Below are positions 1 to 64,000 of a stretch of DNA of 64,000 nt, piece by piece (positions within the stretch are counted from its first letter, which is position 1; every line of letters starts with the position of its first letter). The stretch is taken from positions 13,400 through 77,399 of the forward strand of contig JBAPWQ010000049.1 of NCBI GenBank assembly GCA_049283795.1, given 5' to 3'. The notes under the pieces were generated by a model. The model was not told the DNA's origin, searched no databases, and saw only the letters and a list, made by a program, of their open reading frames with translations. Source of the stretch: Desulfobacterales bacterium (GTDB lineage Bacteria > Desulfobacterota > Desulfobacteria > Desulfobacterales > SG8-13). The position numbers and the translations under genes are program-made.

Positions 1-85
1 CTGGAGGCCTGAAGGCAAAAACCGCGTGCGGGCAAGAGTCAAAGTCGACGGCCGATCGGGTGCGCTAATCGAGCCGCTGTCGACG

Positions 86-655
86 TTACGCTTTCACGCG
101 CGACATGAAGCGGACCGCCGCGATGTTTACCCGCACGATCTCTCCGGGAGCAAGGTATTCGGGGACCAGCACTGTCACGCCGTTGGAAAGAATCGCCGGC
201 TTGTTGCGATTGGTGGCCGTGGCCCCCCGGATGACCGGTGCGGTTTCGGCGATGGCCAGGTCGGCGGAGGCCGGCAGTTCGATGGCGATGATACTGCCGC
301 CCTGCAGCAGGGCCGTGATGCCCTCGAGCCCTTCGCTCAGCCACTGCGCCTGTTCTCCCAGAAATTCTTCACCCAGGGTGTACTGCTCATAGTTGTCCAC
401 ATCCATGAAGGTGAACAGGTCACGGTCGCGGTAGAGAAAGTTGACCGACCGGCGCTCCAGATCCACCTCCTCCAGGGTGTCGTTGCCCTTGAACGATTGT
501 TCCAGCTTCTGGCCGGACGGGATGGCGGCAAAGCGGACCTTGTAGAGCGTATTGGCCCCGCGGGCGGATGGGGTTTGAACATCGATCTGTTTGGCCTGAC
601 AGAGCTGGCCATTGATCAAAACAATGGCACCCTTTTTCAGGTTGGATGCTTTCAA
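86..655 (-). CDS. yeiP: Elongation factor P paralog (EfpL/YeiP type)
   Basis: Track ORF 86..775(-) trimmed to TTG at 655 (GGAG 7 nt upstream), giving 189 aa. The loop QTPSARGANTLYKVRF and the C-terminal NKPAILSNGVTVLVPEYLAPGE match YeiP/EfpL, not the KPGKG loop of canonical EF-P. Confidence 0.85.
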   Translation of the reverse strand: MKASNLKKGAIVLINGQLCQAKQIDVQTPSARGANTLYKVRFAAIPSGQKLEQSFKGNDTLEEVDLERRSVNFLYRDRDLFTFMDVDNYEQYTLGEEFLGEQAQWLSEGLEGITALLQGGSIIAIELPASADLAIAETAPVIRGATATNRNKPAILSNGVTVLVPEYLAPGEIVRVNIAAVRFMSRVKA

Positions 656-812
656 CAAATGACTCCTCGTGTTAGTGGTGGAACTGACAGGCGCCCCGGG
701 ATCGGCATGACGAGTATCGCTTCTGCCATCGGGAAACTTGTGACTGCACCTATCACGGACGGCGTCGTTCGTCAAAAAGAAAACAGGAGCGCGCGAATCA
801 GGGGCAATTAAT

Positions 813-2534
813 ATGACGAAAGATAACGGGATGGGACGTTATGCGCTGCAACTGGTGAAAACCGATTCCGGAACCGGCTATTTCGCCTGCTTTCCCCGGG
901 GAAATCCTGATTTTGCGGCCGGCCTGCGATATGCGCGGGCGCATCCCAACGATGAATTCATGCGAAAACACCTGCTGCAGTTGATAAACGCCTGGGACAG
1001 GCGCTCGCTGGCGCAGGCCATTTCGGCCTGTAAGGCGACCGATCTTTTTCTTCTGGCCCTGTATTTCGAAGCCTGCCTGCTCAATCCGCAATTCGATTCG
1101 CTGCGCCGTCTTTTCGCGTCCGCTGAGACGCAGCGCCTGGCCGATGTCACGCCGCTCGTTTATATCGGCGCCGCCCTGTTGGCGGACAGGGCAAGCCACG
1201 AAAAATGGATCCGGCTCTTTCGACTGAACATCACGGCGCATAAGGAACTTCCACATCCGGAAGGGGGGACCCCGGCGCCGCCGTTTCCCAACCGGCTCGC
1301 TATCGAGGCCGGAAAGGTGAGGCAGACATTGCAGGAGGCATTCGACCGGCGGCCGGCCGGCGCTGACCGGCAACACACCGCGCCTTTGGAAGCTGCCGGG
1401 ACCACGGCCCTGGCCCTCGACCGGCTGGCGAAAGCCGGCATTGTTCCGGGCCCTGAAATGCGGCACGAATCATCCCTCAGCCCGATCGCCCTGCTGCGGG
1501 GGTGGGAAATGAAGACGCGCGTGCACAATGGACGGCACCGCTTCACATTGGAAGGGCCTCAAACCGCCTACGGCCGCGGGCTCGACCTTGAATCGGCCCG
1601 TGCGGCCTGCGTCATGGAAATCGTCGAGCGATGCTCGGCCTATGCCGCCGTTGTCCCCGGCCGTATCGCAGGGTATCAAAAATCGTATCCCCTGCTGCAC
1701 GGCCGTGCCTCGGAGCTGCGGCAACAGCACATCAACCACCTCGATCCCAACCGGCTGACGCTCGAAGCGCCGTATTTGGATGATCCTTTCTACTGGATTG
1801 AAGGGCAGGAAGCCGCCGGAACCGGATCGCGATCCATCTTCGTGCCGGCGCAGTGCGTCTTTTTGTTCTGCAACCTGGATGAGCGCAAGCTCTTTTCCGC
1901 GCTGGGGTCGACCGGCCTGGCCTCGGGCAGCACCATGGCGGCCGCCAAAGTGAGCGCGCTGCTGGAGGTTATAGAGCGCGACAGCGAAAGCACCATGCCC
2001 TTTACGCCCCGGCAGTGTTTCGAGGCCGAGACCGAGGACCCGATGGTGGGCGCCCTGCTGGAGAGCTACGACCGGCTGGGCATCCGGGTGCAGTTCCAGG
2101 ACATGACCACCCCGCTCGGGGTGCCGTGCTGCAAGTGTTTCGTGGTTTCGGCGGACGGGCATATCGTGAAGGGAACCGGCGCGCACCTCGATGCGCGGCG
2201 GGCACTGCTGGCGGCCATGACGGAGACGCCGTATCCCTATCCCGGCGGTGCGCCGTCAGGTTCGGCCCTGCAGGGGCTCCTGCGCGTGCCATTGGAAAAG
2301 CTGCCGGATTACTCATGCGGTGACGCGGCCCGGGACCTGGAGTTGCTTGAAACCCTGCTGGTTTCCAACGGCTTCAGGCCGATCTATGTCGATTTGACCC
2401 GCCGGGATGTCGGTATGCCGGTCGTACGGGCGATCGTGCCCGGTATGGAGTTATTGGGGGATTTCGACCGTTTTTCACGGGTCAATCCGCGGCTCTATGC
2501 CAATTACGTCGGGATGTTCGGTTCTGCAGGCTGA
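813..2534 (+). CDS. YcaO-domain protein with a ~220-aa N-terminal domain of unknown function
   Basis: 573-aa ORF. YcaO-like motifs lie in the C-terminal two thirds (GRGLDLESARAACVMEIVERCSAY, LGSTGLASGSTMAAAKVSALLEVIERD, KGTGAHLDARRALLAAMTETPYPYP). AGGGG upstream of the ATG. Confidence 0.8.
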   Translation: MTKDNGMGRYALQLVKTDSGTGYFACFPRGNPDFAAGLRYARAHPNDEFMRKHLLQLINAWDRRSLAQAISACKATDLFLLALYFEACLLNPQFDSLRRLFASAETQRLADVTPLVYIGAALLADRASHEKWIRLFRLNITAHKELPHPEGGTPAPPFPNRLAIEAGKVRQTLQEAFDRRPAGADRQHTAPLEAAGTTALALDRLAKAGIVPGPEMRHESSLSPIALLRGWEMKTRVHNGRHRFTLEGPQTAYGRGLDLESARAACVMEIVERCSAYAAVVPGRIAGYQKSYPLLHGRASELRQQHINHLDPNRLTLEAPYLDDPFYWIEGQEAAGTGSRSIFVPAQCVFLFCNLDERKLFSALGSTGLASGSTMAAAKVSALLEVIERDSESTMPFTPRQCFEAETEDPMVGALLESYDRLGIRVQFQDMTTPLGVPCCKCFVVSADGHIVKGTGAHLDARRALLAAMTETPYPYPGGAPSGSALQGLLRVPLEKLPDYSCGDAARDLELLETLLVSNGFRPIYVDLTRRDVGMPVVRAIVPGMELLGDFDRFSRVNPRLYANYVGMFGSAG

Positions 2535-2556
2535 TCGGCCGGCGGCAAGCAGCGGG

Positions 2557-3057
2557 TTATTTGTAGAGGTTCTGGATACAGGTTTCGAAAATCCTGGCAA
2601 TGTTATACAGCGCCAACCGCAAAAACCAGTCATAGCGCGGATGGTCGGTAAATTTCGGAATGGCATATTTTTCCCGGTTTTGGGCCAGGGACCGGAATCC
2701 GAATTCACCGATGTTCCACATCAGGGTTTCATACGCCGCGGCGTCGAGATCGCGCGCCCACACGGTACGCTTGTCCGCCGCCAGGGCCTCGCGATAGTCT
2801 GCCGTAAACACGGGTTCGGCACCTCTTGCGGCTGTATTTTCCAGGGCGAACTCGCAACCATAGACCAATGCGATTCCCAATACGGCCCCGTGCATGCGCA
2901 GCTGCCAGATGGCGTCGATTTCCGTGCGCGGCAGGGGATAGGCCCCGGTTTCGAGATTGATCAGGCTTGAAATGGCCCCGAATTCACCTGCATACCGCAG
3001 CAGCAGGGTCAGGGAATGTTCATCGACCGTCTCGACCCATTTCTTCAATCTGGACAT
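2557..3057 (-). CDS. Hypothetical protein (166 aa)
   Basis: Single long ORF filling the gap between the YcaO and hisHF genes, convergent with ycaO. No family recognised. Confidence 0.5.
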   Translation of the reverse strand: MSRLKKWVETVDEHSLTLLLRYAGEFGAISSLINLETGAYPLPRTEIDAIWQLRMHGAVLGIALVYGCEFALENTAARGAEPVFTADYREALAADKRTVWARDLDAAAYETLMWNIGEFGFRSLAQNREKYAIPKFTDHPRYDWFLRLALYNIARIFETCIQNLYK

Positions 3058-3185
3058 CGATTCCCCTGCACGGTTTTAGACTTCAAGATCGCAAAAATTA
3101 TACGATGACGCGCCTGGTTTGTCAAATTTGCGGAAGGGCCAAAACGGAGAGCCGGAGGAGCGAACGGGACCACCGGCCCGCTTTT

Positions 3186-4757
3186 TCACAGCCGGATTTC
3201 CACCGTGTCGCGCAAAAAATTCTTGACGTCGGCGATCGGTACCTCGCGACGGTGGAAGATGCCGGCCGCCAGGGCCGATTCGGCCGCGGTGGCGGTAAAT
3301 ACCTCCAGGAAGTGGTCTGGCCGACCGGCGCCGCTGGAGGCGATAACCGGAATCGAGACCGATTCCTTGACCGCCTGGATCAACTCGAGGTCGAAACCCA
3401 GCCCCGTGCCGTCCCGGTCGATGCAGTTAAGCAGGATTTCGCCGGCGCCCAGCTTTTCACAGGCCCGCGCCAGGGTCACGGCGTCGAGGTCCCGCCCTTC
3501 GCGGCCGCCTTTTATCGTGCATTGATACCAGCAATACCGCTCTCCGGCCGGGCCGGGAAAACGCGTTTCAATGACACGGTGGCGGACGGCGTCCGGTGAG
3601 GGGACATACACCCTGCGCGGATCGATGGAAATGACCACGGCCTGATTGCCGTAGACGGCGGCGATCTGCTCGATGGCGCTGCCGCCGGATTTTACACCGG
3701 ATGCCAGATACTCTTCCACAATGAGCACCGCATCACTGCCGATCGACACCTTGTCGGCTCCGGACCGGAAATACTCCGCCGCGACCTCGAGCGCCGAATA
3801 CGCGCGATTGTTCTTGTCGGTGTAGTTGCGGATGCCGCCGCCGATTGTCAACGGCACGAAGACCGTGCGGGAGGTTTGTTTCAGTACCTCGAGCATCGGC
3901 ATGTCTTCCAGCGGAAAATCACGGAAGCCGGTGATGTTGAGAAAGGTGATTTCATCGGCGCCCTCCTCATAGTAACGGCCGGCCAATGTGACCGGCCGGC
4001 CGAGATTGCGCACGTCTCCATCTTCCCGCACATCGTAGCGGTCGCCTTTCGTGACCACCAGATCGCCCTGGTCATTCGAGCGCACATCCAGGCAGGCGAT
4101 GATCCGTTTGGCCAGGCAGGTGCGGTTGGGGGTCCGGGGAGGCAGAAAAGGGCGCGAATCGGCGCCCAAAAAATTTTTCAGGAGGCGCAGCCCGGCGCGC
4201 CCGCTCTTTTCGGGGTGGAACTGGGTCGCGATGATGTTATCTTTTTGAATGGCGCTGACAAACCTGTCGCCGTAATCGGTGGTCGTCAGGACCAGCGCCG
4301 GGTCCTTTGGCGAAACGTAATAGGAATGGACGAAATAAAATTTTTCGTCACCGGCGAGCGAATCGAAGATTTTCGAGGGCTGTCGGATGGTGAGGCCGTT
4401 CCAGCCGATGTGCGGAACTGCCAGCGCATGGGTGAACCGTTTCACCACGCCCGGAATGACCCCCAGACCCCGGCAGTCCGGCGCTTCTTCACTGCTTTCG
4501 AAGAGCGCCTGCAAGCCGAGGCAAATGCCCAGAAACGGCCGGTTTGACTCAAGATAGGCCTTTAGCGGCTCCACGAGGCCTTTGTCGTGCAGGATCCGCA
4601 TCATGTTGCCGAAGGCCCCCACCCCCGGAAAAACCAGTTTCTCGGCCGCAAGGATGTCACCGGCCGCCGAAACGGTTTTGACGGTTTCCCCCAGGCTTTC
4701 AATGGCGTTGACAACGCTTCTGACGTTGCCGGCGCCGTAATCGAGCAATGTGATCAT
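3186..4757 (-). CDS. hisHF: Imidazole glycerol phosphate synthase, fused HisH (glutaminase) and HisF (cyclase)
   Basis: 523 aa. The N-terminal GATase has LLDYGAGNVRSV, GICLGLQ and QFHPEKS. The C-terminal HisF barrel has RIIACLDVR, GADEITFLNIT, PLTIGGGIR, YCWYQCTIKGGREGRD and IASSGAG. Confidence 0.9.
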   Translation of the reverse strand: MITLLDYGAGNVRSVVNAIESLGETVKTVSAAGDILAAEKLVFPGVGAFGNMMRILHDKGLVEPLKAYLESNRPFLGICLGLQALFESSEEAPDCRGLGVIPGVVKRFTHALAVPHIGWNGLTIRQPSKIFDSLAGDEKFYFVHSYYVSPKDPALVLTTTDYGDRFVSAIQKDNIIATQFHPEKSGRAGLRLLKNFLGADSRPFLPPRTPNRTCLAKRIIACLDVRSNDQGDLVVTKGDRYDVREDGDVRNLGRPVTLAGRYYEEGADEITFLNITGFRDFPLEDMPMLEVLKQTSRTVFVPLTIGGGIRNYTDKNNRAYSALEVAAEYFRSGADKVSIGSDAVLIVEEYLASGVKSGGSAIEQIAAVYGNQAVVISIDPRRVYVPSPDAVRHRVIETRFPGPAGERYCWYQCTIKGGREGRDLDAVTLARACEKLGAGEILLNCIDRDGTGLGFDLELIQAVKESVSIPVIASSGAGRPDHFLEVFTATAAESALAAGIFHRREVPIADVKNFLRDTVEIRL

Positions 4758-4769
4758 GTGGGTATGCCT

Positions 4770-4818
4770 GTTGGCCGGTTAGCCCGTTAGCCGGTTGAGC
4801 CGGTTGCCCGTTGGCCGG
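4770..4818. repeat. Short-period GCCGGTT-type tandem repeat tract (family copy 1)
   Basis: gttggccggttagcccgttagccggttgagccggttgcccgttggccgg lies directly upstream of the hisHF start. It shares an identical 16-mer, gccggttgagccggtt (4790..4805), with 36724..36739. Confidence 0.6.
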
Positions 4819-5024
4819 ATAAACGATTAGTGTTGGTGATATTCGGCGTTTGATGGTCAACTTTCTCCCGAGAAAGCCTCTCAACCATCTTTCGCCCCCC
4901 TTGTCCGGGTGCGCCCGCCCGCCTGGTAAGTTCCAACCGCTGCCTATGCGATCTTTTAGGGCCCAACCTATTCGATTCCTGGAAACGCGGACGGCGACAG
5001 GCGGCGGCAAGCGGCGGCAAGGGG

Positions 5025-5429
5025 TCAAGAAGTCGGCCCCTTTGTCGACTGCAGGGCTTCGGTCAACTTTTCCAGCAGGTCTTCGAGTTCGTAGGGTTTG
5101 GTGAGGTAATCGAAAGCGCCGCAGGCGAGCCCCTCCCGGGCCGCCTGTTCGGACCCGTGCCCGGTCAGCATGAGTACCGGCAGCTCCGGGTCCATTTTGA
5201 GGAAAATTTTCAGGACCTCTATCCCGTCCATGTCCTCCATCTTGAGATCCAGGATCGCCACATCGAACTCCCGGGCCCGCAGGGACTGGATGGCTTGCGT
5301 GCCGCTGTAGGCCAGGGAGACATCGAACCCCCGCTTGGTCAATCGTTTGGATAAAACGGCGCCAAAGGCCCGTTCGTCATCGACCAGCAGCAGTCTGGGC
5401 CGGTGGCGATCCTCGTTTTCACCGGACAT
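5025..5429 (-). CDS. Stand-alone response regulator receiver (CheY-like)
   Basis: 134 aa. Motifs LLLVDDE, DVAILDLKMEDMDG and LMLTGHG. GGGGGAA RBS. Confidence 0.85.
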   Translation of the reverse strand: MSGENEDRHRPRLLLVDDERAFGAVLSKRLTKRGFDVSLAYSGTQAIQSLRAREFDVAILDLKMEDMDGIEVLKIFLKMDPELPVLMLTGHGSEQAAREGLACGAFDYLTKPYELEDLLEKLTEALQSTKGPTS

Positions 5430-5440
5430 GCGCGTTCCCC

Positions 5441-5872
5441 CTATGGACGACGGGATGTGATCTCCCTGAGCCGGGCGTCGACAATCTTGTTCTCGTGCGA
5501 GCGTTTCCTGGCGGCCGCCTCTTCGACCTTGGCCAGCAGCACATCCATTTCGCAGGGCTTCATAAGGTAATCGAGCGCCCCGAGTTTCATGCCGTCGATG
5601 GCCGTTTCGACCGTGGCATGCCCGGTCAGCATGATCACCTCCACCAGGGGGTGCCTCTTCTTGATTTCCTTAAGGGTTTCGACACCATCCATGCCGGGCA
5701 TCTTGACATCCAGAATGACCACTTCGAGTTTGGGATCCTTGGCGAGCGCCTCCAGCGCAACCTGGCCGTTCAAAGCCGTCGTCACCTCCAGTTTGCGTTT
5801 TGTCAGACGCTTGGTCATGGTCTCCACGAAAGGTGCTTCGTCGTCGACTAAGAGTACGTTGGCTATGGTCAT
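5441..5872 (-). CDS. Stand-alone response regulator receiver (CheY-like)
   Basis: Track ORF trimmed to the ATG at 5872 (AAGGAGA RBS), giving 143 aa. Motifs VLLVDDE, VVILDVKMPGMDG and IMLTGHA. Confidence 0.85.
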   Translation of the reverse strand: MTIANVLLVDDEAPFVETMTKRLTKRKLEVTTALNGQVALEALAKDPKLEVVILDVKMPGMDGVETLKEIKKRHPLVEVIMLTGHATVETAIDGMKLGALDYLMKPCEMDVLLAKVEEAAARKRSHENKIVDARLREITSRRP

Positions 5873-5930
5873 GTCTATTCTCCTTTTGCAGGGGCATCGA
5901 TGACATCGTTGATCGATGCTCAATATTTAT

Positions 5931-7712
5931 TCAGGCGTCGGCGGCCTGAGGGGCGCCAGGAGCCTCCGCCAGAGGCGGCCGCGAGAGGGGAAAATGGAGG
6001 TGAAAGGTCGTGCCCTCGCCCAGAACACTGTCGACGCCGATTTCCCCGCCCATCTTGTTGATGATCCCGTAACAGATGGACAGTCCCAGGCCGGTGCCCT
6101 TGCCCACCGGTTTGGTGGTAAAAAACGGGTCGAAAATTTTGGCCAGATTCGCCTTGGGGATGCCGGGACCGGTGTCGGCGATGTCGACCACCACCCCGTG
6201 GAATTCACGCTCGTCCGCGACCCGGGTGGTGATCGTCAGGGTGCCGCCGGTTTTTTCCATGGCATCCAGAGCGTTGTTGATCAGGTTCAGGAAAACCTGC
6301 TGAAGCTCGATTTCGGAGGCGTAAATCAGCGGCAGGTCGGCCTTGAGGTCGGTCTCGATCGAGACATTGCCGAACTTGGCGCGCTGGCCCGAGAGCCTGA
6401 CCATCTCTTCGATCAGGGCGTTCAGCTGGAGTTTCTTGGCCTTGCCGTCGGTTTTGCGGGCGAAACTGAGCAGGTTATGGGTGATGTCCTTGCACCGGTG
6501 TCCCTGGACCCGGATCTGTTTCAGGGCGCGGTGAAACTCCTCCAGGTTTTTGCCCTGCTTGAGGTCCTCCTCTTCGAGCAGGTCCTCGATCCAGCCGGCC
6601 TCTTCGACCATGATCGCCACCGGGTTGTTGATTTCATGGGCGATCCCCGCCGCCAGCTCCCCGATCGAAGCCAGTTTTCCGGTTTCGATCACCTGCTTGT
6701 CCATCATCTCCTTGTCCCGGTCGGCCTGGGCCATGCGGCTGATCATGCGCCGCGACAGCAGCAGGGCCATGGTCACGATGCCGATGCCGCCGAGCATGAT
6801 GATGACAAAGGCGATGTTCTGGGTGCGCCGCAGGTCCGAGAACGCATCGTAGGCCCGCTGCTGATAGACAAGCAGCCAGTCGCCGTTTTTTAAAAAAGCC
6901 GCAACATAGATGTTCATCTGCCCGGACGCATCGGCTTTTTCAATGATATGAACCGTTTTGGTTCCTTCTTCCTGCCGGATGCCCAGAAAATCGCGGTAGG
7001 GCCCCTTCTGCGGCAGGATCTCGGAGATGGTCTGGGTCTGCAGTTCACCGTTGCGGTTCAGGATGAAGGCAAACCCGGTGGCCCCGATGCGAATCCTTTC
7101 CACCAGGTTGTTGAACGCCACGAAGTCGATGGTCGCCCGGATGATGGTCGGCTTGCCGAACCAGTATTCACGCACGGCGATGATGAAGTGCGGCAGGCCG
7201 CGCAGGCCCAGGAACACATCGCTGATGAAATAGTCGCTGTTGCTGGCTTTTTTGAACCAGTCGGCGTCCGAATACTGGGCCTTGCCCAGCTTGAAGGGCC
7301 CGACGTAGGCGATCTGAACGCCCTGGGCATCGACCACCCCCAGATCCACGAACGCGGGGGAGAACACCTGCTGAAAGGTTTCCAGCCGCTCCTGCAGCAC
7401 GGCGGCATCTGTGGTCCGGTCGTCGAACAAGCTTTTGCCGAGAAAGCGCACGTCGCTGAGCTTTTCGTTCAGGAAGGTCTCGATGTTCTGCCGGTGCTTT
7501 TCGACCATTTCGCCGAGGTGCGCGTAGACCTTTTCCTTGTGCGACCTCTGAAACTCATACAGAATGACGCCGCTGACAAGGAGCATGGGGGTCAGGGACA
7601 CCACCAGGACGAGCGTGATCATTTTGCGGGCCAGCGATCGGTAGTACGGATTCTCCAGGCTGTCCGGCCCGGGGTGACGGATTTTTTGGTTTGCAATGAC
7701 GCTGGTGCTCAA
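5931..7712 (-). CDS. Sensor histidine kinase with a periplasmic Cache-like sensor domain
   Basis: 593 aa with a TTG start. It has an N-terminal TM, an extracytoplasmic domain and a second TM. H-box [11 protein letters not shown]. ATPase boxes [15 protein letters not shown] and GTGLGLSI. Confidence 0.85.
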
Positions 7713-7818
7713 GAATATCGCTCCGTTTTACCGAGTCGATGACCTTTATGGGCAGAAACCGCCCGCAGGGCGGTCGATCTTTCGGCACCCTGCGGTTATG
7801 GTTGCCAATTCGGTGCGA

Positions 7819-9291
7819 CTAACGCGGTATAGTAACCGGCATGCCCATCAGGGGCCAGAGGATGAAGACCGCAAAGCCCACCACGACCATGAGCAGAATG
7901 CTGGCCGGGATACCGTACAGAAAGAACTCTCCCGGGGTAAACTGTTTCGAATCGTAGGCAATCGCATTGGGGGCGGCCCCCACGAGCAGCAAAAAGGGCA
8001 TACCGGCCGTCACCAGCGCGGCAAAAAGGATGACCTCGGCCGCCACTCCGAGATAGGGGGCGATGACGAACGCCACCGGCAGCGAAATGGCGATGGCGGC
8101 CACGTTCATGATGAAATTGGTCATGATCAGGACAAAAAAAGCGATGCTCATGGTGAACACGAACCAGTTGGCCTCCTTGAACATCACCAGCCAGTTGACG
8201 GCCAGCCATTTGGCGGCCCCGGTCTCCCAGAGGCAGAAACCGATGCTCATCGCCCCGGCGAAGAGCAGGATGATGTTCCAGGGGATGGCCTCCAGGTCGT
8301 CGATGTCCAGGATCCCGGTCACGAAGAACATGATGGTCGAAATCAGGATGATGGCCGTCTTGTCGACCGGCTGCAGGGCCGGCACGAAGGAGCGCAGGGC
8401 CATGGTCAGGATGCAGGCGAAGACGATGATGCTGGCCAGGATCTCGTTGCGCGACAGTGGGCCGAGTTCCGAATAGAGCTGCTTGGCCCGGTCTTTCAGG
8501 CCGGGGATGGTTTTCTTTTCCGGTTTGAGGAATATCATGAAAAATCCCCACAGGAGAAAGGTCATCAGCCATCCGATGGGGAACATGTAGTAGGTCAGCT
8601 GGAAAAACGAGACGCTCTTGCCGATGATGTCGGTGTAAAAGCCTAAGGCCACGGCTCCCCGCGCGGCTCCCAAGAGGGTGATGATGCTGCCGGCGCCGGC
8701 CACGTAGGCCATGCCGATGAAGAGCCCCTTGCCGAATTTGGTGGGACGGTCGCCCTCGCCGTACAGGGAATAGATGGCCAGCAGCAGGGGATAAATGGTG
8801 GCCGCCACGGCGGTGTGGGCCATGATGTGGGTCAGGGCGGCGGTGACCACGAAACAGCCCAGGTAAATCATGCTGGTGCGCTCGCCCACGATCGCCAGCA
8901 TCTTGTAGGCCATGCGGCGGGTCAGGCCGGTTTTCGTGAACACCAGGCCGATGACGATCGAGGCGAAGATGAACATCACCGACGGGTCCATGAAGTCCTT
9001 GAAGGCCACTTTGGCGGGCCGGATCAGAAACAGCGCCTGCAGCACGCCGATCGCCAGGCTGGTGACACCGATCGGCACGACTTCGAAAACCCACCAGGTG
9101 CCGGCCAGGAGAAAGACCGCCAGGGCCCCCTTGCCTTCGCGGGTCAGTTCAAAGTGCTTGCCGAGTGGATCGATGGCGTCCGGCCACGGTGGGGAGTAAT
9201 AGGCGAGCGTGAAAAGGCCGATCCCCAAAAAAAGAAAAATAAGTTTTTTCCAATTAATCCGGCTTGATATTCCATTGACCCCATCGCTCAT
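7819..9291 (-). CDS. DASS/SLC13-type (ArsB/NhaD superfamily) anion:sodium symporter
   Basis: 490-aa polytopic membrane ORF with a GGAGGAGGA RBS. The N-terminal WWVFEVVPIGVTSLAIG and the overall architecture resemble DASS permeases. Confidence 0.75.
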   Translation of the reverse strand: MSDGVNGISSRINWKKLIFLFLGIGLFTLAYYSPPWPDAIDPLGKHFELTREGKGALAVFLLAGTWWVFEVVPIGVTSLAIGVLQALFLIRPAKVAFKDFMDPSVMFIFASIVIGLVFTKTGLTRRMAYKMLAIVGERTSMIYLGCFVVTAALTHIMAHTAVAATIYPLLLAIYSLYGEGDRPTKFGKGLFIGMAYVAGAGSIITLLGAARGAVALGFYTDIIGKSVSFFQLTYYMFPIGWLMTFLLWGFFMIFLKPEKKTIPGLKDRAKQLYSELGPLSRNEILASIIVFACILTMALRSFVPALQPVDKTAIILISTIMFFVTGILDIDDLEAIPWNIILLFAGAMSIGFCLWETGAAKWLAVNWLVMFKEANWFVFTMSIAFFVLIMTNFIMNVAAIAISLPVAFVIAPYLGVAAEVILFAALVTAGMPFLLLVGAAPNAIAYDSKQFTPGEFFLYGIPASILLMVVVGFAVFILWPLMGMPVTIPR

Positions 9292-9387
9292 GCTGCAGTC
9301 CTCCTCCGTCTTGCCGCTCGGTGATGTTGTGGTATCGTCCGGTTCGGATCATTCGAGCGGATCGATTCAGTCACTTGTCGCACCCGT

Positions 9388-9945
9388 CTAGCTTCGGCAC
9401 TCCTTCAATTTGTGAAAAACGGCGGCAAAAACGTCGGAGAGCCTCAGGACGCCGAGGATTTCGCCGGCCTTGTTGGTTACCAGCAGCGATTGGTGGTGGC
9501 CGATAATCAGCTGGTGGATGGCCACATCCAGGGAAGCTTCCTCGTGGACGTATTCGCCTTCGGTGGGGGTGTACATGAAATCCTTGACCTTGCGGTCGGC
9601 CGCTTTTCTGCAGATGTCCGTCAAGGGGGTGGCCCACAGCGAAAATTGGTTCAGCATGCCCTGGATGAATTTGGTGCTGAACCCCAGGTGCCGGATGGTG
9701 CCGTCGGTTTGCAGCTCGTTGTATTTCGGCTCGAGGGCCTTTAAAGCATCCAACTGGCTGATTTTACCAACTATTTTGTTATTTTTGTCTAAAATCAAGA
9801 CGGCGCGATGCCGGTAGCGCGTCTGGTCGAATTGTTCCTGGGCCTTCTCAAGGGCCAGGATGGCGTCGCTGAGCGTGGCATCTTCGGAAACCGTGGCGTA
9901 TTCCGAAATCGGGACCATCAGATCTTTGACGATATACGTTTTCAT
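9388..9945 (-). CDS. CBS-domain pair protein
   Basis: Trimmed to the ATG at 9945 (GGAAGGAG upstream), giving 185 aa. Two CBS-like units (VKDLMVPISEYATVSEDATLSDA; VKDFMYT...LLVTNKAGEILGVLRLSDV). Confidence 0.75.
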   Translation of the reverse strand: MKTYIVKDLMVPISEYATVSEDATLSDAILALEKAQEQFDQTRYRHRAVLILDKNNKIVGKISQLDALKALEPKYNELQTDGTIRHLGFSTKFIQGMLNQFSLWATPLTDICRKAADRKVKDFMYTPTEGEYVHEEASLDVAIHQLIIGHHQSLLVTNKAGEILGVLRLSDVFAAVFHKLKECRS

Positions 9946-10240
9946 CTCCCTGCTCCTTCCATGATGGCGCGGTTTTGAGAAAATAGTCAAAACCGGAAAA
10001 GTCCAACGGGGGCCTGTGAAATAAATGCCATCCGTTAGCATTGAGATTTTGAAAGATCAATACTTAATTGGCTTACCGGACGGGGCGCGGGATTGCCGCC
10101 GAGGGCCTCAATTAAATGGCGGCAGCTGCTGCGGCAAACATTTCAAGCGGCTCTGGGCGGCGGTTGCTTCCGGAGGGGGAGCTTCGGCGAAAATGGCAGG
10201 AGAGCTTTCGGCACCATCAAAACAGTGTCGGGGATTCAGG

Positions 10241-10921
10241 TCACGAATCGATTCGGACCCGCACCCGTTTTGCGGTCGTGATGTCGGGAACATCTAAAGC
10301 CGGCAAGGGTTTGCGGAAGTAAGCTGGTTTAAACCGGTTGATATAGGTGGGCAGGTTGATGATCAGCGGCAGAATGCCGAAGGGGGCCCAGCAGCGTTTG
10401 TTGAGGAAGGCGTCCGCTGCGCGGAACAGGTCCACCGCCAGGCTGACGATACCGATGCCGAAGGTCGTGTGGCCGACGATCAGGGCGGGCAATTCCGTAT
10501 AGGAGCCCATCGCCGACAAAAGTTCGAACCCCTCGCCGAGCAGAAAATAACTCAGGGCGGTCGGAATCCCGCAGGCCAGCGCATTTATCCCCGTCAGCCG
10601 ATAGGCACGCTCGTGCATGCCGTTTAGCCGGGCGAAGGTCAGTTGATCCTGCCGCGTGAGCGAGCCCCCCACATAATAGGTATAGAGCAGGTCGGCCAGG
10701 CGGCTGAGACCGACGGACGCCAGAAAATGCCGCAGCTTGTGGTGTCGGAGCCAATACGACCCGGAATTTCTGCTTGTGGTGCCCGCGGCGTTGGTCGGGG
10801 GCTCCTGTTTCATGAACCGGTAGAATTTCAGTATTTGGCGGCCGATGATCCCGCTCTTGGTGATGAGATCCTCGGAACTCAGTTCGGGCTCAGGTTCGGG
10901 GTCAGAAAAAAACGCTGTCAT
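10241..10921 (-). CDS. Hypothetical membrane protein (226 aa)
   Basis: Long ORF with several hydrophobic segments (GINALACGIPTALSYFLLG, LIVGHTTFGIGIVSLAV, FGILPLIINL). No family recognised. Confidence 0.45.
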   Translation of the reverse strand: MTAFFSDPEPEPELSSEDLITKSGIIGRQILKFYRFMKQEPPTNAAGTTSRNSGSYWLRHHKLRHFLASVGLSRLADLLYTYYVGGSLTRQDQLTFARLNGMHERAYRLTGINALACGIPTALSYFLLGEGFELLSAMGSYTELPALIVGHTTFGIGIVSLAVDLFRAADAFLNKRCWAPFGILPLIINLPTYINRFKPAYFRKPLPALDVPDITTAKRVRVRIDS

Positions 10922-10965
10922 CGATGCACGCCGTCCCCGTCTGCAGGGGATATTGGTGGAAATTT

Positions 10966-11120
10966 CGGGTTGCGAGTTACGGGCTTATTGGGTTTTTGAT
11001 GTTCCAGGCCAAAATGATTGACAGCCCGGTATCTCGCTTCATAAGCGGTTGGCGTTCCTTTTTGCGAGTTTCAAGTTTCGAGTATCGAGTTTCCCTTTAT
11101 GGGTTACGGGTTTTCGAGAT
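10966..11120 (+). repeat. Composite intergenic element, copy A (GGGTTGC-type heptads plus a conserved core with GAGTTTC heptads)
   Basis: The core cttcataagcggttggcgttcctttttgcgagtttcaagtttcgagtatcgagtttcc (11037..11094) aligns in the same order and orientation with 45719..45789. It is preceded by cgggttgcgagttacggg, as in copy B. Confidence 0.5.
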
Positions 11121-11258
11121 TGTCGATGTCCTTGACTCGATGGTCATCTGCGGGGCTATGTATCATAATGGCCGGCAGTGTCAATTTCGATTCCGTCTCC
11201 GCCGCCGGTTTAAGCCCCCAACTGAAATTGACGCGAATGGCCGGCACCGGGTGGCGGG

Positions 11259-11693
11259 TCAGTGGGCAAAGCCGGTCAGCTCGACTTCGAAGTGCAGGGT
11301 TTTGCCCGCCAGCGGATGATTGGCATCCAGGGTCACCGTTTCCTCATCCATCCCCGCGATCCAGACCACGAATGACGAGCCGTCTTTTTGCTTGACCTGA
11401 AGCTGCAGCCCGAGCACCGGTTCGACGGAATCCGGCAGGTGGGCGCGACTGATCGTGGTGCAGAGCTTCTCGTCGCTTGGACCGTAGGCCTCCTGCGGGG
11501 AAATGACGAGATGTCGGTTTTCCCCGACTTCCATTCCAATCAACCCGTCTTCGAATCCCTTGATAAGACGGCCCTCACCGATGGTCATCTCCAGGGGAGA
11601 TTTCCCGCGGGAGGTGTCGAAAATCGTCTCGTCAGCAAGCCGCCCGGTGTAGTGAACCGTGACGGTATCGCCGGTTTTGGCCTTGCACATCAT
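11259..11693 (-). CDS. slyD: FKBP-type peptidyl-prolyl cis-trans isomerase (SlyD-like)
   Basis: 144 aa. Motifs VTVHYTGRLADETIFDTS, IKGFEDGLIGMEVGE and DANHPLAGKTLHFEVEL. AGGAGG RBS. Confidence 0.85.
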   Translation of the reverse strand: MMCKAKTGDTVTVHYTGRLADETIFDTSRGKSPLEMTIGEGRLIKGFEDGLIGMEVGENRHLVISPQEAYGPSDEKLCTTISRAHLPDSVEPVLGLQLQVKQKDGSSFVVWIAGMDEETVTLDANHPLAGKTLHFEVELTGFAH

Positions 11694-12294
11694 GCCTCCT
11701 TTCCGTGGATGTGACTGTTTCCATCCGAAAAATCCTTAACGCAAACTTCCGAAGCAGGGGGACATGCCGGATCGCAAAGAGAAGAAATATAGAGGAGCAG
11801 GGGGTGATAAAAAGAGTGTTTTTCGCATGGTAGTCATGTCCAAGAGCTGCCATTATAGGAGTTTATCCTACCACTAATAAAAACAAAGTCAAGTGCGCCG
11901 GACCACAAGCGGGTTGACATGAGCGGTATGCATGGTGTAAGAAAACACAGAGAGATAAGTCGTCTATCCGCATATTTCTCCCTCTTTTCTTTCTGCGGAC
12001 CAGGTGTGGGTGCGGGTCCCGATAATAGGTGTCTTTTTTCTCCACCGGCACGGGCAGTCAGTTTTCAGCTGTTCGACCAGAGTGTGGCCGGCAATGGTTT
12101 CCTCCCGGTTTGTCTTTTCGTCCCGAGACGCTTGGAACAAAACGGAATTGCGCCGGCAGGGCCAAGGCCGGGCGTTCAGCAGGCGTCATCGTCTCGCGCC
12201 GCAGCGCCGCCGCGGCCCCAAACCACAGTTTTCCGGTAGGCACCCGCAGGCGCACGTTCGTTCGAGACGTCACCCCCAACTTCTGGAGGTCATC

Positions 12295-12630
12295 ATGTGG
12301 CAAAAGTACCGGATCACCAAAAACGACACATCTGAAAAACTTCACATTCGGGAGTTCGCCGTATTGGATAATGTTCCGCGAATGAGTGAAATTGCGGATA
12401 TCAACCAGGAAGACTATTCATTGCTTTGCGAAGAAAGCTACGATAGTCAAGAGGTCACATCGGCTATCGTGGAAGGCAAGTCGGCATTGATCGGCGTATT
12501 GAGAACGCCGAACATGTATCCGATCAGCGTTTATGCCGAGGTAATCGCCGAATCGGTGATCGAACTCTACGATTCAGAAGCACCGGAATCGGTCGAACTG
12601 CTGTTCGATGATGCCGACCTGCTTCAATGA
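12295..12630 (+). CDS. Small acidic hypothetical protein (111 aa)
   Basis: ATG at 12295 preceded by GGAGG. It lies in frame inside track ORF 12004..12630. No family recognised. Confidence 0.45.
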   Translation: MWQKYRITKNDTSEKLHIREFAVLDNVPRMSEIADINQEDYSLLCEESYDSQEVTSAIVEGKSALIGVLRTPNMYPISVYAEVIAESVIELYDSEAPESVELLFDDADLLQ

Positions 12631-12925
12631 AGCCTCTTGCCGGTGTCGTGGCATCTCGACGGGTCTCGATGGCCTTGAACGAGGCAGGTGACCGGCGTTG
12701 CGAGGTTCAGGGTTCAGCCCGGCCGCCGGCCGCGAAACGCCTACTTTATTGTTGTCCTTGGCGCCTCTGACCGGTTCGACGTTCCGGCTGCTGGAAGTCG
12801 ACCCGCATCGGGTCAACGCGCCATTCTGGGGGCCGTTGAGCCGTCGCGGCAGGTGTGGTATAGGCGATGCCGATCGACAGTATCCGGAGTCGGTCGGAGC
12901 GCATACCCCTTTTGGAGGACAAGCC

Positions 12926-14395
12926 GTGACGGTTGATGCTTTTACCTGCCGCTGTGTCAGCGATACCCTGGACGGGCTGCGTGATGGCCTGTCCCACTTC
13001 TCGGGCCCCAGCCGGGCCGCCGTGCTGTTCTCGATTGCCCCCGGTGATCCCCTGTTCATCTGCGATCCCCAGAACCTTCTCAAAGGCCATGAGCCCCGCT
13101 TCAGGGAGCTTTACCTGGACAACGAGCAGTGGCGACGCGAACTTCCTGCCGGCTGTGACAAGAACAGGTTCAGCTACATGGTCGCGGAAAAGAACCTTCA
13201 ACTGGCCGGCCTCATCTCCTGCGGCGGACGTTCCAGCGCGGTATTTTTTCAGATGTGGTTCACCGATCACCATCCGGATATGTGTTCCATCGGACCCACC
13301 GAGCGTTGGCTGGAACACGCCGCCTGGCGTTTCTCGCACGATATGGCCAATGACAGGGAACTGTACACGGGCATATCGGGCGGTTTTTTGCGTGAATTCG
13401 CCAGCCACGCCGTGCATGACTACCTCGTCGACCGGATGAATGTTCTCCTGGGGTGGGACAGCCAGTTGCGGATTTACCCCATTCTGGACGCTGTTCTGGG
13501 AATATCGCGGACGCGGGAAGAGCAAATGATGCCCAGGGGCGAACTGGTTTTCCTCGAACGGCCCCTGCTGGGCAGCATCGACTACCTGGCGCGGTTTCCT
13601 GAAATGGAGCAGCCTCTGCTGGACAACTTTAAGCATGTCCGCAAGCTGCTGCAGGCGGTGGAGGATTCCGATCGCCAACTGGTGTCGGATGGGAAGAACA
13701 TCGTCGGCATCAGCACCGCCGGCGGGATGCCGCCCTTTTTTATCACGGCGGACTTCAGGGGCAATTTCGGCTTCCTGAAACTCAACGGCGAGGAGGTGTG
13801 CAGTTTTTCCGACGGCAGCTTTAAATCCACCACCCGCAAGGCCAAGCTAGTCCAGGTGGAGGAGGCCCTGTTCGAAGCCCGGCTCGATCCGGCGGTCGGC
13901 AGTCACCTGTTCAAAATAACGGCGGCACTGGTTCATGCCGCCGAAGAATCGAAATCCGGCTGTACCCTGGTCATCGACCTGAACGATGAACCGGTTGTCA
14001 TCTCTGGTCAGAGGCTGGCCGAGCCGCTCGATCTCCAGCAATCACACCTGCTGGAACTGGCCATCGCCCTGTCCAAAGTGGACGGGGCGCTCCACATCGG
14101 GCGCGACCGGCGTCTGCACGGGTTTGCCTGCCTGCTCGACGGCCTGGCGATACCGGGCGAAGATCGGGCGCGCGGGGCGCGCTTCAATTCGGCCCTGCGG
14201 TTTACGGCCGTGCGGCCGAAAATCCTGGTCGTGGTCGTGTCGGTCGATCGGCCGTATGCCGTCATCCAGGAAGGGGTCGAAATCAGTGCCCAGTGTCAGT
14301 GGGTGCCCCTGACAAGTTGCCTTTTCCGCCCGCTGACGCTGGCGGCCTGGGTCAACGGAAAAAAATCGGGTGTTCTGCTTTCCAGCGCAGCCTGA
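12926..14395 (+). CDS. Protein with a C-terminal DisA_N/DAC (diadenylate cyclase)-fold domain and a ~340-aa N-terminal domain of unknown function
   Basis: GTG at 12926 with GGAGGA 6 nt upstream, giving 489 aa. The C-terminus GCTLVIDL...KVDGALHIGRDRRLHGFACLLDG...GARFNSALRF...VVVVSVDRPYAVIQEG aligns by eye to the CdaA/DisA DAC domain. Confidence 0.7.
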   Translation: MTVDAFTCRCVSDTLDGLRDGLSHFSGPSRAAVLFSIAPGDPLFICDPQNLLKGHEPRFRELYLDNEQWRRELPAGCDKNRFSYMVAEKNLQLAGLISCGGRSSAVFFQMWFTDHHPDMCSIGPTERWLEHAAWRFSHDMANDRELYTGISGGFLREFASHAVHDYLVDRMNVLLGWDSQLRIYPILDAVLGISRTREEQMMPRGELVFLERPLLGSIDYLARFPEMEQPLLDNFKHVRKLLQAVEDSDRQLVSDGKNIVGISTAGGMPPFFITADFRGNFGFLKLNGEEVCSFSDGSFKSTTRKAKLVQVEEALFEARLDPAVGSHLFKITAALVHAAEESKSGCTLVIDLNDEPVVISGQRLAEPLDLQQSHLLELAIALSKVDGALHIGRDRRLHGFACLLDGLAIPGEDRARGARFNSALRFTAVRPKILVVVVSVDRPYAVIQEGVEISAQCQWVPLTSCLFRPLTLAAWVNGKKSGVLLSSAA

Positions 14396-14511
14396 TGCCG
14401 AAATGGCACAAAAGGGTCAGGTACCGTTTCAGAAATGAGCAACTTTGCGCGAGTTCAAGGAAAAAGGAAATCGTTGGAATTGCGCAAAAAGGCCATTTCT
14501 GGATGGGACAC

Positions 14512-15087
14512 TCAATAGTTTTCCGCTAAAAGTTCAAAATAAGCCCGCGGGTGATCGCAGGTCGGACAGATGTCCGGGGCCTCGGCGGCCTCCATGACCC
14601 GGCCGCAGTTGCGGCATTTCCAGAGCACTTTCTGCGGCTTCTTGAAGACGCGATCGGCCTGGACGGCTTCGATCAGTTTGTTGTAGCGACGTTCATGCCA
14701 TTTTTCGACTTCGGCCACCTGTTTGAAGATCCGGGCGGCATCCTTGAAGCCTTCCTGATCGGCCTCATCGGCAAAGCCCGTGTAGAGGGTCGTCCATTCC
14801 ATGCGTTCCCCTTCGGCGGCGGCCTTCAATTGCTCGAGCGTGCCGCCGACCACGCCGGCCGGATACCCGGCCGTGATGGTGGCCTCGCCGCCCTGCAGCT
14901 GGCGGAAAAAAACCTTGGCGTGCTCGAGTTCCTGGTCTGCGGTTTCCATGAAAATCCCGCAGATCTGCTCGAAGCCCTCTTTCTTGGCGATTTTGGCGGC
15001 CATCGAATAGCGGTTGCGCGCCTGGGACTCGCCTGCGAATGCCGCCAGCAGATTGTGTTCGGTTTTCGATCCCTTCAAAGATGCCAT
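14512..15087 (-). CDS. rbr: Rubrerythrin
   Basis: Trimmed to the ATG at 15087, giving 191 aa. Diiron ExxH motifs (DQELEHAKVF, EVEKWHERRY) and a C-terminal rubredoxin-like CRNCG...CPTCD. Confidence 0.9.
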   Translation of the reverse strand: MASLKGSKTEHNLLAAFAGESQARNRYSMAAKIAKKEGFEQICGIFMETADQELEHAKVFFRQLQGGEATITAGYPAGVVGGTLEQLKAAAEGERMEWTTLYTGFADEADQEGFKDAARIFKQVAEVEKWHERRYNKLIEAVQADRVFKKPQKVLWKCRNCGRVMEAAEAPDICPTCDHPRAYFELLAENY

Positions 15088-15247
15088 TTTGATCCCTTTC
15101 CTTCGGTTACGTTTGAACATTGGTGTCGCGTTTTGTAAAAGACGGTGCCGACAGAATGCGGGGATCTTAGACAAACGGGGATTTGATGTCAAGGACGATG
15201 GACACTGGCTGGTTGCTGAAAACGAGCACGGATGGCGGTTATTCATC

Positions 15248-15622
15248 TCACCCGGAAGTCCGTCCCTGAAGCCAGCGGACGGCCTCCACTGCTTCCGAAC
15301 GGTCGAAATAGCCGATATCGATTCCGCCGAACAGGCCGAACAGGCCGACGCTGGTTCTTTCCCAGGCCCTGCTGCCGATGATGGCGATCTTTTCGATGCT
15401 GTCGGCGTGCAGCCGCAGGAACTGCAGATTTTCGAAAAGCATTTCAGGGCTGCGCGCCGGCGCGGGGGTGTCGATGGATAACAGCAGCCGCACCCGGCCG
15501 CCGGCGGCAACAATGCTCTCCTGCAGCATACGGCTTAGCGCCCGGGTCTGCCGGTCGATCATGCGGTCGAAGAGCTTGACCGTGACAATATTGCCCAGGC
15601 GCTGAACCGGATTTTTTCCCAC
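15248..15622 (-). CDS. STAS/SpoIIAA-like (DUF3478-type) protein
   Basis: 124 aa. Its size and the IEKIAIIGSRAWE...FDRSEAVEAVRWL pattern resemble the SpoIIAA-like STAS family. By-eye call. Confidence 0.55.
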   Translation of the reverse strand: MGKNPVQRLGNIVTVKLFDRMIDRQTRALSRMLQESIVAAGGRVRLLLSIDTPAPARSPEMLFENLQFLRLHADSIEKIAIIGSRAWERTSVGLFGLFGGIDIGYFDRSEAVEAVRWLQGRTSG

Positions 15623-15663
15623 GGGAGAGTTTCCTTAGCCGCACCGCTGGCCGCGCAGGGTCA

Positions 15664-15870
15664 TCAGGCGTGCTCGTGTTCATGATCGGTGAAATCGCCC
15701 GGATGATGCGGCTCGGCATGGGGATGCGGATGGTCATGCTCGCGGTCGCCGTGGCGATGTTTGTGGGAATGAACGATAATCTGACCGCTGCCCTCGCACC
15801 GGCTGCAGTTCTGGGCGCTTATTTTCCCGGTGCCGCGACACTCGGGGCAATTTTCGGTGGATTCTGTCAT
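15664..15870 (-). CDS. Small His-rich protein with two DnaJ-type CxxCxGxG zinc-finger motifs
   Basis: 68 aa: CPECRGTG and CSRCEGSG, followed by the tail HSHKHRHGDREHDHPHPHAEPHHPGDFTDHEHEHA. Confidence 0.55.
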   Translation of the reverse strand: MTESTENCPECRGTGKISAQNCSRCEGSGQIIVHSHKHRHGDREHDHPHPHAEPHHPGDFTDHEHEHA

Positions 15871-16116
15871 CTGAGACCTCCCTTGTCGTTTCCTATAAAC
15901 CAGTGTTCCTCATATGGCCGGCGCAGCCGTTTGCGGAGGGATGGGCGCTGCGCCTGCCCGATTATTGAGATGATAGGTCCTTTAATCAATAAGGCAACAG
16001 CGGGCCGTGGGACCTGGTTTCCGACCGGAAAAGGAATGTGAAGTGTCGATAACACGGCTCCCCGAATAAAAATAAACTGTCGCCGGGAGAAAACCGTGCG
16101 GCCAGTGCCGGCGATG

Positions 16117-17307
16117 TCATGCACTCGTCCGGTCCCGCCGGCGTTCCAGCGCCTTTAACACAAACCGACCGGCATTGCGGGCGCCGATGATGTTGCGGGC
16201 GCAGGGACCGAGCTGCAGCTCGGCCAGGGGGCCGGTGACGAAGATGTTGGCCGCCCACCGCAGATCGCTTCCGATGATGGGGTAGCCGCAAGGCCCGCGT
16301 TTCAGCCTGAACTCGCGGATGACCTGGTCGATAAAATCACCTCCCGGTCGATGGGAGCAGAAGCCGGTGGCCAGGACGACGGTGTCGGCCCACAGCGGCT
16401 TGCCGTCGGTGTCGAGGCGAATGCGACCGCCATCGGCCGCCGCCCGGCGAATGCGGGATTTCTGGAATCGCAGGCGCTTTGCGCCGACCGCGGCGTCAAG
16501 CTCGGCGAAGACGTCCGATGGCAGGCTGCCGCCGAGCCGGGCGCGGTCAAGGGTCGCACGACGGCCGGCGACATCTAGCCGATAAAAGCCGCGCAGGCAT
16601 TTCGGGCCGATCCAGCACGGATCGAAATCGTACGGGCTTTGCCTGAGGTCGTGCCGTGAGACGAGCCGGACGGCTCCATCCAGCCGTTCGGACAGCATCA
16701 GGGTCGTCTGAACGGCGGATACCCCCCCGCCGACAACGACCACGCCGTCAGCGGCGGAGGAAATATCGGTCAGCTGGAATTTGCGGTCGAACAGGTGAAA
16801 GATCCGCGCCGTCGGCCGCAACCGGCGTGCCCAGGAAGGCCAGTAGGGTTGTTCGCCCAGTCCGATTGCCAGAAGGACGTTTCGGGCTGTTATCGCACCG
16901 GCCGAGGTTTCGGCGGTTATCGAGCGGCCGTTGTCATGCAGGGTCAAGGCCCGGCCAGCAATCCGCAACTCCTGCAACCGGAACCGCCGGATCACGTGCG
17001 CGCAGTGCTTCCGAAACAGCTCCAGGGAGGGCCGGTTGTACGGCGGGATGAAAGCGGCCGATTTTTCCACCGCCGCCGTCCGGGCGAACCGGTACAGGGA
17101 AAGTATCGGAAGATCGATGTTGTGGGTGGCGGGCGATCGCAAATAGCGCATGCCGCAACGGGTCGTGTTCCGATGCCAGGCCGAGAGCGGCTCCGGGTCG
17201 GGATCGAGGACGCGGACCTCGCCGGGATCTAAACCGGCCTGATTCACCAGCAGGTGCGAGAGATATGTCCCGTGAATGCCGCCGCCGATGATCAACCATG
17301 GTATCAT
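16117..17307 (-). CDS. FAD/NAD(P)-binding oxidoreductase (two-dinucleotide-binding-domain flavoprotein)
   Basis: 396 aa. N-terminal IIGGGIHG and a second Rossmann motif VVVVGGGVSAVQ. It starts 32 nt downstream of the rubredoxin gene on the same strand. Confidence 0.75.
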   Translation of the reverse strand: MIPWLIIGGGIHGTYLSHLLVNQAGLDPGEVRVLDPDPEPLSAWHRNTTRCGMRYLRSPATHNIDLPILSLYRFARTAAVEKSAAFIPPYNRPSLELFRKHCAHVIRRFRLQELRIAGRALTLHDNGRSITAETSAGAITARNVLLAIGLGEQPYWPSWARRLRPTARIFHLFDRKFQLTDISSAADGVVVVGGGVSAVQTTLMLSERLDGAVRLVSRHDLRQSPYDFDPCWIGPKCLRGFYRLDVAGRRATLDRARLGGSLPSDVFAELDAAVGAKRLRFQKSRIRRAAADGGRIRLDTDGKPLWADTVVLATGFCSHRPGGDFIDQVIREFRLKRGPCGYPIIGSDLRWAANIFVTGPLAELQLGPCARNIIGARNAGRFVLKALERRRDRTSA

Positions 17308-17339
17308 GGCCGTATTTCAGTCGAAACGGTCATGGGGAC

Positions 17340-17498
17340 TCAATCGAGTTTTTCGAAAAACTCCTTTTCGGCGCCGCATTTGGGGCAAACCCAGTCATCG
17401 GGCAGATCTTCGAAAGCCGTCCCGGCTTGGATGCTGTTCTCGAAATCGCCTTCTTCGGGATCGTAGATGTAACCACACGGACATTCCCACTTATCCAT
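17340..17498 (-). CDS. rub: Rubredoxin (52 aa, below the ORF-track size cutoff)
   Basis: Hand translation: [67 protein letters not shown]. Strong match to Desulfovibrio-type rubredoxins, except that the first Cys pair is CPC. Confidence 0.8.
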
Positions 17499-17632
17499 TT
17501 CTCCTCCTCCTTTGAACCGATGGGGCGTCCCGGTCCTGCCGACACACTAGACTGCAACAGCCGGGGCGGCATTAAATGCTTTTTGAACTCACAACCGCTA
17601 AGCACTCGAAAGCCGGGCGTCAAGCTGGTTTT

Positions 17633-18994
17633 TCAGGTTTTGAAGAATTTCAAGAGCACCACGGCAATCTGGAAATACAGGGTAATGCCGACGGCATCGA
17701 TGATCGTGGCAATGAAAGGACCGGCCGTCAGGGCCGGATCGAGCCCGATGCGTTTGAGCAGAAGGGGGATGAGCGCGCCGGCGAGATTGGCCGTCAGCAG
17801 TGTGACCAAAAGGGCCAGGGCCACGATACAGCCGAGGATCACGTGGTGATCCTGTAAAAAGACCCGGAAATAGGCCATCAGGCCCAGGGCGATCCCGAGT
17901 GCCAATCCCATCAGAAGTTCCCGATTGAAGACCCGCAGGGCGTCACGCGGGCAGATTTCTCCCAGGGCCAGGGCGCGCACCACCATGGTGGCGGACTGCG
18001 TGCCGGCATTGCCGCAGGTGCCGGTCACCAGGGGAATGAAAAACGCCAGCGCCACCATCTGGTGCAGAATCGCGGAATTCATTTCCATGACGGTGGTCGA
18101 GAGCAGCGAGGTGAACAACAAGATGGCCAGCCAGCAGAACCTGTTCCAGAACAAGCGCGGCAGGGGACGCTTGAAGTACTGTTCATCGAAAGGAATCACG
18201 GCCGAAATGCGCTGGAAATCCTCGGTGCTTTCGGCCTCGATGATGTCGATGACGTCATCGACGGTAATGATTCCCAACAGCCGGCCTTCGCGGTCCACGA
18301 CCGGCAGGGCGAGGAAATCGTATTTCGAGATGAGGGCGGCGACGGCTTCGACCTCCATATCGTGCTTGACCGAGATCACGTGGCCCTGCATGAGGGTATT
18401 CAGTACGGCCGTGGGCTTGGACATGATCAGGTCACGCAGCGACAGCATGCCCAGAAGGTGGCGTCGGTCGTCGGTGATATACACATAATAAATGGTTTCT
18501 TTGTTGGGAGCCTGCAGCCGCAGGCGCTCCAGCGCTGTGGCGACCGTGATGTGCCCCGGCAGAAAAGCATATTCCGTGGTCATCACCGCCCCCGCGGTCC
18601 CTTCGGCATACTGCCACAGGCGCCGGATGTCATTGCGCTCGGCCTGGGCAATCAGCGGCATGATCGCCTCGCTGATATCGGCATCGACTTTTTTCAGCAG
18701 GTCGACCCGGTCGTCCGGGTCCATGTTTTCGATAAACCGCAGCATGGTGACGGTGTTGCCGGTTTCCAGGCACGCCTGCTGCGTTTCGAGCGACAGCTGC
18801 TCGAAAGCTTCCATGGCGATATGATTGCCGACCTGCCGGAGGATTTCGATGATCACCTCGGGCTTGTGGTCGGCATTTTCCAGGATTTCGGCGATATCCG
18901 AGGGGTGCAGGTCGCGCAGGGCATCGATATTGCCGTCGATGGAGCCAAGGGACGGGAGCGTGCCCGTCACTGGGGAACAAAGGGCAGAGGTCAT
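17633..18994 (-). CDS. mgtE: Magnesium transporter MgtE
   Basis: 453 aa. It has the MgtE N-domain, tandem CBS domains and a C-terminal membrane domain with GNAGTQSATMVVRALALGE. AGGAGG RBS. Confidence 0.9.
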   Translation of the reverse strand: MTSALCSPVTGTLPSLGSIDGNIDALRDLHPSDIAEILENADHKPEVIIEILRQVGNHIAMEAFEQLSLETQQACLETGNTVTMLRFIENMDPDDRVDLLKKVDADISEAIMPLIAQAERNDIRRLWQYAEGTAGAVMTTEYAFLPGHITVATALERLRLQAPNKETIYYVYITDDRRHLLGMLSLRDLIMSKPTAVLNTLMQGHVISVKHDMEVEAVAALISKYDFLALPVVDREGRLLGIITVDDVIDIIEAESTEDFQRISAVIPFDEQYFKRPLPRLFWNRFCWLAILLFTSLLSTTVMEMNSAILHQMVALAFFIPLVTGTCGNAGTQSATMVVRALALGEICPRDALRVFNRELLMGLALGIALGLMAYFRVFLQDHHVILGCIVALALLVTLLTANLAGALIPLLLKRIGLDPALTAGPFIATIIDAVGITLYFQIAVVLLKFFKT

Positions 18995-19408
18995 TGCGCC
19001 TCCTTCGCATCCGTGGCCTGCAAACGGGCCAAGACGGGAAGAGGCGCCGGCGCGCGTCAGCGCAGCGAGGCAGGTGAGGGGATCTTCGCGTGTTGAAACC
19101 GGTCGCGGGGCTTCCGGGATATTACAACGTTTCTTCGAGTTGGCTGGCGTTGGTGGTCGGGACTACCGCCAGGCTCCTTGTCGTCCATAAATTTTGCCTG
19201 TCCTTGATCGATGTCCAAAAAGTGGATCGTGAATCACGCCGTGCTTAACTCACCATCCACGGGCCCGCTTCGGGAGTGTTGGGTAAAGTTTAAAGCAGGC
19301 AGTCCAACACCCTAATTCAGATGCCGCCTTTTTTCAAGCTACAATTTGAGTTTGACCTCTCGGGGCCCGCTCAACGTGAAAAAAACTATCCGCGCCCGGC
19401 CGCCTGCA

Positions 19409-21739
19409 TCACACCAATCCGGTGAACTCGAACTCCAGCTTGGTCTGAAACTTTTCGACCCGCTTGAAGATTTCTTTCAGCATCTTCTGTTCGATGTTGG
19501 TCAGTTTTTTGGGATTGATGTAATTGTCGGGGGCGGTTTTTTCATCGACGACCGCCGTGACCTGCCGGACAAACCGCAACTGCATCAGGAAAGTGTAGGC
19601 TTTTTCAACCTCGTCGTGCTCCGGTACCGTAATGACCTTTTTCAACTGCAGGTGAACCAGGCGTTCCAGCGTGTTCGTTTCTTCGATTTTATGTTTGAGG
19701 GCATAAATACGGGCGAAATCGACGATGGGGGTCATGGCACTCTTGATATCCAGGGCGCTGCGGTGCTGGCCCTTGGATTCGACCACGAAGTTGCGAAAAA
19801 AACCGATGGGCGGTTTGAAGTGCAGGGCATTTTCAGTCAGGTGTCGAAAAAAACCGGACCAGCCCTCCAGGGATGCAAAAAGGTGTTTTCGCAGGGCCTC
19901 GATCAGTGACGCCTCTCCATAGCCGTGGCGAAAGTCGAAAAAGATGCTGGCCTGGAGCAAATCTTCCGGTTCGGCCGCATGAATCCAGGCCGAAAAATAG
20001 GCTTTCCAGGTCGAGAGCGACTGGCACCATTTGGGATTTTGAGCCATGACGCCACCGGTGCAGTATTCAAAACCGGCCTGGTCCAGCAGAAAGCAGGCCT
20101 TTTCCCCGAATTTCAAAAAATATTGCCTTACGTCCGGCTCCTCCTGTTTGTCGACGTCCTGGTACACGATGGCATTGTCCTGATCTGTTTTCAGGGTCTG
20201 CTCGTGCCGGCCTTCACTGCCCATGATCATGAAAACGAACGGAATCGGCGGCGGCCCCAACTCCTTTATGGTAAATGCCACGACCTTTTTGAGGATGGCG
20301 TCGGAGACGGCGGTAATGAACCGTGTCAGGTTCTGGGCTCGAGCGCCGCTGGTGATCAGGCTGCGGAGCAGTTGCGGCATCCGGCGGTTGCGCTCGATAA
20401 TCTGGGTTATGCTCTCCGCCTCGGTGATTTCCCGCAGCATAAACAATGGCGACTGCCCTTGAGCCGACAGGAGGTCACGGCTCGACAGAATACCCACCAC
20501 CTCATCGGCGGCGTCCATGACGGCCAGATGGCGGATGTCATCCTTCATCATCAGCATCAGGGCTTCAAAAATCAGCGCCTGGTCCGCAATCGTGCGGACC
20601 GGCGAGGACATGATGTCTTTCACCGGCTGCTGGATGTCCAGCCCCGGGGCGATTACCTTCAGGGCCAGGTCTTTTTCCGTTATGACACCCACGCACCGGC
20701 CGGAGGGTGCTTTGAGAAAGATCGAGCTGATTTTTTTCTGGTTCATCACTTGCGCGGCGTCTTGAATTGTCATGTCGACGCTGCCGAAGACCGGCTGGCG
20801 GGTGTAGATGCTGGCCACCGGTTGATTAAAAAACTGCAGGCCCTCCTGCTGGGGCTGCAGGGCCTTGGCGATGATGCTCGCATACGATTTTTCGAGCATG
20901 CGCCGGCCGAAAATGTCCGTGAAGTGCTCGGTGAAGGCTTCGAAGCGCTTGCAGATCTCCAGAAACGTTTGCTTGGGCAGCAGGTAGAAAAAGGACTTTT
21001 CGATCACCCGCATCGTGCGCACCGAAATGCCGTCGTTCAGCAGAATCGAAATGCCGCCGTAGATGTCGCCTGCGCCCAGCTGCTCGACCATCTTTTTTTT
21101 GTTTTGCTCCTCATAGTAGCGTTCCGCGGACCCCTTCTGAAGAATGTAGAGGTACCCGATGCGCGTGCGGCCCTGCACGAACAAAACGGTGTTCTTGGGA
21201 TAGTGGACCATCGTCAGTTCTGTTACGATGCTGTCGAGTTCCGTGGCCGGTAATACTGAAAAAGGCGGCAGGCGGGACAAAAAGTGCTTGGCCTGCCCGG
21301 ATTCGATGATCGAGGCCAGGGAGGTGTCGAAGATGTTTCGGCTGAAATTTTCCAGAAAATATTCGTAAAAGGCCTTGTAGCGCGTGCAGAGGTCCAGAAA
21401 ATTTTCCTCCGGGACCCTGTATCCGGTGCACTCCTCCTCGACGATGGCGGTCCGCAGGGAAATCCCGGCGTTGAGCAGGATCGTGATCCCGCCGAAAACT
21501 TCACCCTGTTTGATGAAGCCGGTCGGTTTTTGATCGTTTTTTTTCTCGTCGTAAAGCGCCAGGGCGCCTTTTCTCACGATGAAAATGCTGTCGACCTTCG
21601 TTTTTCCCTGCACGGCGTACGATGTGCCCTTGGCATGGCTTTCCTCGACGGCGGAGGCCGCAATTTTTTGGCGCTCTTCCCTGGGCAGGAAAGAAAAATG
21701 GGGCATGCCCGATATATATCGATAAATCTGCTGGTCCAT
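19409..21739 (-). CDS. Signal-transduction protein: 2x cyclic-nucleotide-binding, a CBS pair and a DUF294 putative nucleotidyltransferase
   Basis: Trimmed to the ATG at 21739 (GAGGAG RBS), giving 776 aa. Two cNMP-binding-like units, a CBS pair (ISSIFLKAPSGRCVGVITEKDL; RHLAVMDAADEVVGILSSRDLL) and MGSEGRHEQTLKTDQDNA, typical of DUF294. Confidence 0.85.
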   Translation of the reverse strand: MDQQIYRYISGMPHFSFLPREERQKIAASAVEESHAKGTSYAVQGKTKVDSIFIVRKGALALYDEKKNDQKPTGFIKQGEVFGGITILLNAGISLRTAIVEEECTGYRVPEENFLDLCTRYKAFYEYFLENFSRNIFDTSLASIIESGQAKHFLSRLPPFSVLPATELDSIVTELTMVHYPKNTVLFVQGRTRIGYLYILQKGSAERYYEEQNKKKMVEQLGAGDIYGGISILLNDGISVRTMRVIEKSFFYLLPKQTFLEICKRFEAFTEHFTDIFGRRMLEKSYASIIAKALQPQQEGLQFFNQPVASIYTRQPVFGSVDMTIQDAAQVMNQKKISSIFLKAPSGRCVGVITEKDLALKVIAPGLDIQQPVKDIMSSPVRTIADQALIFEALMLMMKDDIRHLAVMDAADEVVGILSSRDLLSAQGQSPLFMLREITEAESITQIIERNRRMPQLLRSLITSGARAQNLTRFITAVSDAILKKVVAFTIKELGPPPIPFVFMIMGSEGRHEQTLKTDQDNAIVYQDVDKQEEPDVRQYFLKFGEKACFLLDQAGFEYCTGGVMAQNPKWCQSLSTWKAYFSAWIHAAEPEDLLQASIFFDFRHGYGEASLIEALRKHLFASLEGWSGFFRHLTENALHFKPPIGFFRNFVVESKGQHRSALDIKSAMTPIVDFARIYALKHKIEETNTLERLVHLQLKKVITVPEHDEVEKAYTFLMQLRFVRQVTAVVDEKTAPDNYINPKKLTNIEQKMLKEIFKRVEKFQTKLEFEFTGLV

Positions 21740-21996
21740 CGAATCTCCTCGGGGTTGGGGGAAGGGGGAACTCATGCCGGGCCATTATAGGCAAAAATCC
21801 CCCCAACATTCAATGCGGAACCGCCGTGGTGCGCCACCGATCATCCGGGTGCCGGTGCATTAAATTCATGCAGCGGGGCGGTCACAGGTATTGCTAAAGT
21901 GTTCGAAAGTCGATATAAATGGTACGTGATGGCCGGCACGCGCCGTGTGACTTCAAAATTCAGATCGCCTGTAACCAAATGAGGAAAGTATTGATC

Positions 21997-22659
21997 ATGA
22001 TGATGCTGATGAAACGTCTGGTTTTTTTCGGAATTTGCCTGGTGTCGTTTGCCGTTCCGGTTCACGCGACCACGATGTATGTGAACGACGTGGTGGAAAT
22101 AACCCTGCGGACCGGCCAGAGCCTCGATCATAAGATACTGAGTTTCCTCCAGTCCGGTCAACGGCTCGAGGTTCTCCAGATGAATGACCAGTGGGCGCAC
22201 GTGCGCACGGCCAATGGCAAAGACGGGTGGGTCTTGACCCGTTACCTGACGCCCGAGCCGACGAGCAAGATCAAACTGGAAATGTTGGAGGAGAAACAAA
22301 AAAGCGTGATGGAGCAAAATGCCACCCTGCTCCAGGAAAACCAGCAACTCAAAGCCGAGAACAAGAAACTGTCAACCGCGCTCTCGGCGACGGATAAAGG
22401 CCTGAACCAGGTCCGCAACGAATTTGAAACGCTCAAATCGGAATCGGGTGACTTCCTCGCATTGAAATCCAAATACGAGAAAACGGCGACGCATCTCGAT
22501 GCCGAGGCCCGCAAGGCCACCCAGCTCGAAGAGCAGGTGGCGAAACTCGAGCGCAGTTATGCCATCAAATGGTTTCTGGCCGGTTCGGGAGTTCTCCTAT
22601 TCGGCTTTATTGTCGGATTCAGTCTCAAGCGCCAGCGGCGGCGCCCGTCACTGCTCTGA
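21997..22659 (+). CDS. Bacterial SH3-domain protein with a coiled coil and a C-terminal TM anchor (YgiM/TIGR04211-like)
   Basis: Start chosen at the ATG at 21997 (GAGGAAAG 8 nt upstream). It has a signal peptide, an SH3-like WAHVRTANGKDGWVLTRYL, a long coiled coil and a C-terminal WFLAGSGVLLFGFIVGF. Confidence 0.7.
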   Translation: MMMLMKRLVFFGICLVSFAVPVHATTMYVNDVVEITLRTGQSLDHKILSFLQSGQRLEVLQMNDQWAHVRTANGKDGWVLTRYLTPEPTSKIKLEMLEEKQKSVMEQNATLLQENQQLKAENKKLSTALSATDKGLNQVRNEFETLKSESGDFLALKSKYEKTATHLDAEARKATQLEEQVAKLERSYAIKWFLAGSGVLLFGFIVGFSLKRQRRRPSLL

Positions 22660-22768
22660 TGCTGCCGCGGGTCGATATGCGAACGAACGCGGCCCCTGTT
22701 AAGGTGCCGCTGCTCGTACCTGCCACCCATCAGGTTCCGGGGCCCGATCTGGCCGCGACCGGTTTTGT

Positions 22769-23047
22769 TCAGTCGGTGACATCTTCTTCGTTTTCGTCAT
22801 ACGGGGCATAGTCATAAGAAGTAACGCTGAATATTTTCGCTCCAGTTGAATCGAGCGACACACTGCCGGTCGCCTCGATCTCTTCGTCTATCATGTTCAA
22901 CAGCTTTTTCCCCGTCCGGTTCATTTCGACAATATATTCATCCTCATCGGTCGAGATCTTGACACCGGTGTTGTCATCATCGTCGTCCAGCGGATCGACG
23001 AAACCGATGAGTGTGACCTCCGCCCTGGAATCTTTATGGTGTTTCAT
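22769..23047 (-). CDS. Small acidic hypothetical protein (92 aa)
   Basis: ATG at 23047 with an AGAGGA RBS. Asp/Glu-rich sequence. No family recognised. Confidence 0.4.
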   Translation of the reverse strand: MKHHKDSRAEVTLIGFVDPLDDDDDNTGVKISTDEDEYIVEMNRTGKKLLNMIDEEIEATGSVSLDSTGAKIFSVTSYDYAPYDENEEDVTD

Positions 23048-23559
23048 CTGCCGTAATCCTCTTGTTGATGAAGTTGATGATGGCGCCAAGCGCTGGGCGC
23101 CGGGTGCGCTGAAACACGATTTCAAAGAGCAAATCCCATGCCGTGCGCGTAACACCCGGTTATCTTCCCGGTTACATCACGCCGGCCGGCAGACGGGGGA
23201 ACTGACTGTTCCGGTCTGTGGGCCGGCCGGCCGCGGACCACGCTGCAGCTTCCGGAACCTGGCAATACAACCTGCTGAAAAAAAAGATAAAAATAAATTC
23301 AGCGCCCTGCCGTGTCCGGGGCGGAAATTTTGACGTCCGGTATCGAGCCCCGTCGCCACCCTACGCGAACACATAATTCCCCTGGAGGCCAAAAAAGGAA
23401 CCGTGAGTTCTTCACTGTCACCTTGCCGGCGGCGTGTCAACGGGTGCGCCAACGCGCAACCGGTTGAATGAGGCCGCCAAACCGTCTGAAATAAAGGGCT
23501 GGCGTCTTTGGCCGGCGCGTAGCCGGTGACGGCGATTTCTTTGTGGCATTATGAGTTTT

Positions 23560-23575
23560 TGGCACCTGTTTTGCT
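23560..23575 (+). promoter_or_regulatory. Sigma-54 (-24/-12) type promoter upstream of the KamA gene
   Basis: TGGCACctgttTTGCT matches TGGCAC-N5-TTGCW with exact GG-to-GC spacing, about 220 nt upstream of the ATG at 23798. Confidence 0.5.
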
Positions 23576-23797
23576 ATGCGATGGTCAAAAGCCGGACGGA
23601 TCGTATGGCGTTCAGGAGTCAGGTCGACTTCCCCGCGGTCCGGCGATTTTACCGTTACGGGTAAAAAACGAGAAAATGGCCCGCCGTCGATTTGCCGGGC
23701 GGTGCCGCTGGCGCCCCTTGGCCTGGGCGGTGCGGGGCGCCTGATGGTCATCACGACCAGGGTCGAGTTCGACCCCAACAGAAAAGGAGAACCGTTC

Positions 23798-25147
23798 ATG
23801 CATCCTAACCCGTCCATTTTTCAACCGACCGTTGCCAACGGCCCCCAGGACGCCTTGCAGGGGAGGGAAGACGAAGAGCCTCCGGGTAGACAGGCAGCGG
23901 CTTCCGAGCCGACTGCCAGCTGCGGTCTTCGGCGATCCTCTCGCTGCAATGACGCGGCCGTCGTCCTTAGATTCCCCCCCGAGCGTGTTGCCCGCACTTC
24001 CGTAACCACGCGCGCCTTCCGGCGCAAATTTTTCCCCGGCGTACCCGACAAATCCTGGAATGATTGGCAATGGCAGATCCGCAACCGGATCCGGCACTAC
24101 GGGCAGCTCCAGTCGATGCTGAATCTCTCGGATTTGGAAAAAGCCGCCGGCGACCACACCGGCCCCAAGCTGCCTATGGGCATAACGCCGTATTACATGA
24201 GCCTGCTCTCCGCCGATGATGCCGACCAACCTTTGCGGCGCACGGTCGTGCCGACGATTAACGAGTTCGTCAGTTCGGCGGGAGAAGCGGACGATCCGCT
24301 CGGAGAAGAGAACCAGAGCCCGGTGCCGGGCCTCGTTCACCGCTACCCCGACCGGGTCCTTCTGCTGGTGCATGATTTCTGTTCCACATACTGCCGTTAC
24401 TGCACACGGTCGCGGGTGGTGGGTCACGGCGCCATTCTGCCGAGCCGGTCGCGTCTCGAGCAGGCGATCGACTACATTCGTGCGACGCCCGCGGTGCGCG
24501 ACGTGCTGGTGTCCGGCGGCGATCCGTTGACCCTCAACGACGACCGGCTGGAGTGGATCCTGGCGCGCCTGCGGCGGATACCGCATGTGGAGGTCGTGCG
24601 GATCGGGACCAAGATCCCGGCCGTCCTGCCGCAGCGGGTCACCGGGCGCTTGGTGCGGATGCTGCGCAAGTACCATCCGCTCTGGATGAGCCTGCATTTC
24701 ACCCACCCCGACGAGTGCACGCCGGAGACCACGCGCGCCTGTGGCATGCTGGCCGATGCCGGCATACCGTTGGGCTCGCAGACGGTCCTGCTCAAAGGCG
24801 TAAATGATTCGGCGGCGACGATGACCGCGCTGTGTCACGGCCTGCTGCGGATGCGCGTGCGGCCGTACTACCTCTATCAGTGCGACCCGATAACCGGTTC
24901 GGGCCACTTCCGGACCTCGATCGCCCGGGGCCTGGAGATCATCCGGGGGATGAGGGGGTTCACCAGCGGCTACGCCGTGCCGACCTATGTCGTGGATGCG
25001 CCCGGCGGCGGCGGCAAGGTCCCGCTGATGCCCGATTACATGGCCGGCCGGGAGGGAGCCGATCTGCTGCTGCGCAACTACGAAAATCGGCTGTACCGCT
25101 ATCCCGATTGCCGGGCCGCGGATATCGACCCTGGCGCTTCAGTCTGA
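23798..25147 (+). CDS. kamA: KamA-family radical-SAM lysine 2,3-aminomutase
   Basis: Trimmed to the ATG at 23798 (AAAGGAGA RBS), giving 449 aa. Motifs CSTYCRYCTR (CxxxCxxC), YYLYQCD and VVDAPGGGGKVPL (PLP Lys). Both Asp residues tied to epsilon-amino binding in LAM appear conserved. Confidence 0.85.
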   Translation: MHPNPSIFQPTVANGPQDALQGREDEEPPGRQAAASEPTASCGLRRSSRCNDAAVVLRFPPERVARTSVTTRAFRRKFFPGVPDKSWNDWQWQIRNRIRHYGQLQSMLNLSDLEKAAGDHTGPKLPMGITPYYMSLLSADDADQPLRRTVVPTINEFVSSAGEADDPLGEENQSPVPGLVHRYPDRVLLLVHDFCSTYCRYCTRSRVVGHGAILPSRSRLEQAIDYIRATPAVRDVLVSGGDPLTLNDDRLEWILARLRRIPHVEVVRIGTKIPAVLPQRVTGRLVRMLRKYHPLWMSLHFTHPDECTPETTRACGMLADAGIPLGSQTVLLKGVNDSAATMTALCHGLLRMRVRPYYLYQCDPITGSGHFRTSIARGLEIIRGMRGFTSGYAVPTYVVDAPGGGGKVPLMPDYMAGREGADLLLRNYENRLYRYPDCRAADIDPGASV

Positions 25148-25192
25148 CGGCCGGAAACCATTCCATAGATCATATTCCTTTGCCCGCTGAAT

Positions 25193-25260
25193 CGGCCGGG
25201 TTTTAAGAACCGGAAACGGTTTTCGAAACCCGGCCGGGGTTTTCGCTTGCCCGGTTTTCG
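25193..25260 (+). promoter_or_regulatory. Long imperfect hairpin with a GAAA loop, plus three GGTTTTCG direct repeats between kamA and the ATP-grasp genes
   Basis: cggccgggtttt..aaccg-gaaa-cggtt..aaacccggccg (25193..25236) is followed by GGGTTTTCG. GGTTTTCG occurs at 25218, 25238 and 25253. Confidence 0.35.
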
Positions 25261-25312
25261 CCGGTGATGTAGAGGTGGCATTCGCAGCAGAACTTGTTAA
25301 AGGACTTACGCC

Positions 25313-26326
25313 ATGAAAATCGGCCTGACATACGACCTGCGTTCGGAATACCTGGCGGCCGGATTCGGAGAAGAGGAAACCGCTGAATTCGACCGTGACG
25401 ATACCGTGATGGCTATCGAGAATGCGCTGCTGGGCCTGGGACATGCCACCGATCGCATCGGCAATGTTCGCAGCCTGTTCGGGCGCCTGACCGCCGGCGA
25501 CCGCTGGGACCTCGTTTTCAATATCGCCGAGGGGCTCAAGGGCATCGGCCGCGAGGCCCAGGTGCCCTCGGCGCTGGATGTCTACGGCATTCCCTACACC
25601 TTTTCGGATCCCCTGGTCATGGCGCTGACCCTGCACAAGGCGGTGACCAAGCGGGTGGTGCGCGATGCCGGCGTCCCCACGCCGGATTTTGCAGTGGTCC
25701 GGCCGGGCGATGGCGCCGGACCGTTGCCCTTTCCTCCGCCGTACTTCGTCAAGCCGGTGGCGGAAGGCACCGGCAAAGGGATTACGCCGCAATCGATCGT
25801 GCGGCGGCCCGAAGATCTGTCCGCTGCCAGCGACTCTTTGATCGCCGCCTTCCACCAGCCCGTCCTGGTCGAGCGCTTTCTGCCGGGCCGGGAGTTCACG
25901 GTCGGCATCGTGGGAACCGGCGCCCGGGCTCGGGTGCTCGGCACCATCGAAGTGCACCTTCTGGCGGCGGCCGAACCCGAGGTCTACTCCTATGTCAACA
26001 AGGAACGCTGCGAGGAGCTGGTCGAATACCGGCTCGGCCGCCCGGATGACGATCTGGCGGTGAAGGAGGCCGAAGACGTTGCACTGCGGGCCTGGCGGGT
26101 GCTCGAATGCCGGGATGCCGGCCGGATCGATGTGCGCTGCGATGAAAACGGCCGGCCGAATTTCATGGAGGTCAATCCCCTGGCCGGCTTGCACCCCTTC
26201 CATTCGGACTTGCCGATCATCTGCAGCCACATCGGGATGCCTTATGAGGACCTGATCCGGGACATCGTGGCTTCCGCCTCCCGGCGGATCGGCCCCGCGG
26301 CCGACCTCAAAGGAGCCGTGACCTGA
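25313..26326 (+). CDS. ATP-grasp ligase, D-alanine--D-alanine ligase family (paralog 1)
   Basis: 337 aa. Ddl-like layout: KAVTKRVVRDAGVPTPDF, YFVKPVAEGTGKGI, VLVERFLPGREFTVGIVG and GRIDVRCDENGRPNFMEVNPLAG. Confidence 0.8.
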   Translation: MKIGLTYDLRSEYLAAGFGEEETAEFDRDDTVMAIENALLGLGHATDRIGNVRSLFGRLTAGDRWDLVFNIAEGLKGIGREAQVPSALDVYGIPYTFSDPLVMALTLHKAVTKRVVRDAGVPTPDFAVVRPGDGAGPLPFPPPYFVKPVAEGTGKGITPQSIVRRPEDLSAASDSLIAAFHQPVLVERFLPGREFTVGIVGTGARARVLGTIEVHLLAAAEPEVYSYVNKERCEELVEYRLGRPDDDLAVKEAEDVALRAWRVLECRDAGRIDVRCDENGRPNFMEVNPLAGLHPFHSDLPIICSHIGMPYEDLIRDIVASASRRIGPAADLKGAVT

Positions 26327-26327
26327 T

Positions 26328-27386
26328 ATGCGTGTGGCGGTCGTGCACAACGACGTGACCCGGGACAGCGCCCCCGATGCGATAGACGTGCTGGCCCAGG
26401 CGGCAGCCGTCGAAAAAGCGCTGGCCGCGCTCGGCCACGAGGCGCTGACCTTCCCCTGCTCCCTCGATCTGGCCGGCGCCAGGGATCGGCTCAACCAGAT
26501 GCGGCCGGAAATCGTCTTCAACCTGGTGGAGTCGCTCGATGAACACGGGTGCCTGGCGCACCTGTTTCCCGCGCTGCTGGAGGCGATGGCGCTGCACTAC
26601 ACCGGCTCGCCGGCGGTGACGCTGCAGCTGACCACCCACAAGATCATGGCCAAGGAGCTGTTGCTGGCCTCCGGCCTGCGCACGCCGGCCTGGAGGGGGC
26701 CGTTTCCGGCCGAGCCGCTGTCACTGCTGCCCGCCGCAGCCGTGCGCTCCGCAAACACCCCCGGCGATCGCTGGATCGTCAAATCCGTCTGGGAGCACGC
26801 CTCTTTCGGCATGGAAGAAGATGCGTTGGTGTCCGATCTCACCGAAAAGGAGATCGAGAGGGTTTTGCGCGACCGCGCCCCGCACCTCGGCGGGTCCTGT
26901 TTCGCGGAGGGCTATGTGGACGGCCGCGAGTTCAACCTGGCGGTGCTGGCCGGTGAGACCGGGCCCCGTGTCCTGCCGCCGGCCGAGATTGTCTTTGACG
27001 GCTATGACGACCACAAACCGCGGATTGTCGGCTACCGTGCCAAATGGGAGCCGGATTCCTTCGAATACCATCACACCCCGCGACGATTTGATTTTCCGTC
27101 CGCCGACGAAGGGCTGCTGGACCGCCTCAAGGTCGATGCCCTCGCCTGCTGGCGCATCTTCGGGCTGGGCGGCTACGCGCGCGTCGATTTTCGAATAGAT
27201 CCGCACGGCACCCCCTGGATCCTCGAAGTCAATGCCAACCCGTGCCTGTCGCCCGATGCCGGTTTCGCCGCCGCACTGGCCCAAGGCGGCGTGTCGTTTC
27301 CAGATGCCGTTCAAGGAATCCTGGAAGACGCGCATAGGTGCGGCCGACGGCGATTGGCAAAGGGCAACCGCGACCGAGGAGCTTGA
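26328..27386 (+). CDS. ATP-grasp ligase, D-alanine--D-alanine ligase family (paralog 2)
   Basis: 352 aa. The ATG is 1 nt after the stop of paralog 1 (AAAGGAG RBS inside it). Motifs HKIMAKELLLASGLRTPAW, WIVKSVWEHASFGM, EGYVDGREFNLAVLAG and YARVDFRIDPHGTPWILEVNANPCLS. Confidence 0.8.
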   Translation: MRVAVVHNDVTRDSAPDAIDVLAQAAAVEKALAALGHEALTFPCSLDLAGARDRLNQMRPEIVFNLVESLDEHGCLAHLFPALLEAMALHYTGSPAVTLQLTTHKIMAKELLLASGLRTPAWRGPFPAEPLSLLPAAAVRSANTPGDRWIVKSVWEHASFGMEEDALVSDLTEKEIERVLRDRAPHLGGSCFAEGYVDGREFNLAVLAGETGPRVLPPAEIVFDGYDDHKPRIVGYRAKWEPDSFEYHHTPRRFDFPSADEGLLDRLKVDALACWRIFGLGGYARVDFRIDPHGTPWILEVNANPCLSPDAGFAAALAQGGVSFPDAVQGILEDAHRCGRRRLAKGNRDRGA

Positions 27387-27391
27387 CCACA

Positions 27392-29644
27392 ATGCTGCGC
27401 ATCCGCCGTATTTTCGATGACGTTCTGCCGGTCAACAAGGAGACCCTGGAACAGGTCAAGGCCATCCTGCGCGACCGCTTCAGCCAGGTCCCGGAAGAAG
27501 AAATCGACCAAATCGGCGCCAAGCTGCGCAACCCGTTCAAACAGCGGTTCCGCCCCATCCTGTTCGTGGCCAAGACCCTCCGCAGCCGTGTCAAGGGCTT
27601 CGCCATGCTGCTGCACGAGCCCGAAATCGGCTTCTGTTTTCTGGACTGGATCGCAACGGCCAGCGGCAGAACCGGCGGCGGATTGGGCGGCGCCCTGTAT
27701 GACCGGGTGCGCAGGGAATCGGTCGCCCTGGGTGCCGGCGGACTGTTCTTCGAGTGCCTGCCGGACGATGCCGAAGACTGTCCCGATGAAGCCCTGCTGA
27801 AGGAAAACCGGGCGCGCCTGCGATTTTACGAGCGCTACGGTGCCCGGCCGATCGTCCACACCGGCTACGAGCTGCCCGTCAATCCGGGGGACAGCTGCAT
27901 GCCCCATCTGGTCTACGATGCCCTGGATGCCGTCACCCCGCTGCGCCGCGCCTTTGTGCGCAAAGTGGTGCGGGCCATCCTGGAAAGAAAATACAGCGGG
28001 TACTGCCCAGCCGAGTACGTCGAGAAGGTGGTGGCCTCCTTTCGGGAAGACCCGGTGGCGCTGCGCGAGTTCCGGTATGTCAAACCGCAGGCCGTGAAGA
28101 CGGCGGTCGATGACCGCTCCATCGAGCAGATAGCCCTGATCGTCAATGACCGTCACCATATCCATCACGTGCACGAGCGCGGATACGTGGAGTCGCCCGT
28201 CAGGGTGCGCAGCATCCTGGCGGAACTCGACAAGAGCGGCCTGTTTGCCCGGCTCAAACCGCGGGCTTTTCCGGACAAGACCATCCACGCCGTTCACGAT
28301 GCCGATTTCGTCAGCTATCTGCGGCACGCATCCGAAGACGTGCCCGAGGGCAAATCCCTCTATCCTTACGTTTTTCCGGTGCGCAACAAGACCCGCCCCC
28401 CGAAAGAGCCCTCGGTCCTGTCGGGCTACTACTGCATCGACACCTTCACCCCCATCAACCGCAACGCCTATCCGGCGGCGCGGCGCGGGGTGGACTGCGC
28501 GCTGACCGCCGCCCGTGAAATCCTGGACGGCCGGCGCATGGCTTACGCCCTGGTGCGGCCGCCGGGCCATCACGCCGAACGCCGGGTCTTTGGCGGTTTC
28601 TGTTATTTCAACAACAACGCCATTGCGGCCCAGTACCTGTGCGCCTACGGAAAAGTCGCCATCCTCGACATCGACTATCACCACGGCAACGGCCAACAGG
28701 ACATTTTCTACCGCCGCTCCGATGTGCTGACCGTTTCGATCCACGGCAGCCCCCGGTTCGCCTACCCCTATTTCACCGGCTTCGAGGACGAACGCGGCGA
28801 CGGTGAAGGCGAGGGGTTCAACCTGAACTTTCCCCTGCCCGAGCACCTGGACGGTGAAAAATACCGCCGGGCGCTGGTCAAGGCGCTGCAGAGGATAGAA
28901 GAATACGGCCCCCAATTTCTGGTGGTGGCCCTGGGCCTGGACACCGCCAAGGGCGATCCGACCGGCTCCTGGTCGCTGATGGCCAAAGACTTCGAGGAAA
29001 ACGGGCGCCTGATCGGCGCGATGGCGGTGCCGACGGTAGTCGTTCAGGAAGGCGGCTACCGCACCCGGACCCTTGGCCAGAACGCCCGCAACTTCTTCAA
29101 GGGCCTGGCCGAGGCGCACATGAAGGCGGTCGGCCGGCGCCAGGAGCCCAAGGCCCGGCTGCACGGCATCGTCTTTCGGTATGAGCTGCAGCCGCAGGAC
29201 CCCGAAAGGATCTCGCGGTTAACCGACATCACCGGTTTTTTCACCGCCGCCGAAGTGCAGGTGGCGGTCGAGCTTGTCAACGAACGCCTGGCCAAGGGGG
29301 AGGCCAGCGGATACCACTATGTCATGGCCGAGCACTACGGGCGCCTGGCCGGCTACGCCTGCTACGGGCCGATCGCCTGCACGGTGTCGAGCTACGATGT
29401 CTACTGGATAGCGGTCCATCCGGATTATCAGGGCAAGGGGCTCGGACGCAGGATTTTAAGGGAGGTCGAACGGCTGATACGGCAGGGCGGCGGGACGCGC
29501 ATTTACGTCGAAACCTCCCAGCGAGTGCAGTACGCCAGTACGCGGGCGTTTTACGAAAGCGGCGGCTATCGCCTGGAGAGCGTGCTAACGGATTTCTATG
29601 CACCGGGTGACGGCAAGGTGGTTTACTGCAAATCTTTGATTTAG
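27392..29644 (+). CDS. Tri-domain protein: N-terminal GNAT-like, HDAC/acetylpolyamine-amidohydrolase-family deacetylase, and C-terminal GNAT acetyltransferase
   Basis: ATG at 27392 (GAGGAG RBS), 5 nt after the upstream stop, giving 750 aa. Deacetylase motifs RPPGHHA, DIDYHHGNGQQDIF, GLDTAKGDP and QEGGY. C-terminal GNAT WIAVHPDYQGKGLGRRIL. N-terminal GNAT-like WIATASGRTGGGLGGALY. Confidence 0.85.
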   Translation: MLRIRRIFDDVLPVNKETLEQVKAILRDRFSQVPEEEIDQIGAKLRNPFKQRFRPILFVAKTLRSRVKGFAMLLHEPEIGFCFLDWIATASGRTGGGLGGALYDRVRRESVALGAGGLFFECLPDDAEDCPDEALLKENRARLRFYERYGARPIVHTGYELPVNPGDSCMPHLVYDALDAVTPLRRAFVRKVVRAILERKYSGYCPAEYVEKVVASFREDPVALREFRYVKPQAVKTAVDDRSIEQIALIVNDRHHIHHVHERGYVESPVRVRSILAELDKSGLFARLKPRAFPDKTIHAVHDADFVSYLRHASEDVPEGKSLYPYVFPVRNKTRPPKEPSVLSGYYCIDTFTPINRNAYPAARRGVDCALTAAREILDGRRMAYALVRPPGHHAERRVFGGFCYFNNNAIAAQYLCAYGKVAILDIDYHHGNGQQDIFYRRSDVLTVSIHGSPRFAYPYFTGFEDERGDGEGEGFNLNFPLPEHLDGEKYRRALVKALQRIEEYGPQFLVVALGLDTAKGDPTGSWSLMAKDFEENGRLIGAMAVPTVVVQEGGYRTRTLGQNARNFFKGLAEAHMKAVGRRQEPKARLHGIVFRYELQPQDPERISRLTDITGFFTAAEVQVAVELVNERLAKGEASGYHYVMAEHYGRLAGYACYGPIACTVSSYDVYWIAVHPDYQGKGLGRRILREVERLIRQGGGTRIYVETSQRVQYASTRAFYESGGYRLESVLTDFYAPGDGKVVYCKSLI

Positions 29645-29715
29645 TTCGAAACAGAAGCCTTTAACAAAAAATGCCACGTCTGCGGGGTATCGGGCGGCGG
29701 TCGGTCATGCAAACC

Positions 29716-29747
29716 GAAGAAGGCCGACTGGCGGGCCGGCCTTCTTC
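29716..29747. terminator. Perfect 11-12 bp GC-rich hairpin between convergent genes (no clear T-tract)
   Basis: gaagaaggccg-N10-cggccttcttc lies between the stop of the tri-domain gene (29644) and the stop of the 29789..30091(-) gene. Confidence 0.4.
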
Positions 29748-29788
29748 GAGCGCTCATCTCATTCAGCTTTTAAAAAAATCATCGCCAA

Positions 29789-30091
29789 CTATTCCTTTTT
29801 GGCGGCCGAGGTGACATGCAGGACTTTTTTGCCGCCTTCCTCGGTGACGGTGCCCTTGATAGTGACCATTTTGCCCTTCATGCCGGAAAGGTCCTGCCCT
29901 TCAAGTAGATACTGCTTGCCTTCGGACATGATGACAAACCCGCCGGGGGAATTCTGAACCGTACCGAAAATTTCGACCTGTTTTGCTTCCTTGCCACTGG
30001 CCATCGACTGGTTGGCCTGGAACGCCGTGCCGGCAAACAGCAATAGCGCCATCATCACCGCCGTGCAAACCGCTACCTTGAAAAATTTCAT
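29789..30091 (-). CDS. Small secreted protein (100 aa)
   Basis: Trimmed to the ATG at 30091 (AGGAGG RBS). Signal peptide MKFFKVAVCTAVMMALLLFAGTAFQA. No family recognised. Confidence 0.5.
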   Translation of the reverse strand: MKFFKVAVCTAVMMALLLFAGTAFQANQSMASGKEAKQVEIFGTVQNSPGGFVIMSEGKQYLLEGQDLSGMKGKMVTIKGTVTEEGGKKVLHVTSAAKKE

Positions 30092-30574
30092 CGTCGCCTC
30101 CTGATCTGTTCGTTTGATTTGATTTCTCCGGAAGTCACAATGAACTCGATTGGGTCGGTTTTCTCCGGACGGCAAGCGCAAAAAACACTCCTTCCCAACA
30201 AACCTCACGGCCTTCTTCCGAAGTTCCTATGTGAGTCATAAGCTTAGCAAGACCGGTGCCAACAGGATAACCACCTGAGATGAAATGATATACTGATTTC
30301 GTTGACCTGCTCGCCGAACGCTCCATTCTAATATTTGAGCCCTGAATCTGCGGGCGATCGGGCCTGCGCCCCGCTAACAGACTGACCTGGCAGGATAAAA
30401 TCAACAGGGCCGTGACCAGAACTCCCGGGACTCAATTAGGGGGTATCGGAATTCGAAATTCCTTTTTCTCCGCCGGGTGCCAGCCGCGGGCACCGGCAAC
30501 AGGGTGTCATCGGTCGTGACCGAAGCCGTCAGGGCCTCAACGTTACACCGCACATCGACCCGCGCTCGCTCTTC

Positions 30575-30603
30575 TTGACTAACCGGCCCTCTTTTCCTAT
30601 AGT
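30575..30603 (+). promoter_or_regulatory. Near-consensus sigma-70 promoter
   Basis: TTGACT, a 17-nt spacer, then TATAGT. It lies about 175 nt upstream of the ATG at 30779. Confidence 0.45.
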
Positions 30604-30778
30604 GCCGACGAAATCGGGGACGCTTTCGATGGCCAAGGGAAGACGAGGTCGCCCTTTCGGGCATCGGGGCATACGGCCTGCAAGGCCGGATATATCTTTA
30701 ATTTTCGGGATGTGCCGATGTTTTCGCACCGGCGGGGGACGTCAGGCTGTGGGGCGATCGGCGAGAAGGAGGACAAGG

Positions 30779-31444
30779 ATGCTGAAATTGGGAGAAAAAG
30801 GCGCCATTCCCCAACGCGACAACGAAACCTACGCCATTGCGCCGCACATTCCCTGCGGGCTGGTAACGCCGGAACTGCTGCGACGAATCGCGGAAACGGC
30901 CGAGAAATACAATGCGCAGGCCATCAAGATCACCGGGGCGACCCGCATCGCGATAGTCGGCCTGAAGGAAGAGGATATCGACGGGGCCTGGGAGACGCTG
31001 CGCCTCGGTAAGGGAGCCGCCGTGGGCTTGTGCGTCCGCAGCGTCAGAACCTGCCCCGGCAATACCTACTGCAAGCTGGGCCAGCAGGATGCCATTAAAT
31101 TGGGGTTGAAATTGGACGAGGGCTATCACGGCAAGACTTTGCCGGGTAAATTCAAGATGGCCGTCTCCGGGTGCCATTTGAGCTGTTCCGAGTCCTGGGT
31201 GCGCGATATCGGCCTTATCGGCAAAAAAGACGGCTGGACACTGGTCATCGGCGGAAACGTCGGCGCAGATCCGCGGATCGCACAGGAGTGCGCCCATGGC
31301 CTGGATGACGACCGGGCGCTGGCCGTGATAGACAAGGTGGTCGGTTACTATCAGGAGAATGCAAAAAAAGGGGAGCGCCTGGGAAAGATGATCGACCGCC
31401 TCGGCCTGGAGGTATTTCGGCGGGTGGCCGAGAAAGTATCCTGA
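30779..31444 (+). CDS. Small nitrite/sulfite-reductase-family siroheme/[4Fe-4S] protein (low-molecular-weight assimilatory-type sulfite reductase-like)
   Basis: ATG at 30779 (AAGGAGGA RBS), giving 221 aa. Cys clusters CVRSVRTCPGNTYC and SGCHLSCSES. The size matches the ~218-aa Desulfovibrio low-MW sulfite reductase class. Confidence 0.75.
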   Translation: MLKLGEKGAIPQRDNETYAIAPHIPCGLVTPELLRRIAETAEKYNAQAIKITGATRIAIVGLKEEDIDGAWETLRLGKGAAVGLCVRSVRTCPGNTYCKLGQQDAIKLGLKLDEGYHGKTLPGKFKMAVSGCHLSCSESWVRDIGLIGKKDGWTLVIGGNVGADPRIAQECAHGLDDDRALAVIDKVVGYYQENAKKGERLGKMIDRLGLEVFRRVAEKVS

Positions 31445-31478
31445 TGAAGAAGAAGAAGGACCGAAACGCGGGTCAGCC

Positions 31479-31495
31479 TGATATAATGCTTGACA
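31479..31495 (+). promoter_or_regulatory. Extended -10 promoter (TGaTATAAT), overlapped downstream by a TTGACA hexamer
   Basis: TG-a-TATAAT at 31479..31487. TTGACA at 31490..31495 with GATCAT 17 nt downstream. Either could start a leader transcript. Confidence 0.35.
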
Positions 31496-31536
31496 GGCGC
31501 TGACGATTGGCCGATCATCAGGACTTAAAAAAAGAG

Positions 31537-31629
31537 ATGATCATCGTGGACATAACACCAACCAAGGTGAACTTTAACGGCTTCGGGCGCTTCTTTTTAT
31601 GCTTTAGAAGCGTCCATCCGGTTAAATGA
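31537..31629 (+). CDS. Candidate Phe-rich leader peptide (30 aa, or 27 aa from the GTG at 31546)
   Basis: MIIVDITPTKVNFNGFGRFFLCFRSVHPVK has 5 Phe in a 12-residue stretch. AAAGAG lies upstream. It sits immediately 5' of the terminator hairpins and the aro/phe fusion gene. Confidence 0.35.
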   Translation: MIIVDITPTKVNFNGFGRFFLCFRSVHPVK

Positions 31630-31647
31630 CGTAAACAGCTGAAAGCG

Positions 31648-31690
31648 CCCCCGGATGGATCGTGAACCGGTCTATCCGGGGGATTTTTTT
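31648..31690 (+). terminator. Intrinsic terminator 1 (candidate attenuator)
   Basis: cccccggat-N17-atccggggg followed by attttttt. Its 5' arm overlaps ccggatgga (31651..31659), which is perfectly complementary to tccatccgg (31613..31621) at the end of the leader ORF. Confidence 0.6.
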
Positions 31691-31692
31691 AG

Positions 31693-31722
31693 GGCCCCGG
31701 AATTGTTTCCGGGGCCTTTTTT
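31693..31722 (+). terminator. Intrinsic terminator 2
   Basis: ggccccggaa-ttgt-ttccggggcc (perfect 10 bp) followed by tttttt. Confidence 0.7.
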
Positions 31723-31836
31723 GTGTGCCCGCAGCAGGGCCCTCATACTTGGCGGCCTACCCGCACAATGGATGGGATAAAAGGGCCCGGCCGGGACGAC
31801 CATCAGTTTAAATGACCCGTGAAAGGAAAAAGAGCG

Positions 31837-33780
31837 ATGATACTCGAACTGACGCCCCACATCACCACCGCTGAAAAAACCGCGCTGGCAGCGATTCTAC
31901 AGGAACGGCACTGCGATGTGCGAGAGTTGCCGGACACCGATGTCCAGCGCATCGGTGTCATGAACCCGAAACGACACCCCGCGGAGTTTTTCAGGAACCT
32001 GCCCGGGGTGGCCCGAACGGTTGCCGTCGGCACGCCCTACAAACTCGTCGGCCGTCAGATGCACCCGCAGGATACGCTGGTTCGCGTTGGTGACGCGCTG
32101 GTCGGTGGCGACCGCCTGACGGTCATTGCCGGCCCGTGCGCCGTCGAAAGCCGCGCGCAGGCGCTCACGATCGCCCGCTGGGTCAAGAAGGCCGGTGCGG
32201 TCTTGTTCCGCGGCGGGGCTTTCAAACCGCGGACCTCGCCCTATTCATTTCAGGGGTTGGAAGAAGAGGGCTTGAAGATCCTGGCCGAAGTCCGTGACAC
32301 CTGCGGTCTGGGCGTCGTCACCGAGATGACCGCTCCGTCCCAGGCCGAAATCATGCTGAAATACGTGGACGTGGTTCAGGTCGGCGCCCGCAACATGCAG
32401 AACTTCGAGCTGCTCAAGGCGGTCGGCCGCATGGGCCTGCCGGTTCTCCTGAAGCGCGGCCTGTCCGGCACGATCGAAGAATGGCTCATGTCGGCGGAGT
32501 ACATCCTCTCCGAGGGCAATCCGCACGTCATGCTGTGCGAGCGCGGCATCCGCACCTTCGAGCCCTACACGCGCAACACCCTCGATTTGACCGCCATCCC
32601 GGTCCTGAGAAACATAACCCACCTGCCAATCATCATCGATCCGAGTCACGCCACCGGCAGCCGCGAAAAAGTCAGCCCCATGGCGCGGGCCGCCATTGCC
32701 GCCGGTGCCGACGGTCTGATGATCGAGGTTCATCACGACCCCGACCAGGCGCTTTCGGATGGCCCGCAGAGTTTGTATCCCCTGCAGTTCGGCCAACTGA
32801 TGCGAGACCTTTACGTCATCGCCCCGGTGGTCGGCAAGCAGCTCGACTTCGGCTATATTGAAAAGGCCCGGGCCGTCGAGACGCGCAGCCGCCATGCCAA
32901 CGGCGGCCGGCAGCGGGCGGCTTTCATGGGGCGTGTCGGCACCTTCAGCCACAAGGCCTGCCGGCAGTATTTCGGCGGGGAAGTCGCGGCCGTGCCAGTG
33001 CCTTCCTTCAGAGGCGTCTTCGAGGCCGTCAAAACCGATGCGGCCGATTTCGGCGTCATACCGCTGGAGAATTCACTCAGCGGCAGTATTCATGAAAACT
33101 ACGATTTTTTAAGGGAGTACGATGTGAAAATCATCGGAGAGATCGAGCTGCGCATCATGCATCATCTGATGGCGGCGCCCGGCGCGTCCATCGGCGGCAT
33201 CCGGCGCGTCCTGTCGCATCCGCAGGTGTTCGGCCAATGCCGCCAGTTTCTCGAACAGCACGACTGGGAACTGGTAGCGGTCGGCGATACCGCGGCGGCG
33301 GCCCAGCGGGTGGCCGACAGCGACGCGACCGGCGATGCCGCCATCGCTGGCCTGGTGGCCGCCCAGGAATACCATCTAGAAGTACTGGCGGAAAATATCG
33401 AAGCCAATCCGCGCAATTACACCCGTTTTGTCATTATCGGCAAGAGCCCTCTTCACAAGGGCTTCGCCGACAAGACCTCGCTCATCTGTTCGACCAGCAA
33501 CGAGCCCGGCGCCCTCTACGAGACGTTGAAGATTTTTGCCGAAAACCGCATCAACCTGATCAAGCTCGAGTCTCGACCGCTGCCGGGAGAACCCTGGCGC
33601 TGCATGTTTTACATGGACATCGAGGCCGACCTCGGCGCCGATGCTTTGAAACCCGTGCGCGAGCAGCTGGAGCAAAAGACCGACTTCCTGAAAATTCTCG
33701 GCACCTATGGCGAGGTGCCCGAAACCCTGCCGGGTGAAGGGTTAAGAGCACCTCGCGCGGCGGTTGCGTCGGCTGGGTGA
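31837..33780 (+). CDS. Fusion protein: type I-beta DAHP synthase (with an N-terminal ferredoxin-like regulatory domain), prephenate dehydratase and an ACT domain
   Basis: ATG at 31837 (AAAGGAAAAAGAG upstream), giving 647 aa. DAHPS motifs [30 protein letters not shown] and IIDPSHA. PDT/ACT motifs [27 protein letters not shown] and LIKLESRPL. Confidence 0.85.
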
Positions 33781-33796
33781 CAGACCCCGCCTGTTG

Positions 33797-34354
33797 TCAG
33801 TTTGTAACGACGAAGTGGGCACGCCGGTTCGCGGCCCAGGCTTCTTCGCTGTTTGAGCGGACCAGAGGACGTTCTTCTCCGTAGCTGACCGTTTTGATCC
33901 GCGTGGCGGAAACGCCCAGGGCGGTCAGAAACTCGGCGGTCATCTTCGCCCGTTGCTCTCCGAGGGCCAGGTTGTACTCGTTGGTGCCGCGTTCGTCGCA
34001 GTGGCCCTCGATGATGACCTTGGTCGCGGGGCTTTCCTGCATGAAGCGCGCTTTTTCACGCAGTATTTCCTGGGCCTGAGGGGTGAGCAGGGCGCTGTCG
34101 TACTCGAAATGGATGTCCTGGTTTTCGAACGCCTTGCGGGCTTCGGCGGCCTGCCCGGACGCGAGGGTCGCTCCGGCCGTCCCGCCCGCGCCGAGGCTTT
34201 CTTCGGTAATCGCGCCCGACTGCCCCGCGCCGCCAGCCCCGATCGACTGGGCATCGGAACCCGACGGTCCCGACCTGACAATCGGTTTGGAACAGGCGAA
34301 CAGCAACATCACCCCGACACTTGCGGCAATCATGACAACATGAAATTTTCGCAT
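33797..34354 (-). CDS. pal: Peptidoglycan-associated lipoprotein Pal (OmpA family)
   Basis: Trimmed to the ATG at 34354 (GGAGG RBS), giving 185 aa. Lipobox LLFAC. OmpA-like domain IHFEYDSALLTPQAQEIL...EGHCDERGTNEYNLALGEQRA. Confidence 0.85.
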   Translation of the reverse strand: MRKFHVVMIAASVGVMLLFACSKPIVRSGPSGSDAQSIGAGGAGQSGAITEESLGAGGTAGATLASGQAAEARKAFENQDIHFEYDSALLTPQAQEILREKARFMQESPATKVIIEGHCDERGTNEYNLALGEQRAKMTAEFLTALGVSATRIKTVSYGEERPLVRSNSEEAWAANRRAHFVVTN

Positions 34355-34697
34355 GGACGCTACCTCCATCTCGTTTGGTTTAGAACAGAAAAGCACCCGG
34401 GCGGTTTGACCGTCGTTCCGGTTGTGAGCAGCAATTTATAGCACAAGCCGCGGCGGTTTTCAAAAGGTGGTTTGGCCGGGCGGGGTCCGGCCGATGCACA
34501 GAGGGGCGGTAATTAAACGAGCCCCACGATGACAGGGACCCGGGCCCGGCCTCCGGGATTTGGGGACCGGTCGCCGGGCGATCCCTCTTTTCATTTCGGC
34601 CGGCTCGTGACGCCGCCTTGAAAAACGGCGCAAAGAATGTTAAAAATAACCTTTCGTGCTATCCGATCTGGCTGTAAACCCGAGAGTGACATCGACC

Positions 34698-36047
34698 ATG
34701 CGGAAAAATGAGTTCAGGGGATCCGGCTGGCGGACCTATCAGACCAACCTTCAGCGCGAGACGCGCTCCAGGCTCTGGAAGAAAAAACTGGTCCTCATCG
34801 GCGGAGTGATCGGCTGCGTGCTGGCCCTTGTTTTTTCCGGAGCCTGGATGAGCAGCCGGTTAAGCGGACCCGTTGCGGCGCCGCCGCCTTCAAAAAAGCA
34901 GCCGGCCCAGGCCCCGCCCCCGATTCCGACCGCGGAAACCGCCCCGGGCAGTTTTTCACGGCCGATGCTCGCCGCCTTGTTCAATCCCCTTTCGAGCGAC
35001 AGCATCCAGCTGACCGATGAGATGGCCTTTGAAAACAAGGGCGTCCGCTATACGTTTAAGACCACCGTAAATCCCAAACTGCAGTCTTACGTCGCCAAGT
35101 TGCTCGAACGGTCGCACACGCTGCAGGCGGCCGTGGTGGTGCTGGACCCCCGCGACGGACGCGTCCTTGTCATAGCCGGTCATGACAAGAACGGTGCCGA
35201 CCCCGGCATATGCCTCAAGGCCGACTACCCGGCCGCAAGCCTGTTTAAAATCGTGTCGGCCGCGGCCGCCCTGGAGGCGGCGGGCTACACGCCCGAGAAA
35301 ACGCTCTACTTTGACGGCAACCGCCACACCCTCTATAAGAATCAGCTGAAACAGCAGCGGGGGCGCTACACTTCCGAAACCCAGCTCCGGAAGGCTTTCG
35401 CGGTGTCCAACAATTCGATCTTCGGCAAACTCGGCATATACGCCCTCGGTCCGCAGGTCATGGCCGAATATGCGCAGAAGTTCTACTTCAACCGGCCCAT
35501 ACCGTTCGACCTGCCGGTGGAAGTCAGCGCGGCCGAAGTGCCGCAGGATGAATTCGGCCTGGCCGAAATTGCCTCCGGCTTCAACAAGCGCACCCGCGTT
35601 TCCCCGCTGCACGCCGCCTTGCTGGCCTGCACGGTTGTCAACCAGGGCCAGATGGCGGCGCCCTGGCTGATCGAGACCGTTACCGATGCCGGGCACAATG
35701 TCCGCTACCAGGCAAAGCGCCAGGTGCTCGAAGCGCCGGTCAGCAAGCAAACGGCCGCCGACCTGAAATTGATGATGGAGGATGCCGTCGCTTACGGCAC
35801 CGGGCGCAGAACCTTTTACAAGTTGCGCCGCGGCAAAGTGTTCAAGGATTTCGATCTCGGCATCAAAACCGGCACCATCAACGATGTCACCGACCAATTC
35901 AAGTATGACTGGGCCACGGCCTTTGCGCTGGCGCCGAATGGAACCGACGGCATCTGCGTCGGCGTTCTGGCGGTCCACGGCGAAAAGCTCGGCATTCGCG
36001 CCACCGAAATGGCCCGCGCGATAATCGATTTCAATTTCAGGTCGTAG
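34698..36047 (+). CDS. Penicillin-binding protein, transpeptidase domain (class B-like)
   Basis: ATG at 34698, giving 449 aa. N-terminal TM anchor. Motifs SxxK (ASLFK), SxN (SNN) and KTG (KTGT). Confidence 0.8.
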   Translation: MRKNEFRGSGWRTYQTNLQRETRSRLWKKKLVLIGGVIGCVLALVFSGAWMSSRLSGPVAAPPPSKKQPAQAPPPIPTAETAPGSFSRPMLAALFNPLSSDSIQLTDEMAFENKGVRYTFKTTVNPKLQSYVAKLLERSHTLQAAVVVLDPRDGRVLVIAGHDKNGADPGICLKADYPAASLFKIVSAAAALEAAGYTPEKTLYFDGNRHTLYKNQLKQQRGRYTSETQLRKAFAVSNNSIFGKLGIYALGPQVMAEYAQKFYFNRPIPFDLPVEVSAAEVPQDEFGLAEIASGFNKRTRVSPLHAALLACTVVNQGQMAAPWLIETVTDAGHNVRYQAKRQVLEAPVSKQTAADLKLMMEDAVAYGTGRRTFYKLRRGKVFKDFDLGIKTGTINDVTDQFKYDWATAFALAPNGTDGICVGVLAVHGEKLGIRATEMARAIIDFNFRS

Positions 36048-36080
36048 GGGCCACGGTGTAACGCCGGCGCGATAAGCCCG

Positions 36081-36401
36081 TCAACTGCAGGCATAGTTTT
36101 CCTCGTCGCTTTCCGATCGCCAGTCGTTGCAGGACACGTAGTGATGGCACTCCGGGCAATAAAAATAGTTCGGGAAGCAGTTTTCCCCGCACCGCCGGCA
36201 TTTTCGCCCCTCGTCAGGTTTTTGCCTGGCCTTGATTTTCTTCACTCCATTTTGAATTAATCGGTATTTCCGCCTTTCCTGAGCCAGCTGCTTGCGGCGT
36301 CTTTCCTCCTGGCAGGCCTTGCGCTCGCAATAGGCGCGCGTGGCCTGTTTGGGGGGAACGTGAAACTCTTTTCCGCAAACCCGGCAGGTTCGTTTAAGCA
36401 T
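36081..36401 (-). CDS. Cys-rich zinc-ribbon hypothetical protein (106 aa)
   Basis: CRVCG...C..C...CRRCG...CPEC pattern with a basic central region. No family recognised. Confidence 0.45.
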   Translation of the reverse strand: MLKRTCRVCGKEFHVPPKQATRAYCERKACQEERRRKQLAQERRKYRLIQNGVKKIKARQKPDEGRKCRRCGENCFPNYFYCPECHHYVSCNDWRSESDEENYACS

Positions 36402-36614
36402 TTTAGATCACCATACTTGCCTATCAAAAGGTAACATGAAAACGGGACGAGTGGCCGGCTCGACGGGTCGATATCGGTTTCGAAACGGACGCACTACACC
36501 TATTTTAATGCAACGGGGCAAATACAGCTTGCTTGAGGAAGGAAGCTCCGCGGAACATCAGGTCAACCCAAGTAAGCCTGAAAATTGATTACCATGTCAC
36601 CGTATCCTAAGCAC

Positions 36615-36634
36615 ATATTGCACAATTGCAATAT
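36615..36634. promoter_or_regulatory. Perfect 8-bp inverted repeat (operator-like palindrome)
   Basis: ATATTGCA-caat-TGCAATAT sits in the 619-nt intergenic region between divergent genes. Confidence 0.3.
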
Positions 36635-36700
36635 GGACGATTTTCAGCGTGCCTTGACACCGCCATAAGGCCGGTTTAGTATTGGCGGGCTTTGAGGAAT

Positions 36701-36755
36701 GGGTTGAGCCGGTTTGCCCGTTGGCCGGTTGAGCCGGTTAGTCGGTTTGCCCGGT
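36701..36755. repeat. Short-period GCCGGTT-type tandem repeat tract (family copy 2)
   Basis: gggttgagccggtttgcccgttggccggttgagccggttagtcggtttgcccgg. A 24-nt block, gcccgtt[a/g]gccggttgagccggtt, is shared with 4782..4805 with one mismatch. Confidence 0.6.
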
Positions 36756-36823
36756 GAATGGGGATAATCTTCAATTTAAACAGGGGAGCGCTTAAAAACC
36801 GAACTTATTTTGCTTCGCTCACA

Positions 36824-36912
36824 ATTGGAATAATGGAACAATGGAATGATGGAAGATTGAAACCATTGGTGTTCCATTTTCTCATATTCCAATATATTCC
36901 ATCATTCCATTC
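36824..36912. repeat. AT-rich inverted repeat built from 8-nt-period GGAAnnAT units
   Basis: ggaataat|ggaacaat|ggaatgat|ggaagatt on the left. The 15-bp perfect inverted match is aatggaatgatggaa (36840..36854) against ttccatcattccatt (36897..36911). Confidence 0.45.
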
Positions 36913-37020
36913 AGGCGGCATAAAACCAGTGCCGCTAAAACTGTCGATGGTGTTTCGCAGCCATATTTTGTTTTTCCACCGCAGCCAGCGGTGGAATCCT
37001 CAACCAGGAGAGTAAACCCA

Positions 37021-37401
37021 ATGAAAATCGCTTTTCCGACTCAAGTCGATCAAGGGCTGGAGAGCCCGGTTTTTGCCCATTTCGGCTCGGCCGACTACTT
37101 TCTGGTCGTCGACGATGCCGCGGGCTCGGTTGAAACCATCGTCAATGCCGATCGCGATCATCTTCACGGCCACTGCCAGCCGCTGGCGGCCCTGGGGGGT
37201 GTCAAAGTGGATGCTGTGGTGGTCGGCGGCATCGGCGGCGGCGCATTACAGAAACTTTTGTCTTCCGGCATAAAGGTTTACCGCGCGGTCGAGGGGACGC
37301 TAAGCCAGAACCTGGGTCTTATTCGGGACAACCGGCTGCCGGAATTTTCGTTCAACATGACCTGTGCCGGTCACGGGGCTCACGGCGGCTGTGCACATTG
37401 A
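37021..37401 (+). CDS. NifB/NifX-family (dinitrogenase iron-molybdenum cofactor biosynthesis domain) protein
   Basis: ATG at 37021 (AGGAGAG RBS), giving 126 aa. Motifs MKIAFPT...HFGSADYFLVVD and VDAVVVGGIGGGALQKLLSSGIKVY are typical of this small family. Confidence 0.7.
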   Translation: MKIAFPTQVDQGLESPVFAHFGSADYFLVVDDAAGSVETIVNADRDHLHGHCQPLAALGGVKVDAVVVGGIGGGALQKLLSSGIKVYRAVEGTLSQNLGLIRDNRLPEFSFNMTCAGHGAHGGCAH

Positions 37402-37514
37402 CCGGTGACCGTTGCGCTGACGATTTTCTGAAAGGCCGAACGAACGGCAGACCGGACGCAAACTGTTTTTTTCGAACTCAGCGGATGAAATGAAAACGAC
37501 GAAAGGAGCGTGCC

Positions 37515-37775
37515 ATGCCGCTTTTTGACTACCTTTGCCTCGACTGCGGCCAGGTGAGTGAAATTTTTTCATCGAACCAGGCGGAAACTCCGCAGTGCAA
37601 AAGCTGCGCGAGCACCCGGCTTAAAAAGATGCTGTCGGCCTCATCACCTCTCTCCGGCGTCCAGGCCCGCAGCCTTCCCGGCCGCGGCGACACGTCCTGC
37701 TGCGGTTCCACGCCTTCGCATGCCGGTTGCGCCGGTCCCGGTAGCTGTTGCGGCAAGGCGAACACGGTCCGTTGA
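37515..37775 (+). CDS. FmdB-family zinc-ribbon protein
   Basis: 86 aa. N-terminal MPLFDYLCLDCG...CKSC is typical of the FmdB putative regulatory family. Cys/Gly-rich tail. AAAGGAG RBS. Confidence 0.7.
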   Translation: MPLFDYLCLDCGQVSEIFSSNQAETPQCKSCASTRLKKMLSASSPLSGVQARSLPGRGDTSCCGSTPSHAGCAGPGSCCGKANTVR

Positions 37776-37987
37776 CCGGCGCCTCATCACCCCGAAACAC
37801 CAACGTCTTCTTTCGCGAACCGTAAGCTTTGACCTATCCAGGGGGCGCTACTTGGCCGGTATATAGGGGATAGGGATGCCCCACCACTCCTGAGTGGTTG
37901 ATTGCTCAACATCGACCGCCGATGGATTCTTGTACCCCCCATGCCGAAGGCGGCGTGGTCCCAGTTGCGGTACAGGGTGCTGTGTTC

Positions 37988-38068
37988 CTAAAATTCAGAT
38001 TCCCGCGCCATGTGCCCACACCCCGTCAGAAACATCACCACCATACCGATAATGAAAAGTTTTTTCAT
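37988..38068 (-). CDS. Candidate 26-aa lipoprotein
   Basis: Hand translation MKKLFIIGMVVMFLTGCGHMARESEF with lipobox LTGC and AAAGGAGGAAAG directly upstream. It ends at a TAG. Confidence 0.3.
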   Translation of the reverse strand: MKKLFIIGMVVMFLTGCGHMARESEF

Positions 38069-38325
38069 CTTTCCTCCTTTCTGTTGTTGTTTTTTTAACA
38101 TTCCGGCACAAAAAAAAATATTCCCGTTATCGAGTGGGACACTGGCATGTTGACGCCTTGGCAACACTCCCCTTGCAACAGGGATGCCGACGAACGGGCG
38201 TCCGTGTCATTTTTCTTTAATTGCCGAAACCTTACGAACGGGGGTGGGTTTTTCAAGGTAACGCGAAGCCGATTGTCCGATAACGCCTGCTGCCCGCGGC
38301 GACCGCCGCGGCAAGTTCAGCGCGT

Positions 38326-38514
38326 TCAGTTTACATCCGTCGAAAGGCGGCTGAAGGAAGCAATCCCGTCAAACAGGCTCTCGGAGGTTAGCGCAGTTTC
38401 GATGAGTCCGCTGCCACAGTGAGGACAGACCATCTCCGGGGTTTCGTCGCCCTTGAATACCACTCGGCTGAACGTGTGATCGCAGGCTTTGCATATAAGA
38501 TCCACAGACGGCAT
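38326..38514 (-). CDS. Zinc-ribbon protein (FmdB-like, 62 aa)
   Basis: CKAC...CPHCG ribbon. Only 29 nt separate its start from the divergent gene at 38544. Weak RBS. Confidence 0.45.
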   Translation of the reverse strand: MPSVDLICKACDHTFSRVVFKGDETPEMVCPHCGSGLIETALTSESLFDGIASFSRLSTDVN

Positions 38515-38543
38515 AATTTCACATCCGTTTAATTGGGGAGGCC

Positions 38544-39050
38544 ATGAAATTTGAAAGCAAATTGGTTCCGGTTTTAAGAGAGGCCGTTGGAATCGTGAAG
38601 GCCGTGGCGTTCAAGCGTCTCAGGGCCGGCCTGCCGGAAAAATACCCCGAACAGGATTCCGTGTACCACAACCGGCTGGCCGGGGCCGTGGTCAACGAAC
38701 TTTTCGGGACTCCCAACAGCGAGGCGGTATTTGTGGACTTTAACGCCCGCAACCGCGACTGCATCCAGGCCGAGCTGAATGCCGCAGCCCCGGCGTTAAA
38801 TGACCTGCGGGTCCCGTTGACCGACGCGTTGCGGGTGCAGTTTTTGTGCGACACCCTTGAGGGAATCGACAGTGATCCCGTGCTGAAACGCGCCAAGGAT
38901 CTCGGTATTCTCATGGTTAACCGTGAGGTGCCGCTGCCCAGGACGTTCATGGACCTGGTGCGCCGGCTCGGAGTGGCGCACCATCTTCTGCAGCCTTCGG
39001 TGCTGCCGGATGAAAACGAAGATAGCGGCCGGCCGGCAAACCCGGATTAG
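38544..39050 (+). CDS. Hypothetical protein (168 aa)
   Basis: GGGGAGG RBS. No family recognised. Confidence 0.5.
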   Translation: MKFESKLVPVLREAVGIVKAVAFKRLRAGLPEKYPEQDSVYHNRLAGAVVNELFGTPNSEAVFVDFNARNRDCIQAELNAAAPALNDLRVPLTDALRVQFLCDTLEGIDSDPVLKRAKDLGILMVNREVPLPRTFMDLVRRLGVAHHLLQPSVLPDENEDSGRPANPD

Positions 39051-39331
39051 ACCGATCGCGAGAGCGATAAGGTCATAAACCGATGGCAAGCGGAAAAAAA
39101 CCTGCCGAAAATCGGCCCGCAGCGGCCCATTTTTTGGCAGTCGTGCGGGGCAAGAAAAGCGGGCATTGCCTAACATATTAAAATAAAAGAGAATCGGTTA
39201 TTATTATAAGTTAGGCATATTTCTTGCTTAAATTCTCGCAACGACGTCATACTCAAATTCCGTTGCGGTGCCAAAATCTTTTTCTTAAAGCCATAGCATC
39301 GAGTCAATCGACAAACGAAGGGGGATTCCCG

Positions 39332-39535
39332 GTGATCTGTGGACACTGCTACCACCAAAAAGACTGTAAACGGAAGCCTACCGCTGACGGCCGCTGCGAT
39401 GATTACCTCAAAAACGGCCGGATCGATTTAGATGATGAACTCGACATCAACCCGATGGACACCTTTACCGTCGATTACGAAACTCTCAAAAAGCTGTTCA
39501 AGGATTTGCACGAAGAACAGACAAAGCCGGATTGA
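39332..39535 (+). CDS. Small hypothetical protein (67 aa) with an N-terminal CxxC
   Basis: GTG at 39332 with GAAGGGGGA upstream, in frame inside track ORF 39224..39535. Confidence 0.3.
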   Translation: MICGHCYHQKDCKRKPTADGRCDDYLKNGRIDLDDELDINPMDTFTVDYETLKKLFKDLHEEQTKPD

Positions 39536-39777
39536 CGCGCTTGCCATTTTACCTGCCACCTTCAGGCCTCTTCGGTAGTTCTTCGATCTTTACCGCTTGA
39601 TATCCTAAAGGAAATTTCCTAAACATCGCCGGTAAACGGCTTGCGATCCAGCAGCGGCGCCGGGACAAAACGACGCGGCCAAGTGGTCGCCTCGGCCACG
39701 TGACCGGCGTTCACGGGTGGCCCGGTCGCTGTCCGTCTTGTACGGCGCCGTTTCCCGGATCACTCGGTTTTTTAGGC

Positions 39778-41655
39778 TCACTCCAGTTCGTCGAAGCGGC
39801 ATTTCAGATAGACGCCCTCGCCGTCATATGATGTTTTGACTTTGTAGGGCAGGGTCTTAAACAGCCGGATCATCGCCTGGTTGTGCGGGGCGGTGTAGGC
39901 GATCAGGCCCGCGACCCCATTTTCGCGCGCGGCATCCGCCAGTTTGCGCATGATGCGGCGGCTGAGCCCTTTGTTCTGGTATTTTGCGTTCACCGAAAAC
40001 GCCACCTCGGCCATGTTGCTGTCCGCCAGCAGCATGCTCTCGCCCACGGCCACCACCCGGCCGAAGCCGAACTCCCCCACCACCCCGAGGAGCGTCAGGT
40101 CTTTGACGTAGTCGATCTGCGATTTGCTCTCTATATCCTTGCGGTCGAAACTGGTTTTTTCGTGGAAGAAGCGCGAAAAAATGTCGTCCTTGTCGAGATT
40201 GTAATAATGTTCCTGGATGCGGCGCTCGTCCACCGGTTTGGCGGGTCGGATGGTGACTTCTTCACCGTCGATGTCGAGGGTTTCCTCGAGGCGGACGGGG
40301 TAGATCCCCCGCACGGCCTCTCCCAGGGACCTTTCTGGTCCGATCATGCCGGCATGCTTGGCCCGCTCGAAGAGTTCCTTCCTGAAGTCCGGGTGGGCAA
40401 TTCCGATCATGGCGATCACCCGTTCCTGGTAGCTCTTGCCGAACAGGTTGACCACGCCGTATTCCGTGACCACATAGTGGACATCGCCGCGCGGGACCAC
40501 GACCGCCGTTTCGCCGAGCGTCGGAACGATGTTGCTGGACTTCCCATCCTCCGAGGTGGCAAACAGCATCAGGATCGATTTGCCGCCCGGTGCCCGCCGC
40601 GCCCCGCGGACGAAATCGGGGATGCCGGAGACGCCGGCGTAAAACGTCTGGGCCGAGGCCTCGGCCGCCACCTGGCCGGTGAGGTCGATGGCCTTGGCGA
40701 CATTGATCGACACCATCCGGTTGTGGCGCGAGATGACGAACGGATCGTTGACATAGTCCGATGGACGAAAATCGACCGCCGGATTGTCATCGATGAAATC
40801 GTAGAGGCCGCGGGAGCCGATCGCGGCCGACGCGACCAGTTTGCCGTCGTTGAACCCCTTCTTACGGTTGGTGATGACGCCTTTGGCGTAAAGGTGCATG
40901 ATGTCGTCGATCAGGTACTGGGAATGGATCCCCAGGTCGTTTTTATGGGACAGGGCTTGCAGGGTCGCCTGGGAGGCGGCATCCAGACCGATCTGCAGGG
41001 TGGAGCCGTCTTCGATGAGCCGCGCGATATGCTGTCCGATGCGGGCGGCCGCCGGCGATGACGGCCGGGGACCGACGGCCAGCAGATCCTCATCGTGCTC
41101 CACGATGACATCCACGTCATTGACATGGATGAAGCTCTGACCCAGCACGCGCGGCATTTTCGAATTGACCTGCGCGATGACCAGGTCCGCCGAAACGGCC
41201 GCCGCCAGGGTGACATCCACCGAAATGCCCAGGCTCATCCAGCCGAAATCATCCGGGGGAGACACCTGGACCAGGGCGACGTTGATCGGCAGTTTGTGAG
41301 CTTTGAACATCCCGGGGACATCCGACATGTTCATGGGGGTTATAAAGCGCTTGTTGCGCGTGATGACCTCGTCCTCGTGGGCCGAGCCGAGATAGATGGT
41401 GCGAACACTAAGGCTGTGATCCTGGGTCCGGTTGGCGATGGCCGTGAGCGACGAGGTTTCCATGCTCATCAGGCGCACGATCTCCAGGCCCGACGAACGG
41501 GGCGCCAGTTCGGAAAGCGTGCGGACCAACGCCTGCGGCTCCCCGCAGGCCGAGCCGATGAAAACGCGCCGTCCCGGCCGGATCAGGCCGATGGCATCGG
41601 TGAGGCTTTTCTTTTTTTCAATGTAACCATCGGCCCAGTATTGAGAACCTGCCAA
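39778..41655 (-). CDS. Bifunctional acetyl-CoA hydrolase/transferase-family protein fused to a C-terminal GNAT acetyltransferase
   Basis: 625 aa with a TTG start (GAGGAGG RBS). The N-terminal ~480 aa has the acetyl-CoA hydrolase/transferase layout. The C-terminal GNAT motif is YQNKGLSRRIMRKLADAAR. Confidence 0.8.
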   Translation of the reverse strand: MAGSQYWADGYIEKKKSLTDAIGLIRPGRRVFIGSACGEPQALVRTLSELAPRSSGLEIVRLMSMETSSLTAIANRTQDHSLSVRTIYLGSAHEDEVITRNKRFITPMNMSDVPGMFKAHKLPINVALVQVSPPDDFGWMSLGISVDVTLAAAVSADLVIAQVNSKMPRVLGQSFIHVNDVDVIVEHDEDLLAVGPRPSSPAAARIGQHIARLIEDGSTLQIGLDAASQATLQALSHKNDLGIHSQYLIDDIMHLYAKGVITNRKKGFNDGKLVASAAIGSRGLYDFIDDNPAVDFRPSDYVNDPFVISRHNRMVSINVAKAIDLTGQVAAEASAQTFYAGVSGIPDFVRGARRAPGGKSILMLFATSEDGKSSNIVPTLGETAVVVPRGDVHYVVTEYGVVNLFGKSYQERVIAMIGIAHPDFRKELFERAKHAGMIGPERSLGEAVRGIYPVRLEETLDIDGEEVTIRPAKPVDERRIQEHYYNLDKDDIFSRFFHEKTSFDRKDIESKSQIDYVKDLTLLGVVGEFGFGRVVAVGESMLLADSNMAEVAFSVNAKYQNKGLSRRIMRKLADAARENGVAGLIAYTAPHNQAMIRLFKTLPYKVKTSYDGEGVYLKCRFDELE

Positions 41656-42004
41656 GATAGACCTCCTCGCTTCGTTGCAGTGAATTGCCGGCCCCCGGTT
41701 GGAGGCGGCCGGTGGTGTAGTGACGTCCTGCGCCGGAGATGTGCGGCAAGGCGGGCCAAGTGGCGCATCAGCCGGATTATGCTTGAGTGCGTGCCGGAGC
41801 CTGTTGATCGGCTGCGACGGCGGCTTTTCTCGGCCAATATAGGTCAGCGACGGCCCAATCGCAACCTAAACCGTCGCAAGGGGCTTCCTCTGTTTTACGA
41901 GGTGTAAAAAAAATGGACGCAAAAAGATCGCACCGGTCGGCGGACTGAATAAATACACCATTTAAATCCAACCAGTTATCACCGAAGGCCTCTGGCGGAC
42001 GGCG

Positions 42005-42020
42005 TGGCATATCTCTTGCT
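42005..42020 (+). promoter_or_regulatory. Sigma-54 (-24/-12) type promoter upstream of glgP
   Basis: TGGCATatctcTTGCT has exact consensus spacing and lies about 95 nt upstream of the ATG at 42113. Confidence 0.5.
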
Positions 42021-42112
42021 TTTTTCGGCAAAGGGCCTCATCGACGGCTAATTTTTGACCCAAAGGGTGCGGCCGGCGGCGGCCAACGGCCACTGAATCA
42101 GAGGAGGGTGCC

Positions 42113-44662
42113 ATGAAACGGATCCTGACCTACCAGGTCCATCCGACCATCCCGGAATCCCTGTCCTTTCTCGAGGTGCTGTCAAGAAACCTCTGGTGGT
42201 GCTGGAAGCCCGATGCGGTGGACCTGTTCAGGCGCATCGAGCCCACGCTCTGGAAGGAATCGAACAACAATCCGATATTTCTTCTTGCGCATGTCAAGCA
42301 GTCCCGGCTGGAGCAACTGGCGGCCGACGACAGTTTCCTGGCGCACCTGAATCATGTCGCCGAACGGTTCCACGAACGGGTGACCAACAATTTGGATCAG
42401 GAGCGGACGATTTTCTCCCGCGTCGGGCCGATCGCCTATTTCTCGATGGAATTCGGCATTCACGAAAGCATGCCTCTTTTTGCCGGCGGTCTGGGTGTGC
42501 TGGCCGGGGATCACCTGAAAGCGGCGTCCAACATGGCCTTGCCTCTGGTGGGGATCGGCCTGATGTACCGAAAGGGGTATTTTCGGCAGTATCTCGATCA
42601 GGAAGGAATGCAGCAGGAGGCCTATCCGGAGGTCGAGCTGTATTACCTTCCGGTCGAAAGGGCCCGGGACGCGGCCGGCAATGAAATCACCATCGAGCTG
42701 ACCGGGCCCGACGGCGGCATCAAGGCCTTTGTCTGGCGGATCAAGGTGGGACGCACCCATTTGTTCCTGCTCGACACCAATTTGCCCGATAACCCGCCCG
42801 AGGCCCGCGAAATCACCGCCCGCCTCTATGCCGCCGAGCCCAAAATCCGCCTGGCGCAGGAAGTGCTGCTGGGAATCGGCGGAATGCGGGCGCTGTCGGC
42901 CCTGGGTATTTTCCCGTCGGTGTGCCACATGAACGAAGGGCACTCGGCGTTTTCGACCCTCGAAAGACTGGCGGTCGTCATGGACCGCTGTCACATCGAC
43001 CTTCAGACCGCGCTGCAGATCGTGCGGCGCTGCACGGTGTTTACGACCCACACCCCGGTGGCCGCCGGGCATGACGTCTTCGCGGCGGATTCCGTCCGGC
43101 CGTGCCTTCGCCCGCTGTGTGAAAGGCTGGGCGTCGAGGAAAGCGAAATTCTGTCCTGGGGCCAACCGCCCGGGGCCGGACCGAATGCGCCCCTGTCGAT
43201 GTTCATTCTGGGCTCGCGTATGTCGCAGTACCGCAACGGCGTCAGCCGGCTGCACGGCATGACCGCCCGCAAGATGTGGGCCGGCCTGTGGCCGGAGCTG
43301 CCCGAAGACGAGGTTCCCATCGCGCACATCACCAACGGGATTCACGTGTCGACCTTCGTGTCCATGGAGTTCAGCCGGCTTTTCGAGCGGCACCTCGGCC
43401 CCGATTGGTACATGAGTTCGCGTCGGCCTGAAAACATCCCGCGCATCGATGAGATCTACGATGAAGAGCTGTGGCAGGCGCACGAAATGAACCGCACCCG
43501 GCTGATCCGCACCTGCCGCGAAATGTTGAAAAAACAGTACGAAAGGCGCAATGCCCCCCGCAGTGCGCTGGCCCGGCTGGAAACGATCCTGGATCCCGAG
43601 ATTCTGACCATCGCCTTCGCCCGGCGCTTTGCCGGATACAAGAGGGCCGATCTGATCCTCCAGGACCCCGAACGCCTCGCCGCCATTCTGCACTCGGGCA
43701 CGCGGCCCGCGCAATTGATTTTCGCGGGCAAGGCGCACCCGCGGGACACCCAGGGCAAGGAGATGATCAAGCGGCTGCTCGAGTTCGTGAGAAGACCGGA
43801 AATTCGCCAGCGGGTGGTCTTTATCGAGGGCTATGACATGAGCCTGGCACGCTGCCTCGTGCAGGGGGCGGACGTGTGGTTGAACACCCCCCGCAGACCC
43901 AACGAGGCCTGCGGGACCTCGGGCATGAAAGCGGCGATCAACGGCGTTCTGAACCTGAGCATCCTGGATGGCTGGTGGTGTGAAGGCTACGCCGAGGACC
44001 GCGGCTGGTGCATCGGCGGCGGCGAGGAATACCAGGACCCGGCCTACCAGGACGCGGTCGAGAGCCAGGCGCTTTACAATGTGCTCGAAAACGAAGTGGT
44101 GCCCTGTTTCTACGAAGAGCGCAACGGCGAACTGCCGGCGCGCTGGGTCAAAATGATGAAGGCCTCGATGAAGATGGCCATGCGGGACTTTTGCAGCCTG
44201 CGGATGGTGGGCGAATACGAGGAGCGCTACTACCAGCCGATCGTTCGGCGCCTCGAGGCCCTGCTCGAGAAAGGCGGGTTGGAAGCCCGCAATCTGGCGA
44301 TCCAGGAAAAAAGGCTGGTCGGCTCCTGGAAGGACATTGCGATCGGGCTGCCGGTGCAAAGCGGCAAGGGCCCTTTTCGAGTCGGCGAGCAGTTCGACGT
44401 CACGGTGGAAGTCTGCCTCGGCGAGTTGAAGCCCGAAGACGTGGACGTGGAGCTTTACAGCGGCCACATGAAGTCGGTGGATGCGCTGGAAGGCGTCTGG
44501 ACAGCGCCGATGGCGGCCGCGGAGTATCTGGGCAACGGGCGCTACCTTTTTGCGGGCCGGGTTCCCTGCCAGGTTTCCGGCCGATACGGTTTCACGGTTC
44601 GGGTGCGGCCCAGTGGCGATGCGGCCATGAAAAACCTTCCGGGGTTGATCGCCTGGGCCTGA
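42113..44662 (+). CDS. glgP: Alpha-glucan (glycogen/maltodextrin) phosphorylase
   Basis: 849 aa. Motifs FSMEFG, GGLGVLAGDHLKAAS and the PLP-lysine motif EACGTSGMKAAINGVLNLSILDGWW. GAGGAGG RBS. Confidence 0.9.
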   Translation: MKRILTYQVHPTIPESLSFLEVLSRNLWWCWKPDAVDLFRRIEPTLWKESNNNPIFLLAHVKQSRLEQLAADDSFLAHLNHVAERFHERVTNNLDQERTIFSRVGPIAYFSMEFGIHESMPLFAGGLGVLAGDHLKAASNMALPLVGIGLMYRKGYFRQYLDQEGMQQEAYPEVELYYLPVERARDAAGNEITIELTGPDGGIKAFVWRIKVGRTHLFLLDTNLPDNPPEAREITARLYAAEPKIRLAQEVLLGIGGMRALSALGIFPSVCHMNEGHSAFSTLERLAVVMDRCHIDLQTALQIVRRCTVFTTHTPVAAGHDVFAADSVRPCLRPLCERLGVEESEILSWGQPPGAGPNAPLSMFILGSRMSQYRNGVSRLHGMTARKMWAGLWPELPEDEVPIAHITNGIHVSTFVSMEFSRLFERHLGPDWYMSSRRPENIPRIDEIYDEELWQAHEMNRTRLIRTCREMLKKQYERRNAPRSALARLETILDPEILTIAFARRFAGYKRADLILQDPERLAAILHSGTRPAQLIFAGKAHPRDTQGKEMIKRLLEFVRRPEIRQRVVFIEGYDMSLARCLVQGADVWLNTPRRPNEACGTSGMKAAINGVLNLSILDGWWCEGYAEDRGWCIGGGEEYQDPAYQDAVESQALYNVLENEVVPCFYEERNGELPARWVKMMKASMKMAMRDFCSLRMVGEYEERYYQPIVRRLEALLEKGGLEARNLAIQEKRLVGSWKDIAIGLPVQSGKGPFRVGEQFDVTVEVCLGELKPEDVDVELYSGHMKSVDALEGVWTAPMAAAEYLGNGRYLFAGRVPCQVSGRYGFTVRVRPSGDAAMKNLPGLIAWA

Positions 44663-44749
44663 GCCGGTGTCCATCCATAAAGGGTCTTTTTTCCGCCGGG
44701 CGGCCGGTCGCAGCGGGTTTCCGGCTGCGGCGTCCATAAGGTACGCCGG

Positions 44750-45583
44750 TCATGGACCGGCGGCTTCATTCAAGGCCCAATCGTAGCGGTGGTCCGAGAT
44801 GCGGGTGATCCGGTCGAGCCGGGTCCGCAAATCGGCGCGCGCGTATTTCTTCAGGTGATCAATGACCCCGGCATCCGTGCCGCCGAAATCGGACTGGAAC
44901 CAGACGTAGAGGCTCGAAACCGTCAGTTTGCCATTTTCTACCTGGACCCCGCGCGGGCTGTTGACGAATTGCCGGGCGCCCTTTTCCAGCAACTCGTCGG
45001 TGTTATCGGCCGTAAACGCTGCGGGGGGCAGGTTCGGGCACCCGATGGAAGCGCAATTGACGCCGTAATGGATCCGGGCGTCCTGCCAGATCGGGCGCAG
45101 AATGCGGTGTTCGATGTCGTCCAGGCCGACCTCTTCTCCTTCCACCCGCACCAGTTTCTTGCCCCACGGGCCGTTGGAAAAAAGCCCGGGCGAGATGTCG
45201 ATCGCTCGGATGCTCCTGACCGGATAGTGATCGAGGATGACCTTGACCGTGGCGGCGTTGTAAAGATTGAGCCAGAAGGCTTTCTGCTCCTTACGGTCGA
45301 GCCGGCTTACCGGTGTCTGCGCCAACTGCCGCAGGTAGTCATCCAGGGCCGTGCGGTCGGCCGCCGAAACCTGGCCGTACCGCACCAGCGTCGCCCCCTC
45401 GGGACCGTTTGTCAGGTAGATTTTTAAAAACCGGTCCCAGGCCGTGTGGTCCACCCGCACGACGGAACCGGGGTCGTTTGCCGTCCAGCGCTCCCAGAGG
45501 TCCGCTGCGGGTGCCGCCGCCGCCGAAGCGGCCCAAACCAGAAAGATCGCTCCAAACAGAGCCGCCAGTATCCTCTTTTGCAT
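44750..45583 (-). CDS. DUF547-domain protein (secreted)
   Basis: Start chosen at the ATG at 45583 (GGGAG 10 nt upstream; the alternative is 45592). It has a signal peptide. FWLNLYNAATVKVILDHYP and IHYGVNCASIGCP are typical of DUF547. Confidence 0.75.
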   Translation of the reverse strand: MQKRILAALFGAIFLVWAASAAAAPAADLWERWTANDPGSVVRVDHTAWDRFLKIYLTNGPEGATLVRYGQVSAADRTALDDYLRQLAQTPVSRLDRKEQKAFWLNLYNAATVKVILDHYPVRSIRAIDISPGLFSNGPWGKKLVRVEGEEVGLDDIEHRILRPIWQDARIHYGVNCASIGCPNLPPAAFTADNTDELLEKGARQFVNSPRGVQVENGKLTVSSLYVWFQSDFGGTDAGVIDHLKKYARADLRTRLDRITRISDHRYDWALNEAAGP

Positions 45584-45630
45584 GGGTCTCATGCTCCCTT
45601 CTGAAGTTGCCGCCACCGGATGATGGGGTG

Positions 45631-45795
45631 CGGGGTTGCGGGTTGCGGGTTTTATCGTGTGTTCGGTGTTTGGTATTTGGTGTTTCGGGTGGGAAATGAA
45701 CGAAACACGGCATCTATTCCTTCAAGCGGTGTGACCTGGAGCGATTAGCGTTCCTTATTGCGAGGTTCGAGTTTCCAGTATCAAGTCTCTATTTT
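45631..45795 (+). repeat. Composite intergenic element, copy B (T/G-rich heptad tract plus a conserved core)
   Basis: Heptads ggggttg|cgggttg|cgggttt|tatcgtg|tgttcgg|tgtttgg|tatttgg|tgtttcg. The core ccttcaagcggt...gcgttccttattgcgaggttcgagtttccagtatcaagtctc (45719..45789) is homologous to 11037..11094. Confidence 0.5.
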
Positions 45796-45921
45796 AGCTC
45801 CGCCTGCCGGTGCACTTATGGTATGGTGCGTCACCGGTGTTACCGCCGGCATGGCGAAATATAAGGATCTTCTGGGTCCTGTCATTTAGATAAAGACGCC
45901 ATCGTATTAAGGAGGCTTGCG

Positions 45922-48348
45922 ATGAAGGCTTACGAAAAACTGGGGGTATTTTATCTGGGGAAAGTTTTCGACCCGGCCACCCGCGAAAGGCGGGATGAAC
46001 CGCTCCTCTATGATTCCAGGGACCTTCTCACGCACGCCGTCATCATCGGCATGACCGGCAGCGGCAAGACCGGCTTGGGGATCGGCATGCTGGAGGAAGC
46101 GCTGATCGACAACGTCCCGGTGATCGCCATCGACCCCAAAGGCGATCTCGCCAACCTGCTTCTCGGCTTTCCCGATCTGCAGCCGCAGGATTTCCGGCCC
46201 TGGATCCAACCCGGCGACGCGGCGCGTCAGGGAATGGACCCGGAGCAGTTTGCCGAAAAAACCGCCGCCCTGTGGCGCGACGGCCTGGCGGCTTGGGACC
46301 AGGATCCGGCGCGAATTGCCCGGCTGCGCGCCGCCGCCGATTTCGCCGTCTACACGCCGGGCAGCAGTGCCGGTTTGCCGGTCAACGTTCTGCGCAGCTT
46401 CGCCCCGCCGCCGCCGGAAATTCGCGCGGACGGCGACCTGTTCCGGGAGCGGATCCAGACGACGGTCACCGCCCTGTTGACCCTGATGGGCATCGACGCC
46501 GAAGCCATCCACAGCCGCGAGCACATCCTGGTCTCCACCATTTTCGAGCAGGCCTGGAGCGCCGGCCGCGGCCTGGACCTGGCCGGACTCATCCGGCTCA
46601 TTCAGCAACCGCCGCTGGAGCGTGTCGGGGTGATTGATCTGGAGTCGTTCTATCCCGCCAAGGAGCGGTTTCAGCTGGCCCTGCGCTTGAACAACCTGCT
46701 GGCGGCCCCCGGCTTCGATTCCTGGCTTTCCGGAGATCCGCTGGACATCGGCCGCATGCTGTACACCCCTGCCGGCAAGCCCCGGGCCGCGATCTTTTCC
46801 ATCAGCCACCTGTCCGATGCCGAGCGCATGTTCTTTACCGCCCTGCTGCTCAATGAAATTCTCGGCTGGGTGCGGACCCAGCCGGGGACCGCCAGCCTTC
46901 GGGCGATTCTGTACATGGACGAAATCTTCGGGTTTTTCCCGCCGGTGAAAAACCCGCCGTCCAAGCCGCCGCTGCTGACGCTGTTGAAGCAGGCCCGGGC
47001 TTTCGGTCTGGGGGTGGTGCTGTCGACCCAGAACCCGGTCGACCTGGACTACAAGGGCCTGGCCAACACCGGGACCTGGTTTATCGGGCGGCTGCAGACC
47101 GAGAACGACAAGGAGCGCGTGATGGCCGGACTTGAAGGCGCCGCGGCCGGGGCGCGGTTCAACCGGCAGAAGATGGGTGAAATCCTGGCCGGTCTGGGTC
47201 AGCGGGTGTTTCTGATGAACAACGTGCACGACAGTGAACCGGTGGTTTTCGAGACCCGCTGGACGATGTCCTTTCTGGCGGGGCCGATGACCCGGGAGCA
47301 GATCAAGGCGCTTGGCGCGGTCACGGGTCATCCCGCGCCACCGGCGGCGCCGTCGTCCGGCGCGCCGTTGGCGACGGCGCCACTTGCCGGCAGCGGATTG
47401 CCGCCGCTACCGCCGACGGATGTCGCGGTGTATTATCTGCCGGCATCGGGCGCGGGCCAGGGCCTTTTGTATGTCCCGGCCGCCGGCGGCTGGCTGACTG
47501 TCCATTACAGCCATCGCGGTTACGGCGTCGACGTCAGCAAGACCATGGCCCTGGCTGCACCCATCGAAGACAGGCCCCTGCCGGTCGACTGGGACCAGGC
47601 CCTGGAGCTGGCGGGCGCTGCCGGGGACCTGGCCGGGTCTCCGCTGGCCGGGGCCGCGTTCGCGGACCTGCCCGCTGCCGCCAACCGGGCCGGGGATTAC
47701 AAAAAATGGTGCAAGGACATGCTGCGCTGGGTGCGGCAGAACCGTCCCCTGCTTCTCTACCAGTCCAAAAAGTTTAAAATGACCAGTTCCCCCGGCGAGA
47801 CCGAAGGCGCTTTTCGGGCGCGGCTCACTCAGACAGCCCGCGAGCAGCGGGACCTTGCGGTCGAAAACCTGCGCCGCAACTATGCGGAAAAGTTCGCCGC
47901 TCTCCAGGACCGCCGCCTGCGGGCCGAACAAGTTCTGGCGCGCGAGCAGGAGCAGGTCCAGACCAGAAAAATAGAGAGCGTGATCTCCTTTGGCACCGCC
48001 ATCCTGGGGTCGTTTCTGGGCCGCAAGGCCGTCAGCTCGCGCAACGTGACGCGGGTGGGCGCGGCCATGAAGTCGGCCGGGCGGCTGGGCAAGGAGCAGA
48101 TGGATGTTGCCCGCGCCCGGGAAACGATCGCCGCCGTGGACGGGAAAATTTCCGGACTCGAAGAGCGCCTGCAAATGGATATCGACGCGCTGGCGGCTGA
48201 CTACGATCCGTTGAGCGAGCCGCTGGACGAGGTGCGCGTCACCACCCGCAGCACCGACATCGCGCTCGATATTTTCGGTCTGTTGTGGCTGCCCTACCGC
48301 CGGCAGACCGGCGGGCGGTTGGTGCCGGACTGGTCGCAGCGCCCTTAA
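45922..48348 (+). CDS. HerA/DUF853-like P-loop ATPase with a ~330-aa C-terminal extension
   Basis: 808 aa. Walker A GMTGSGKTG and Walker B ILYMDEIF. STQNPVDLDYKGLANTGTWFIGRLQTE is typical of the helicase HerA-like C-terminal region. The tail is coiled-coil-rich. AAGGAGG RBS. Confidence 0.75.
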   Translation: MKAYEKLGVFYLGKVFDPATRERRDEPLLYDSRDLLTHAVIIGMTGSGKTGLGIGMLEEALIDNVPVIAIDPKGDLANLLLGFPDLQPQDFRPWIQPGDAARQGMDPEQFAEKTAALWRDGLAAWDQDPARIARLRAAADFAVYTPGSSAGLPVNVLRSFAPPPPEIRADGDLFRERIQTTVTALLTLMGIDAEAIHSREHILVSTIFEQAWSAGRGLDLAGLIRLIQQPPLERVGVIDLESFYPAKERFQLALRLNNLLAAPGFDSWLSGDPLDIGRMLYTPAGKPRAAIFSISHLSDAERMFFTALLLNEILGWVRTQPGTASLRAILYMDEIFGFFPPVKNPPSKPPLLTLLKQARAFGLGVVLSTQNPVDLDYKGLANTGTWFIGRLQTENDKERVMAGLEGAAAGARFNRQKMGEILAGLGQRVFLMNNVHDSEPVVFETRWTMSFLAGPMTREQIKALGAVTGHPAPPAAPSSGAPLATAPLAGSGLPPLPPTDVAVYYLPASGAGQGLLYVPAAGGWLTVHYSHRGYGVDVSKTMALAAPIEDRPLPVDWDQALELAGAAGDLAGSPLAGAAFADLPAAANRAGDYKKWCKDMLRWVRQNRPLLLYQSKKFKMTSSPGETEGAFRARLTQTAREQRDLAVENLRRNYAEKFAALQDRRLRAEQVLAREQEQVQTRKIESVISFGTAILGSFLGRKAVSSRNVTRVGAAMKSAGRLGKEQMDVARARETIAAVDGKISGLEERLQMDIDALAADYDPLSEPLDEVRVTTRSTDIALDIFGLLWLPYRRQTGGRLVPDWSQRP

Positions 48349-48517
48349 AAAAAAATAAACATAACGATTTCGGGATAGTGAGACCGCAACCGATTTCTTT
48401 TAGATGGCGAGCCTCGAAGAGAATACGCTCTTGATGACTTGGCCGAAATTTGAGATAAAACAGCCCGGATGACAAGGGCTTTCGCGTGAATCCACCGATT
48501 GCAGAAAGGAGTCCGCC

Positions 48518-50164
48518 ATGCCGGCCAAACAGATCCACCGAACTCCGTCAGCCCATTCGTATCAGCTCTTGATCAAGAACATGCTGTCCACGCCCCTGGT
48601 TTACGCCCCGAAACAGGAAATCGTCTACCGCGACCGCATGCGCTATGACTATGAAACGTTTTTCAAGCGCGTGACGCGGTTGGCCGGCATGCTGCAGCGG
48701 CAGGGCGTGCAGCCGGGTGACACCGTGGCGATGATGGACTGGGACAGCCACCGCTACCTGGAGTGTTTTTTTGCGGTGCCGATGATGGGCGCCGTGCTGC
48801 ATACCATCAATGTGCGCCTGTCGGCCGAGCAGCTTATTTACACCATCAACCACGCCGAGGACGACATCATCCTGGTCAACGCCGAATTTTTACCGCTGCT
48901 CGAGGGCATAAAAGAACAGTTCGAAACGGTCAAAAAGATTATCCTCATCAACGATGGCGACGATGCGCCGAATACCTCCCTGGCCGTCGTGGGGGAATAC
49001 GAGGCCCTTCTGGGTGAGAACGACGGGGGCTTCGAGTTTCCCGATTTCGATGAAAACACGATGGCGACCACCTTCTACACCACCGGCACCACCGGCCTGC
49101 CCAAGGGGGTTTACTTCAGCCATCGCCAGCTGGTGCTGCACACCTACGGCGTCATGGCCGGACTGTGCGCCTACAAAGCCCAGGCCAAAATCGATTCGGG
49201 CGACGTCTATATGCCCATGACGCCGATGTTCCACGTCCACGCCTGGGGCATCCCTTACCTGATGACGCTGCTGGGGAGCAAGCAGGTCTATCCGGGCCGC
49301 TACGAACCGGAAATGCTGCTGAAACTGGTCGCCGCGGAAAATGTCACCTTTTCCCACTGCGTGCCGACCATCCTGCACATGCTGGTGACCAGCCCGGCCG
49401 TGAAAAAGGTCGACCTGTCGCGCTGGAAGGTCGTTATCGGCGGCTCCGCACTGCCGAAGGGCCTCTGCCGGGCGGCGCTCGATCTGGGGATCAACGTTTT
49501 CACCGGCTACGGCATGTCCGAGACCTGCCCGATCCTGACCCTGGCGAACCTCAAGCCGCACATGCTCGAATGGGACCGCGACCGGCAGGTCGACCTCCGC
49601 TGCCGGACCGGGTTGCCGATCCCAAACGTCCTGCTCGACATCGTCGATCCGGAAGGAAAATCGCTGCCGCGCGACGGTCAGGCAACCGGGGAGGTGGTGG
49701 CCCGCTCGCCCTGGCTGACCCAGGGCTATCTGAAGGAACCCGGGCGCAGCGAAGAGCTGTGGCGCGGCGGCTGGTTGCACACCGGCGACGTGGGATTCAT
49801 CGACCGTGACGGCTACCTGAAGATCACCGACCGGATCAAGGATGTCATCAAGTCCGGCGGCGAATGGGTGTCCTCGCTGACCCTGGAGGATATCATCAGC
49901 CAGCACGAGGCCGTCAGCGAGGCGGCGGTCATCGCCGTGCCCGACGAAAAATGGGGGGAACGGCCGCTGGCCCTGGTGGTTTTGAAAAAAGAGTTTGCCG
50001 GTAAAGTAAAGGAAGAAGACCTGCTGAACTTTTTCATGAAGTACGTGCAGAACGGGACCATCCCCAAGTTCGGCGTGCCGGGCCAGGTGCTGCTGGTCGA
50101 GAGCATCGCCAAAACAAGCGTCGGCAAACTCAACAAAAGGGCCCTGCGCAAGCAGTTCCGGTAG
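48518..50164 (+). CDS. Acyl-CoA synthetase (AMP-forming; fatty-acid--CoA ligase family)
   Basis: 548 aa. AMP-binding motif YTTGTTGLPKGV, plus GYGMSET, TGDVGFIDRDGYLKITDRIKD and a C-terminal SVGKLNKR. Confidence 0.85.
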   Translation: MPAKQIHRTPSAHSYQLLIKNMLSTPLVYAPKQEIVYRDRMRYDYETFFKRVTRLAGMLQRQGVQPGDTVAMMDWDSHRYLECFFAVPMMGAVLHTINVRLSAEQLIYTINHAEDDIILVNAEFLPLLEGIKEQFETVKKIILINDGDDAPNTSLAVVGEYEALLGENDGGFEFPDFDENTMATTFYTTGTTGLPKGVYFSHRQLVLHTYGVMAGLCAYKAQAKIDSGDVYMPMTPMFHVHAWGIPYLMTLLGSKQVYPGRYEPEMLLKLVAAENVTFSHCVPTILHMLVTSPAVKKVDLSRWKVVIGGSALPKGLCRAALDLGINVFTGYGMSETCPILTLANLKPHMLEWDRDRQVDLRCRTGLPIPNVLLDIVDPEGKSLPRDGQATGEVVARSPWLTQGYLKEPGRSEELWRGGWLHTGDVGFIDRDGYLKITDRIKDVIKSGGEWVSSLTLEDIISQHEAVSEAAVIAVPDEKWGERPLALVVLKKEFAGKVKEEDLLNFFMKYVQNGTIPKFGVPGQVLLVESIAKTSVGKLNKRALRKQFR

Positions 50165-50218
50165 CATCGAAAAAAATCGGCGACACATGACTGGACATAG
50201 ACCGACCCATGGAGGCTC

Positions 50219-51796
50219 ATGATGTTTTTGAAATTTTTTACCTGGCTCCGGCACCGTCAAATTTTCCTTCTTTTTATTCTTCTGGCCGTTTTTGGCGGCT
50301 GTGCCCAGCTCGATCCCTCCGAGGCCGCGGCCAATGCTCCCTTTACTTTCGAAACGGCGGTCGATGAAGCCCACCAACTTTCTCTCGCCCCCTATAAAGA
50401 CCCCACGGGTGAGGTGCCCGAACGGCTCTTGAAGATCGACTATGACGACTGGCGTGACATTCGCTTCAAGCCGCCCAAGGCCCTGTGGCGCGATGAAAAT
50501 CTGCCCTTCACGCTGCAGTTCTTTCACCCGGGCCTTTACTTCGATCGGACGGTGAAGATCAACGTGATCGAACCGTCGGGCACCATCCATCCGGTGCGTT
50601 TTTCGAAAGACCTCTTCGACTACAAGAAAAAAAGGGTTGCGGACCTCGTGCCCAATGATCTGGGCTTTGCGGGCTTTCGCATCCACTATCCCATCAACAA
50701 GCCGGAATATCAGGACGAGGTGGCCGTGTTTTTGGGCGCCAGCTATTTCCGGGCGGTCGGTCGCAACATGAATTACGGTCTTTCGGCCCGCGGGTTGGCG
50801 GTCGACACCTATCTGCCGGGCGGCGAGGAATTTCCGTATTTCCGCAAGTTCTGGATCCAGAAACCGGCGCCCGACGCGACGACGCTCACCCTCTATGCCA
50901 TTCTGGACGGTCCCAGTATTGCCGGTGCCTACCAGTTTGTCATCCATCCCGGAAAAGAGACGGTGATGGACGTCAGAAGCACTCTTTTCCCAAGGCGAAA
51001 AATCGAGCAGCTCGGCATCGCGCCGATGACGAGCATGTTCTTTTACGGTGAAAACACGTATCCGCGGCCGGTAGACGATTTTCGGCCCGAAATTCACGAC
51101 ACCGACGGCTTGATGATGGAGACCGGGTCTGGTGAATGGATCTGGCGACCGCTGGTCAACCCGCCCCGGCTTCTGGTGACCGCCTTTCAGATGACCGAGC
51201 CCAAAGGCTTCGGCCTCCTTCAGCGGGACCAGGCGTATGATCACTACCAGGACATCGAGAGCAACTACGACAATCGGCCCAGTCTCTGGGTGGCGCCGGT
51301 TGGCAACTGGGGCGAGGGGCGGGTGCAGCTGATCATGATCCCGACCGACGAAGAGATCCACGACAATATCGTGGCCTTCTGGGTTCCCGCGACGCCGCCC
51401 GCGGTCGGACGGCCCGTCAGCTTCGACTACCGCATGAGCTGGCACTATTTCGCCGACGGGCATCGCCCGCCGGGCGCCTATGTGGATGCTTCCCGCACGG
51501 CCGAAGGCAAGGCGCCCGGGCTGCGGAAGTTCGTGGTCGATTTCACCGGCGGCGACCTGGCCGCACTTGCCGCCGATCAGCCGCTCGAAGCGATCGTCCA
51601 TGTCAGTCCCAATGCCACCCTGGTCGAACAACAGCTCGCCAAAGTGCCGCAAACCGGTCACTGGCGCCTGGTCTTTCAGATCGACCCTGAAAAGAAGTCG
51701 GACCCCGGACGAGCGGATCCGATCGAAATCCGGGCCTTTTTGAAAAAAGGGGCCGATGTCCTCAGTGAAACCTGGAGCTATGTCTATCTACCCTGA
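50219..51796 (+). CDS. opgG: Periplasmic glucan biosynthesis protein, OpgG/OpgD (MdoG) family
   Basis: 525 aa with a signal peptide (lipobox-like FGGC). The length and motifs FRIHYPIN, FLGASYFRAVG, FFYGEN and RPSLWV resemble MdoG/OpgG. The ATG may be 50219 or 50222. Confidence 0.8.
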   Translation: MMFLKFFTWLRHRQIFLLFILLAVFGGCAQLDPSEAAANAPFTFETAVDEAHQLSLAPYKDPTGEVPERLLKIDYDDWRDIRFKPPKALWRDENLPFTLQFFHPGLYFDRTVKINVIEPSGTIHPVRFSKDLFDYKKKRVADLVPNDLGFAGFRIHYPINKPEYQDEVAVFLGASYFRAVGRNMNYGLSARGLAVDTYLPGGEEFPYFRKFWIQKPAPDATTLTLYAILDGPSIAGAYQFVIHPGKETVMDVRSTLFPRRKIEQLGIAPMTSMFFYGENTYPRPVDDFRPEIHDTDGLMMETGSGEWIWRPLVNPPRLLVTAFQMTEPKGFGLLQRDQAYDHYQDIESNYDNRPSLWVAPVGNWGEGRVQLIMIPTDEEIHDNIVAFWVPATPPAVGRPVSFDYRMSWHYFADGHRPPGAYVDASRTAEGKAPGLRKFVVDFTGGDLAALAADQPLEAIVHVSPNATLVEQQLAKVPQTGHWRLVFQIDPEKKSDPGRADPIEIRAFLKKGADVLSETWSYVYLP

Positions 51797-51929
51797 TGCG
51801 ACCACCGATCACCGGACGAAGCACCGCTTCCTGTTCGGAAGCCGCTTTGTCCGGCGATTGCCCGCCTGCCGGTCTTAAGACCTTCAGTTCCTGTCTCATC
51901 AACACTTTGCGACGGAACCGGGAACGGAC

Positions 51930-54900
51930 ATGCCAGAGAAGGAGCACCAAAACGGCGCTGTTGCAAAAGACGGCCTGATGCGCAGCGTGTCCCTTTTCCT
52001 GTGTGGCATTCTGGCCGCGGCGGCCGCCGTTTATGCCACCGCGCGGGGACAGGGGTGGATGAGCGCCCTGCCGGCGGGTGTTCTCGGACTGCTGGCCGCC
52101 GGGTTCTTCAAGTTGCACTTCACCGGTAAACGGCTCACGCTGCTCGAAGGATTTCAGGACTTTTGCGTGCCGGCCTTTTTTGCGCTCTGCGTTCGGGCCG
52201 GCCTCGACATATGGCAGGTGCCCAGGACGTTAAACGACCCATTCGTTATGACAGGCCTGGCCGCGAGCCTGTTCGCAGTGATCTACATTCTGGCCGTTAT
52301 GCAACATCTGGCGGTTGCCGGCCGGCATCCGCAGCCGCCGCTGGCCGCCACGATTCTGGCGATTCCCCTTCTTTTCAACGGTTTGCTTCTCATCGGATCC
52401 ACGGATCTCGTGCGATGGATCGGACGCATGGTCCTGCCCGGTGAAACCGCAGGTTTCCTCCGGCCGGTATTCCTGGGGCGCAGCGTCATATTGGGGCTGT
52501 TCAACGAGGCGGTCGCCAACCTGATCGGCCTGCTGGTGGTCCGGCGCCTGGTCACGGATGCGAGGGTGCATGCCCTGCTGCTCGCCAGCGCGGTGATGGC
52601 CGCTGTCACGCCGGAATTGGCCGACTGGGGATCGGCCGCCTACCTGGCCGGCCTGCCCTGGATTGCCGCCGTACCGGCGGCACTTTTTTTTGCCATGCTC
52701 TCCCAGGCGGGGCTCTGGAGCCAGACCTTCCTGATTACCGGCCTGATCATGGATGCCTTCCACGGCAAGCAGCCGACCTGGTACTGGGGCTCCGACCACT
52801 TCCGGGCCGGTTTTACCAAAGGGTCGGTCTACAGCCTGGTTTTCATTGCGATTGTCCAGATTATGGCCGGGCTGATGCGCATGGACGCCGTCGTTTCGAT
52901 GGCCAGGGCCGCTCCGGTGATATTCTCTGCCGTTGCGGGAGCCCTGGCCTTTCCGTTTCTGAAGACCATCATCGAAACCTTCGACGGCAGCGACAGGTTT
53001 TTCCAGCGCGCCGGCCACAATTACCGCCAGGGAATCGGATTTCTGCGCGGGGCCGTCCTGGGCGGCTTTTGCGGGGATGCCTTCGCCAACGGCCTGCCGA
53101 TGGTCGGTGGCTACGAACGGTTTTTTTTCGGTCTTCTGGCCGGTGCGACCGGCTACGGCGGCCTTGATTTTCTAAAGAATGCCTTCGAGGTGCTGACCGG
53201 CAGAAGGCAGCGCCTGCAACCCTGGCGCGTCTATGCGCTGGGCATTATTTTGGGCGGCGTTGCCGGCGGCGGCCTGGCCTGGTATGCCGATACGTTGCAG
53301 TTGCGGGTGCTGGCCAGCAAGTTCCACAAATACGCGGCGCTTTACTATCCCGCGGCCGATAAGGCCGTAGCCGATTACGTCATTTACCCGCTTTTCAGCA
53401 AGTGGGGCGCCCTGAACCTGGGCCACACCCCCGGCGGTGTCCGGCTGCTTTACAACGAAGCGCTTTCGGGCGTGATCAACTGGTCGCTGGCGGCACCGCT
53501 TTTCAGCATCAACCTCGTTGTCCTCAATGCCATGCTCCAGCGCAGCACCGCGCCACTGAAAGAGTTGTTTACGCGCCAAGGGGTGGTGGGGCTGGTCGAG
53601 CAGGCCGTGCGCGTTCTGCGGTGGGGGTTGTGGATGGCACCGGTCATCTACTCCTTCCTGCGCATGTCCCCGGACCCGACATGGTACAACCAGGACGGCG
53701 CCATCCGGACGCTTGTGGCCACAGTCAAGAGCTGGACCCTTGACCCTGAAAGTTTTCGCGCCTGGAGCCTGAATGTATTTCTCAACCTGCTGGTCTACGA
53801 CTGGTTCCGCATTCTGATCTGGGTCGACCACATGGGCCTGCGGGTGGCGACGCTTGTCAATCTGTCTTTCGTCGGCGCCGACATTCTGGACGAGAAGGCG
53901 GCCCGGGCCATTGGCTTTTCAGCCCGGACCCGCTGCATGCCCCTGGGCTTGAGGCGGTTTGCCACCTGGGCGCCCTTGCTGATCCCTTTCTACCTGCCGC
54001 GCGGCACGGAATGGAATTATGTCTGGCAAACGTCGGCGGAACGCGCCGCGCGGCTGGCGGCAACCTCCTGGCCGCCGGTCTATTATGTCATGGGCGGATT
54101 TCTGATTGTTGCCGGCGGGCTGGGACTTTTTTTCGCCAGTCAAAAACGCCGGTTTCCGCGGGCGTTCATCCGGCCAATATCGGAAGCACCCCACGGTAGT
54201 CTTTCACCGCCGTGCGGGCACGAAAAATTCGTCTTGTCCAACGGCACGTACACCACCGAGATCACCGGCGACGGAAGGGGGTACAGCCGGGTTTTCAGCA
54301 GCGCAATAAAGGGTTTCGAGATTGACCTCACCCGCCGGCCGGATGACCCGCTTCAGATGCGGGGCAAGTTTTTTTATTTACGGGATCGCAGCAGTTCGCC
54401 GGATGAACCCGACCGGCCCTGGTCCATTGGCTTCTCTCCCGCGCGGAGTCCGGAAGGCGAATACCGGGCCGTGCAAGCCGATCCCCTTTCCATGGAGATG
54501 GCGACGGAACAAGCCGGTATCCGCGCCGCCGTGCATCTGCGCCTCGATGAGACGGAACCGGTGGAAATCCGGCACGTGCGGCTGGAAAACCATGCGTCGA
54601 GACCGCGGGTCATCGAACTGACCAGTTATCAGGAGTTCGGACTGAACAACACCGACGCTTACCGGCGCCACCCTTTTTTCAACCACCTGCACATCGGGAC
54701 GCGCTTCATACGTCCGATGGCGGCGTTGCTGGCCGGCAACCGCCTGCTCAAAAAGCCGCAAAAGGACGCGAGCGGGCGGCAGGCTTCCGCAGAGACGGCC
54801 TTCCACGCGGTGCGGGAGGATTCGATGAACGGGATTTCCCTCATCGGTTACCAGGATTCCCGGGCGCATTTCATCGGCCGCGAAACGCTGGCAACTCCCG

Positions 54901-57401
54901 CGGGGCTTTCGCATGGCAGACGCGACCCGGGGGACGAAGGCCTTTGCTACACCTTCGACCCCATCGCCAGCCTGTGCCTGCGAGTCGAGTTGCCGCCGCA
55001 CGGATCGGCCACGGTGACCTTTGTCGACGGCTATGGTGTCGATGAGCGCCAGGCCCTGGCGCGCATCGCAAAACACCTCGGCAGGCAGACCCCGGAGGAT
55101 GTCCGCCAGTGGCGCGCGTTTACCCGAACGCGCAGTGTGAACCGGCGAACCGCTGCGGGAAAAACCGGCGGCGGCGACCGCGCCGCTCTTCCCTACCGGT
55201 TTTCGCCCGATGGCGGGGAACTGACCGTCGGCTGCGACACCCCCCGCCCCTGGAGCCATGTGATGGCCAATCCCCTCGGCTACGGCTGCATGGTGACGAA
55301 TCACGGCGCCGGCTATTCTTTCATGAAGAATTCACAGCAAAACGGCCTGACGCCCTTTGACTCCGACTCGGTTTCCGCGCAGCTGCCCGGCCAGGTTTTC
55401 TACCTGCTGAACCGCACGACCGGCCAGGCGGAAACGCCCACCTATATTCCCTTGCGAAGAAAAGACCGGTCGTTCGATGTCACCTGGGGCCCGGGGTATG
55501 CGATTTCCAGGAACCGCAGCGCGGCGGTCGAGCTGGAACTGTGCCATTTCGTTTTGACCGACCAACCGGCCGAGATCCGGCTGCTCACGATCCGCAACCG
55601 CACCGCAGAGCCCCAGCCGTATCGCGTGCTGCCGTATTGGCAGGTCGTGTTGGGGGAGACGCCGGTGGACACACGCGGCCGAATCGCAACCGAACACGAC
55701 CCAAGCCTCGCTGCGCTTTTCTTCTCCAATCCTCACAACGACTTCTGGCGCGGCTGGGCTTTTGCCGCCACGAGTCTGCCGGCGACCGCCTGCGAGACGG
55801 TGCGCGCCAGGGTCATCGGCGGCGGCGAGCGGGACCTCACCAATCCCTTCATGTTGCAAAGCGGCGCTTCCGATGCGACCCAGCCGGACGATGGCTTTCG
55901 CTGTGCGGCTTTTGCCGGCGAGGTGCAGGTTCCCCCGGCCGGCGAGGTGACGGTGTGTTTTCTACTCGGCCAGTGCCAAAGCCGGGAACAAGGTGCGGAG
56001 ATCATCCGCAAGTATCGGAATGTCCCCGCCGCGCAAAAGGCTTTGGCTGAAACCAAACAGTGGTGGCGGGAATATCTCGGCGGGCCGCCGGCCCGCTCCG
56101 GCGACGTTGCTGTCGACCGGATGGCCAATTGCTGGCTGCCGTACCAGGTGCTGGTGGCGCGCCTCTGGGGCCGGCTGGGACCGTACCAGCGCAGCGGGGC
56201 CTTCGGTTTCCGCGACCAGCTTCAGGATGTCCTGCCGTTTCTTCATCTCAAACCCGAGCTGGCCCGACGGCAGATTCTGCTTCACTCCGCCCAGCAGTTT
56301 CGCAGGGGGGATGTCTTGCAGTGGTGGCATCGGTCCTGGGAAGATAAGACCGGCCTCGGCGCCCATGGACGGGCTTCGGATCCTCACCTGTGGCTGCCTT
56401 ACATGGTTTACCAATACGTCAACGCTACGGGCGACTGGCAAATTCTGGACGAGAAAACACCCTACCTGGAAGGCGGTCCCCTGGAAAAAATGTCCGTGAC
56501 CCGGGTGGCCGCCCAGCGGCCTTCGCGCGACACGGCAAGTCTCTATGACCATTGTGTCAGGGCAATCGACTTTACCATTCGGAAAAACGGTCCGCACGGA
56601 TTGCCGCTGCTGGGGGCCGGAGACTGGAACGACGGTCTGGATGCGGCCGGCATCCGAAACAGGGGCGAGAGCGTCTGGCTCGGATTTTTCTTCCACGACA
56701 TACTGATCCACTTCGCCGAGCTGGCGGCGGAAAAAGAGGGGCATGACCGGAAGATGGATTTGCTGACGAAAGCCGCGGAGCTGAGAACGCGTCTCGACGC
56801 GGCGTGGCTGGGGGACAGGTATGTCAACTATTACACCGATGACGGGCGGCAGATAACCCGCGCCAACGCCCTGGTGGCCGCCTGGTCGATCCTATCCGGC
56901 GTCGCGGGTCCGGAAAGGGGGCGGCGGGCCATGGCCACGGTCCTGAAGGAACTCGAAAAGAAAACCCTCGTTCAGCTCTTTGCGCCGCCTTTCACGGAAA
57001 ATGACGCCATTTATCCCGGCCGGCTGGCCGATTATCCGCCGGGGGTCCGCGAAAACGGCGGCCAGTATTCGCACGGCGTGTCCTGGTTGGTGGATGCGCT
57101 GCTTTTTCTGGCGGAGGAAGCAAAGGGATCGGGGGAAGAGAAACTCGCCGCCGCTTACCGGTCCAAGGCGCAGAACCTGTGGCGCAAGATTTCACCGCTC
57201 GGCCACGTGTCGCTGGAAAACCTGGCAGTCTACGGACTGCCGCCCCATCAGCAGCCGGCCGATGTTTACTTCGGGCCGGGCTATGAGGGCCGGGGCGGGT
57301 GGAGCTGGTACACCGGCGCGGCGGCCCGCATGCTGTTCACCGCGCAGGCCCTGTCGGGCATCAAGCGGAAGCAAGAAGTTACACCACACCAAGGAACATA
57401 G
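51930..57401 (+). CDS. Giant membrane protein: ~700-aa polytopic N-terminal domain fused to a GH94-type (1,2-beta-oligoglucan/cellobiose phosphorylase, cyclic-glucan-synthase C-terminal-like) domain
   Basis: 1823 aa with many hydrophobic segments in residues 1-720. GH94 motifs lie in the C-terminal ~1100 aa: GAFGFRDQLQD, LLGAGDWNDGLD and ENGGQYSHGVSW. Confidence 0.85.
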   Translation: MPEKEHQNGAVAKDGLMRSVSLFLCGILAAAAAVYATARGQGWMSALPAGVLGLLAAGFFKLHFTGKRLTLLEGFQDFCVPAFFALCVRAGLDIWQVPRTLNDPFVMTGLAASLFAVIYILAVMQHLAVAGRHPQPPLAATILAIPLLFNGLLLIGSTDLVRWIGRMVLPGETAGFLRPVFLGRSVILGLFNEAVANLIGLLVVRRLVTDARVHALLLASAVMAAVTPELADWGSAAYLAGLPWIAAVPAALFFAMLSQAGLWSQTFLITGLIMDAFHGKQPTWYWGSDHFRAGFTKGSVYSLVFIAIVQIMAGLMRMDAVVSMARAAPVIFSAVAGALAFPFLKTIIETFDGSDRFFQRAGHNYRQGIGFLRGAVLGGFCGDAFANGLPMVGGYERFFFGLLAGATGYGGLDFLKNAFEVLTGRRQRLQPWRVYALGIILGGVAGGGLAWYADTLQLRVLASKFHKYAALYYPAADKAVADYVIYPLFSKWGALNLGHTPGGVRLLYNEALSGVINWSLAAPLFSINLVVLNAMLQRSTAPLKELFTRQGVVGLVEQAVRVLRWGLWMAPVIYSFLRMSPDPTWYNQDGAIRTLVATVKSWTLDPESFRAWSLNVFLNLLVYDWFRILIWVDHMGLRVATLVNLSFVGADILDEKAARAIGFSARTRCMPLGLRRFATWAPLLIPFYLPRGTEWNYVWQTSAERAARLAATSWPPVYYVMGGFLIVAGGLGLFFASQKRRFPRAFIRPISEAPHGSLSPPCGHEKFVLSNGTYTTEITGDGRGYSRVFSSAIKGFEIDLTRRPDDPLQMRGKFFYLRDRSSSPDEPDRPWSIGFSPARSPEGEYRAVQADPLSMEMATEQAGIRAAVHLRLDETEPVEIRHVRLENHASRPRVIELTSYQEFGLNNTDAYRRHPFFNHLHIGTRFIRPMAALLAGNRLLKKPQKDASGRQASAETAFHAVREDSMNGISLIGYQDSRAHFIGRETLATPAGLSHGRRDPGDEGLCYTFDPIASLCLRVELPPHGSATVTFVDGYGVDERQALARIAKHLGRQTPEDVRQWRAFTRTRSVNRRTAAGKTGGGDRAALPYRFSPDGGELTVGCDTPRPWSHVMANPLGYGCMVTNHGAGYSFMKNSQQNGLTPFDSDSVSAQLPGQVFYLLNRTTGQAETPTYIPLRRKDRSFDVTWGPGYAISRNRSAAVELELCHFVLTDQPAEIRLLTIRNRTAEPQPYRVLPYWQVVLGETPVDTRGRIATEHDPSLAALFFSNPHNDFWRGWAFAATSLPATACETVRARVIGGGERDLTNPFMLQSGASDATQPDDGFRCAAFAGEVQVPPAGEVTVCFLLGQCQSREQGAEIIRKYRNVPAAQKALAETKQWWREYLGGPPARSGDVAVDRMANCWLPYQVLVARLWGRLGPYQRSGAFGFRDQLQDVLPFLHLKPELARRQILLHSAQQFRRGDVLQWWHRSWEDKTGLGAHGRASDPHLWLPYMVYQYVNATGDWQILDEKTPYLEGGPLEKMSVTRVAAQRPSRDTASLYDHCVRAIDFTIRKNGPHGLPLLGAGDWNDGLDAAGIRNRGESVWLGFFFHDILIHFAELAAEKEGHDRKMDLLTKAAELRTRLDAAWLGDRYVNYYTDDGRQITRANALVAAWSILSGVAGPERGRRAMATVLKELEKKTLVQLFAPPFTENDAIYPGRLADYPPGVRENGGQYSHGVSWLVDALLFLAEEAKGSGEEKLAAAYRSKAQNLWRKISPLGHVSLENLAVYGLPPHQQPADVYFGPGYEGRGGWSWYTGAAARMLFTAQALSGIKRKQEVTPHQGT

Positions 57402-57462
57402 AGGATGTCGGTTCGAAAATAGACTGTGGGGCAAGAGGTGCTGACCGTTTGCTTCCGCAGGA

Positions 57463-59418
57463 TCAACTCTTGGAAATGACTTCCTGAATTTTCAGTGACA
57501 GATCTTCGATCTTGAACGGTTTTTGAATCATGGGGTGGTGTTCGCTGTCCATGATCTCGGCCCCGTCCCTGTCAACCGAATAACCGCTGGCAATCAACAC
57601 CCGGACCTTGGGATTTATCTGTTTCAGGTGCAGGTAGGTCTCCTTGCCGCTCAGGCCGGGCATGATCATGTCCAGGACGACGATATCGATGTCGCCGGCC
57701 ATTTTTTTGTAGATGTCAACGGCGCGTTCGCCGCTTTCGGCCACCACGACCGAATAGCCGAGAAGCTTCAGGCCTTCGCGGCACACCTCGCGGATCTTGT
57801 CTTCATCGTCGACCAGCAGAACGGTTTCGCGGCCCAGGACCCGCTTGGGCGAAGAGGCCTCCGAGGGCATGAGTTTTCTCTCGGTGGCGGGAAGATAAAT
57901 CGTAAATGTGGTGCCGCTTCTTTCCTTGCTGGATACCTGGATATGGCCGCCATGATTCTTGATGATGCCGTAAGCGCTGTACAAACCGAGTCCCGATCCC
58001 TTGCCGAGCTTCTTCGTCGTAAAAAAAGGATCGAAAATCCGTTGCTGGATCGATTCGTCCATGCCGATTCCGGTATCGGAAATTGTGATCTTGACGTAGC
58101 GCCCCGGCTTCAGGTTCGTCGAGCGGGCGAGAAGACTTTTTTCCGTCAGGCGGACGTTCTCGGTTTGAACGTGCAACTCTCCGCCGGCGGGCATGGCATG
58201 CCCGGCGTTGACGTATATATTCAGGAAGACCTGTTCGATTTGCGAAGGGTCGGCCTCGATCATGAGGACCCGGGGGGCCAGGCTCTCGGTGATCCGGATG
58301 GCTTTGCGGGTCCGACCGAACAACTGGTTCTGCTTCCGGAGCAGGGCGTTGACATCGGTGGGCTGGATCTCGAGCGCCCCACCGCGGACGAAGGTCAGCA
58401 GCTGCCGTGTCAGACCGGCGCCGTCCTGGACATACTGCTCGACCATTTGGAGCTGGTGCTTGAAAGGGTTGCCGGCCTCCATTTTAAACATGATCAACGA
58501 GACGATACCCTGAATGCCCATGAGCAGGTTGTTGAAATCGTGGGCGATGCCACCGGCCAGATTGCCGAGCGCCTCGATTTTCTTGGCCTGCAACAGCTGG
58601 GTTTCCAGGATCTTGCGAAAGGTTTTGTCGCGTGCCACGCCGTACGTCCCGATCAGTTCCCGGCGGGTGCCGGTGCGTCGATATACCCCCGTGGCGTTCA
58701 ACTCGACGACGGCGAAGTCACTCAGCCGGCCGGCCCCTGATTCCTTGCGGGGGCCGGGCTTCAGACGCAGTTCGAAGGCGGCGGTCGCCCGTTTTCCGGT
58801 GCGTCTTTCATTGAATTTCCAGCAGGCTTTGTCGATATCGGTTTCGTAGAGCATCGTCTGGTATGATTTTCCCACCAGATCGACGCCACGGTAGCCGAAG
58901 AGTTTCTCGGCGGCGCTGTTGATAAAGGTAAATCGGCCATGCGCATCCAGGGTGTAGATCATGTCCGGAGAATTCTGCACCATGAATCGAAAGCGTTTTT
59001 CAGAGGCGCGCAGTCGATCTTCCATTTCCTGGTTGATCTCCTGGAGCATTTTCTGGCGCAGGGCATTGTCGATCGTTTTGACCAGTTCTTCGGTTTCGAA
59101 CGGTTTTTTCAGGTAGTCATAAGCCCCTTCACGCAAGGCCTTGACGGCGGAGTCAACCGATGCTTCGCCGGTCATCATGATCACCGGCGTGTCGGGCAGC
59201 CGGTTGAGAATGTGCTCCATCAAACTAAACCCGTCATGATCGGGCATGCAGATGTCAAGCAGGAAAAGGTCGAAGTTTTGCCGGCCGACGATCTGAAAGG
59301 CCGCTTCTCCGGAGGTGGCGGTCGTTACGTCGTAGCCCCGCGGCTGCAACAGCGCCTTCAGGCTCTCGCACATCCTCTGCTCGTCATCGACGACGAAAAC
59401 CGACGCTCGTTCGCTCAT
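57463..59418 (-). CDS. Hybrid sensor kinase: REC-PAS-HisKA-HATPase-REC
   Basis: Trimmed to the ATG at 59418 (AAGGAGA RBS), giving 651 aa. N-terminal receiver VFVVDDE..., a PAS region, H-box GIAHDFNNLL, DTGIGM, GSGLGL and a C-terminal receiver VLLVDDE...VVLDMIMPG. Confidence 0.85.
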   Translation of the reverse strand: MSERASVFVVDDEQRMCESLKALLQPRGYDVTTATSGEAAFQIVGRQNFDLFLLDICMPDHDGFSLMEHILNRLPDTPVIMMTGEASVDSAVKALREGAYDYLKKPFETEELVKTIDNALRQKMLQEINQEMEDRLRASEKRFRFMVQNSPDMIYTLDAHGRFTFINSAAEKLFGYRGVDLVGKSYQTMLYETDIDKACWKFNERRTGKRATAAFELRLKPGPRKESGAGRLSDFAVVELNATGVYRRTGTRRELIGTYGVARDKTFRKILETQLLQAKKIEALGNLAGGIAHDFNNLLMGIQGIVSLIMFKMEAGNPFKHQLQMVEQYVQDGAGLTRQLLTFVRGGALEIQPTDVNALLRKQNQLFGRTRKAIRITESLAPRVLMIEADPSQIEQVFLNIYVNAGHAMPAGGELHVQTENVRLTEKSLLARSTNLKPGRYVKITISDTGIGMDESIQQRIFDPFFTTKKLGKGSGLGLYSAYGIIKNHGGHIQVSSKERSGTTFTIYLPATERKLMPSEASSPKRVLGRETVLLVDDEDKIREVCREGLKLLGYSVVVAESGERAVDIYKKMAGDIDIVVLDMIMPGLSGKETYLHLKQINPKVRVLIASGYSVDRDGAEIMDSEHHPMIQKPFKIEDLSLKIQEVISKS

Positions 59419-61571
59419 ATTCTCCTTGCCTCCGGATGCGGGCGGTGACCAACCGAACCCGGCAGGCTGATCCGGAAAGTCGTCCCTTCGCCCGCACGGC
59501 TCCGGCAGCTGATGGTGCCACCGAAGCTGTCGATAAGGTCTTTGCTGATCGCCAGGCCCAGGCCGGCATGGGCGCCGCCCTTGGAACTGCCGCCGGGTTC
59601 GAAGAGCCGCTCCAGGCTTTTCGCCGGCAGGCCGGGGCCATCGTCTTGGATGGTGATGGTGATTTTGTCGGCGTCCGCGCCCTTTCCGCCCGGTTCGCAG
59701 GCGGTCGTCACGGAGATGGTGCCGCCGCAAGGCATGGCTTCCGCGGAATTAATCAGCAGATTGATGAGCACCTGGCTCAGCTGGCTTTTCTTCCCGGGCC
59801 AGGGCGGCAGGTTCGGTCCGGGGGCGAATGTCAATGCGACACGCGCGGGTTCGAGGATGGAAGCGGCCAGTAATCTCGACAGGTCCGCAATGATGCTGTT
59901 GACATCCAGGACCTCATGGCCGGCATCGACCTTGGCGCGGGTCGTCGACAACTGGGCAATCATACCGGGGATTCTTTCGATCTCCTGCTGGATCAGCGCG
60001 ATTTCTTCTTTTACTTCTGTCCGGCCGGCGATTTTCTCCCCGATCACGGCCAGGTAATTTTTGATGATTCCGAGCGGGTTGTTGACTTCGTGGAGGATGC
60101 GACCGATGGCGTCGTCATTCGGGGCGGCACCCGTCTTGCGCGCGGCGGACGGCCGGATGTCATCGGAGAGCGCTTTGTCGAGCAGCGCTGCGGCCTGACC
60201 GGCAAAAGTGTTCAGCAGATTCAGCTGTTCCCACAAGAGCGGGAACCGCGGCTCGTCTATTCCGGCGCAGATAACACCGATCCAGCGCCCGTCATGAACC
60301 AGCGGAAGGCACAGCATGCCCTCAGCGTCCAGCAGGCGAATCACTTGTTCATCAGCGATCGTGATCGCGTCGTTGGTCAGATATCCGAAAGAATCGTAAG
60401 TCTGGCGGCGGACGAGCGCCAGGGCGGGAAGGTTCCGGCCGGTTGCAACCGGCAGGTCAACCCGCGCGACGGGCTGACTACCGGCGGCCGTTTCGGCGGG
60501 CCGGCCCACCAGAACATCGCGGTCCGGATCGTAGAGAAATAGCAGTGCGGCGGCGACATCGAAGAGAATGGCAAATACCTGCAGCAGGTTTTGTTGGGTG
60601 GCGGCCATCCCGCCGCCGCCGGGCGCATGCTCGAAGGTGAGGTGCCGGACGCACAGTTCACGGAACTCGGCGATGATGCCGTGCACGGCGGCGTTGCGGG
60701 TATCGCCCGCCGGGGAAAAACTTTTTTCCAGCTCTTCCGCCCTCAAGCCCACATCTTGCAGCAGCTCCCCGGTCTGTTTCTGGGCCTCCGCGAAAATTCG
60801 ATCGAGACGATCGGCCGTCAGGTCCAGGCCGAGTGCCTGCAGGAGGGGGGCGGGGTCTGCGCGGCGCCCCTGGTTGCAAAAGACATTGGCGCCGAAAACG
60901 ATCCTGACCAGCGGCAGTGCGTCTGCGACCGCGGCAGGGGTGCAGTGATGATACAGCACCGCATCGGCCACGAACGGATGGGTTTTGAGATTTCGAATGA
61001 CACTCCATCCGGCTTCGCAGTGGTTGGTGCCGATATGGTCGTTTTCCGCCGGAAGCGCGCCGTCGTCTTTTCCCGACTTCTTGAAAAGCGGTTCGTAGTC
61101 CTTTTTAAAGTTGGACCAGAGCAGCAGCTTGCCGACATCGTGGAGCAATCCGGCAATGTAGGCCTCGTCTGCAAGCTCGGGGAACAGGTGCGCGCTGATC
61201 GAGCGGGCCAAAACCGCACAGCGCAGCGAGTGCAGCCAGAACTGGTTGAAATTGGCGTCGGTTTTCCACAACAAGGGGTTCGAGAGCGGATTGCTCAGGC
61301 TCATGAGGGCAACGTTTTTGATGGTTGCCGGACCCAGACGGGCCATACGCCGCTCGATCGATTTCAGGCTGGAGGTCACGGCATCGCCGGAGCCCGGCAG
61401 CCGCATGAGTTTGATCGTCAGGGCGGGATCCATGGCCGCGAGGCGGGCCATGTCCCGAAATGACGCCGTACCGCTGTGACACAGGCGGTTGAGTTTAATT
61501 AATACCTGGGGATGGCACGGCAGCGGAATGGCCGTGTTGATCTTGTTGAATATCTTGGGCGGATTCTTCAC
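59415..61571 (-). CDS. HDOD-GAF sensor histidine kinase
   Basis: 718 aa with a GTG start. N-terminal HDOD-like region (LPCHPQVLIKL...DPALTIKLMRL...HDVGKLLL), a central GAF-like region, H-box HEVNNPLGIIKNY, and DDGPGL, GLGLAI. Its stop overlaps the downstream start (ATGA). Confidence 0.8.
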   Translation of the reverse strand: MKNPPKIFNKINTAIPLPCHPQVLIKLNRLCHSGTASFRDMARLAAMDPALTIKLMRLPGSGDAVTSSLKSIERRMARLGPATIKNVALMSLSNPLSNPLLWKTDANFNQFWLHSLRCAVLARSISAHLFPELADEAYIAGLLHDVGKLLLWSNFKKDYEPLFKKSGKDDGALPAENDHIGTNHCEAGWSVIRNLKTHPFVADAVLYHHCTPAAVADALPLVRIVFGANVFCNQGRRADPAPLLQALGLDLTADRLDRIFAEAQKQTGELLQDVGLRAEELEKSFSPAGDTRNAAVHGIIAEFRELCVRHLTFEHAPGGGGMAATQQNLLQVFAILFDVAAALLFLYDPDRDVLVGRPAETAAGSQPVARVDLPVATGRNLPALALVRRQTYDSFGYLTNDAITIADEQVIRLLDAEGMLCLPLVHDGRWIGVICAGIDEPRFPLLWEQLNLLNTFAGQAAALLDKALSDDIRPSAARKTGAAPNDDAIGRILHEVNNPLGIIKNYLAVIGEKIAGRTEVKEEIALIQQEIERIPGMIAQLSTTRAKVDAGHEVLDVNSIIADLSRLLAASILEPARVALTFAPGPNLPPWPGKKSQLSQVLINLLINSAEAMPCGGTISVTTACEPGGKGADADKITITIQDDGPGLPAKSLERLFEPGGSSKGGAHAGLGLAISKDLIDSFGGTISCRSRAGEGTTFRISLPGSVGHRPHPEARRI

Positions 61572-62280
61572 TTATTCAGGTTGTTGGGCAGCCGACGGTA
61601 AAATGTTTCCCAATTAATCTATCCCAATTTCCACAGGAGTGTGCATTTCGTACCACACCGTCCCACCATTTCATTTCTCCGGAAAAGCCAGACCGGTCAA
61701 ACGCCTTGGTCCCGGCGACCGGCAATCTAAGCCAGCTGGCGTTGGTCGTAAAGAGGATCGAGATCATGCCGTTAAGTGAGTATCCTCTTAAACCAATTGC
61801 TGGGCAAAGTCATGCAATAACACTGCCAAAGGTCAACCGTTTTTGGTCGGCCGCCAGTCTGACTGCCAGGCCGTAGCGATCGATGGCCAGCCGCAGGGCT
61901 CGGTTGATCGGCAGCAGTGGTCGCAACCGGACGGGCAGGCCACGCCGGTGGCCCTCCCGAAACGGTCTGTTTCAGCATCGACGCACCGATACAGGGCTTC
62001 GACGCGATCGATTACCCCATCGATGCTTCTGTGGCGTGATTCCGGTGGTAAAACGGGCAAAATACCGCTATTGCTGACACTTGGGTGCATTTGAGGCGAA
62101 GCCGGTTGAAGGTGAATATCCCCGATCTTCAACGGATCATGCCACTTGGCATCGCCGCCGCTTGCTTTCGGTGCCGCTGATAGGATATAACCCGTCACGC
62201 AGCGCTATTGGAAGCCGCGCCGTCGCCGAAGGCTTGACCCCTGTGACCTGTTTTAATAAGAACCTGCCGTAGGAGGGCCA

Positions 62281-63591
62281 ATGAAGACGATTCCCACTGC
62301 CGAGTCCTTGACCGCCCTGCGGGGCAAGGTTATGGCCAAAGGGTTTTCGAGCGCCACCGATTGCTATGTCGCCCGGGCCAGCGGCGCCTCGATCTATGAC
62401 GTGACGGGACGGGAATACATCGATTTTACCGGCGGCATCGCCGTGATGAACGTCGGGCACTCGCATCCGCGCGTCGTGGCGGCCATCAAGGACCAGGCCG
62501 AAAAATTCACTCACACCTGCTTCATGGTTCTGCCGTATGAACCGGCGGTACGGTTGGCGCAAAGACTCTGCGAACTGGTTCCCGGTAATTTCGAAAAATC
62601 GGTCATGCTCAGCAACAGCGGTGCCGAGGCTGTTGAAAATGCGGTCAAGATCGCCCGCTATCATTCCGGGCGGCAGGCCGTCATCACCTTCGAAAACGCG
62701 TTTCACGGGCGCACCTATCTGGGGATGAGCTTGACAAGCAAAGTCAAGCCCTACAAGTATGGCTTCGGGCCTTTCGTGCCCGAGATTTACCGCATGCCCT
62801 TTGCCTATTGCTACCGCTGCCCCTTCACCCTGGCGTATCCGGGCTGCGGGGTCGCCTGTGCCGATCACCTGAAGGATTTTTTCGTTTCCCACGTTGCTTC
62901 CGAGGCCACCGCGGCCGTTATCGTCGAGCCGATCCAGGGCGAAGGCGGCTTTATCACGCCCCCGCCGGAATACTTCCCCAAATTGAAAAAAATCTGCGAA
63001 GACGCCGGCATCCTGTTTATCGCCGACGAAATTCAGACCGGCATCGGCCGCACTGGAACCATGTTCGCCATGGAACACTGGGGCGTCACGGCCGATATCA
63101 CCACGGTGGCCAAAAGCCTGGCGGCGGGCATGCCCCTGAGCGCCGTTGTCGGCCGCAAGGACATCATGGACTCGGTACATGCCGGCGGCATCGGGGGCAC
63201 CTACGGCGGCAACCCCGTCTCCTGCAGCGCGGCCCTGGCCGTTCTGGACGTCTTCGAAACCGACCATCTCCTGGAAAAAGCCACGGCATTAGGGCGTAAA
63301 CTCCGCAGCCGACTGGATGCGCTCAAGGACGGCTGCGAGCTGATCGGGGACGTTCGGGGCATGGGCCCGATGCTGGCCATGGAACTGGTCAAAGACCGCG
63401 AATCCAAACAGCCGGCGGCCGAGGAGACCAAGACCCTGGTAGGCGCCTGCCGCGAGAAAGGACTGCTGCTGCTCTCCTGCGGCACGTTCGGCAACGTCGT
63501 TCGACTGCTGATGCCCCTTGTCATCACCGATGCGCAACTGGAGCGTGGTCTCACCATCCTGGAAGAGGCGCTGGGCGGCCTGTCGACATGA
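62281..63591 (+). CDS. gabT: Class-III aminotransferase (4-aminobutyrate aminotransferase-like)
   Basis: 436 aa. Motifs GGIAVMNVGHSHP, DEIQTGIGRTGTMFA and TVAKSLAAGMPLSAV (PLP Lys). AGGAGGG RBS. Confidence 0.8.
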   Translation: MKTIPTAESLTALRGKVMAKGFSSATDCYVARASGASIYDVTGREYIDFTGGIAVMNVGHSHPRVVAAIKDQAEKFTHTCFMVLPYEPAVRLAQRLCELVPGNFEKSVMLSNSGAEAVENAVKIARYHSGRQAVITFENAFHGRTYLGMSLTSKVKPYKYGFGPFVPEIYRMPFAYCYRCPFTLAYPGCGVACADHLKDFFVSHVASEATAAVIVEPIQGEGGFITPPPEYFPKLKKICEDAGILFIADEIQTGIGRTGTMFAMEHWGVTADITTVAKSLAAGMPLSAVVGRKDIMDSVHAGGIGGTYGGNPVSCSAALAVLDVFETDHLLEKATALGRKLRSRLDALKDGCELIGDVRGMGPMLAMELVKDRESKQPAAEETKTLVGACREKGLLLLSCGTFGNVVRLLMPLVITDAQLERGLTILEEALGGLST

Positions 63592-63746
63592 GATGCCGGC
63601 CGAAGGGCGCGGGGCGGAAGTGACGGGCGTCCATTACTGATTGAATATCGGTTCCCGCAGCCCGCAACCCGTCGCTGTGATTCCTAATTTGTGTCGTGTC
63701 CGGCTATAAGCCATAAGCGTTCATATTCACAAAAGGAGGCTTTCCC

Positions 63747-64000
63747 ATGAACAGAAATCAATACGTGTCACCCCATGCATGCCTGTGGTTGACGGTGGTC
63801 GCCGTCGCCGTGCTGCTGCTCGGGGGCGGAACCGGCCTGCAGGCCGCGGAGACAGTGGTCCGGATCGGCAATATCATCCCGCTTTCCGGTCCCTCGGCAT
63901 CGGTGGGGCAGCAGGGGAAAAACGCGCGCGACATGGCGGTCGAGGAAATCAATGCGGCCGGCGGCATCAAGTCCCTGGGCGGGGCCAAGCTGGAGATGCT
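63747..64000 (+). CDS. ABC transporter substrate-binding protein (LivK/branched-chain amino-acid type), 5' partial at the window edge
   Basis: ATG at 63747 (AAAGGAGG RBS). Signal peptide, then VRIGNIIPLSGPSASVGQQGKNARDMAVEEINAAGGI, typical of type-1 periplasmic binding proteins. The ORF runs off the window. Confidence 0.7.
   Translation, partial: MNRNQYVSPHACLWLTVVAVAVLLLGGGTGLQAAETVVRIGNIIPLSGPSASVGQQGKNARDMAVEEINAAGGIKSLGGAKLEM

Follow-up and report, generated by a model that had tools for sequence, protein, structure and literature searches.

Gene cluster and conservation

The locus lies in a stretch of 64,000 nucleotides from a Desulfobacterales bacterium (contig JBAPWQ010000049.1), hereafter the window. 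Four genes follow each other on the forward strand. The first, kamA (23798..25147), encodes a radical-SAM/PLP enzyme of the lysine 2,3-aminomutase family (449 aa; Pfam Radical_SAM and LAM_C). It is followed by two genes for Ddl-like ATP-grasp amide ligases, AG1 (25313..26326, 337 aa; PF07478, E = 4e-24) and AG2 (26328..27386, 352 aa; PF07478, E = 1.5e-13). The last gene, FUS (27392..29644), codes for a protein of 750 aa with the arrangement GNAT, APAH-type deacetylase, GNAT. An earlier note on this DNA had described four co-directional genes behind a -24/-12 promoter element, and all of them are found at these positions. The tight spacing that it reported is likewise present. The TGA of AG1 is separated by one base from the ATG of AG2, and the TGA of AG2 by 5 nt from the ATG of FUS; the ribosome binding sites AAGGAG and GAGGAG lie within AG1 and AG2, respectively. 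AG1, AG2 and FUS are presumably co-translated. A GC-rich inverted repeat (GAAGAAGGCCG / CGGCCTTCTTC; 29716..29747) can be read in the sequence that separates FUS from the convergent gene downstream, and possibly marks the end of the operon. It has no clear T-run, so that a role as a terminator is tentative. The four-gene cluster was also tested as a defence system and is not one, and no known RNA family was found in the cluster.

We compared 80 species-representative loci, 66 of which were assessable. The earlier note had raised the question whether the neighbourhood recurs; 57 of the 66 loci, from at least four phyla, have all four genes in this order. The full loci come from Desulfobacterota (32), Alphaproteobacteria (16), Planctomycetota-like genomes (7), one gammaproteobacterial MAG and one unclassified genome. 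The cluster also occurs in Desulfococcus multivorans, Desulfovibrio mangrovi, a Desulfovibrio alaskensis G20-like contig and a Woeseia MAG. In D. mangrovi and on the G20-like contig the cluster is split and lies behind a neighbouring gene for a sigma-54 activator. At the G20-like locus the gene for the N-terminal GNAT and deacetylase is absent and both ligase genes are kept, and in 7 of the 66 assessable loci FUS occurs without the other cluster genes. Thus, the module is separable. In Planctomycetota, Desulfovibrio and Woeseia the C-terminal GNAT of FUS is encoded by a gene of its own, which precedes or follows the gene for the N-terminal GNAT and deacetylase depending on the lineage. One representative protein has an ATP-grasp domain fused to the N-terminal GNAT. 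FUS proteins are 50-75% identical across phyla. In the flanks of the compared loci nothing is conserved beyond the four genes; no exporter, signal peptide or further enzyme is conserved together with them.

Promoter, leader and the gap behind kamA

The sequence TGGCAC-CTGTT-TTGCT at 23560..23575 (forward strand) matches the sigma-54-type -24/-12 consensus TGGCAC-N5-TTGCT exactly and is one of only two exact matches on both strands of the whole window. When one mismatch is allowed, the window contains four matches against 1.06 expected, and four matches were reached in 1 of 100 shuffles. In 11 related loci of Desulfobacterota the element is kept upstream of kamA although the DNA around it has diverged. 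The sigma-54-type promoter proposed in the earlier note thus receives comparative support. Similar sites are found upstream of kamA in D. mangrovi and on the G20-like contig, where they adjoin the sigma-54 activator gene. No sigma-70-like promoter was found between 22800 and 30400. Since only 15 of 59 loci have the sigma-54 element, regulation by sigma-54 is lineage-specific.

The open reading frame of kamA opens at 23576, and we rejected this ATG as the start because it overlaps the -12 element. The start is the ATG at 23798, which is preceded by AAAGGAG and aligns with the start in the relatives L003 and L025. This leaves a 5′ leader (23576..23797, forward strand) that extends about 210 nt past the predicted start site. 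The leader is not conserved, as its length and sequence vary among the relatives and about 130 nt of it are missing in L003. It has no Rfam match, and neither Rfam nor the comparison with the relatives supports a riboswitch in it.

The 165-nt gap between kamA and AG1 (MFE -60.9 kcal/mol, z = -2.4) contains the hairpin which the earlier note had pointed out and which is real as judged by folding. It has 12 + 7 bp, runs from 25193 to 25236 on the forward strand and is followed by GGGGUUUUCG; together with the GGGGUUUUCGC that follows the hairpin the feature spans 25193..25247. The same hairpin with compensatory changes is found in L003, L025 and L005. Many other loci have unrelated GC-rich hairpins 3′ of kamA, several of them with a U-run. 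Consensus scans of the gap in the window detected no sigma-70-like promoter and no terminator-like site, and the sigma-54 element is present in none of 59 kamA-AG1 gaps. We regard the hairpin as a candidate attenuator or partial terminator. Terminator-like hairpins with a short U-run follow kamA both at this locus and in many relatives. Partial termination is thus plausible, and expression of the ligase genes may not be strictly coupled to that of kamA.

The aminomutase, the two ligases and the fusion protein

KamA matches the lysine 2,3-aminomutase of Clostridium subterminale (PDB 2a5h, E = 2e-136). The alignment covers CSTYCRYC, which is the CxxxCxxC cluster, R134, D293 (in QCD) and D330 and K337 (both in VVDAPGGGGK), so that the cluster, the PLP lysine and both aspartates are kept, as the earlier note had judged by eye. 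Among the cluster-linked orthologues QCD is found in 57 of 57 and V[IV]D-x-PGGGGK in 53 of 57. The N-terminal extension is variable and carries the acidic motif REDEEPPGR here; the acidic motif is found in 31 of the 57 orthologues. As the lysine-binding and catalytic residues are fully conserved, KamA is predicted to turn L-lysine into beta-lysine. The best NCBIfam model is AblA with 481.6 bits (cut-off 525.4). We reject an identity as EpmB, whose model scores 247 bits at a cut-off of 369. The models rank in the same order for eight cluster-linked orthologues from other lineages; AblA is the best model for all nine KamAs tested, and all nine stay under its equivalog cut-off.

AG1 and AG2 share 25% identity, and their closest solved structures are Ddl enzymes. 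Like the Ddl/Van family they have the PF07478 fold and all ATP/Mg catalytic residues. In AG1 these residues are K97, K144, E180, E187, K215, R255, D257, E270 and N272, none of which varies among 62 orthologues; the catalytic residues of AG2, aligned residue by residue to E. coli DdlB, are invariant as well. Unlike in the Ddl/Van family, the positions that bind D-alanine are replaced. At the positions of the DdlB triad E15/S150/Y216 the AG1 family has A/T/E and the AG2 family D/A/W, and at those of S281-L282 they have S-D and A-G, respectively; for AG2 the residues at S150, Y216, S281 and L282 come from 68 orthologues. The replacements are specific to each family and invariant within it. The best Ddl subfamily models give 143 bits (AG1) and 99 bits (AG2) at a cut-off of 243, and the genes lie beside kamA and not beside mur or fts genes. 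D-Ala-D-Ala ligases were thus rejected. The intact catalytic residues argue for ligation chemistry and the replaced D-Ala-binding residues for a changed specificity, and AG1 and AG2 are probably amide-bond ligases for substrates other than D-alanine. AG1 has acidic residues in place of Y216 (E) and L282 (D) of DdlB, and one may speculate that these would match a positively charged amino substrate, for example, beta-lysine.

The three domains of FUS postulated in the earlier note are borne out by Pfam, AlphaFold and Foldseek. The N-terminal 245 residues (27392..28126) have no Pfam match in a scan of the full-length protein; the domain alone gives a weak GNAT match (E = 0.004). It contains a motif A (GRTGGGLGGALY) and a motif B (NRARLRFYERYGARP), its AlphaFold model has GNAT topology (pLDDT 78.5), and all Foldseek matches of the model are GNATs with a TM-score normalised to the target of about 0.7-0.78, the best being 2r7h, GCN5, SpeG and PaiA. 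On the strength of motif A, the Pfam match, the topology and the Foldseek matches we regard this domain as a divergent GNAT acetyltransferase. It belongs to a small family, with 132 representatives at E <= 1e-30. The central domain (residues 266-571, 28187..29104; PF00850, E = 9e-78) is an APAH-type zinc deacetylase. Its closest solved structures are the APAHs 6phr (E = 2e-75), 9gkz, 3q9b and 3men. The best Foldseek matches are also APAHs, and the identity to the enzymes from Marinobacter, Pseudomonas, Mycoplana and Burkholderia is 36-41%, compared with 22-27% to protein deacetylases. The HH dyad, the zinc ligands D..H and D and the tyrosine of EGGY are invariant in alignment A1. The C-terminal GNAT (residues ~592-746, 29165..29629; Pfam Acetyltransf_1, _7 and _10) is orthologous to Dde_3044, whose structure is 2r7h (E = 1e-42). 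Motif A, which binds CoA, is retained in the N-terminal as well as the C-terminal GNAT. The N-terminal model superposes on SpeG and PaiA, and together with the APAH-type domain this resembles the pair of activities which acetylate and deacetylate cationic amines. FUS differs in that both activities are fused in 750 aa with two GNAT domains and are encoded together with a putative beta-lysine-forming enzyme and two ligases.

Proposed pathway and alternatives

We suggest, with a probability of roughly 0.55, that the four genes form a self-contained cytoplasmic biosynthetic operon which, in this lineage, is controlled by sigma-54 and whose product is a reversibly N-acetylated amide or small (pseudo)peptide derived from beta-lysine. 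An enhancer-binding protein would activate the promoter at 23560-23575. KamA would make beta-lysine from L-lysine, and then AG1 and AG2 would form one amide bond each via an acyl-phosphate intermediate, using non-D-alanine substrates. The GNAT domains would acetylate an amino group of beta-lysine, of an intermediate or of the product, and the APAH-type domain would remove the acetyl group. Each of these enzymatic steps is deduced from sequence. The acetyl group could protect the amine during carboxylate activation or, by analogy with the acetylation and deacetylation of polyamines, act as a charge or storage switch. Stepwise ligation and both ideas on the acetyl group would agree with a deacetylase of the APAH type and with a GNAT fold like that of SpeG and PaiA. 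The overall interpretation of the earlier note is thereby supported: the neighbourhood is conserved, the Ddl specificity residues are absent and KamA lies outside the EpmB group. Since the four genes are not accompanied by a conserved exporter, signal peptide or further enzyme, the product is expected to stay in the cell. By analogy it may be a compatible solute, like N-epsilon-acetyl-beta-lysine and N-acetylglutaminylglutamine amide, or a polyamine-like cation.

Two points weigh against this reading. The osmolyte idea comes from analogy only and from the impression that the hosts include many marine taxa. An acetyltransferase and a deacetylase on one polypeptide would run in a futile cycle if both had the same intermediate as substrate.

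Our literature search gave no described system with this gene set, and no known compound or pathway matches the sequence of lysine to beta-lysine, two ATP-dependent ligases and an acetyl group put on and taken off. Two pathways come close in part. N-acetylglutaminylglutamine amide, a compatible solute, is made by the bifunctional Ngg (GNAT and ATP-grasp) with AsnO. There, too, an acetyltransferase and peptide-bond formation by an ATP-grasp enzyme lead to an N-acetylated small peptide. Here, however, the ATP-grasp proteins are Ddl-like without an Ngg-type NCBIfam match, there is no amidotransferase, a radical-SAM mutase would supply a beta-amino acid and a deacetylase is present. In mycothiol biosynthesis the deacetylase MshB, the ATP-dependent ligase MshC and the tandem-GNAT acetyltransferase MshD act. 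The likeness is by analogy only and consists in deacetylation, ATP-dependent ligation of an amino acid and acetylation by a double-GNAT enzyme. The families are unrelated, as mycothiol uses an LmbE-type deacetylase and a ligase similar to Cys-tRNA synthetase whereas HDAC-type and ATP-grasp proteins are encoded here, and the cluster has no sugar or inositol component.

The cluster could instead modify proteins or peptides. The ATP-grasp enzymes would ligate beta-lysine or other amino acids to a protein carboxylate or lysine, like RimK, TTL or the beta-lysylation of EF-P, on which beta-lysine is a known modification, and the GNAT and HDAC domains would add acetyl groups to lysines of that target and take them off again. 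Both folds include enzymes acting on protein lysines, GCN5 and RimI are among the GNAT matches of FUS, and AG2 has a weak Pfam match to TTL (E = 0.003). We nevertheless consider this explanation unlikely, since no gene for a target or precursor peptide is conserved in the cluster, the deacetylase is closer to the small-molecule APAHs (about 40% identity) than to protein deacetylases, KamA scores well under the EpmB cut-off and Ddl-type ligases are known for small-molecule substrates.

It is quite improbable that the product is a secreted beta-lysine metabolite, such as an antibiotic, signal or metallophore, made as a counterpart of the streptothricin-type beta-lysine peptides that is independent of ribosome and NRPS. 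Acetylation would then be self-protection and deacetylation activation; the biosynthesis of phosphinothricin tripeptide is a known case of protection followed by deprotection. The weak best PDB matches of the N-terminal GNAT profile do include streptothricin/nourseothricin acetyltransferases (3pp9, E = 0.011; 5c82, E = 0.28), but these matches are not significant and have only the generic GNAT motif in common. Moreover, no exporter, resistance or tailoring gene is conserved nearby, and proteins as conserved across phyla as FUS are untypical of secondary-metabolite clusters.

Very unlikely is an osmolyte pathway of the AblA/AblB type, which makes N-epsilon-acetyl-beta-lysine in methanogens and some bacteria, with the APAH domain degrading the osmolyte and two unrelated cell-wall genes in between by chance. 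The resemblance is an aminomutase of the KamA family with lysine-binding aspartates, AblA being its top-scoring model, followed by GNAT acetylation; the product would likewise be a cytoplasmic small molecule, and an APAH-type enzyme could plausibly deacetylate the N-acetylcadaverine-like N-epsilon-acetyl-beta-lysine. However, the conserved pair of ligases and the deacetylase are additions to the AblA/AblB system. The ligase genes stay between kamA and FUS in the 57 full loci and are kept at the G20-like locus despite the absence of the deacetylase gene, and their products lack the D-Ala-binding residues. Furthermore, KamA falls short of the AblA cut-off throughout, and no AblB-type acetyltransferase model is among the NCBIfam matches of FUS.

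Catabolism or fermentation of lysine starting with the 2,3-aminomutase step is extremely unlikely, as kamDE, kdd, kce and kal are neither in the cluster nor conserved nearby, even though clostridial lysine fermentation begins with KamA and sigma-54 often controls amino-acid catabolism. Lysine 2,3-aminomutase, for instance, is enriched in the sigma-54 regulons of Bacilli (PMC12316311). The ATP-consuming ligases, however, are biosynthetic and not catabolic.

Conservation of the gene cluster

The operon consists of four co-directional genes on the forward strand of the window. It starts with kamA (23798-25147), which codes for a protein of the lysine 2,3-aminomutase family, followed by the genes for two Ddl-like ATP-grasp ligases, AG1 (25313-26326) and AG2 (26328-27386), and by FUS (27392-29644), the gene for the 750-aa acetyltransferase/deacetylase protein. 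Only a single base separates the TGA of AG1 from the ATG of AG2 and five bases lie between the TGA of AG2 and the ATG of FUS, the Shine–Dalgarno sequences being located inside the respective upstream gene (AAGGAG in AG1, GAGGAG in AG2). The reading frame of kamA is open from position 23576, but the ATG found there overlaps with the promoter's -12 box. A later ATG, at 23798, is preceded by AAAGGAG and matches in the alignment the start codon of the close relatives L003 and L025.

We searched with the FUS alignment one genome per species (185,579 species) and found relatives in at least 585 species-level genomes. Eighty loci were fetched and their gene content was determined by tblastn with KamA, AG1 and AG2; 14 of the 80 end at the end of the contig and could not be assessed. 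In 57 of the 66 assessable loci kamA, AG1, AG2 and FUS follow each other in this one order, seven carry FUS alone and in two only kamA is missing. The complete loci belong to Desulfobacterota (32), Alphaproteobacteria (16, including Methyloceanibacter, Sneathiella and Rhodospirillales), Planctomycetota-like organisms (7), a gammaproteobacterial MAG and one unclassified genome. The gene neighbourhood, whose conservation the earlier note had proposed to check, is thus retained across phyla.

Clustering all ORFs of 83 loci against each other revealed no further conserved gene such as an exporter, a regulator or an amidotransferase. The sole exception is an optional gene between kamA and AG1, found in 14 loci (L006 7446-7967, L074 7396-7929 and 12 others) and not in the window. 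Its product, about 173 aa long and rich in cysteine, belongs to the CxxCxxCC/YkgJ family (PF03692) and may bind Fe-S clusters or zinc.

The cluster is present in Desulfococcus multivorans and occurs elsewhere in several variants. In Desulfovibrio mangrovi a gene for a sigma-54 activator is followed by kamA, AG1, AG2, a gene for a GNAT of the C-terminal type and a separate gene for the N-terminal GNAT with the deacetylase. A contig resembling Desulfovibrio alaskensis G20 has the order activator, kamA, AG1, AG2 and GNAT, and the deacetylase gene is absent at the locus. Another variant is found in a Woeseia MAG, the C-terminal GNAT is encoded by its own ORF in Planctomycetota, and one representative protein has an ATP-grasp domain fused to the N-terminal GNAT. 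The gene order kept across phyla and this fission and fusion of domains argue strongly for a joint function of the four proteins.

FUS is the best and AG2 the least conserved of the four proteins across all loci L003-L082; compared with D. multivorans, the identities are 73% for FUS, 67% for AG1, 65% for KamA and 54% for AG2. This rank of FUS is unexpected for a putative accessory protein serving as an acetyl switch.

Properties of the encoded enzymes

KamA has the Pfam domains Radical_SAM and LAM_C and aligns over 362 residues with the lysine 2,3-aminomutase of Clostridium subterminale (2a5h, E = 2e-136). The alignment bears out what had been read by eye, namely that the CxxxCxxC cluster, the PLP lysine (K337 in the numbering of the clostridial enzyme) and both lysine-binding aspartates (D293 and D330) are kept, as is R134. 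R134, D293 and D330 are the positions which bind the carboxylate and the epsilon-amino group. These pocket and catalytic residues are retained in 53-57 of 57 cluster-linked orthologues (QCD in 57/57, V[IV]D-x-PGGGGK in 53/57). In glutamate 2,3-aminomutase both aspartates are replaced, and lysine is therefore the expected substrate of KamA.

We judged the clade placement of KamA by ranking HMM scores against the NCBIfam models. The subfamily model TIGR00238 is clearly exceeded (344.8 bits, cut-off 199.2). The best model is the AblA equivalog TIGR03820, to which KamA scores 481.6 bits and thus below the cut-off of 525.4. An affiliation with the EpmB clade, which would have spoken against the proposed pathway, is not seen, as the EpmB equivalog TIGR03821 yields 247.4 bits against a cut-off of 369.3; no epmA (LysRS paralogue) was detected among the ORFs scanned in the window, which covers 64 kb of the genome. 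Eight cluster-linked KamA proteins from five other lineages behave in the same way: AblA is always the best model and always below cut-off (444-485 bits), the glutamate- and arginine-mutase models come second, and EpmB reaches 234-262 bits. By their sequences, the cluster-linked KamA proteins appear to be a coherent lysine-type subfamily which is near to the AblA equivalog and outside of it.

The otherwise variable N-terminal extension of KamA carries an acidic motif, [ED]3-4-P-P-[GDS], in 31 of the 57 orthologues. The copy in the window is REDEEPPGR (about residues 25-33, 23870-23896). The motif spans L001-L045, L075 and L079, that is, Desulfobacterota and some Planctomycetota, is absent in the alphaproteobacterial orthologues and may be a docking motif.

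Both ligases have the ATP-grasp fold of Ddl (PF07478) and share 25% identity with each other. They score below the cut-off of the Ddl subfamily NF002378 (243 bits), AG1 with 143.2 and AG2 with 99 bits. DdlB of E. coli served as reference for an alignment of 62 orthologues of AG1 and 68 of AG2; residues 72-304 of the reference sequence were checked against the alignment of 1iov. The ATP and magnesium binding residues K97, K144, E180, E187, K215, R255, D257, E270 and N272 are invariant in both families. At the D-alanine-binding positions E15, S150, Y216, S281 and L282 we find instead A, T, E, S and D in AG1 and D, A, W, A and G in AG2. These replacements are nearly invariant within each family, the E15 column being the least certain. 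Since the catalytic residues are invariant and the D-alanine-binding positions are replaced, AG1 and AG2 are predicted to be competent ligases with two different, fixed specificities other than D-alanine. The specificity residues of a genuine D-Ala-D-Ala ligase, which the earlier note had named as a finding against its reading, are hence absent.

Three domains make up FUS. In the middle lies a complete zinc deacetylase (PF00850, E = 9e-78), in which the zinc ligands of the HDAC family (D, H, D), the catalytic tyrosine and the His-His dyad are all present; H393, H394, D426, H428/H430-431, D517 and Y556 are invariant in the alignment. Its nearest solved structures are acetylpolyamine amidohydrolases (APAH) with 36-41% identity. 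The C-terminal domain is a GNAT (Pfam E = 1e-16 to 7e-17, motif A QGKGLG) and matches 2r7h, the structure of Dde_3044 from D. alaskensis G20 which has been deposited without an assigned function (E = 1e-42). The N-terminal 245 residues give no Pfam match in the scan of the full-length protein and a weak one when scanned alone (E = 0.004). They carry the GNAT motifs A and B, motif A being RTGGGLG (acetyl-CoA-binding pattern Q/R-x-x-G-x-G/A), and in its AlphaFold model (pLDDT 78.5) this domain has the topology of a GNAT. Foldseek retrieves only GNATs as structural neighbours of the model, with 2r7h, GCN5, SpeG and PaiA on top. Motifs and model thus indicate that the N-terminal domain is a divergent GNAT, and the description of FUS as a GNAT-deacetylase-GNAT protein is correct. 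The AlphaFold model of full-length FUS is only moderate (pLDDT 69.6).

The family of the N-terminal GNAT is small, with 132 representatives at E <= 1e-30 among 1.84 billion. The representatives of about 575-600 aa or of 740-760 aa have this type of GNAT at their N terminus, and in two of them scanned with Pfam a deacetylase domain follows. We also considered that the N-terminal domain could be a beta-lysine acetyltransferase of the streptothricin type. The profile matches are weak (E = 0.005-0.28) and Foldseek retrieves generic GNATs; we therefore regard this likeness as a lead and not as evidence.

Expression signals of the operon

The sigma-54-type element TGGCAC-CTGTT-TTGCT at 23560-23575 (+) matches the consensus exactly, which completes the list of sequence elements that had been read from the DNA; genes, gaps and promoter are all present at the locus. 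Only two exact matches occur on both strands of the 64 kb, this promoter being one of them, and with at most one mismatch the window contains four matches versus 1.06 expected. The GG-N10-GC consensus lies in the right orientation 5' of kamA and is kept in the orthologous loci. In 11 related loci of Desulfobacterota the -24/-12 element can be aligned, the surrounding DNA being unalignable. With a relaxed sigma-54 pattern it is detected 5' of kamA in 15 of 59 loci, three of which are Planctomycetota-like. In D. mangrovi and the G20-like contig a gene for an NtrC-type sigma-54 activator lies directly 5' of kamA (L083 3857-5293 and L085 3874-5310), and the best -24/-12 site is located between the two genes. 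The element retained in related loci, its occurrence in 15 of the 59 and the sites next to an activator gene indicate that sigma-54 control of the operon is real but lineage-specific. Neither a Sigma54_activat domain nor an activator gene was detected among the ORFs scanned in the window, and a consensus scan of 22800-30400 revealed no sigma-70-like promoter.

Immediately 3' of kamA lies a 44-nt hairpin, followed by GGGGUUUUCG. This hairpin recurs, with compensatory base changes, in L003, L025 and L005. Many other loci of Desulfobacterota and Planctomycetota have unrelated GC-rich hairpins at that place, several of them with a U-run behind, and in Alphaproteobacteria kamA extends up to AG1. 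We read the hairpin as a putative attenuator or partial terminator which sets the expression ratio of kamA to the ligases. We found no second promoter for the ligase genes: none of the 59 kamA-AG1 gaps contains a sigma-54 element and the gap in the window has no sigma-70-like site.

A riboswitch in the 220-nt leader of kamA was rejected, because Rfam gives no match and even close relatives do not conserve the leader. L003, the KamA of which is 96% identical, lacks about 130 nt of it (approximately 23650-23760), and L025 shares a part of this stretch. No function is evident for this 5' UTR indel.

Proposed pathway and neighbouring genes

Directly supported by the sequences are the enzyme classes with their intact catalytic residues, a pocket of the lysine type in KamA, the lost D-alanine pocket of the ligases, the synteny and the conservation of the promoter. 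We infer from here on the substrates, the order of the steps, the product and the physiological role. KamA would convert lysine to beta-lysine, and AG1 and AG2 could then form two amide bonds in succession at the expense of ATP. Acetyl transfer to an amino group would be the task of the GNAT domains, and the APAH-type domain could later remove the acetyl group. The acetyl group might shield the epsilon-amine while the carboxylate is activated, a protection logic which is known from the biosynthesis of arginine and of phosphinothricin tripeptide. It might also switch the charge as in the acetylation and deacetylation of polyamines, which would fit with the resemblances to APAH and to SpeG/PaiA.

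We class the operon as a small-molecule pathway for a beta-amino acid, with familiar enzyme families in an uncharacterised combination and with uncharacterised specificities. Overall, the interpretation given in the earlier note is supported. In its full form our reading is tentative, and we put its probability at about 0.45: the product would be a metabolite of an undescribed class, a di- or tri-(pseudo)peptide of beta-lysine, made independently of ribosome and NRPS by a dedicated pair of ligases derived from Ddl. The built-in acetyltransferase/deacetylase would toggle its charge, and it would be widely used, by anaerobes of marine and sediment habitats as well as by planctomycetes and some proteobacteria, as a compatible solute or in place of polyamines. 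A role as osmolyte is plausible by analogy to N-epsilon-acetyl-beta-lysine (AblAB) and to N-acetylglutaminylglutamine amide, which is made by Ngg, an enzyme combining GNAT and ATP-grasp.

Two other readings are possible. The operon could modify a protein, against which speaks that no gene for a target is conserved with it and that its deacetylase belongs to the type acting on small molecules. Alternatively, it could make a secreted natural product, which fits poorly with the high conservation across phyla and the absence of export genes. As the operon genes come with neither an exporter nor a signal peptide, we consider a product inside the cell likelier than a secreted antibiotic. The plain AblAB route with the ddl genes as mere bystanders is contradicted by the synteny and the altered ligase pockets. 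The operon also differs from the AblA/AblB system in that KamA does not reach the equivalog score of 525.4 and an AblB-type acetyltransferase was not detected: in NCBIfam, which presumably contains an AblB-type model, FUS matches only rimI and generic GNAT models, all below cut-off. Lysine fermentation is contradicted as well, since kamDE, kdd, kce and kal are found neither in the neighbourhood in the window nor in the conserved gene set. None of the four proteins has a PADLOC match, and an anti-phage defence system is not supported.

If the proposed pathway is right, one unrecognised metabolite would be common to hundreds of species, spread over four or more phyla; the sulfate reducers which dominate marine sediments ecologically would be among them. 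Beta-lysine would have a fourth fate besides osmolyte acetylation, EF-P modification and fermentation, the D-Ala-D-Ala ligase fold would have two new specificities, and a function would be found for the structural-genomics orphan 2r7h (Dde_3044) and for the highly conserved GNAT-deacetylase-GNAT protein. The operon is an orphan pathway which is well defined, widely distributed and experimentally tractable; as the core genes are present in D. alaskensis G20, the question is directly testable. Going by the published annotation of Dde_3047, the locus tags in this strain would be Dde_3040 for the activator, Dde_3041 for KamA, Dde_3042 and Dde_3043 for the ligases and Dde_3044 for the GNAT.

Full-text searches of the literature yielded no description of the gene set, although an earlier in-silico mention in an amidoligase survey is possible. 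A survey of bacterial deacylases mentions no ATP-grasp ligase, aminomutase or acetyltransferase domain fused to a deacylase (PMC11532494), the sigma-54 regulome of D. vulgaris is without lysine, ligase or acetyltransferase genes (PMC4641369), and the sole paper naming a G20 gene near the operon is about a phosphatase (PMC8836040).

The second exact sigma-54-type element of the window, TGGCACCGGTCTTGCT at 30246-30261 (-), precedes a small gene which is convergent with FUS (29789-30090, -), so that two sigma-54 promoters flank the downstream end of the operon. The product of this small gene, about 100 aa long, appears to be secreted; its N terminus resembles a signal peptide, and it has a weak match to DUF5818. 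A site with one mismatch, TGGCATATCTCTTGCT at 42005-42020 (+), is found about 95 nt upstream of a gene of the DUF3417/glycogen-phosphorylase family (42113-44662, +).

The window further contains genes for a diadenylate cyclase with DACND/DACNH sensor domains (12698-14395, +), a DUF294 nucleotidyltransferase with cNMP-binding and CBS domains (19409-21775, -) and an acetyl-CoA hydrolase/transferase fused to a GNAT (39778-41655, -), as well as an ORF of 808 aa without Pfam match (45922-48348, +). An MdoG/OpgG periplasmic-glucan gene (50219-51796, +) is followed by the gene for a 1823-aa GH94-domain protein (51930-57401, +), which looks like a cyclic-glucan synthase or phosphorylase; the two are possibly osmoregulated-glucan genes, some 20 kb from the operon.

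Follow-up and report, generated by a model that had tools for sequence, protein, structure and literature searches.

What does a protein do that carries two acetyl writers and one acetyl eraser on the same chain? GNAT writers and HDAC-family erasers are normally separate proteins, and the fusion studied here, encoded in a 64 kb stretch of DNA (hereafter the window), is a natural test case for how opposing activities escape futile cycling. Full-text literature searches returned no description of a GNAT-HDAC-GNAT fusion or of the operon that contains it, and a survey of deacylases in bacteria (PMC11532494) is silent on GNAT fusions. A negamycin cluster paper and a syntroph ablA/ablB paper proved unrelated. 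In its sources the protein is labelled "GNAT family N-acetyltransferase" or "histone deacetylase domain protein"; such annotation understates the architecture, since Pfam thresholds miss the N-terminal GNAT.

Domain composition of the fusion protein

A sequence-only reading of the locus had proposed two GNAT domains flanking an HDAC-family deacetylase, an architecture now confirmed by Pfam, profiles, structure models and homologues (table 1). The mechanical open reading frame call begins at GTG 27338. We dropped this start in favour of the ATG adopted in that reading, which fits both the N-terminus conserved throughout the fusion family (M[LF]RIRRI.DD) and a Shine-Dalgarno sequence (GAGGAG) 10 nt upstream. 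All the motifs quoted from the sequence alone are present in the translation.

Table 1. Features of the locus, in window nucleotides or in residues (aa) of the fusion protein.
Feature	Position	Strand	Basis or remark
Small acidic protein gene, divergent from kamA	22769..23155	-	likely start 23047; possible accessory gene
Predicted sigma-54-type -24/-12 promoter, TGGCACCTGTTTTGCT	23560..23575	+	perfect consensus match, ahead of operon
Lysine 2,3-aminomutase-like radical SAM/PLP enzyme (KamA family)	23798..25147	+	2A5H match, motifs
ATP-grasp ligase 1 (AG1), distant D-Ala-D-Ala ligase family member	25313..26326	+	Pfam Dala_Dala_lig_C, E 4e-24
ATP-grasp ligase 2 (AG2), more divergent Ddl-like paralogue	26328..27386	+	Pfam Dala_Dala_lig_C, E 1.5e-13
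Fusion gene, three domains, 750 aa	27392..29644	+	
N-terminal divergent GNAT domain, aa 1-232	27392..28087	+	profiles, AlphaFold, Foldseek
APAH-type (HDAC family) zinc deacetylase domain, aa 246-575	28127..29116	+	Pfam, PDB, Foldseek
C-terminal canonical GNAT domain, aa 593-750, including stop codon	29168..29644	+	Pfam, 2R7H
DUF5818-like small secreted protein gene	29789..30261	-	likely start 30091
RTGGGLGGALY	aa 93-103		
PPGHHA	aa 390-395		
DIDYHHGNG	aa 426-434		
GLDTAKGDP	aa 515-523		
EGGY	aa 553-556		
QGKGLGRRI	aa 680-688		

The central domain matches Pfam Hist_deacetyl (aa 266-571, E 9e-78) and, over its whole length, the solved acetylpolyamine amidohydrolases (APAHs) of M. ramosa (3Q9B), Marinobacter (6PHR) and Pseudomonas (PsApaH, 9GKZ), with E about 1e-64 to 4e-76 and Foldseek TM of 0.87-0.91. 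APAHs make up its five best PDB sequence matches and its sixteen best structural matches, and AcuC or other class I enzymes are not among these best matches. The alignment to APAHs runs unbroken, with no large gaps, across the region of the L2 (polyamine-specificity) loop. The zinc ligands D428, H430 and D517, the tandem histidines H393 and H394, N433 and Y556 are invariant in 108 homologues and align to M. ramosa D195, H197, D284, H158, H159, N200 and Y323, respectively; D426 of the HDAC catalytic set is likewise invariant. The catalytic elements, previously checked only by eye, are thus intact, every metal ligand and catalytic residue being kept on proper alignment to solved APAHs. On these comparisons the domain is best placed with the APAH group ("cluster 4"), to which bacterial polyamine deacetylases are confined (PMC11532494).

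In contrast to the solved APAHs, the domain is flanked by two GNATs, has a beta-lysine module rather than polyamine catabolism as its genomic partner, and does not keep the polyamine-contact residues of the M. ramosa enzyme in the alignment: E106 (contributed in trans), E117 and Y168 correspond to S341 (variable), F352 and F403 (both invariant). Given these replacements, a standard acetylpolyamine is not the expected substrate and homology cannot reveal what is; we therefore use the term APAH-like and do not call the domain an acetylpolyamine amidohydrolase. The APAH substrate loop is the most invariant segment of the fusion family, and a family-specific invariant motif of its own, GYxCIDTFTP, lies at aa 345-354. 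Such a new invariant substrate loop would widen the range of substrates known for HDAC-family enzymes of bacteria.

The C-terminal domain behaves as the canonical GNAT that its QGKGLGRRI motif had announced. Pfam Acetyltransf_1 and Acetyltransf_7 match at aa 638-727 (E about 1e-16), well above their cut-offs (PF00583, 61.6 bits against 20.7; PF13508, 62.1 against 27), and G683, G685 and Y721 are invariant. The closest solved structure is 2R7H (Dde_3044 of Desulfovibrio; E 2e-41, TM 0.98, rmsd 0.7 A, 46% identity), a stand-alone protein, whereas the GNAT of the fusion sits behind a deacetylase. The name under which 2R7H was deposited, "putative D-alanine N-acetyltransferase", is a prediction only.

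The N-terminal domain is divergent, with a GNAT core to about aa 180 followed by a two-helix extension. Searched alone it falls below the Pfam thresholds (E 0.005-0.008; 16.9 bits against a cut-off of 20.7, and 17.7 against 27). Acetyltransf_1 (PF00583) is matched by the N-terminal domains of 17/17 family members (best E 2.7e-13), a family profile of the domain matches solved GNATs (E 5e-7), and hhalign relates it to the fusion's own C-terminal GNAT (E 1.9e-5). The best PDB sequence matches of the profile are streptothricin/nourseothricin and phosphinothricin acetyltransferases (7YPU, 5C82, 3PP9, 5DWM; E 5e-7 to 1e-4). An AlphaFold model of aa 1-240 (pLDDT 90.7, pTM 0.89) has the element order of a GNAT, beta1-alpha1-alpha2-beta2-beta3-beta4-alpha3-beta5-alpha4-beta6. 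The top 50 Foldseek matches of this model in the PDB are GNATs (target TM 0.60-0.76, one multi-domain entry 0.37), with RimI- and GCN5-like GNATs ranked above the resistance enzymes. The suggestion that the first ~200 aa are GNAT-like is borne out by these results. A non-GNAT region or linker is ruled out by the profile, hhalign, AlphaFold and Foldseek.

The acetyl-CoA pyrophosphate-binding loop of GNATs, which runs from beta4 to alpha3, has the signature Q/R-x-x-G-x-G/A. At exactly this place the domain has a variant loop, R93-T-G-G-G97-L-G99-G-A-L-Y103, and G97 and G99 of the predicted CoA loop are invariant in 108 sequences. Further invariant residues are E121 (beta5), Y146 (alpha4), D125 and R142, of which E121 and Y146 stand where RimI-type enzymes have their catalytic Glu and Tyr. 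The domain may thus act as an N-acetyltransferase, but this is the weakest part of our model, as the M20-type clusters described below mostly lack a second GNAT; it could alternatively be regulatory.

Compared with its relatives, the window protein has a median identity of 70% in the N-terminal GNAT, 79% in the HDAC domain and 66% in the C-terminal GNAT. With all three domains similarly conserved, none appears degenerate, and a conserved, abundant bacterial protein apparently combines two writers and one eraser that are all active. The AlphaFold model of the full-length monomer reaches a pTM of 0.52, at which the inter-domain and quaternary arrangement, including the head-to-head dimer that APAHs form via loops L1 and L2, is not reliable; the substrate-channelling geometry envisaged in the sequence-only reading is thus left without support from the predicted placement of the active sites.

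The operon and its variants

The fusion is the final gene of a kamA-AG1-AG2-fusion operon, in which AG1 and AG2 are separated by 1 bp and AG2 and the fusion by 5 bp. A sigma-54-type promoter is predicted ahead of kamA from its consensus match and its phylogenetic recurrence: the window holds two perfect sigma-54 consensus matches where 0.08 are expected, and about 19 related loci have the motif ahead of kamA. The mechanical kamA reading frame begins at 23576, inside this promoter; the true start is likely ATG 23798, preceded by AAGGAG at 8 nt, for a protein of 449 aa. Rfam returned no RNA family at gathering score, riboswitch or other, anywhere in the window, and PADLOC gave no anti-phage defence match for any of six proteins tested.

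KamA matches the lysine 2,3-aminomutase (LAM) of C. subterminale (2A5H) at E 4e-136 and has a lysine-type active site, keeping the CxxxCxxC motif, the lysine epsilon-amine binders Asp293 and Asp330 and the PLP lysine 337. The alignment to the clostridial enzyme stops at residue 366 of 416, the C-terminal part of LAM being missing. The best NCBIfam model is AblA (TIGR03820; 481 bits, below the cut-off of 525). Glutamate or arginine 2,3-aminomutase is disfavoured, since the corresponding models score lower and the lysine epsilon-amine Asp pair is kept. The two ligases match PDB Ddl structures (E about 1e-21 for AG1, about 4e-13 for AG2), and their translations show the catalytic motifs R-I-D and E-V-N (AG1) and R-V-D and E-V-N (AG2). 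AG1, with a median identity to its relatives of 69%, scores 143 bits against the NCBIfam Ddl cut-off of 243. A true D-Ala-D-Ala ligase is ruled out for AG1 and AG2, both of which score far under the Ddl cut-offs.

Related loci were gathered with the full-length fusion protein as query. The fusion occurs in at least 240 protein clusters of Desulfobacterota and Alphaproteobacteria and is 70-80% identical across families of Desulfobacterota; its closest relatives are Danish soil and sediment MAGs, and many host lineages are marine or halophilic. Desulfococcus multivorans, Desulfosarcina widdelii and Desulfosarcina variabilis, all with complete genomes, encode homologues of identical length, and the 750-aa architecture recurs in hundreds of independent contigs. 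An assembly-derived fusion of separate genes, a possibility raised when the locus was first read, is thus ruled out and the architecture is genuine. One homologue (P0351) carries an additional SET domain.

Linkage of kamA-AG1-AG2 to the fusion was found in 66/74 assessable genome loci (present in 59, partly present in 7), and it extends to Alphaproteobacteria and one gammaproteobacterium. The remaining 8 loci have the fusion, or a two-domain N-GNAT-HDAC form, with no kamA cluster within 8 kb. In more distant relatives (L077, L087, L090) the order is KamA-AG1-AG2-GNAT followed by a separate N-GNAT-HDAC gene, and the separate gene for the C-terminal GNAT is a natural case of fusion or fission inside the same operon. 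In four further loci (L086, L088, L089, L091) an M20 dipeptidase-like or ArgE/DapE-like deacylase, not homologous to it, replaces the GNAT-HDAC unit. A hydrolase follows the GNAT in 7/7 sampled split clusters. Clusters of the M20 type mostly lack a second GNAT, though in L088 an ordinary GNAT, encoded separately, accompanies the M20 deacylase. MFS transporters occur in several variant or split clusters; the window's own operon contains no transporter. TrkH/TrkA potassium-uptake genes lie within 5-7 kb of the fusion in L058 and L082, and in L079 the fusion adjoins a pair of glycosyltransferase and HAD phosphatase genes, which has a weak match of the mannosylglycerate-synthase type; we treat these osmotic-gene neighbours, seen in three loci only, as a hint and not as evidence.

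The operon, composed of an aminomutase, a pair of Ddl-like ligases, a GNAT and a hydrolase for which HDAC and M20 types are interchangeable, often with a sigma-54-type promoter upstream and sometimes with a linked MFS transporter, is conserved and seems to be uncharacterised. Such an operon implies that sulfate reducers and other anaerobes contain an undescribed metabolite derived from beta-lysine.

Candidate roles of the fusion

Because the GNAT-HDAC unit is either kept or exchanged for an M20 deacylase or dipeptidase in relatives, a small molecule rather than a protein is indicated as the substrate, and the MFS transporters of the variants suggest one that is transported. The fusion probably sets the acetylation state of a small molecule derived from beta-lysine. 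The sequence-only reading had ventured either an acetyl protect/deprotect cycle or two different substrates, possibly including acetyl-beta-lysine, an idea strengthened by the aminomutase and the two ATP-grasp ligases of the operon and by the M20 deacylase that replaces the HDAC unit elsewhere. In the form that we favour, which we hold to be plausible though short of probable, the fusion would both N-acetylate and deacetylate amino groups of a beta-lysine-derived metabolite, in protection and deprotection or in editing of the acetylation pattern.

For this preferred reading we infer the substrate, the order of steps, the nitrogen used by each domain and what the final product is and does as follows. 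KamA would convert L-lysine to beta-lysine, and the C-terminal GNAT would acetylate beta-lysine, or a beta-lysyl intermediate, on one of its two amino groups. The Ddl-like ATP-grasp ligases would use the amine left over, or the carboxylate, for two amide bonds, and the APAH-like domain would then strip an N-acetyl group at the end of an aminoalkyl chain; the spacing in N-epsilon-acetyl-beta-lysine equals that of the N8-acetyl-aminobutyl-amine part of N8-acetylspermidine. Finally, the N-terminal GNAT, which travels with the HDAC domain in the fusion family, might acetylate a second amine or re-acetylate. The net effect would be that the whole protein decides which nitrogen of the product bears the acetyl group.

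The pairing of an aminomutase with a GNAT recalls the AblA/AblB pathway of methanogens, in which a lysine 2,3-aminomutase and a GNAT encoded together make the osmolyte N-epsilon-acetyl-beta-lysine. A role in compatible-solute homeostasis would have KamA and the C-terminal GNAT acting as AblA and AblB to make this compound or an N-acetylated beta-lysyl peptide (cf. the dipeptide osmolyte NAGGN), with the APAH-like domain degrading it on osmotic down-shift, as a make/break valve. The AblA model and the lysine-binding Asp residues of KamA fit this proposal, as do the GNAT that adjoins the aminomutase module in every variant, the many marine or halophilic host lineages, and the neighbouring TrkH/TrkA genes and glycosyltransferase/HAD phosphatase pair. 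Nevertheless, we consider it unlikely: synthesis of N-epsilon-acetyl-beta-lysine needs no ATP-grasp ligase, yet two occur in nearly every linked cluster seen, together with a deacetylase, and no AblB-family model is found among the NCBIfam matches of the fusion, for either GNAT, at E up to 0.1. Furthermore, the nearest relatives are from soil and sediment and are not obligate halophiles, and the osmotic-gene neighbours are confined to those three loci. Quite improbable, in turn, is a writer/eraser switch by which the fusion would reversibly acetylate lysines of proteins (KamA, the ligases or others), the operon linkage then reflecting regulation, as in the control of acetyl-CoA synthetase by Bacillus AcuA/AcuC, likewise a GNAT writer and a zinc-HDAC eraser encoded together. 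AcuA and AcuC, however, are separate proteins, and AcuC is a class I (cluster 2c) enzyme acting on a protein lysine, whereas the HDAC domain of the fusion sides with small-molecule APAHs and its neighbours are biosynthetic. Moreover, the APAH substrate loop is the most invariant segment, and sister clusters employ in place of the HDAC unit M20 dipeptidase or ArgE-like deacylases, which act on small N-acyl amino compounds. A switch of this kind would agree with the resemblance of both GNATs to RimI-/GCN5-type protein acetyltransferases in the NCBIfam and Foldseek rankings, with the loci where the fusion gene stands alone, and with the extra SET domain of P0351, such domains being typically protein-lysine methyltransferases. 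PsApaH, an APAH-group (cluster 4) enzyme, also deacetylates a lysine peptide (PMC11532494), so that protein substrates are conceivable.

The resemblance of the N-terminal profile to streptothricin/nourseothricin and phosphinothricin acetyltransferases invites a pro-drug scheme, to which we assign a low probability, wherein a secreted bioactive compound, a pseudopeptide containing beta-lysine, would be kept N-acetylated in the producer for self-protection, as with phosphinothricin and streptothricin, and unmasked by the HDAC or M20 hydrolase at or before MFS export. The MFS transporters conserved in split clusters and the terminal hydrolase of all seven sampled clusters would suit such a scheme. 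The window operon nonetheless has no transporter, the structure search puts RimI-/GCN5-like GNATs ahead of the resistance enzymes, and the strong conservation (70-80%) and want of other tailoring genes are unlike patchy secondary-metabolite clusters. Least likely in our estimate is a non-catalytic N-terminal GNAT, that is, a module sensing acetyl-CoA or CoA, or presenting substrate, that gates the deacetylase and leaves the C-terminal GNAT as sole acetyl transferer. Invariant E121, Y146, G97 and G99 argue against it, and the separate GNAT accompanying the M20 deacylase in L088 suggests a real second acetylation step; its near-constant fusion to the HDAC domain within the family, its absence from M20-hydrolase clusters, its atypical CoA loop (G-G-G-L-G-G) and its scores below the Pfam thresholds are what would be expected of such a module.

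A more specific version of the preferred reading, in which amino groups of a beta-lysine-derived metabolite are acetylated and deacetylated, is speculative and somewhat doubtful. Here the fusion would take an acetyl group off one nitrogen, of the epsilon type and reached through the APAH tunnel, and put one on another nitrogen of an undescribed beta-lysine metabolite (a small peptide or polyamine-like compound), possibly with hand-over between active sites. If so, writer and eraser on one chain would serve different nitrogens of one molecule, and the metabolite would be widespread in anaerobic Desulfobacterota and in Alphaproteobacteria.

Partial parallels exist. An N-acetyltransferase and a deacylase bracket other diamino acid steps in ArgA/ArgE, in the acetylase branch of the DAP pathway and in B. 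subtilis kamA-yodP-yodQ; these are separate polypeptides, their hydrolase is M20 and not HDAC, and no ATP-grasp ligases take part. The ArgE/DapE-family M20 enzymes that stand in for the HDAC domain in sister clusters are a point of likeness. Ngg of the NAGGN pathway, a GNAT fused to an ATP-grasp dipeptide ligase, is a precedent for an N-acetylated peptide solute, and glutathionylspermidine synthetase/amidase for synthesis and breakdown joined in a single chain; in both, the domain families and their order differ from the fusion, and the analogies are functional only.

Genes flanking the operon

Two small genes may, tentatively, belong to the system. In 16 sources, among them the distant L086-L088, homologues of the small acidic protein adjoin the cluster, and a weaker sigma-54-like site (23128-23143, minus strand) is found at this gene. 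On the other side, the DUF5818-like gene has a perfect sigma-54 promoter match of its own (30246-30261), and in L091, too, the cluster has DUF5818-like genes with it.

Domain architecture of the fusion protein

The sequence-only reading had proposed that two GNAT-like domains surround an apparently active HDAC-family deacetylase, and the six motifs that it quoted were all found in the 750-aa fusion protein (aa 93-103, 390-395, 426-434, 515-523, 553-556 and 680-688). The mechanical ORF begins at GTG 27338. Given the N-terminus shared by homologues (M[LF]RIRRI.DD) and a GAGGAG Shine-Dalgarno sequence positioned 10 nt upstream, the downstream ATG 27392 is instead the real start, and the preceding gene ends with its stop codon 5 nt ahead of it. 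In Pfam, aa 266-571 match Hist_deacetyl (E 9e-78), aa 638-727 match more than one GNAT model (E about 1e-16), and the first 250 residues have no significant match.

This N-terminal region is nevertheless a GNAT, as borne out by profile, hhalign, and AlphaFold2 plus Foldseek evidence. When 1.84 billion representative proteins were searched exhaustively with aa 1-260, only 510 clusters matched, mostly proteins of about 575-590 aa (N-domain and HDAC), of about 750 aa (with the C-terminal GNAT added) or stand-alone proteins of about 240-270 aa. In a 17-sequence alignment G97, G99, L102, Y103, D125, R142, F145, Y146 and G150 are invariant, and the Pfam model Acetyltransf_1 is matched by all 17 aligned members (best E 2.7e-13); the copy in the window falls below the Pfam threshold (E 0.005-0.008). 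Among solved GNATs the best matches of the N-domain profile are streptothricin/nourseothricin acetyltransferases (E 5e-7 to 5e-5); phosphinothricin acetyltransferase, RimI and GCN5 rank below them. With hhalign it aligns to the fusion's own C-terminal GNAT from beta3 to alpha4 (E 1.9e-5), with an 11-residue insertion ahead of alpha4. The AlphaFold2 model of aa 1-240 (pLDDT 90.7, pTM 0.89) has GNAT topology with two extra helices, and its 50 best Foldseek matches in the PDB are all GNATs. Moreover, E121 (beta5) and Y146 (alpha4), which we take to occupy the positions of the RimI catalytic Glu and Tyr, are invariant in 108 homologues, and therefore the N-terminal GNAT looks catalytically competent.

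Solved acetylpolyamine amidohydrolases (APAHs; 6PHR E 4e-76, 9GKZ 7e-75, 3Q9B 1.5e-64) align with the central domain over its whole length, and the full-length AlphaFold model (pLDDT 82) superposes on them with TM 0.87-0.91. Mapped by alignment to M. ramosa APAH numbering, the tandem histidines H393/H394 (H158/H159), D428/H430/D517 (D195/H197/D284), N433 (N200) and Y556 (Y323) are all invariant. Thus the catalytic elements are kept, as first noticed by eye, and the deacetylase domain is intact. The residues with which the M. ramosa enzyme contacts the polyamine are replaced: the trans-acting E106 (PMC11532494) aligns to S341, while E117 and Y168 correspond to F352 and F403. The family has an invariant HDAC-domain segment of its own, G345-Y-x-C-I-D-T-F-T-P354. 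Judged by these residues, the central domain is thus classed as APAH-type rather than as an acetylpolyamine amidohydrolase. The C-terminal GNAT shares 46% identity with 2R7H, a stand-alone Desulfovibrio GNAT (TM 0.98).

Operon partners and distribution

The fusion gene is the last of an operon also comprising kamA and the ligase genes AG1 and AG2, with successive gaps of 165, 1 and 5 bp between the four genes in the window. The first gene encodes a radical SAM enzyme of the KamA family that matches the C. subterminale lysine 2,3-aminomutase (LAM; E 4e-136), retaining the CxxxCxxC cluster motif, the PLP lysine and the two Asp residues that bind the epsilon-ammonium group of lysine; its best NCBIfam model is AblA, below cut-off. 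The mechanical ORF is some 74 codons too long at its 5' end (23576-23797), and because the promoter overlaps its start, the true start is probably ATG 23798 (AAGGAG 8 nt upstream; 449 aa). The N-terminal stretch of about 75 residues ahead of the LAM-homologous core is of low complexity and poorly conserved among loci, and the C-terminal part of the clostridial enzyme is lacking. AG1 and AG2 are paralogous Ddl-like ATP-grasp ligases, both with the R-x-D and E-x-N catalytic motifs; their identification as true Ddl was rejected, both scoring far below the Ddl cut-offs.

Among the 80 loci of a genome scan, 59 carry the whole kamA-AG1-AG2-fusion block and seven part of it, up to the contig end; eight have no block inside the flank and six are not assessable. 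The same order is found in the Alphaproteobacteria L083 and L084, and a permuted one in an Ectothiorhodospiraceae MAG (L081). In 17 loci, including L011, a CxxCxxCC (PF03692) metal-binding protein of about 170 aa, which might supply electrons to the radical SAM enzyme, is encoded between kamA and AG1; this gene is not in the window's operon.

The fusion is no assembly artefact, a caveat attached to the original proposal, as the same architecture occurs in complete genomes and in many database proteins. The best 120 database matches are all of 748-770 aa with the same Pfam content (71-98% identity), and include Desulfococcus multivorans, where the gene lies on the complete chromosome CP015381. 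The genome scan found the fusion in 171 species-level genomes, including the complete ones of Desulfosarcina widdelii and D. variabilis, and at least 120 further three-domain proteins came from another search that started with a representative of 50% identity; those with a taxon name are mostly alphaproteobacterial. Public annotation reads 'GNAT family N-acetyltransferase' or 'AcuC-like deacetylase/GNAT'; thus pipelines see the fusion of HDAC and C-terminal GNAT and miss the N-terminal GNAT and the operon logic. A full-text literature search found no description of the fusion architecture or of the operon, and a 2024 survey of bacterial deacylases makes no mention of GNAT fusions (PMC11532494). 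Each part comes from a known enzyme family; what is new is their combination and the pathway that it implies.

Some further arrangements were observed. The 912-aa P0351, a putative protein on a short contig (L085), adds a SET (lysine methyltransferase-type) domain to a three-domain homologue. In P0168 (540 aa) an AG2-like ATP-grasp domain is fused to the N-terminal GNAT domain, which may be another natural fusion or may result from reading through the 5-bp gap. Two contigs of one MAG (MFD09779.bin.1.24; L008 and L010) each hold a whole cluster with 79% identity to the window, and in one copy genes are split or frameshifted. Either the cluster is duplicated in this genome or the contigs were wrongly binned or assembled.

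Split clusters and the likely substrate

The most informative result of the analysis comes from variants in which the fusion is split or its hydrolase replaced. In L077 (Thermodesulfobacteriota) the C-terminal GNAT has its own gene immediately behind AG2, and a gene for a two-domain N-GNAT-HDAC protein follows 2.6 kb downstream. A search seeded with this stand-alone GNAT led to six more contexts (L086-L091), all with kamA-AG1-AG2-GNAT followed by a hydrolase. The latter is a 585-591-aa N-GNAT-HDAC protein in L087 and L090, a 474-aa dipeptidase-like M20 enzyme in L086 and L089, and a 384-aa M20 enzyme in L091; L088 has a separate GNAT and an ArgE/DapE-type M20 deacylase. Together, the seven variants indicate that the aminomutase-ligase-GNAT module cannot do without an amide hydrolase, and that a non-homologous small-molecule deacylase can stand in for the HDAC unit. 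This replacement is the main argument that the substrate of the fusion is a metabolite and not a protein. Acetyl protection and deprotection are known from arginine and lysine biosynthesis, and the hydrolase-after-GNAT pattern fits that logic. MFS transporters adjoin the split variants L086-L089 and L091, and NtrC-type sigma-54 activators L086-L088 and L091. Small zf_Tbcl (PF13451) zinc-finger proteins are encoded near the split clusters of L086, L089, L091 and L077.

In the most likely sequence, beta-lysine would be made first and then acetylated, two amide bonds would be added and, last, the acetyl pattern would be edited. An APAH-type tunnel would suit an aminoalkyl chain with a terminal N-acetyl group, and in N-epsilon-acetyl-beta-lysine we infer the beta-amine to lie four carbons from the acetylated nitrogen, as N4 does from N8 in N8-acetylspermidine. 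The product might, for example, be a solute or a polyamine-like cation, store nitrogen or be exported. What the N-terminal GNAT does is the least certain part of this model, since M20-type clusters mostly have no second GNAT; that the domain is purely regulatory has some support and faces specific counter-evidence. The same balance holds for a protein acetylation switch, for homeostasis of N-epsilon-acetyl-beta-lysine purely as an osmolyte, and for a pro-drug antibiotic.

Promoters and neighbouring genes

Scanning the window for perfect matches to the sigma-54 pattern TGGCAC-N5-TTGCW returned two -24/-12 sites against 0.08 expected, and these flank the operon. About 19 related loci also have the motif ahead of kamA. 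The window yielded no gene for a sigma-54 activator; in other loci, such genes adjoin the cluster. In the distant lineages L086-L088 the gene of the small, very acidic protein, which may be an accessory component, immediately precedes kamA in the same orientation. DUF5818-like genes are also found beside the split cluster in L091.

Features of the window and of related loci, with coordinates
Feature	Position	Strand	Remarks
Fusion gene	27392-29644	+	ATG start; stop at 29644
Sigma-54-type site	23560-23575	+	perfect consensus, immediately upstream of kamA
Sigma-54-type site	30246-30261	-	perfect consensus, upstream of DUF5818-like gene
Weaker sigma-54-like site	23128-23143	-	ahead of the divergent small acidic protein gene
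Small very acidic protein gene	22769-23155	-	likely start 23047; homologues by the kamA cluster in 16 sources
DUF5818-like gene	29789-30208	-	downstream of operon; likely start 30091; weak DUF5818 match, signal-peptide-like N-terminus, own sigma-54-type promoter
DAHP synthase-prephenate dehydratase gene	31819-33780	+	653 aa
DUF294 protein gene	19409-21775	-	788 aa
PF03692 protein gene, L011	5363-5872	+	
zf_Tbcl protein gene, L077	about 5380-5510		
P0351 gene, L085	343-3081		

Two other genes of the window deserve mention. The DUF294 nucleotidyltransferase protein also has two cyclic-nucleotide-binding domains and CBS domains, and synteny of its gene with the operon is limited to the closest relatives. 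A further ORF encodes a single polypeptide with DAHP synthase, prephenate dehydratase and ACT domains, which unusually fuses the first shikimate step to a terminal phenylalanine step.

Follow-up and report, generated by a model that had tools for sequence, protein, structure and literature searches.

A putative six-segment phenylalanine attenuator with two terminators in series upstream of a DAHP synthase-prephenate dehydratase gene in Desulfobacterales

The window analyzed here is a stretch of 64,000 nucleotides from the genome of a Desulfobacterales bacterium (contig JBAPWQ010000049.1). On its + strand, a gene at 31837..33780 encodes a fusion of a type I-beta DAHP synthase, a prephenate dehydratase and an ACT domain (Pfam DAHP_synth_1, 5.9e-81; PDT, 2e-63; ACT, 2.9e-05), which agrees with the aro/phe fusion that an earlier note on this DNA had placed there, and a sulfite/nitrite-reductase-like gene with NIR_SIR domains lies upstream (30575..31444). 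Between the two genes, a + strand open reading frame of 30 codons (ATG at 31537 to TGA at 31627-31629) encodes the leader peptide MIIVDITPTKVNFNGFGRFFLCFRSVHPVK, five of whose codons specify Phe (starting at 31573, 31582, 31591, 31594 and 31603). The Phe-rich frame described in the earlier note was thereby recovered, a short ORF enriched in codons for the amino acid made by the downstream gene. The Shine-Dalgarno sequence of ATG 31537 is poor, with AGAG abutting the ATG, and GTG 31546 offers an alternative start with better Shine-Dalgarno spacing. A TTA (Leu) codon occupies the site at which most relatives carry a third consecutive Phe codon.

Six RNA segments can be delineated on the + strand of this leader region. 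Segment 1 (GGGCGCTTCT, 31585..31594) contains the opening Phe codon of the run and pairs with 31606..31615 of segment 2 (AGAAGCGTCCATCCGG, 31606..31621) in a helix that spans the Phe codons and is present in the minimum free energy fold; it had been described as a 7-bp hairpin, which is correctly placed, and its full length is 10 bp. Nucleotides 31612..31621 of segment 2 can alternatively pair with 31651..31660 of segment 3 (31648..31662) as an antiterminator, in which the previously noticed 9-bp complementarity (tccatccgg, 31613..31621, with ccggatgga, 31651..31659) extends to 10 bp with one G.U pair. Segment 3 is also the 5' arm of terminator 1, the 3' arm being segment 4 (31668..31682), followed by T7 (31684..31690); the T-tailed terminator reported for 31648..31690 is present, with a stem of 15 bp rather than 9 bp. 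Segments 5 (31691..31702) and 6 (31707..31718) form the 12-bp stem of terminator 2, which ends in T6 (31717..31722), and 31695..31701 of segment 5 (CCCCGGA) can alternatively pair with 31675..31681 of segment 4 (TCCGGGG), which would give a second antiterminator. Both terminators were recovered by a terminator scan between the leader ORF and the gene, and terminator 2 ends 112 nt before the start codon. The predicted fold of 31500..31730 has an energy of -96.8 kcal/mol, compared with -66.3 ± 4.4 kcal/mol for shuffled sequences (z = -6.9). A cmscan of 30500..33000 against Rfam returned no amino-acid leader family, riboswitch or T-box at E values up to 10, and the weak sub-threshold matches were to sRNAs through the terminator hairpins only, the best being anti-hemB (22.9 bits against a gathering score of 49.5).

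Upstream of the leader ORF, the promoter scan located a sigma-70-type promoter on the + strand at 31490..31518 (score 10 of 12), consisting of TTGACA (31490..31495), a 17-nt spacer and GATCAT (31513..31518), from which transcription would start near 31525. An exact TTGACA precedes the leader in 111 of 117 homologues, compared with 4 of 117 in a control window, and is followed 17 nt downstream by a TAnnnn box. The earlier note had assigned the promoter to an extended -10 element, TGaTATAAT, within the A/T-rich stretch TGATATAAT (31480..31488, + strand) directly 5' of the -35 box. That sequence exists, but it is absent from the promoter-scan listing, and relatives carry an AAATAAT-like sequence at the same position, then TTGACA. 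Because the relatives conserve TTGACA-N17-TAnnnn, we set TGaTATAAT aside as the main promoter; judged from sequence conservation, the TTGACA-N17-GATCAT pair is most likely the leader promoter, and TGATATAAT is more likely a UP-element-like sequence than an extended -10.

Full-length orthologues of the fusion protein were found in 13 of 40 related genomes, and eleven of these 13 loci carry the leader upstream, behind differing neighbor genes, with the common core GCTTCTTTTT..TTTAGAAGCGTCCATCCGG. With a covariance model derived from twelve sequences (R1), matches at E <= 0.001 were obtained in 78 of the 151 genomes sampled from the order, about 46 of these matches being strong and full-length, and matches at E <= 1e-6 in 11 of the 150 genomes sampled from the rest of the phylum. 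The exact 19-mer of segment 2 is present on 110 stretches of a species-representative genome collection, and the 80 titles listed for them nearly all name Desulfobacterales, Desulfobacteraceae, Desulfosalsimonadaceae, Desulfatibacillum, Desulfatiglandales or the cultured strain NaphS2 (L120). One of the 80, a contig from a metagenome-assembled genome labelled Verrucomicrobia (L100, VFJU01000179.1), carries the exact segment-2 core and is the sole title naming a phylum other than Proteobacteria or Thermodesulfobacteriota; a binning error is likely here, rather than transfer. More than 120 distinct sequences have the element upstream of DAHP synthase or prephenate dehydratase genes, and those with a name come almost all from Desulfobacterales and Desulfatiglandales. 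The Phe-rich ORF, the position of its stop and the two alternative pairings are retained in these homologues, which answers the earlier suggestion to look for the leader in orthologous upstream regions.

In nearly all homologous loci for which sufficient sequence was available, DAHP synthase and prephenate dehydratase-ACT genes, fused or separate, lie downstream of the leader. A sub-group of loci (L050, L059, L062, L066, L095 and L158) has a 136-151-residue ACT-pair protein (ACT_8, 1.9e-16) as the first gene after the leader, before DAHP synthase, and this protein may be a free-standing regulatory subunit. The window genome additionally holds, on other contigs, an unfused DAHP synthase (56% identity to its fused counterpart; G000:C272:6457-7428) and an unfused prephenate dehydratase (38%; G000:C480:9974-10813). 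R1 found just a single leader in this genome, and the unfused copies are therefore apparently not subject to the same attenuation.

The leader frame bears several marks of translation. All 123 distinct leaders keep an open frame across segments 1 and 2 and vary at their N-termini; in 112 of them the stop is placed exactly 5 nt past the CCGG of segment 2, and in 110 of them 4-5 Phe codons fall among the eight codons preceding segment 2. The distance from the stop to the start of segment 3 is 19-27 nt in most homologues. The loop between segments 1 and 2 measures 5, 8, 11, 14, 17 or 20 nt (2 mod 3) in 119 of 121 homologues, and its insertions and deletions therefore come in threes, while Trp codons (TGG) partly replace Phe in the loop of 14 of the 123 leaders. 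Every homologue listed has an in-frame start codon, in most cases preceded by a Shine-Dalgarno-like motif (judged by eye), and start, frame and stop position are thus kept in the relatives. Aromatic-for-aromatic swaps, triplet indels and a fixed stop would otherwise be hard to explain, which argues that the leader frame is read by ribosomes. The same observations weigh against an explanation in which the helices are real and a ligand (riboswitch), an RNA-binding protein or uncharged tRNA, not the ribosome, decides between them. Conservation is much stronger in the RNA scaffold than in the peptide N-terminus, and the U-rich loop could serve as a binding site, but the triplet indels, the fixed in-frame stop and the start codons speak for a ribosome, the triplets that take the place of Phe codons encode Trp or Tyr and are not other U-rich triplets, and Rfam gave no riboswitch or T-box match. 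We consider such a switch very unlikely. Within the peptide, amino-acid changes in the 'RSVHP' motif accompany changes that preserve pairing with segment 1, and since pairing is kept where residues change, it is the RNA rather than the peptide that is constrained there. A role for the 'RSVHP' peptide in nascent-chain arrest was considered and ruled out, as amino-acid changes in it track RNA pairing.

The pairing of the six segments was examined in two alignments, A2, comprising 36 homologues aligned to the model, and A4, comprising 100 further sequences. All five helices (1:2, 2:3, 3:4, 4:5 and 5:6) are 94-99% paired across homologues, and compensatory changes occur in four of the five, the exception being 2:3. 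The terminating fold (1:2 + 3:4 + 5:6) is 96.1% paired in A2, an alignment that was fitted to this fold and is hence biased towards it, with 17 pairs changed on both sides; that level was reached by none of 500 shuffles, and pairing in the slid controls was 54-58%. The alternative fold (2:3 + 4:5), to which A2 was not fitted, is 97.4% paired in A2 and 97.0% in A4 (slid controls 55-64%). Among the individual helices, 1:2 is 97.8% paired in A2, where 3 of its pairs differ on both sides, 3:4 is 94% paired (6 pairs changed on both sides), and 5:6 is 97.2% paired, with 8 of its 10 pairs changed on both sides. The first antiterminator, 2:3, is 98.9% paired in A2 and 99.0% in A4, where segment 2 cannot vary because the sequences were selected by exact match to it, compared with 55-64% when slid by one column, and its changes are mostly one-sided (wobble) rather than double. 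Helix 4:5 has two-sided changes at 2 pairs in A2 (95.2% paired) and at 4 pairs in A4 (94.1% paired), and two of its pairs in A2 alternate between C-G and U-A. A U-rich tail follows 3:4 in 97 of 121 homologues and 5:6 in 116 of 119. The two antiterminating helices are thus conserved and mutually exclusive with the terminators, a geometry that was checked by masked folding, and 4:5 supplies a second alternative helix that links the first switch to the distal terminator. As this helix between the 3' arm of terminator 1 and the 5' arm of terminator 2 is conserved, the layout corresponds to a six-segment relay of the kind seen in the his leader.

The conservation of 4:5 also bears on how the second hairpin is to be understood. 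In the earlier note, terminator 2 (31693..31722) was taken to look unconditional, and one outcome foreseen there was that both hairpins are simply terminators of the upstream gene. The pairing of segment 4 with segment 5, conserved and with compensatory changes, contradicts the first point, and because it makes the second terminator conditional, the scenario built on it does not apply. More broadly, one may propose that the hairpins only terminate transcripts of the gene at 30575..31444 and that the small ORF and the complementarities are due to chance. Transcripts of that gene probably do end at both hairpins in the window genome, and the scan finds no other terminator-like site on the + strand between its stop at 31444 and 31648. 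However, elsewhere the element sits behind unrelated genes (L010-L014 and many others) and always ahead of DAHP synthase or prephenate dehydratase genes, it has its own conserved promoter, its ORF is under codon-level constraints, helices 2:3 and 4:5 are conserved, and the second terminator lies directly next to the gene's ribosome-binding site in some genomes. These comparative data contradict the upstream-terminator scenario and leave it an extremely small probability.

A further explanation holds that the leader is an independent small gene, encoding a trans-acting sRNA or an 'FRSVHP' small protein, and that the aro/phe gene has its own promoter in 31725..31836. A promoter, a structured RNA of about 200 nt and a double terminator would suit a small gene, as would the weak Rfam similarity to sRNAs, which runs through the terminator hairpins only, and the 112 nt that separate terminator 2 from the start codon in the window would leave space for a promoter, but the promoter scan found no promoter-like site in 31725..31836. 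Several relatives, moreover, lack the space for a second promoter. In five loci (L010, L014, L176, L178 and L179), helix 3:4 has no U-tail and about 25 nt lie between the end of terminator 5:6 and the start codon; there is no room for a promoter, and the gene must therefore be expressed only via read-through of 5:6. Peptide conservation is confined to the stretches of paired RNA, residue changes there track the pairing, linkage and orientation to DAHP synthase or prephenate dehydratase are kept in nearly every case, and alternative helices would be pointless in a plain sRNA, all of which make an independent small gene highly improbable.

The reading we favor with considerable confidence, on the evidence of sequence comparison, is that the element is a ribosome-mediated, Phe-sensing transcription attenuator with six segments and two terminators in series. 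Ribosome-mediated Phe attenuation of the aro/phe gene, the central proposal of the earlier note, is borne out by the conserved ORF, Phe run, stop position and alternative pairings and by the presence of genes of the same pathway downstream. We infer the ribosome footprints, the kinetic order of folding and the response to Phe. Transcription would begin from TTGACA-N17-GATCAT, and a ribosome would translate the 30-codon leader as RNA polymerase advances. When Phe-tRNA is plentiful, the ribosome would reach the stop at 31627 and cover segment 2 and not segment 3, allowing 3:4 to form (terminator 1, U7); polymerases that escape would meet 5:6 (terminator 2, U6), and the majority of transcripts would end ahead of the gene. 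When no translation occurs, 1:2, 3:4 and 5:6 would all form and lead to termination. When Phe-tRNA is scarce, the ribosome would stall at the Phe codons 31591-31596 (or 31582), within segment 1, and the free segment 2 would pair with segment 3 upon its synthesis; segment 4, left without a partner, would pair with segment 5, and segment 6 would remain unpaired. Neither terminator would then form, and the DAHP synthase-prephenate dehydratase gene would be transcribed.

Folding calculations were consistent with part of this route. The helix energies were -15.2 (1:2), -15.5 (2:3), -28.5 (3:4), -23.5 (5:6) and about -6 to -8 kcal/mol (4:5), and masked folding of the whole leader, a check put forward in the earlier note, never yielded the antiterminator, both terminators being kept at equilibrium. 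Because equilibrium folds favor the terminators, read-through must be kinetic, like that of classical attenuators. Nascent transcripts of increasing length were therefore considered, with early helices held and a ribosome mask extending to 12 nt past the A-site Phe codon. When the mask lay over the Phe codons, 2:3 folded in nascent RNA extending to 31676; with 2:3 held, 4:5 formed once segment 5 was out and lasted until segment 6 was complete. When it was moved to the stop codon, 3:4 formed first and 5:6 followed. These modelled folds lend support to the kinetic route only, the order of folding being presumed.

Loss and variation of the element were also observed. Two loci from genomes of the same genus as the window (L008 in G005 and L009 in G014) are without the promoter, the leader and both terminators. 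The deletion is clean: it begins inside the -35 box and stops just short of the gene's Shine-Dalgarno site, with the junction inside the former -35 box between GGAAATTATTCTT and CAGTGAAAGG, and it brings the NIR_SIR gene and the ribosome-binding site of the fusion gene within about 45 nt of each other (about 3100..3500 in the L008 region; compare 31445..31836 in the window). The fusion gene in these two genomes is presumably co-transcribed with its neighbor and no longer attenuated. Other leaders carry Trp codons beside Phe codons in the loop of the first hairpin and are 17-18 codons long, for example MRGRFFFFWWFRSVHPVG and MGRFFCWWWFRSVHPGR; these variants (L073, L078, L087, L089, L098, L101, L107, L109, L110, L143, L149, L160 and L165) share the same scaffold upstream of the same kind of DAHP synthase-prephenate dehydratase fusion, and presumably sense both Phe and Trp. 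Weaker relatives scoring 40-74 bits were found in other orders of the phylum (L171-L181), with Tyr/Phe/Trp-rich leaders such as TYYFFWRFYFRSVCPVD and NNNYFYFWFYFN and aromatic runs such as YYFFWRFYF or YFYFWFYF, and in two of these distant relatives (L180 and L181) the downstream gene encodes a class I/II aminotransferase, not DAHP synthase. A second, paralogous and longer Phe leader, MNRDHLHNRFFGRFFFFRSVHPVT, was observed in one genome (L182 343..580; G030:C20), with matching hits at G113:C157 and G165:C8. It has a spacer of about 80 nt between segments 2 and 3 and is followed by a 147-residue protein, whose N-terminus resembles ACT-pair proteins, and then by a 267-codon ORF.

The mechanism itself is textbook and would not surprise a specialist. 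Beyond it, we lean towards regarding these leaders as an uncatalogued RNA family of Desulfobacterota, in which a constant six-segment scaffold with two serial conditional terminators is re-tuned by swapping the codon cassette of the first loop (Phe; Phe+Trp; Tyr/Phe/Trp) and controls DAHP synthase, prephenate dehydratase or aromatic aminotransferase genes. If this is true, the serial terminators would give much lower basal read-through than a single-terminator attenuator. The first committed aromatic step and the Phe branch step, joined in the fused protein, seem to be controlled by translational sensing of Phe-tRNA in many uncultured sulfate reducers, where attenuation would add to any allosteric control via the ACT domain. 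The family (R1, A2 and A4) could enter RNA catalogs, and ORFs of 25-30 codons followed by double terminators would no longer be misread as sRNAs or as the end of an upstream operon. Two conditional terminators together with natural Phe/Trp/Tyr swaps further offer a series for studying how the specificity and leakiness of attenuators evolve.

The earlier note knew of no described examples of leader-peptide attenuation in this lineage. That holds in part: PMC3082878 contains one sentence according to which Desulfobacterium autotrophicum may use a pheL, and no description of the structure, relay or distribution of the Desulfobacterota element was found in the papers searched. The D. autotrophicum pheL is probably the same element as the family in the window, the organism belonging to the same order as the named carriers; the text of that paper gives the statement without sequence, structure or distribution. 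A 2004 paper on regulons of delta-proteobacteria contains nothing on aromatic attenuators, and a TyrA paper cites only database-predicted attenuators, including one in a Desulfovibrio supraoperon.

Among the closest known systems, gamma-proteobacterial pheL-pheA (Rfam Phe_leader; surveyed in PMC3082878) likewise has a short Phe-rich leader between a promoter and a prephenate dehydratase gene, with a mutually exclusive terminator and antiterminator set by ribosome position. It differs in showing no sequence or structure homology, the window giving no match to an Rfam leader at E values up to 10, and in having four segments and one terminator, whereas the element in the window has six segments and two terminators. 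The gene in the window adds DAHP synthase and has no chorismate mutase domain. The leader peptides also differ in length, pheL having 15 codons and the family in the window about 25-30 codons with the Phe codons near the middle. In Corynebacterium glutamicum, the aroR leader upstream of aroF (DAHP synthase) mediates attenuation in response to Phe limitation (Neshat et al. 2014, as related in PMC11802643), and thus resembles the present element in that a leader peptide with aromatic codons attenuates a DAHP synthase operon. It belongs to Actinobacteria and has a Phe-Tyr-Phe motif, not a run of Phe, and no sequence relationship would be expected. In layout, the element resembles the his leader. 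The his leader of Salmonella and E. coli, in an account said to go back to Johnston et al. in 1980, reportedly alternates between A:B, C:D and E:F on the one hand and B:C and D:E on the other. Both are six-segment relays in which stalling frees the second segment and two successive alternative helices carry the signal to the distal terminator. The his leader responds to another amino acid and shares no homology with the family described here, and only its last hairpin is a terminator, whereas in the window and in the 97 relatives with a U-tail after 3:4 the penultimate hairpin is U-tailed as well, which would give two conditional terminators.
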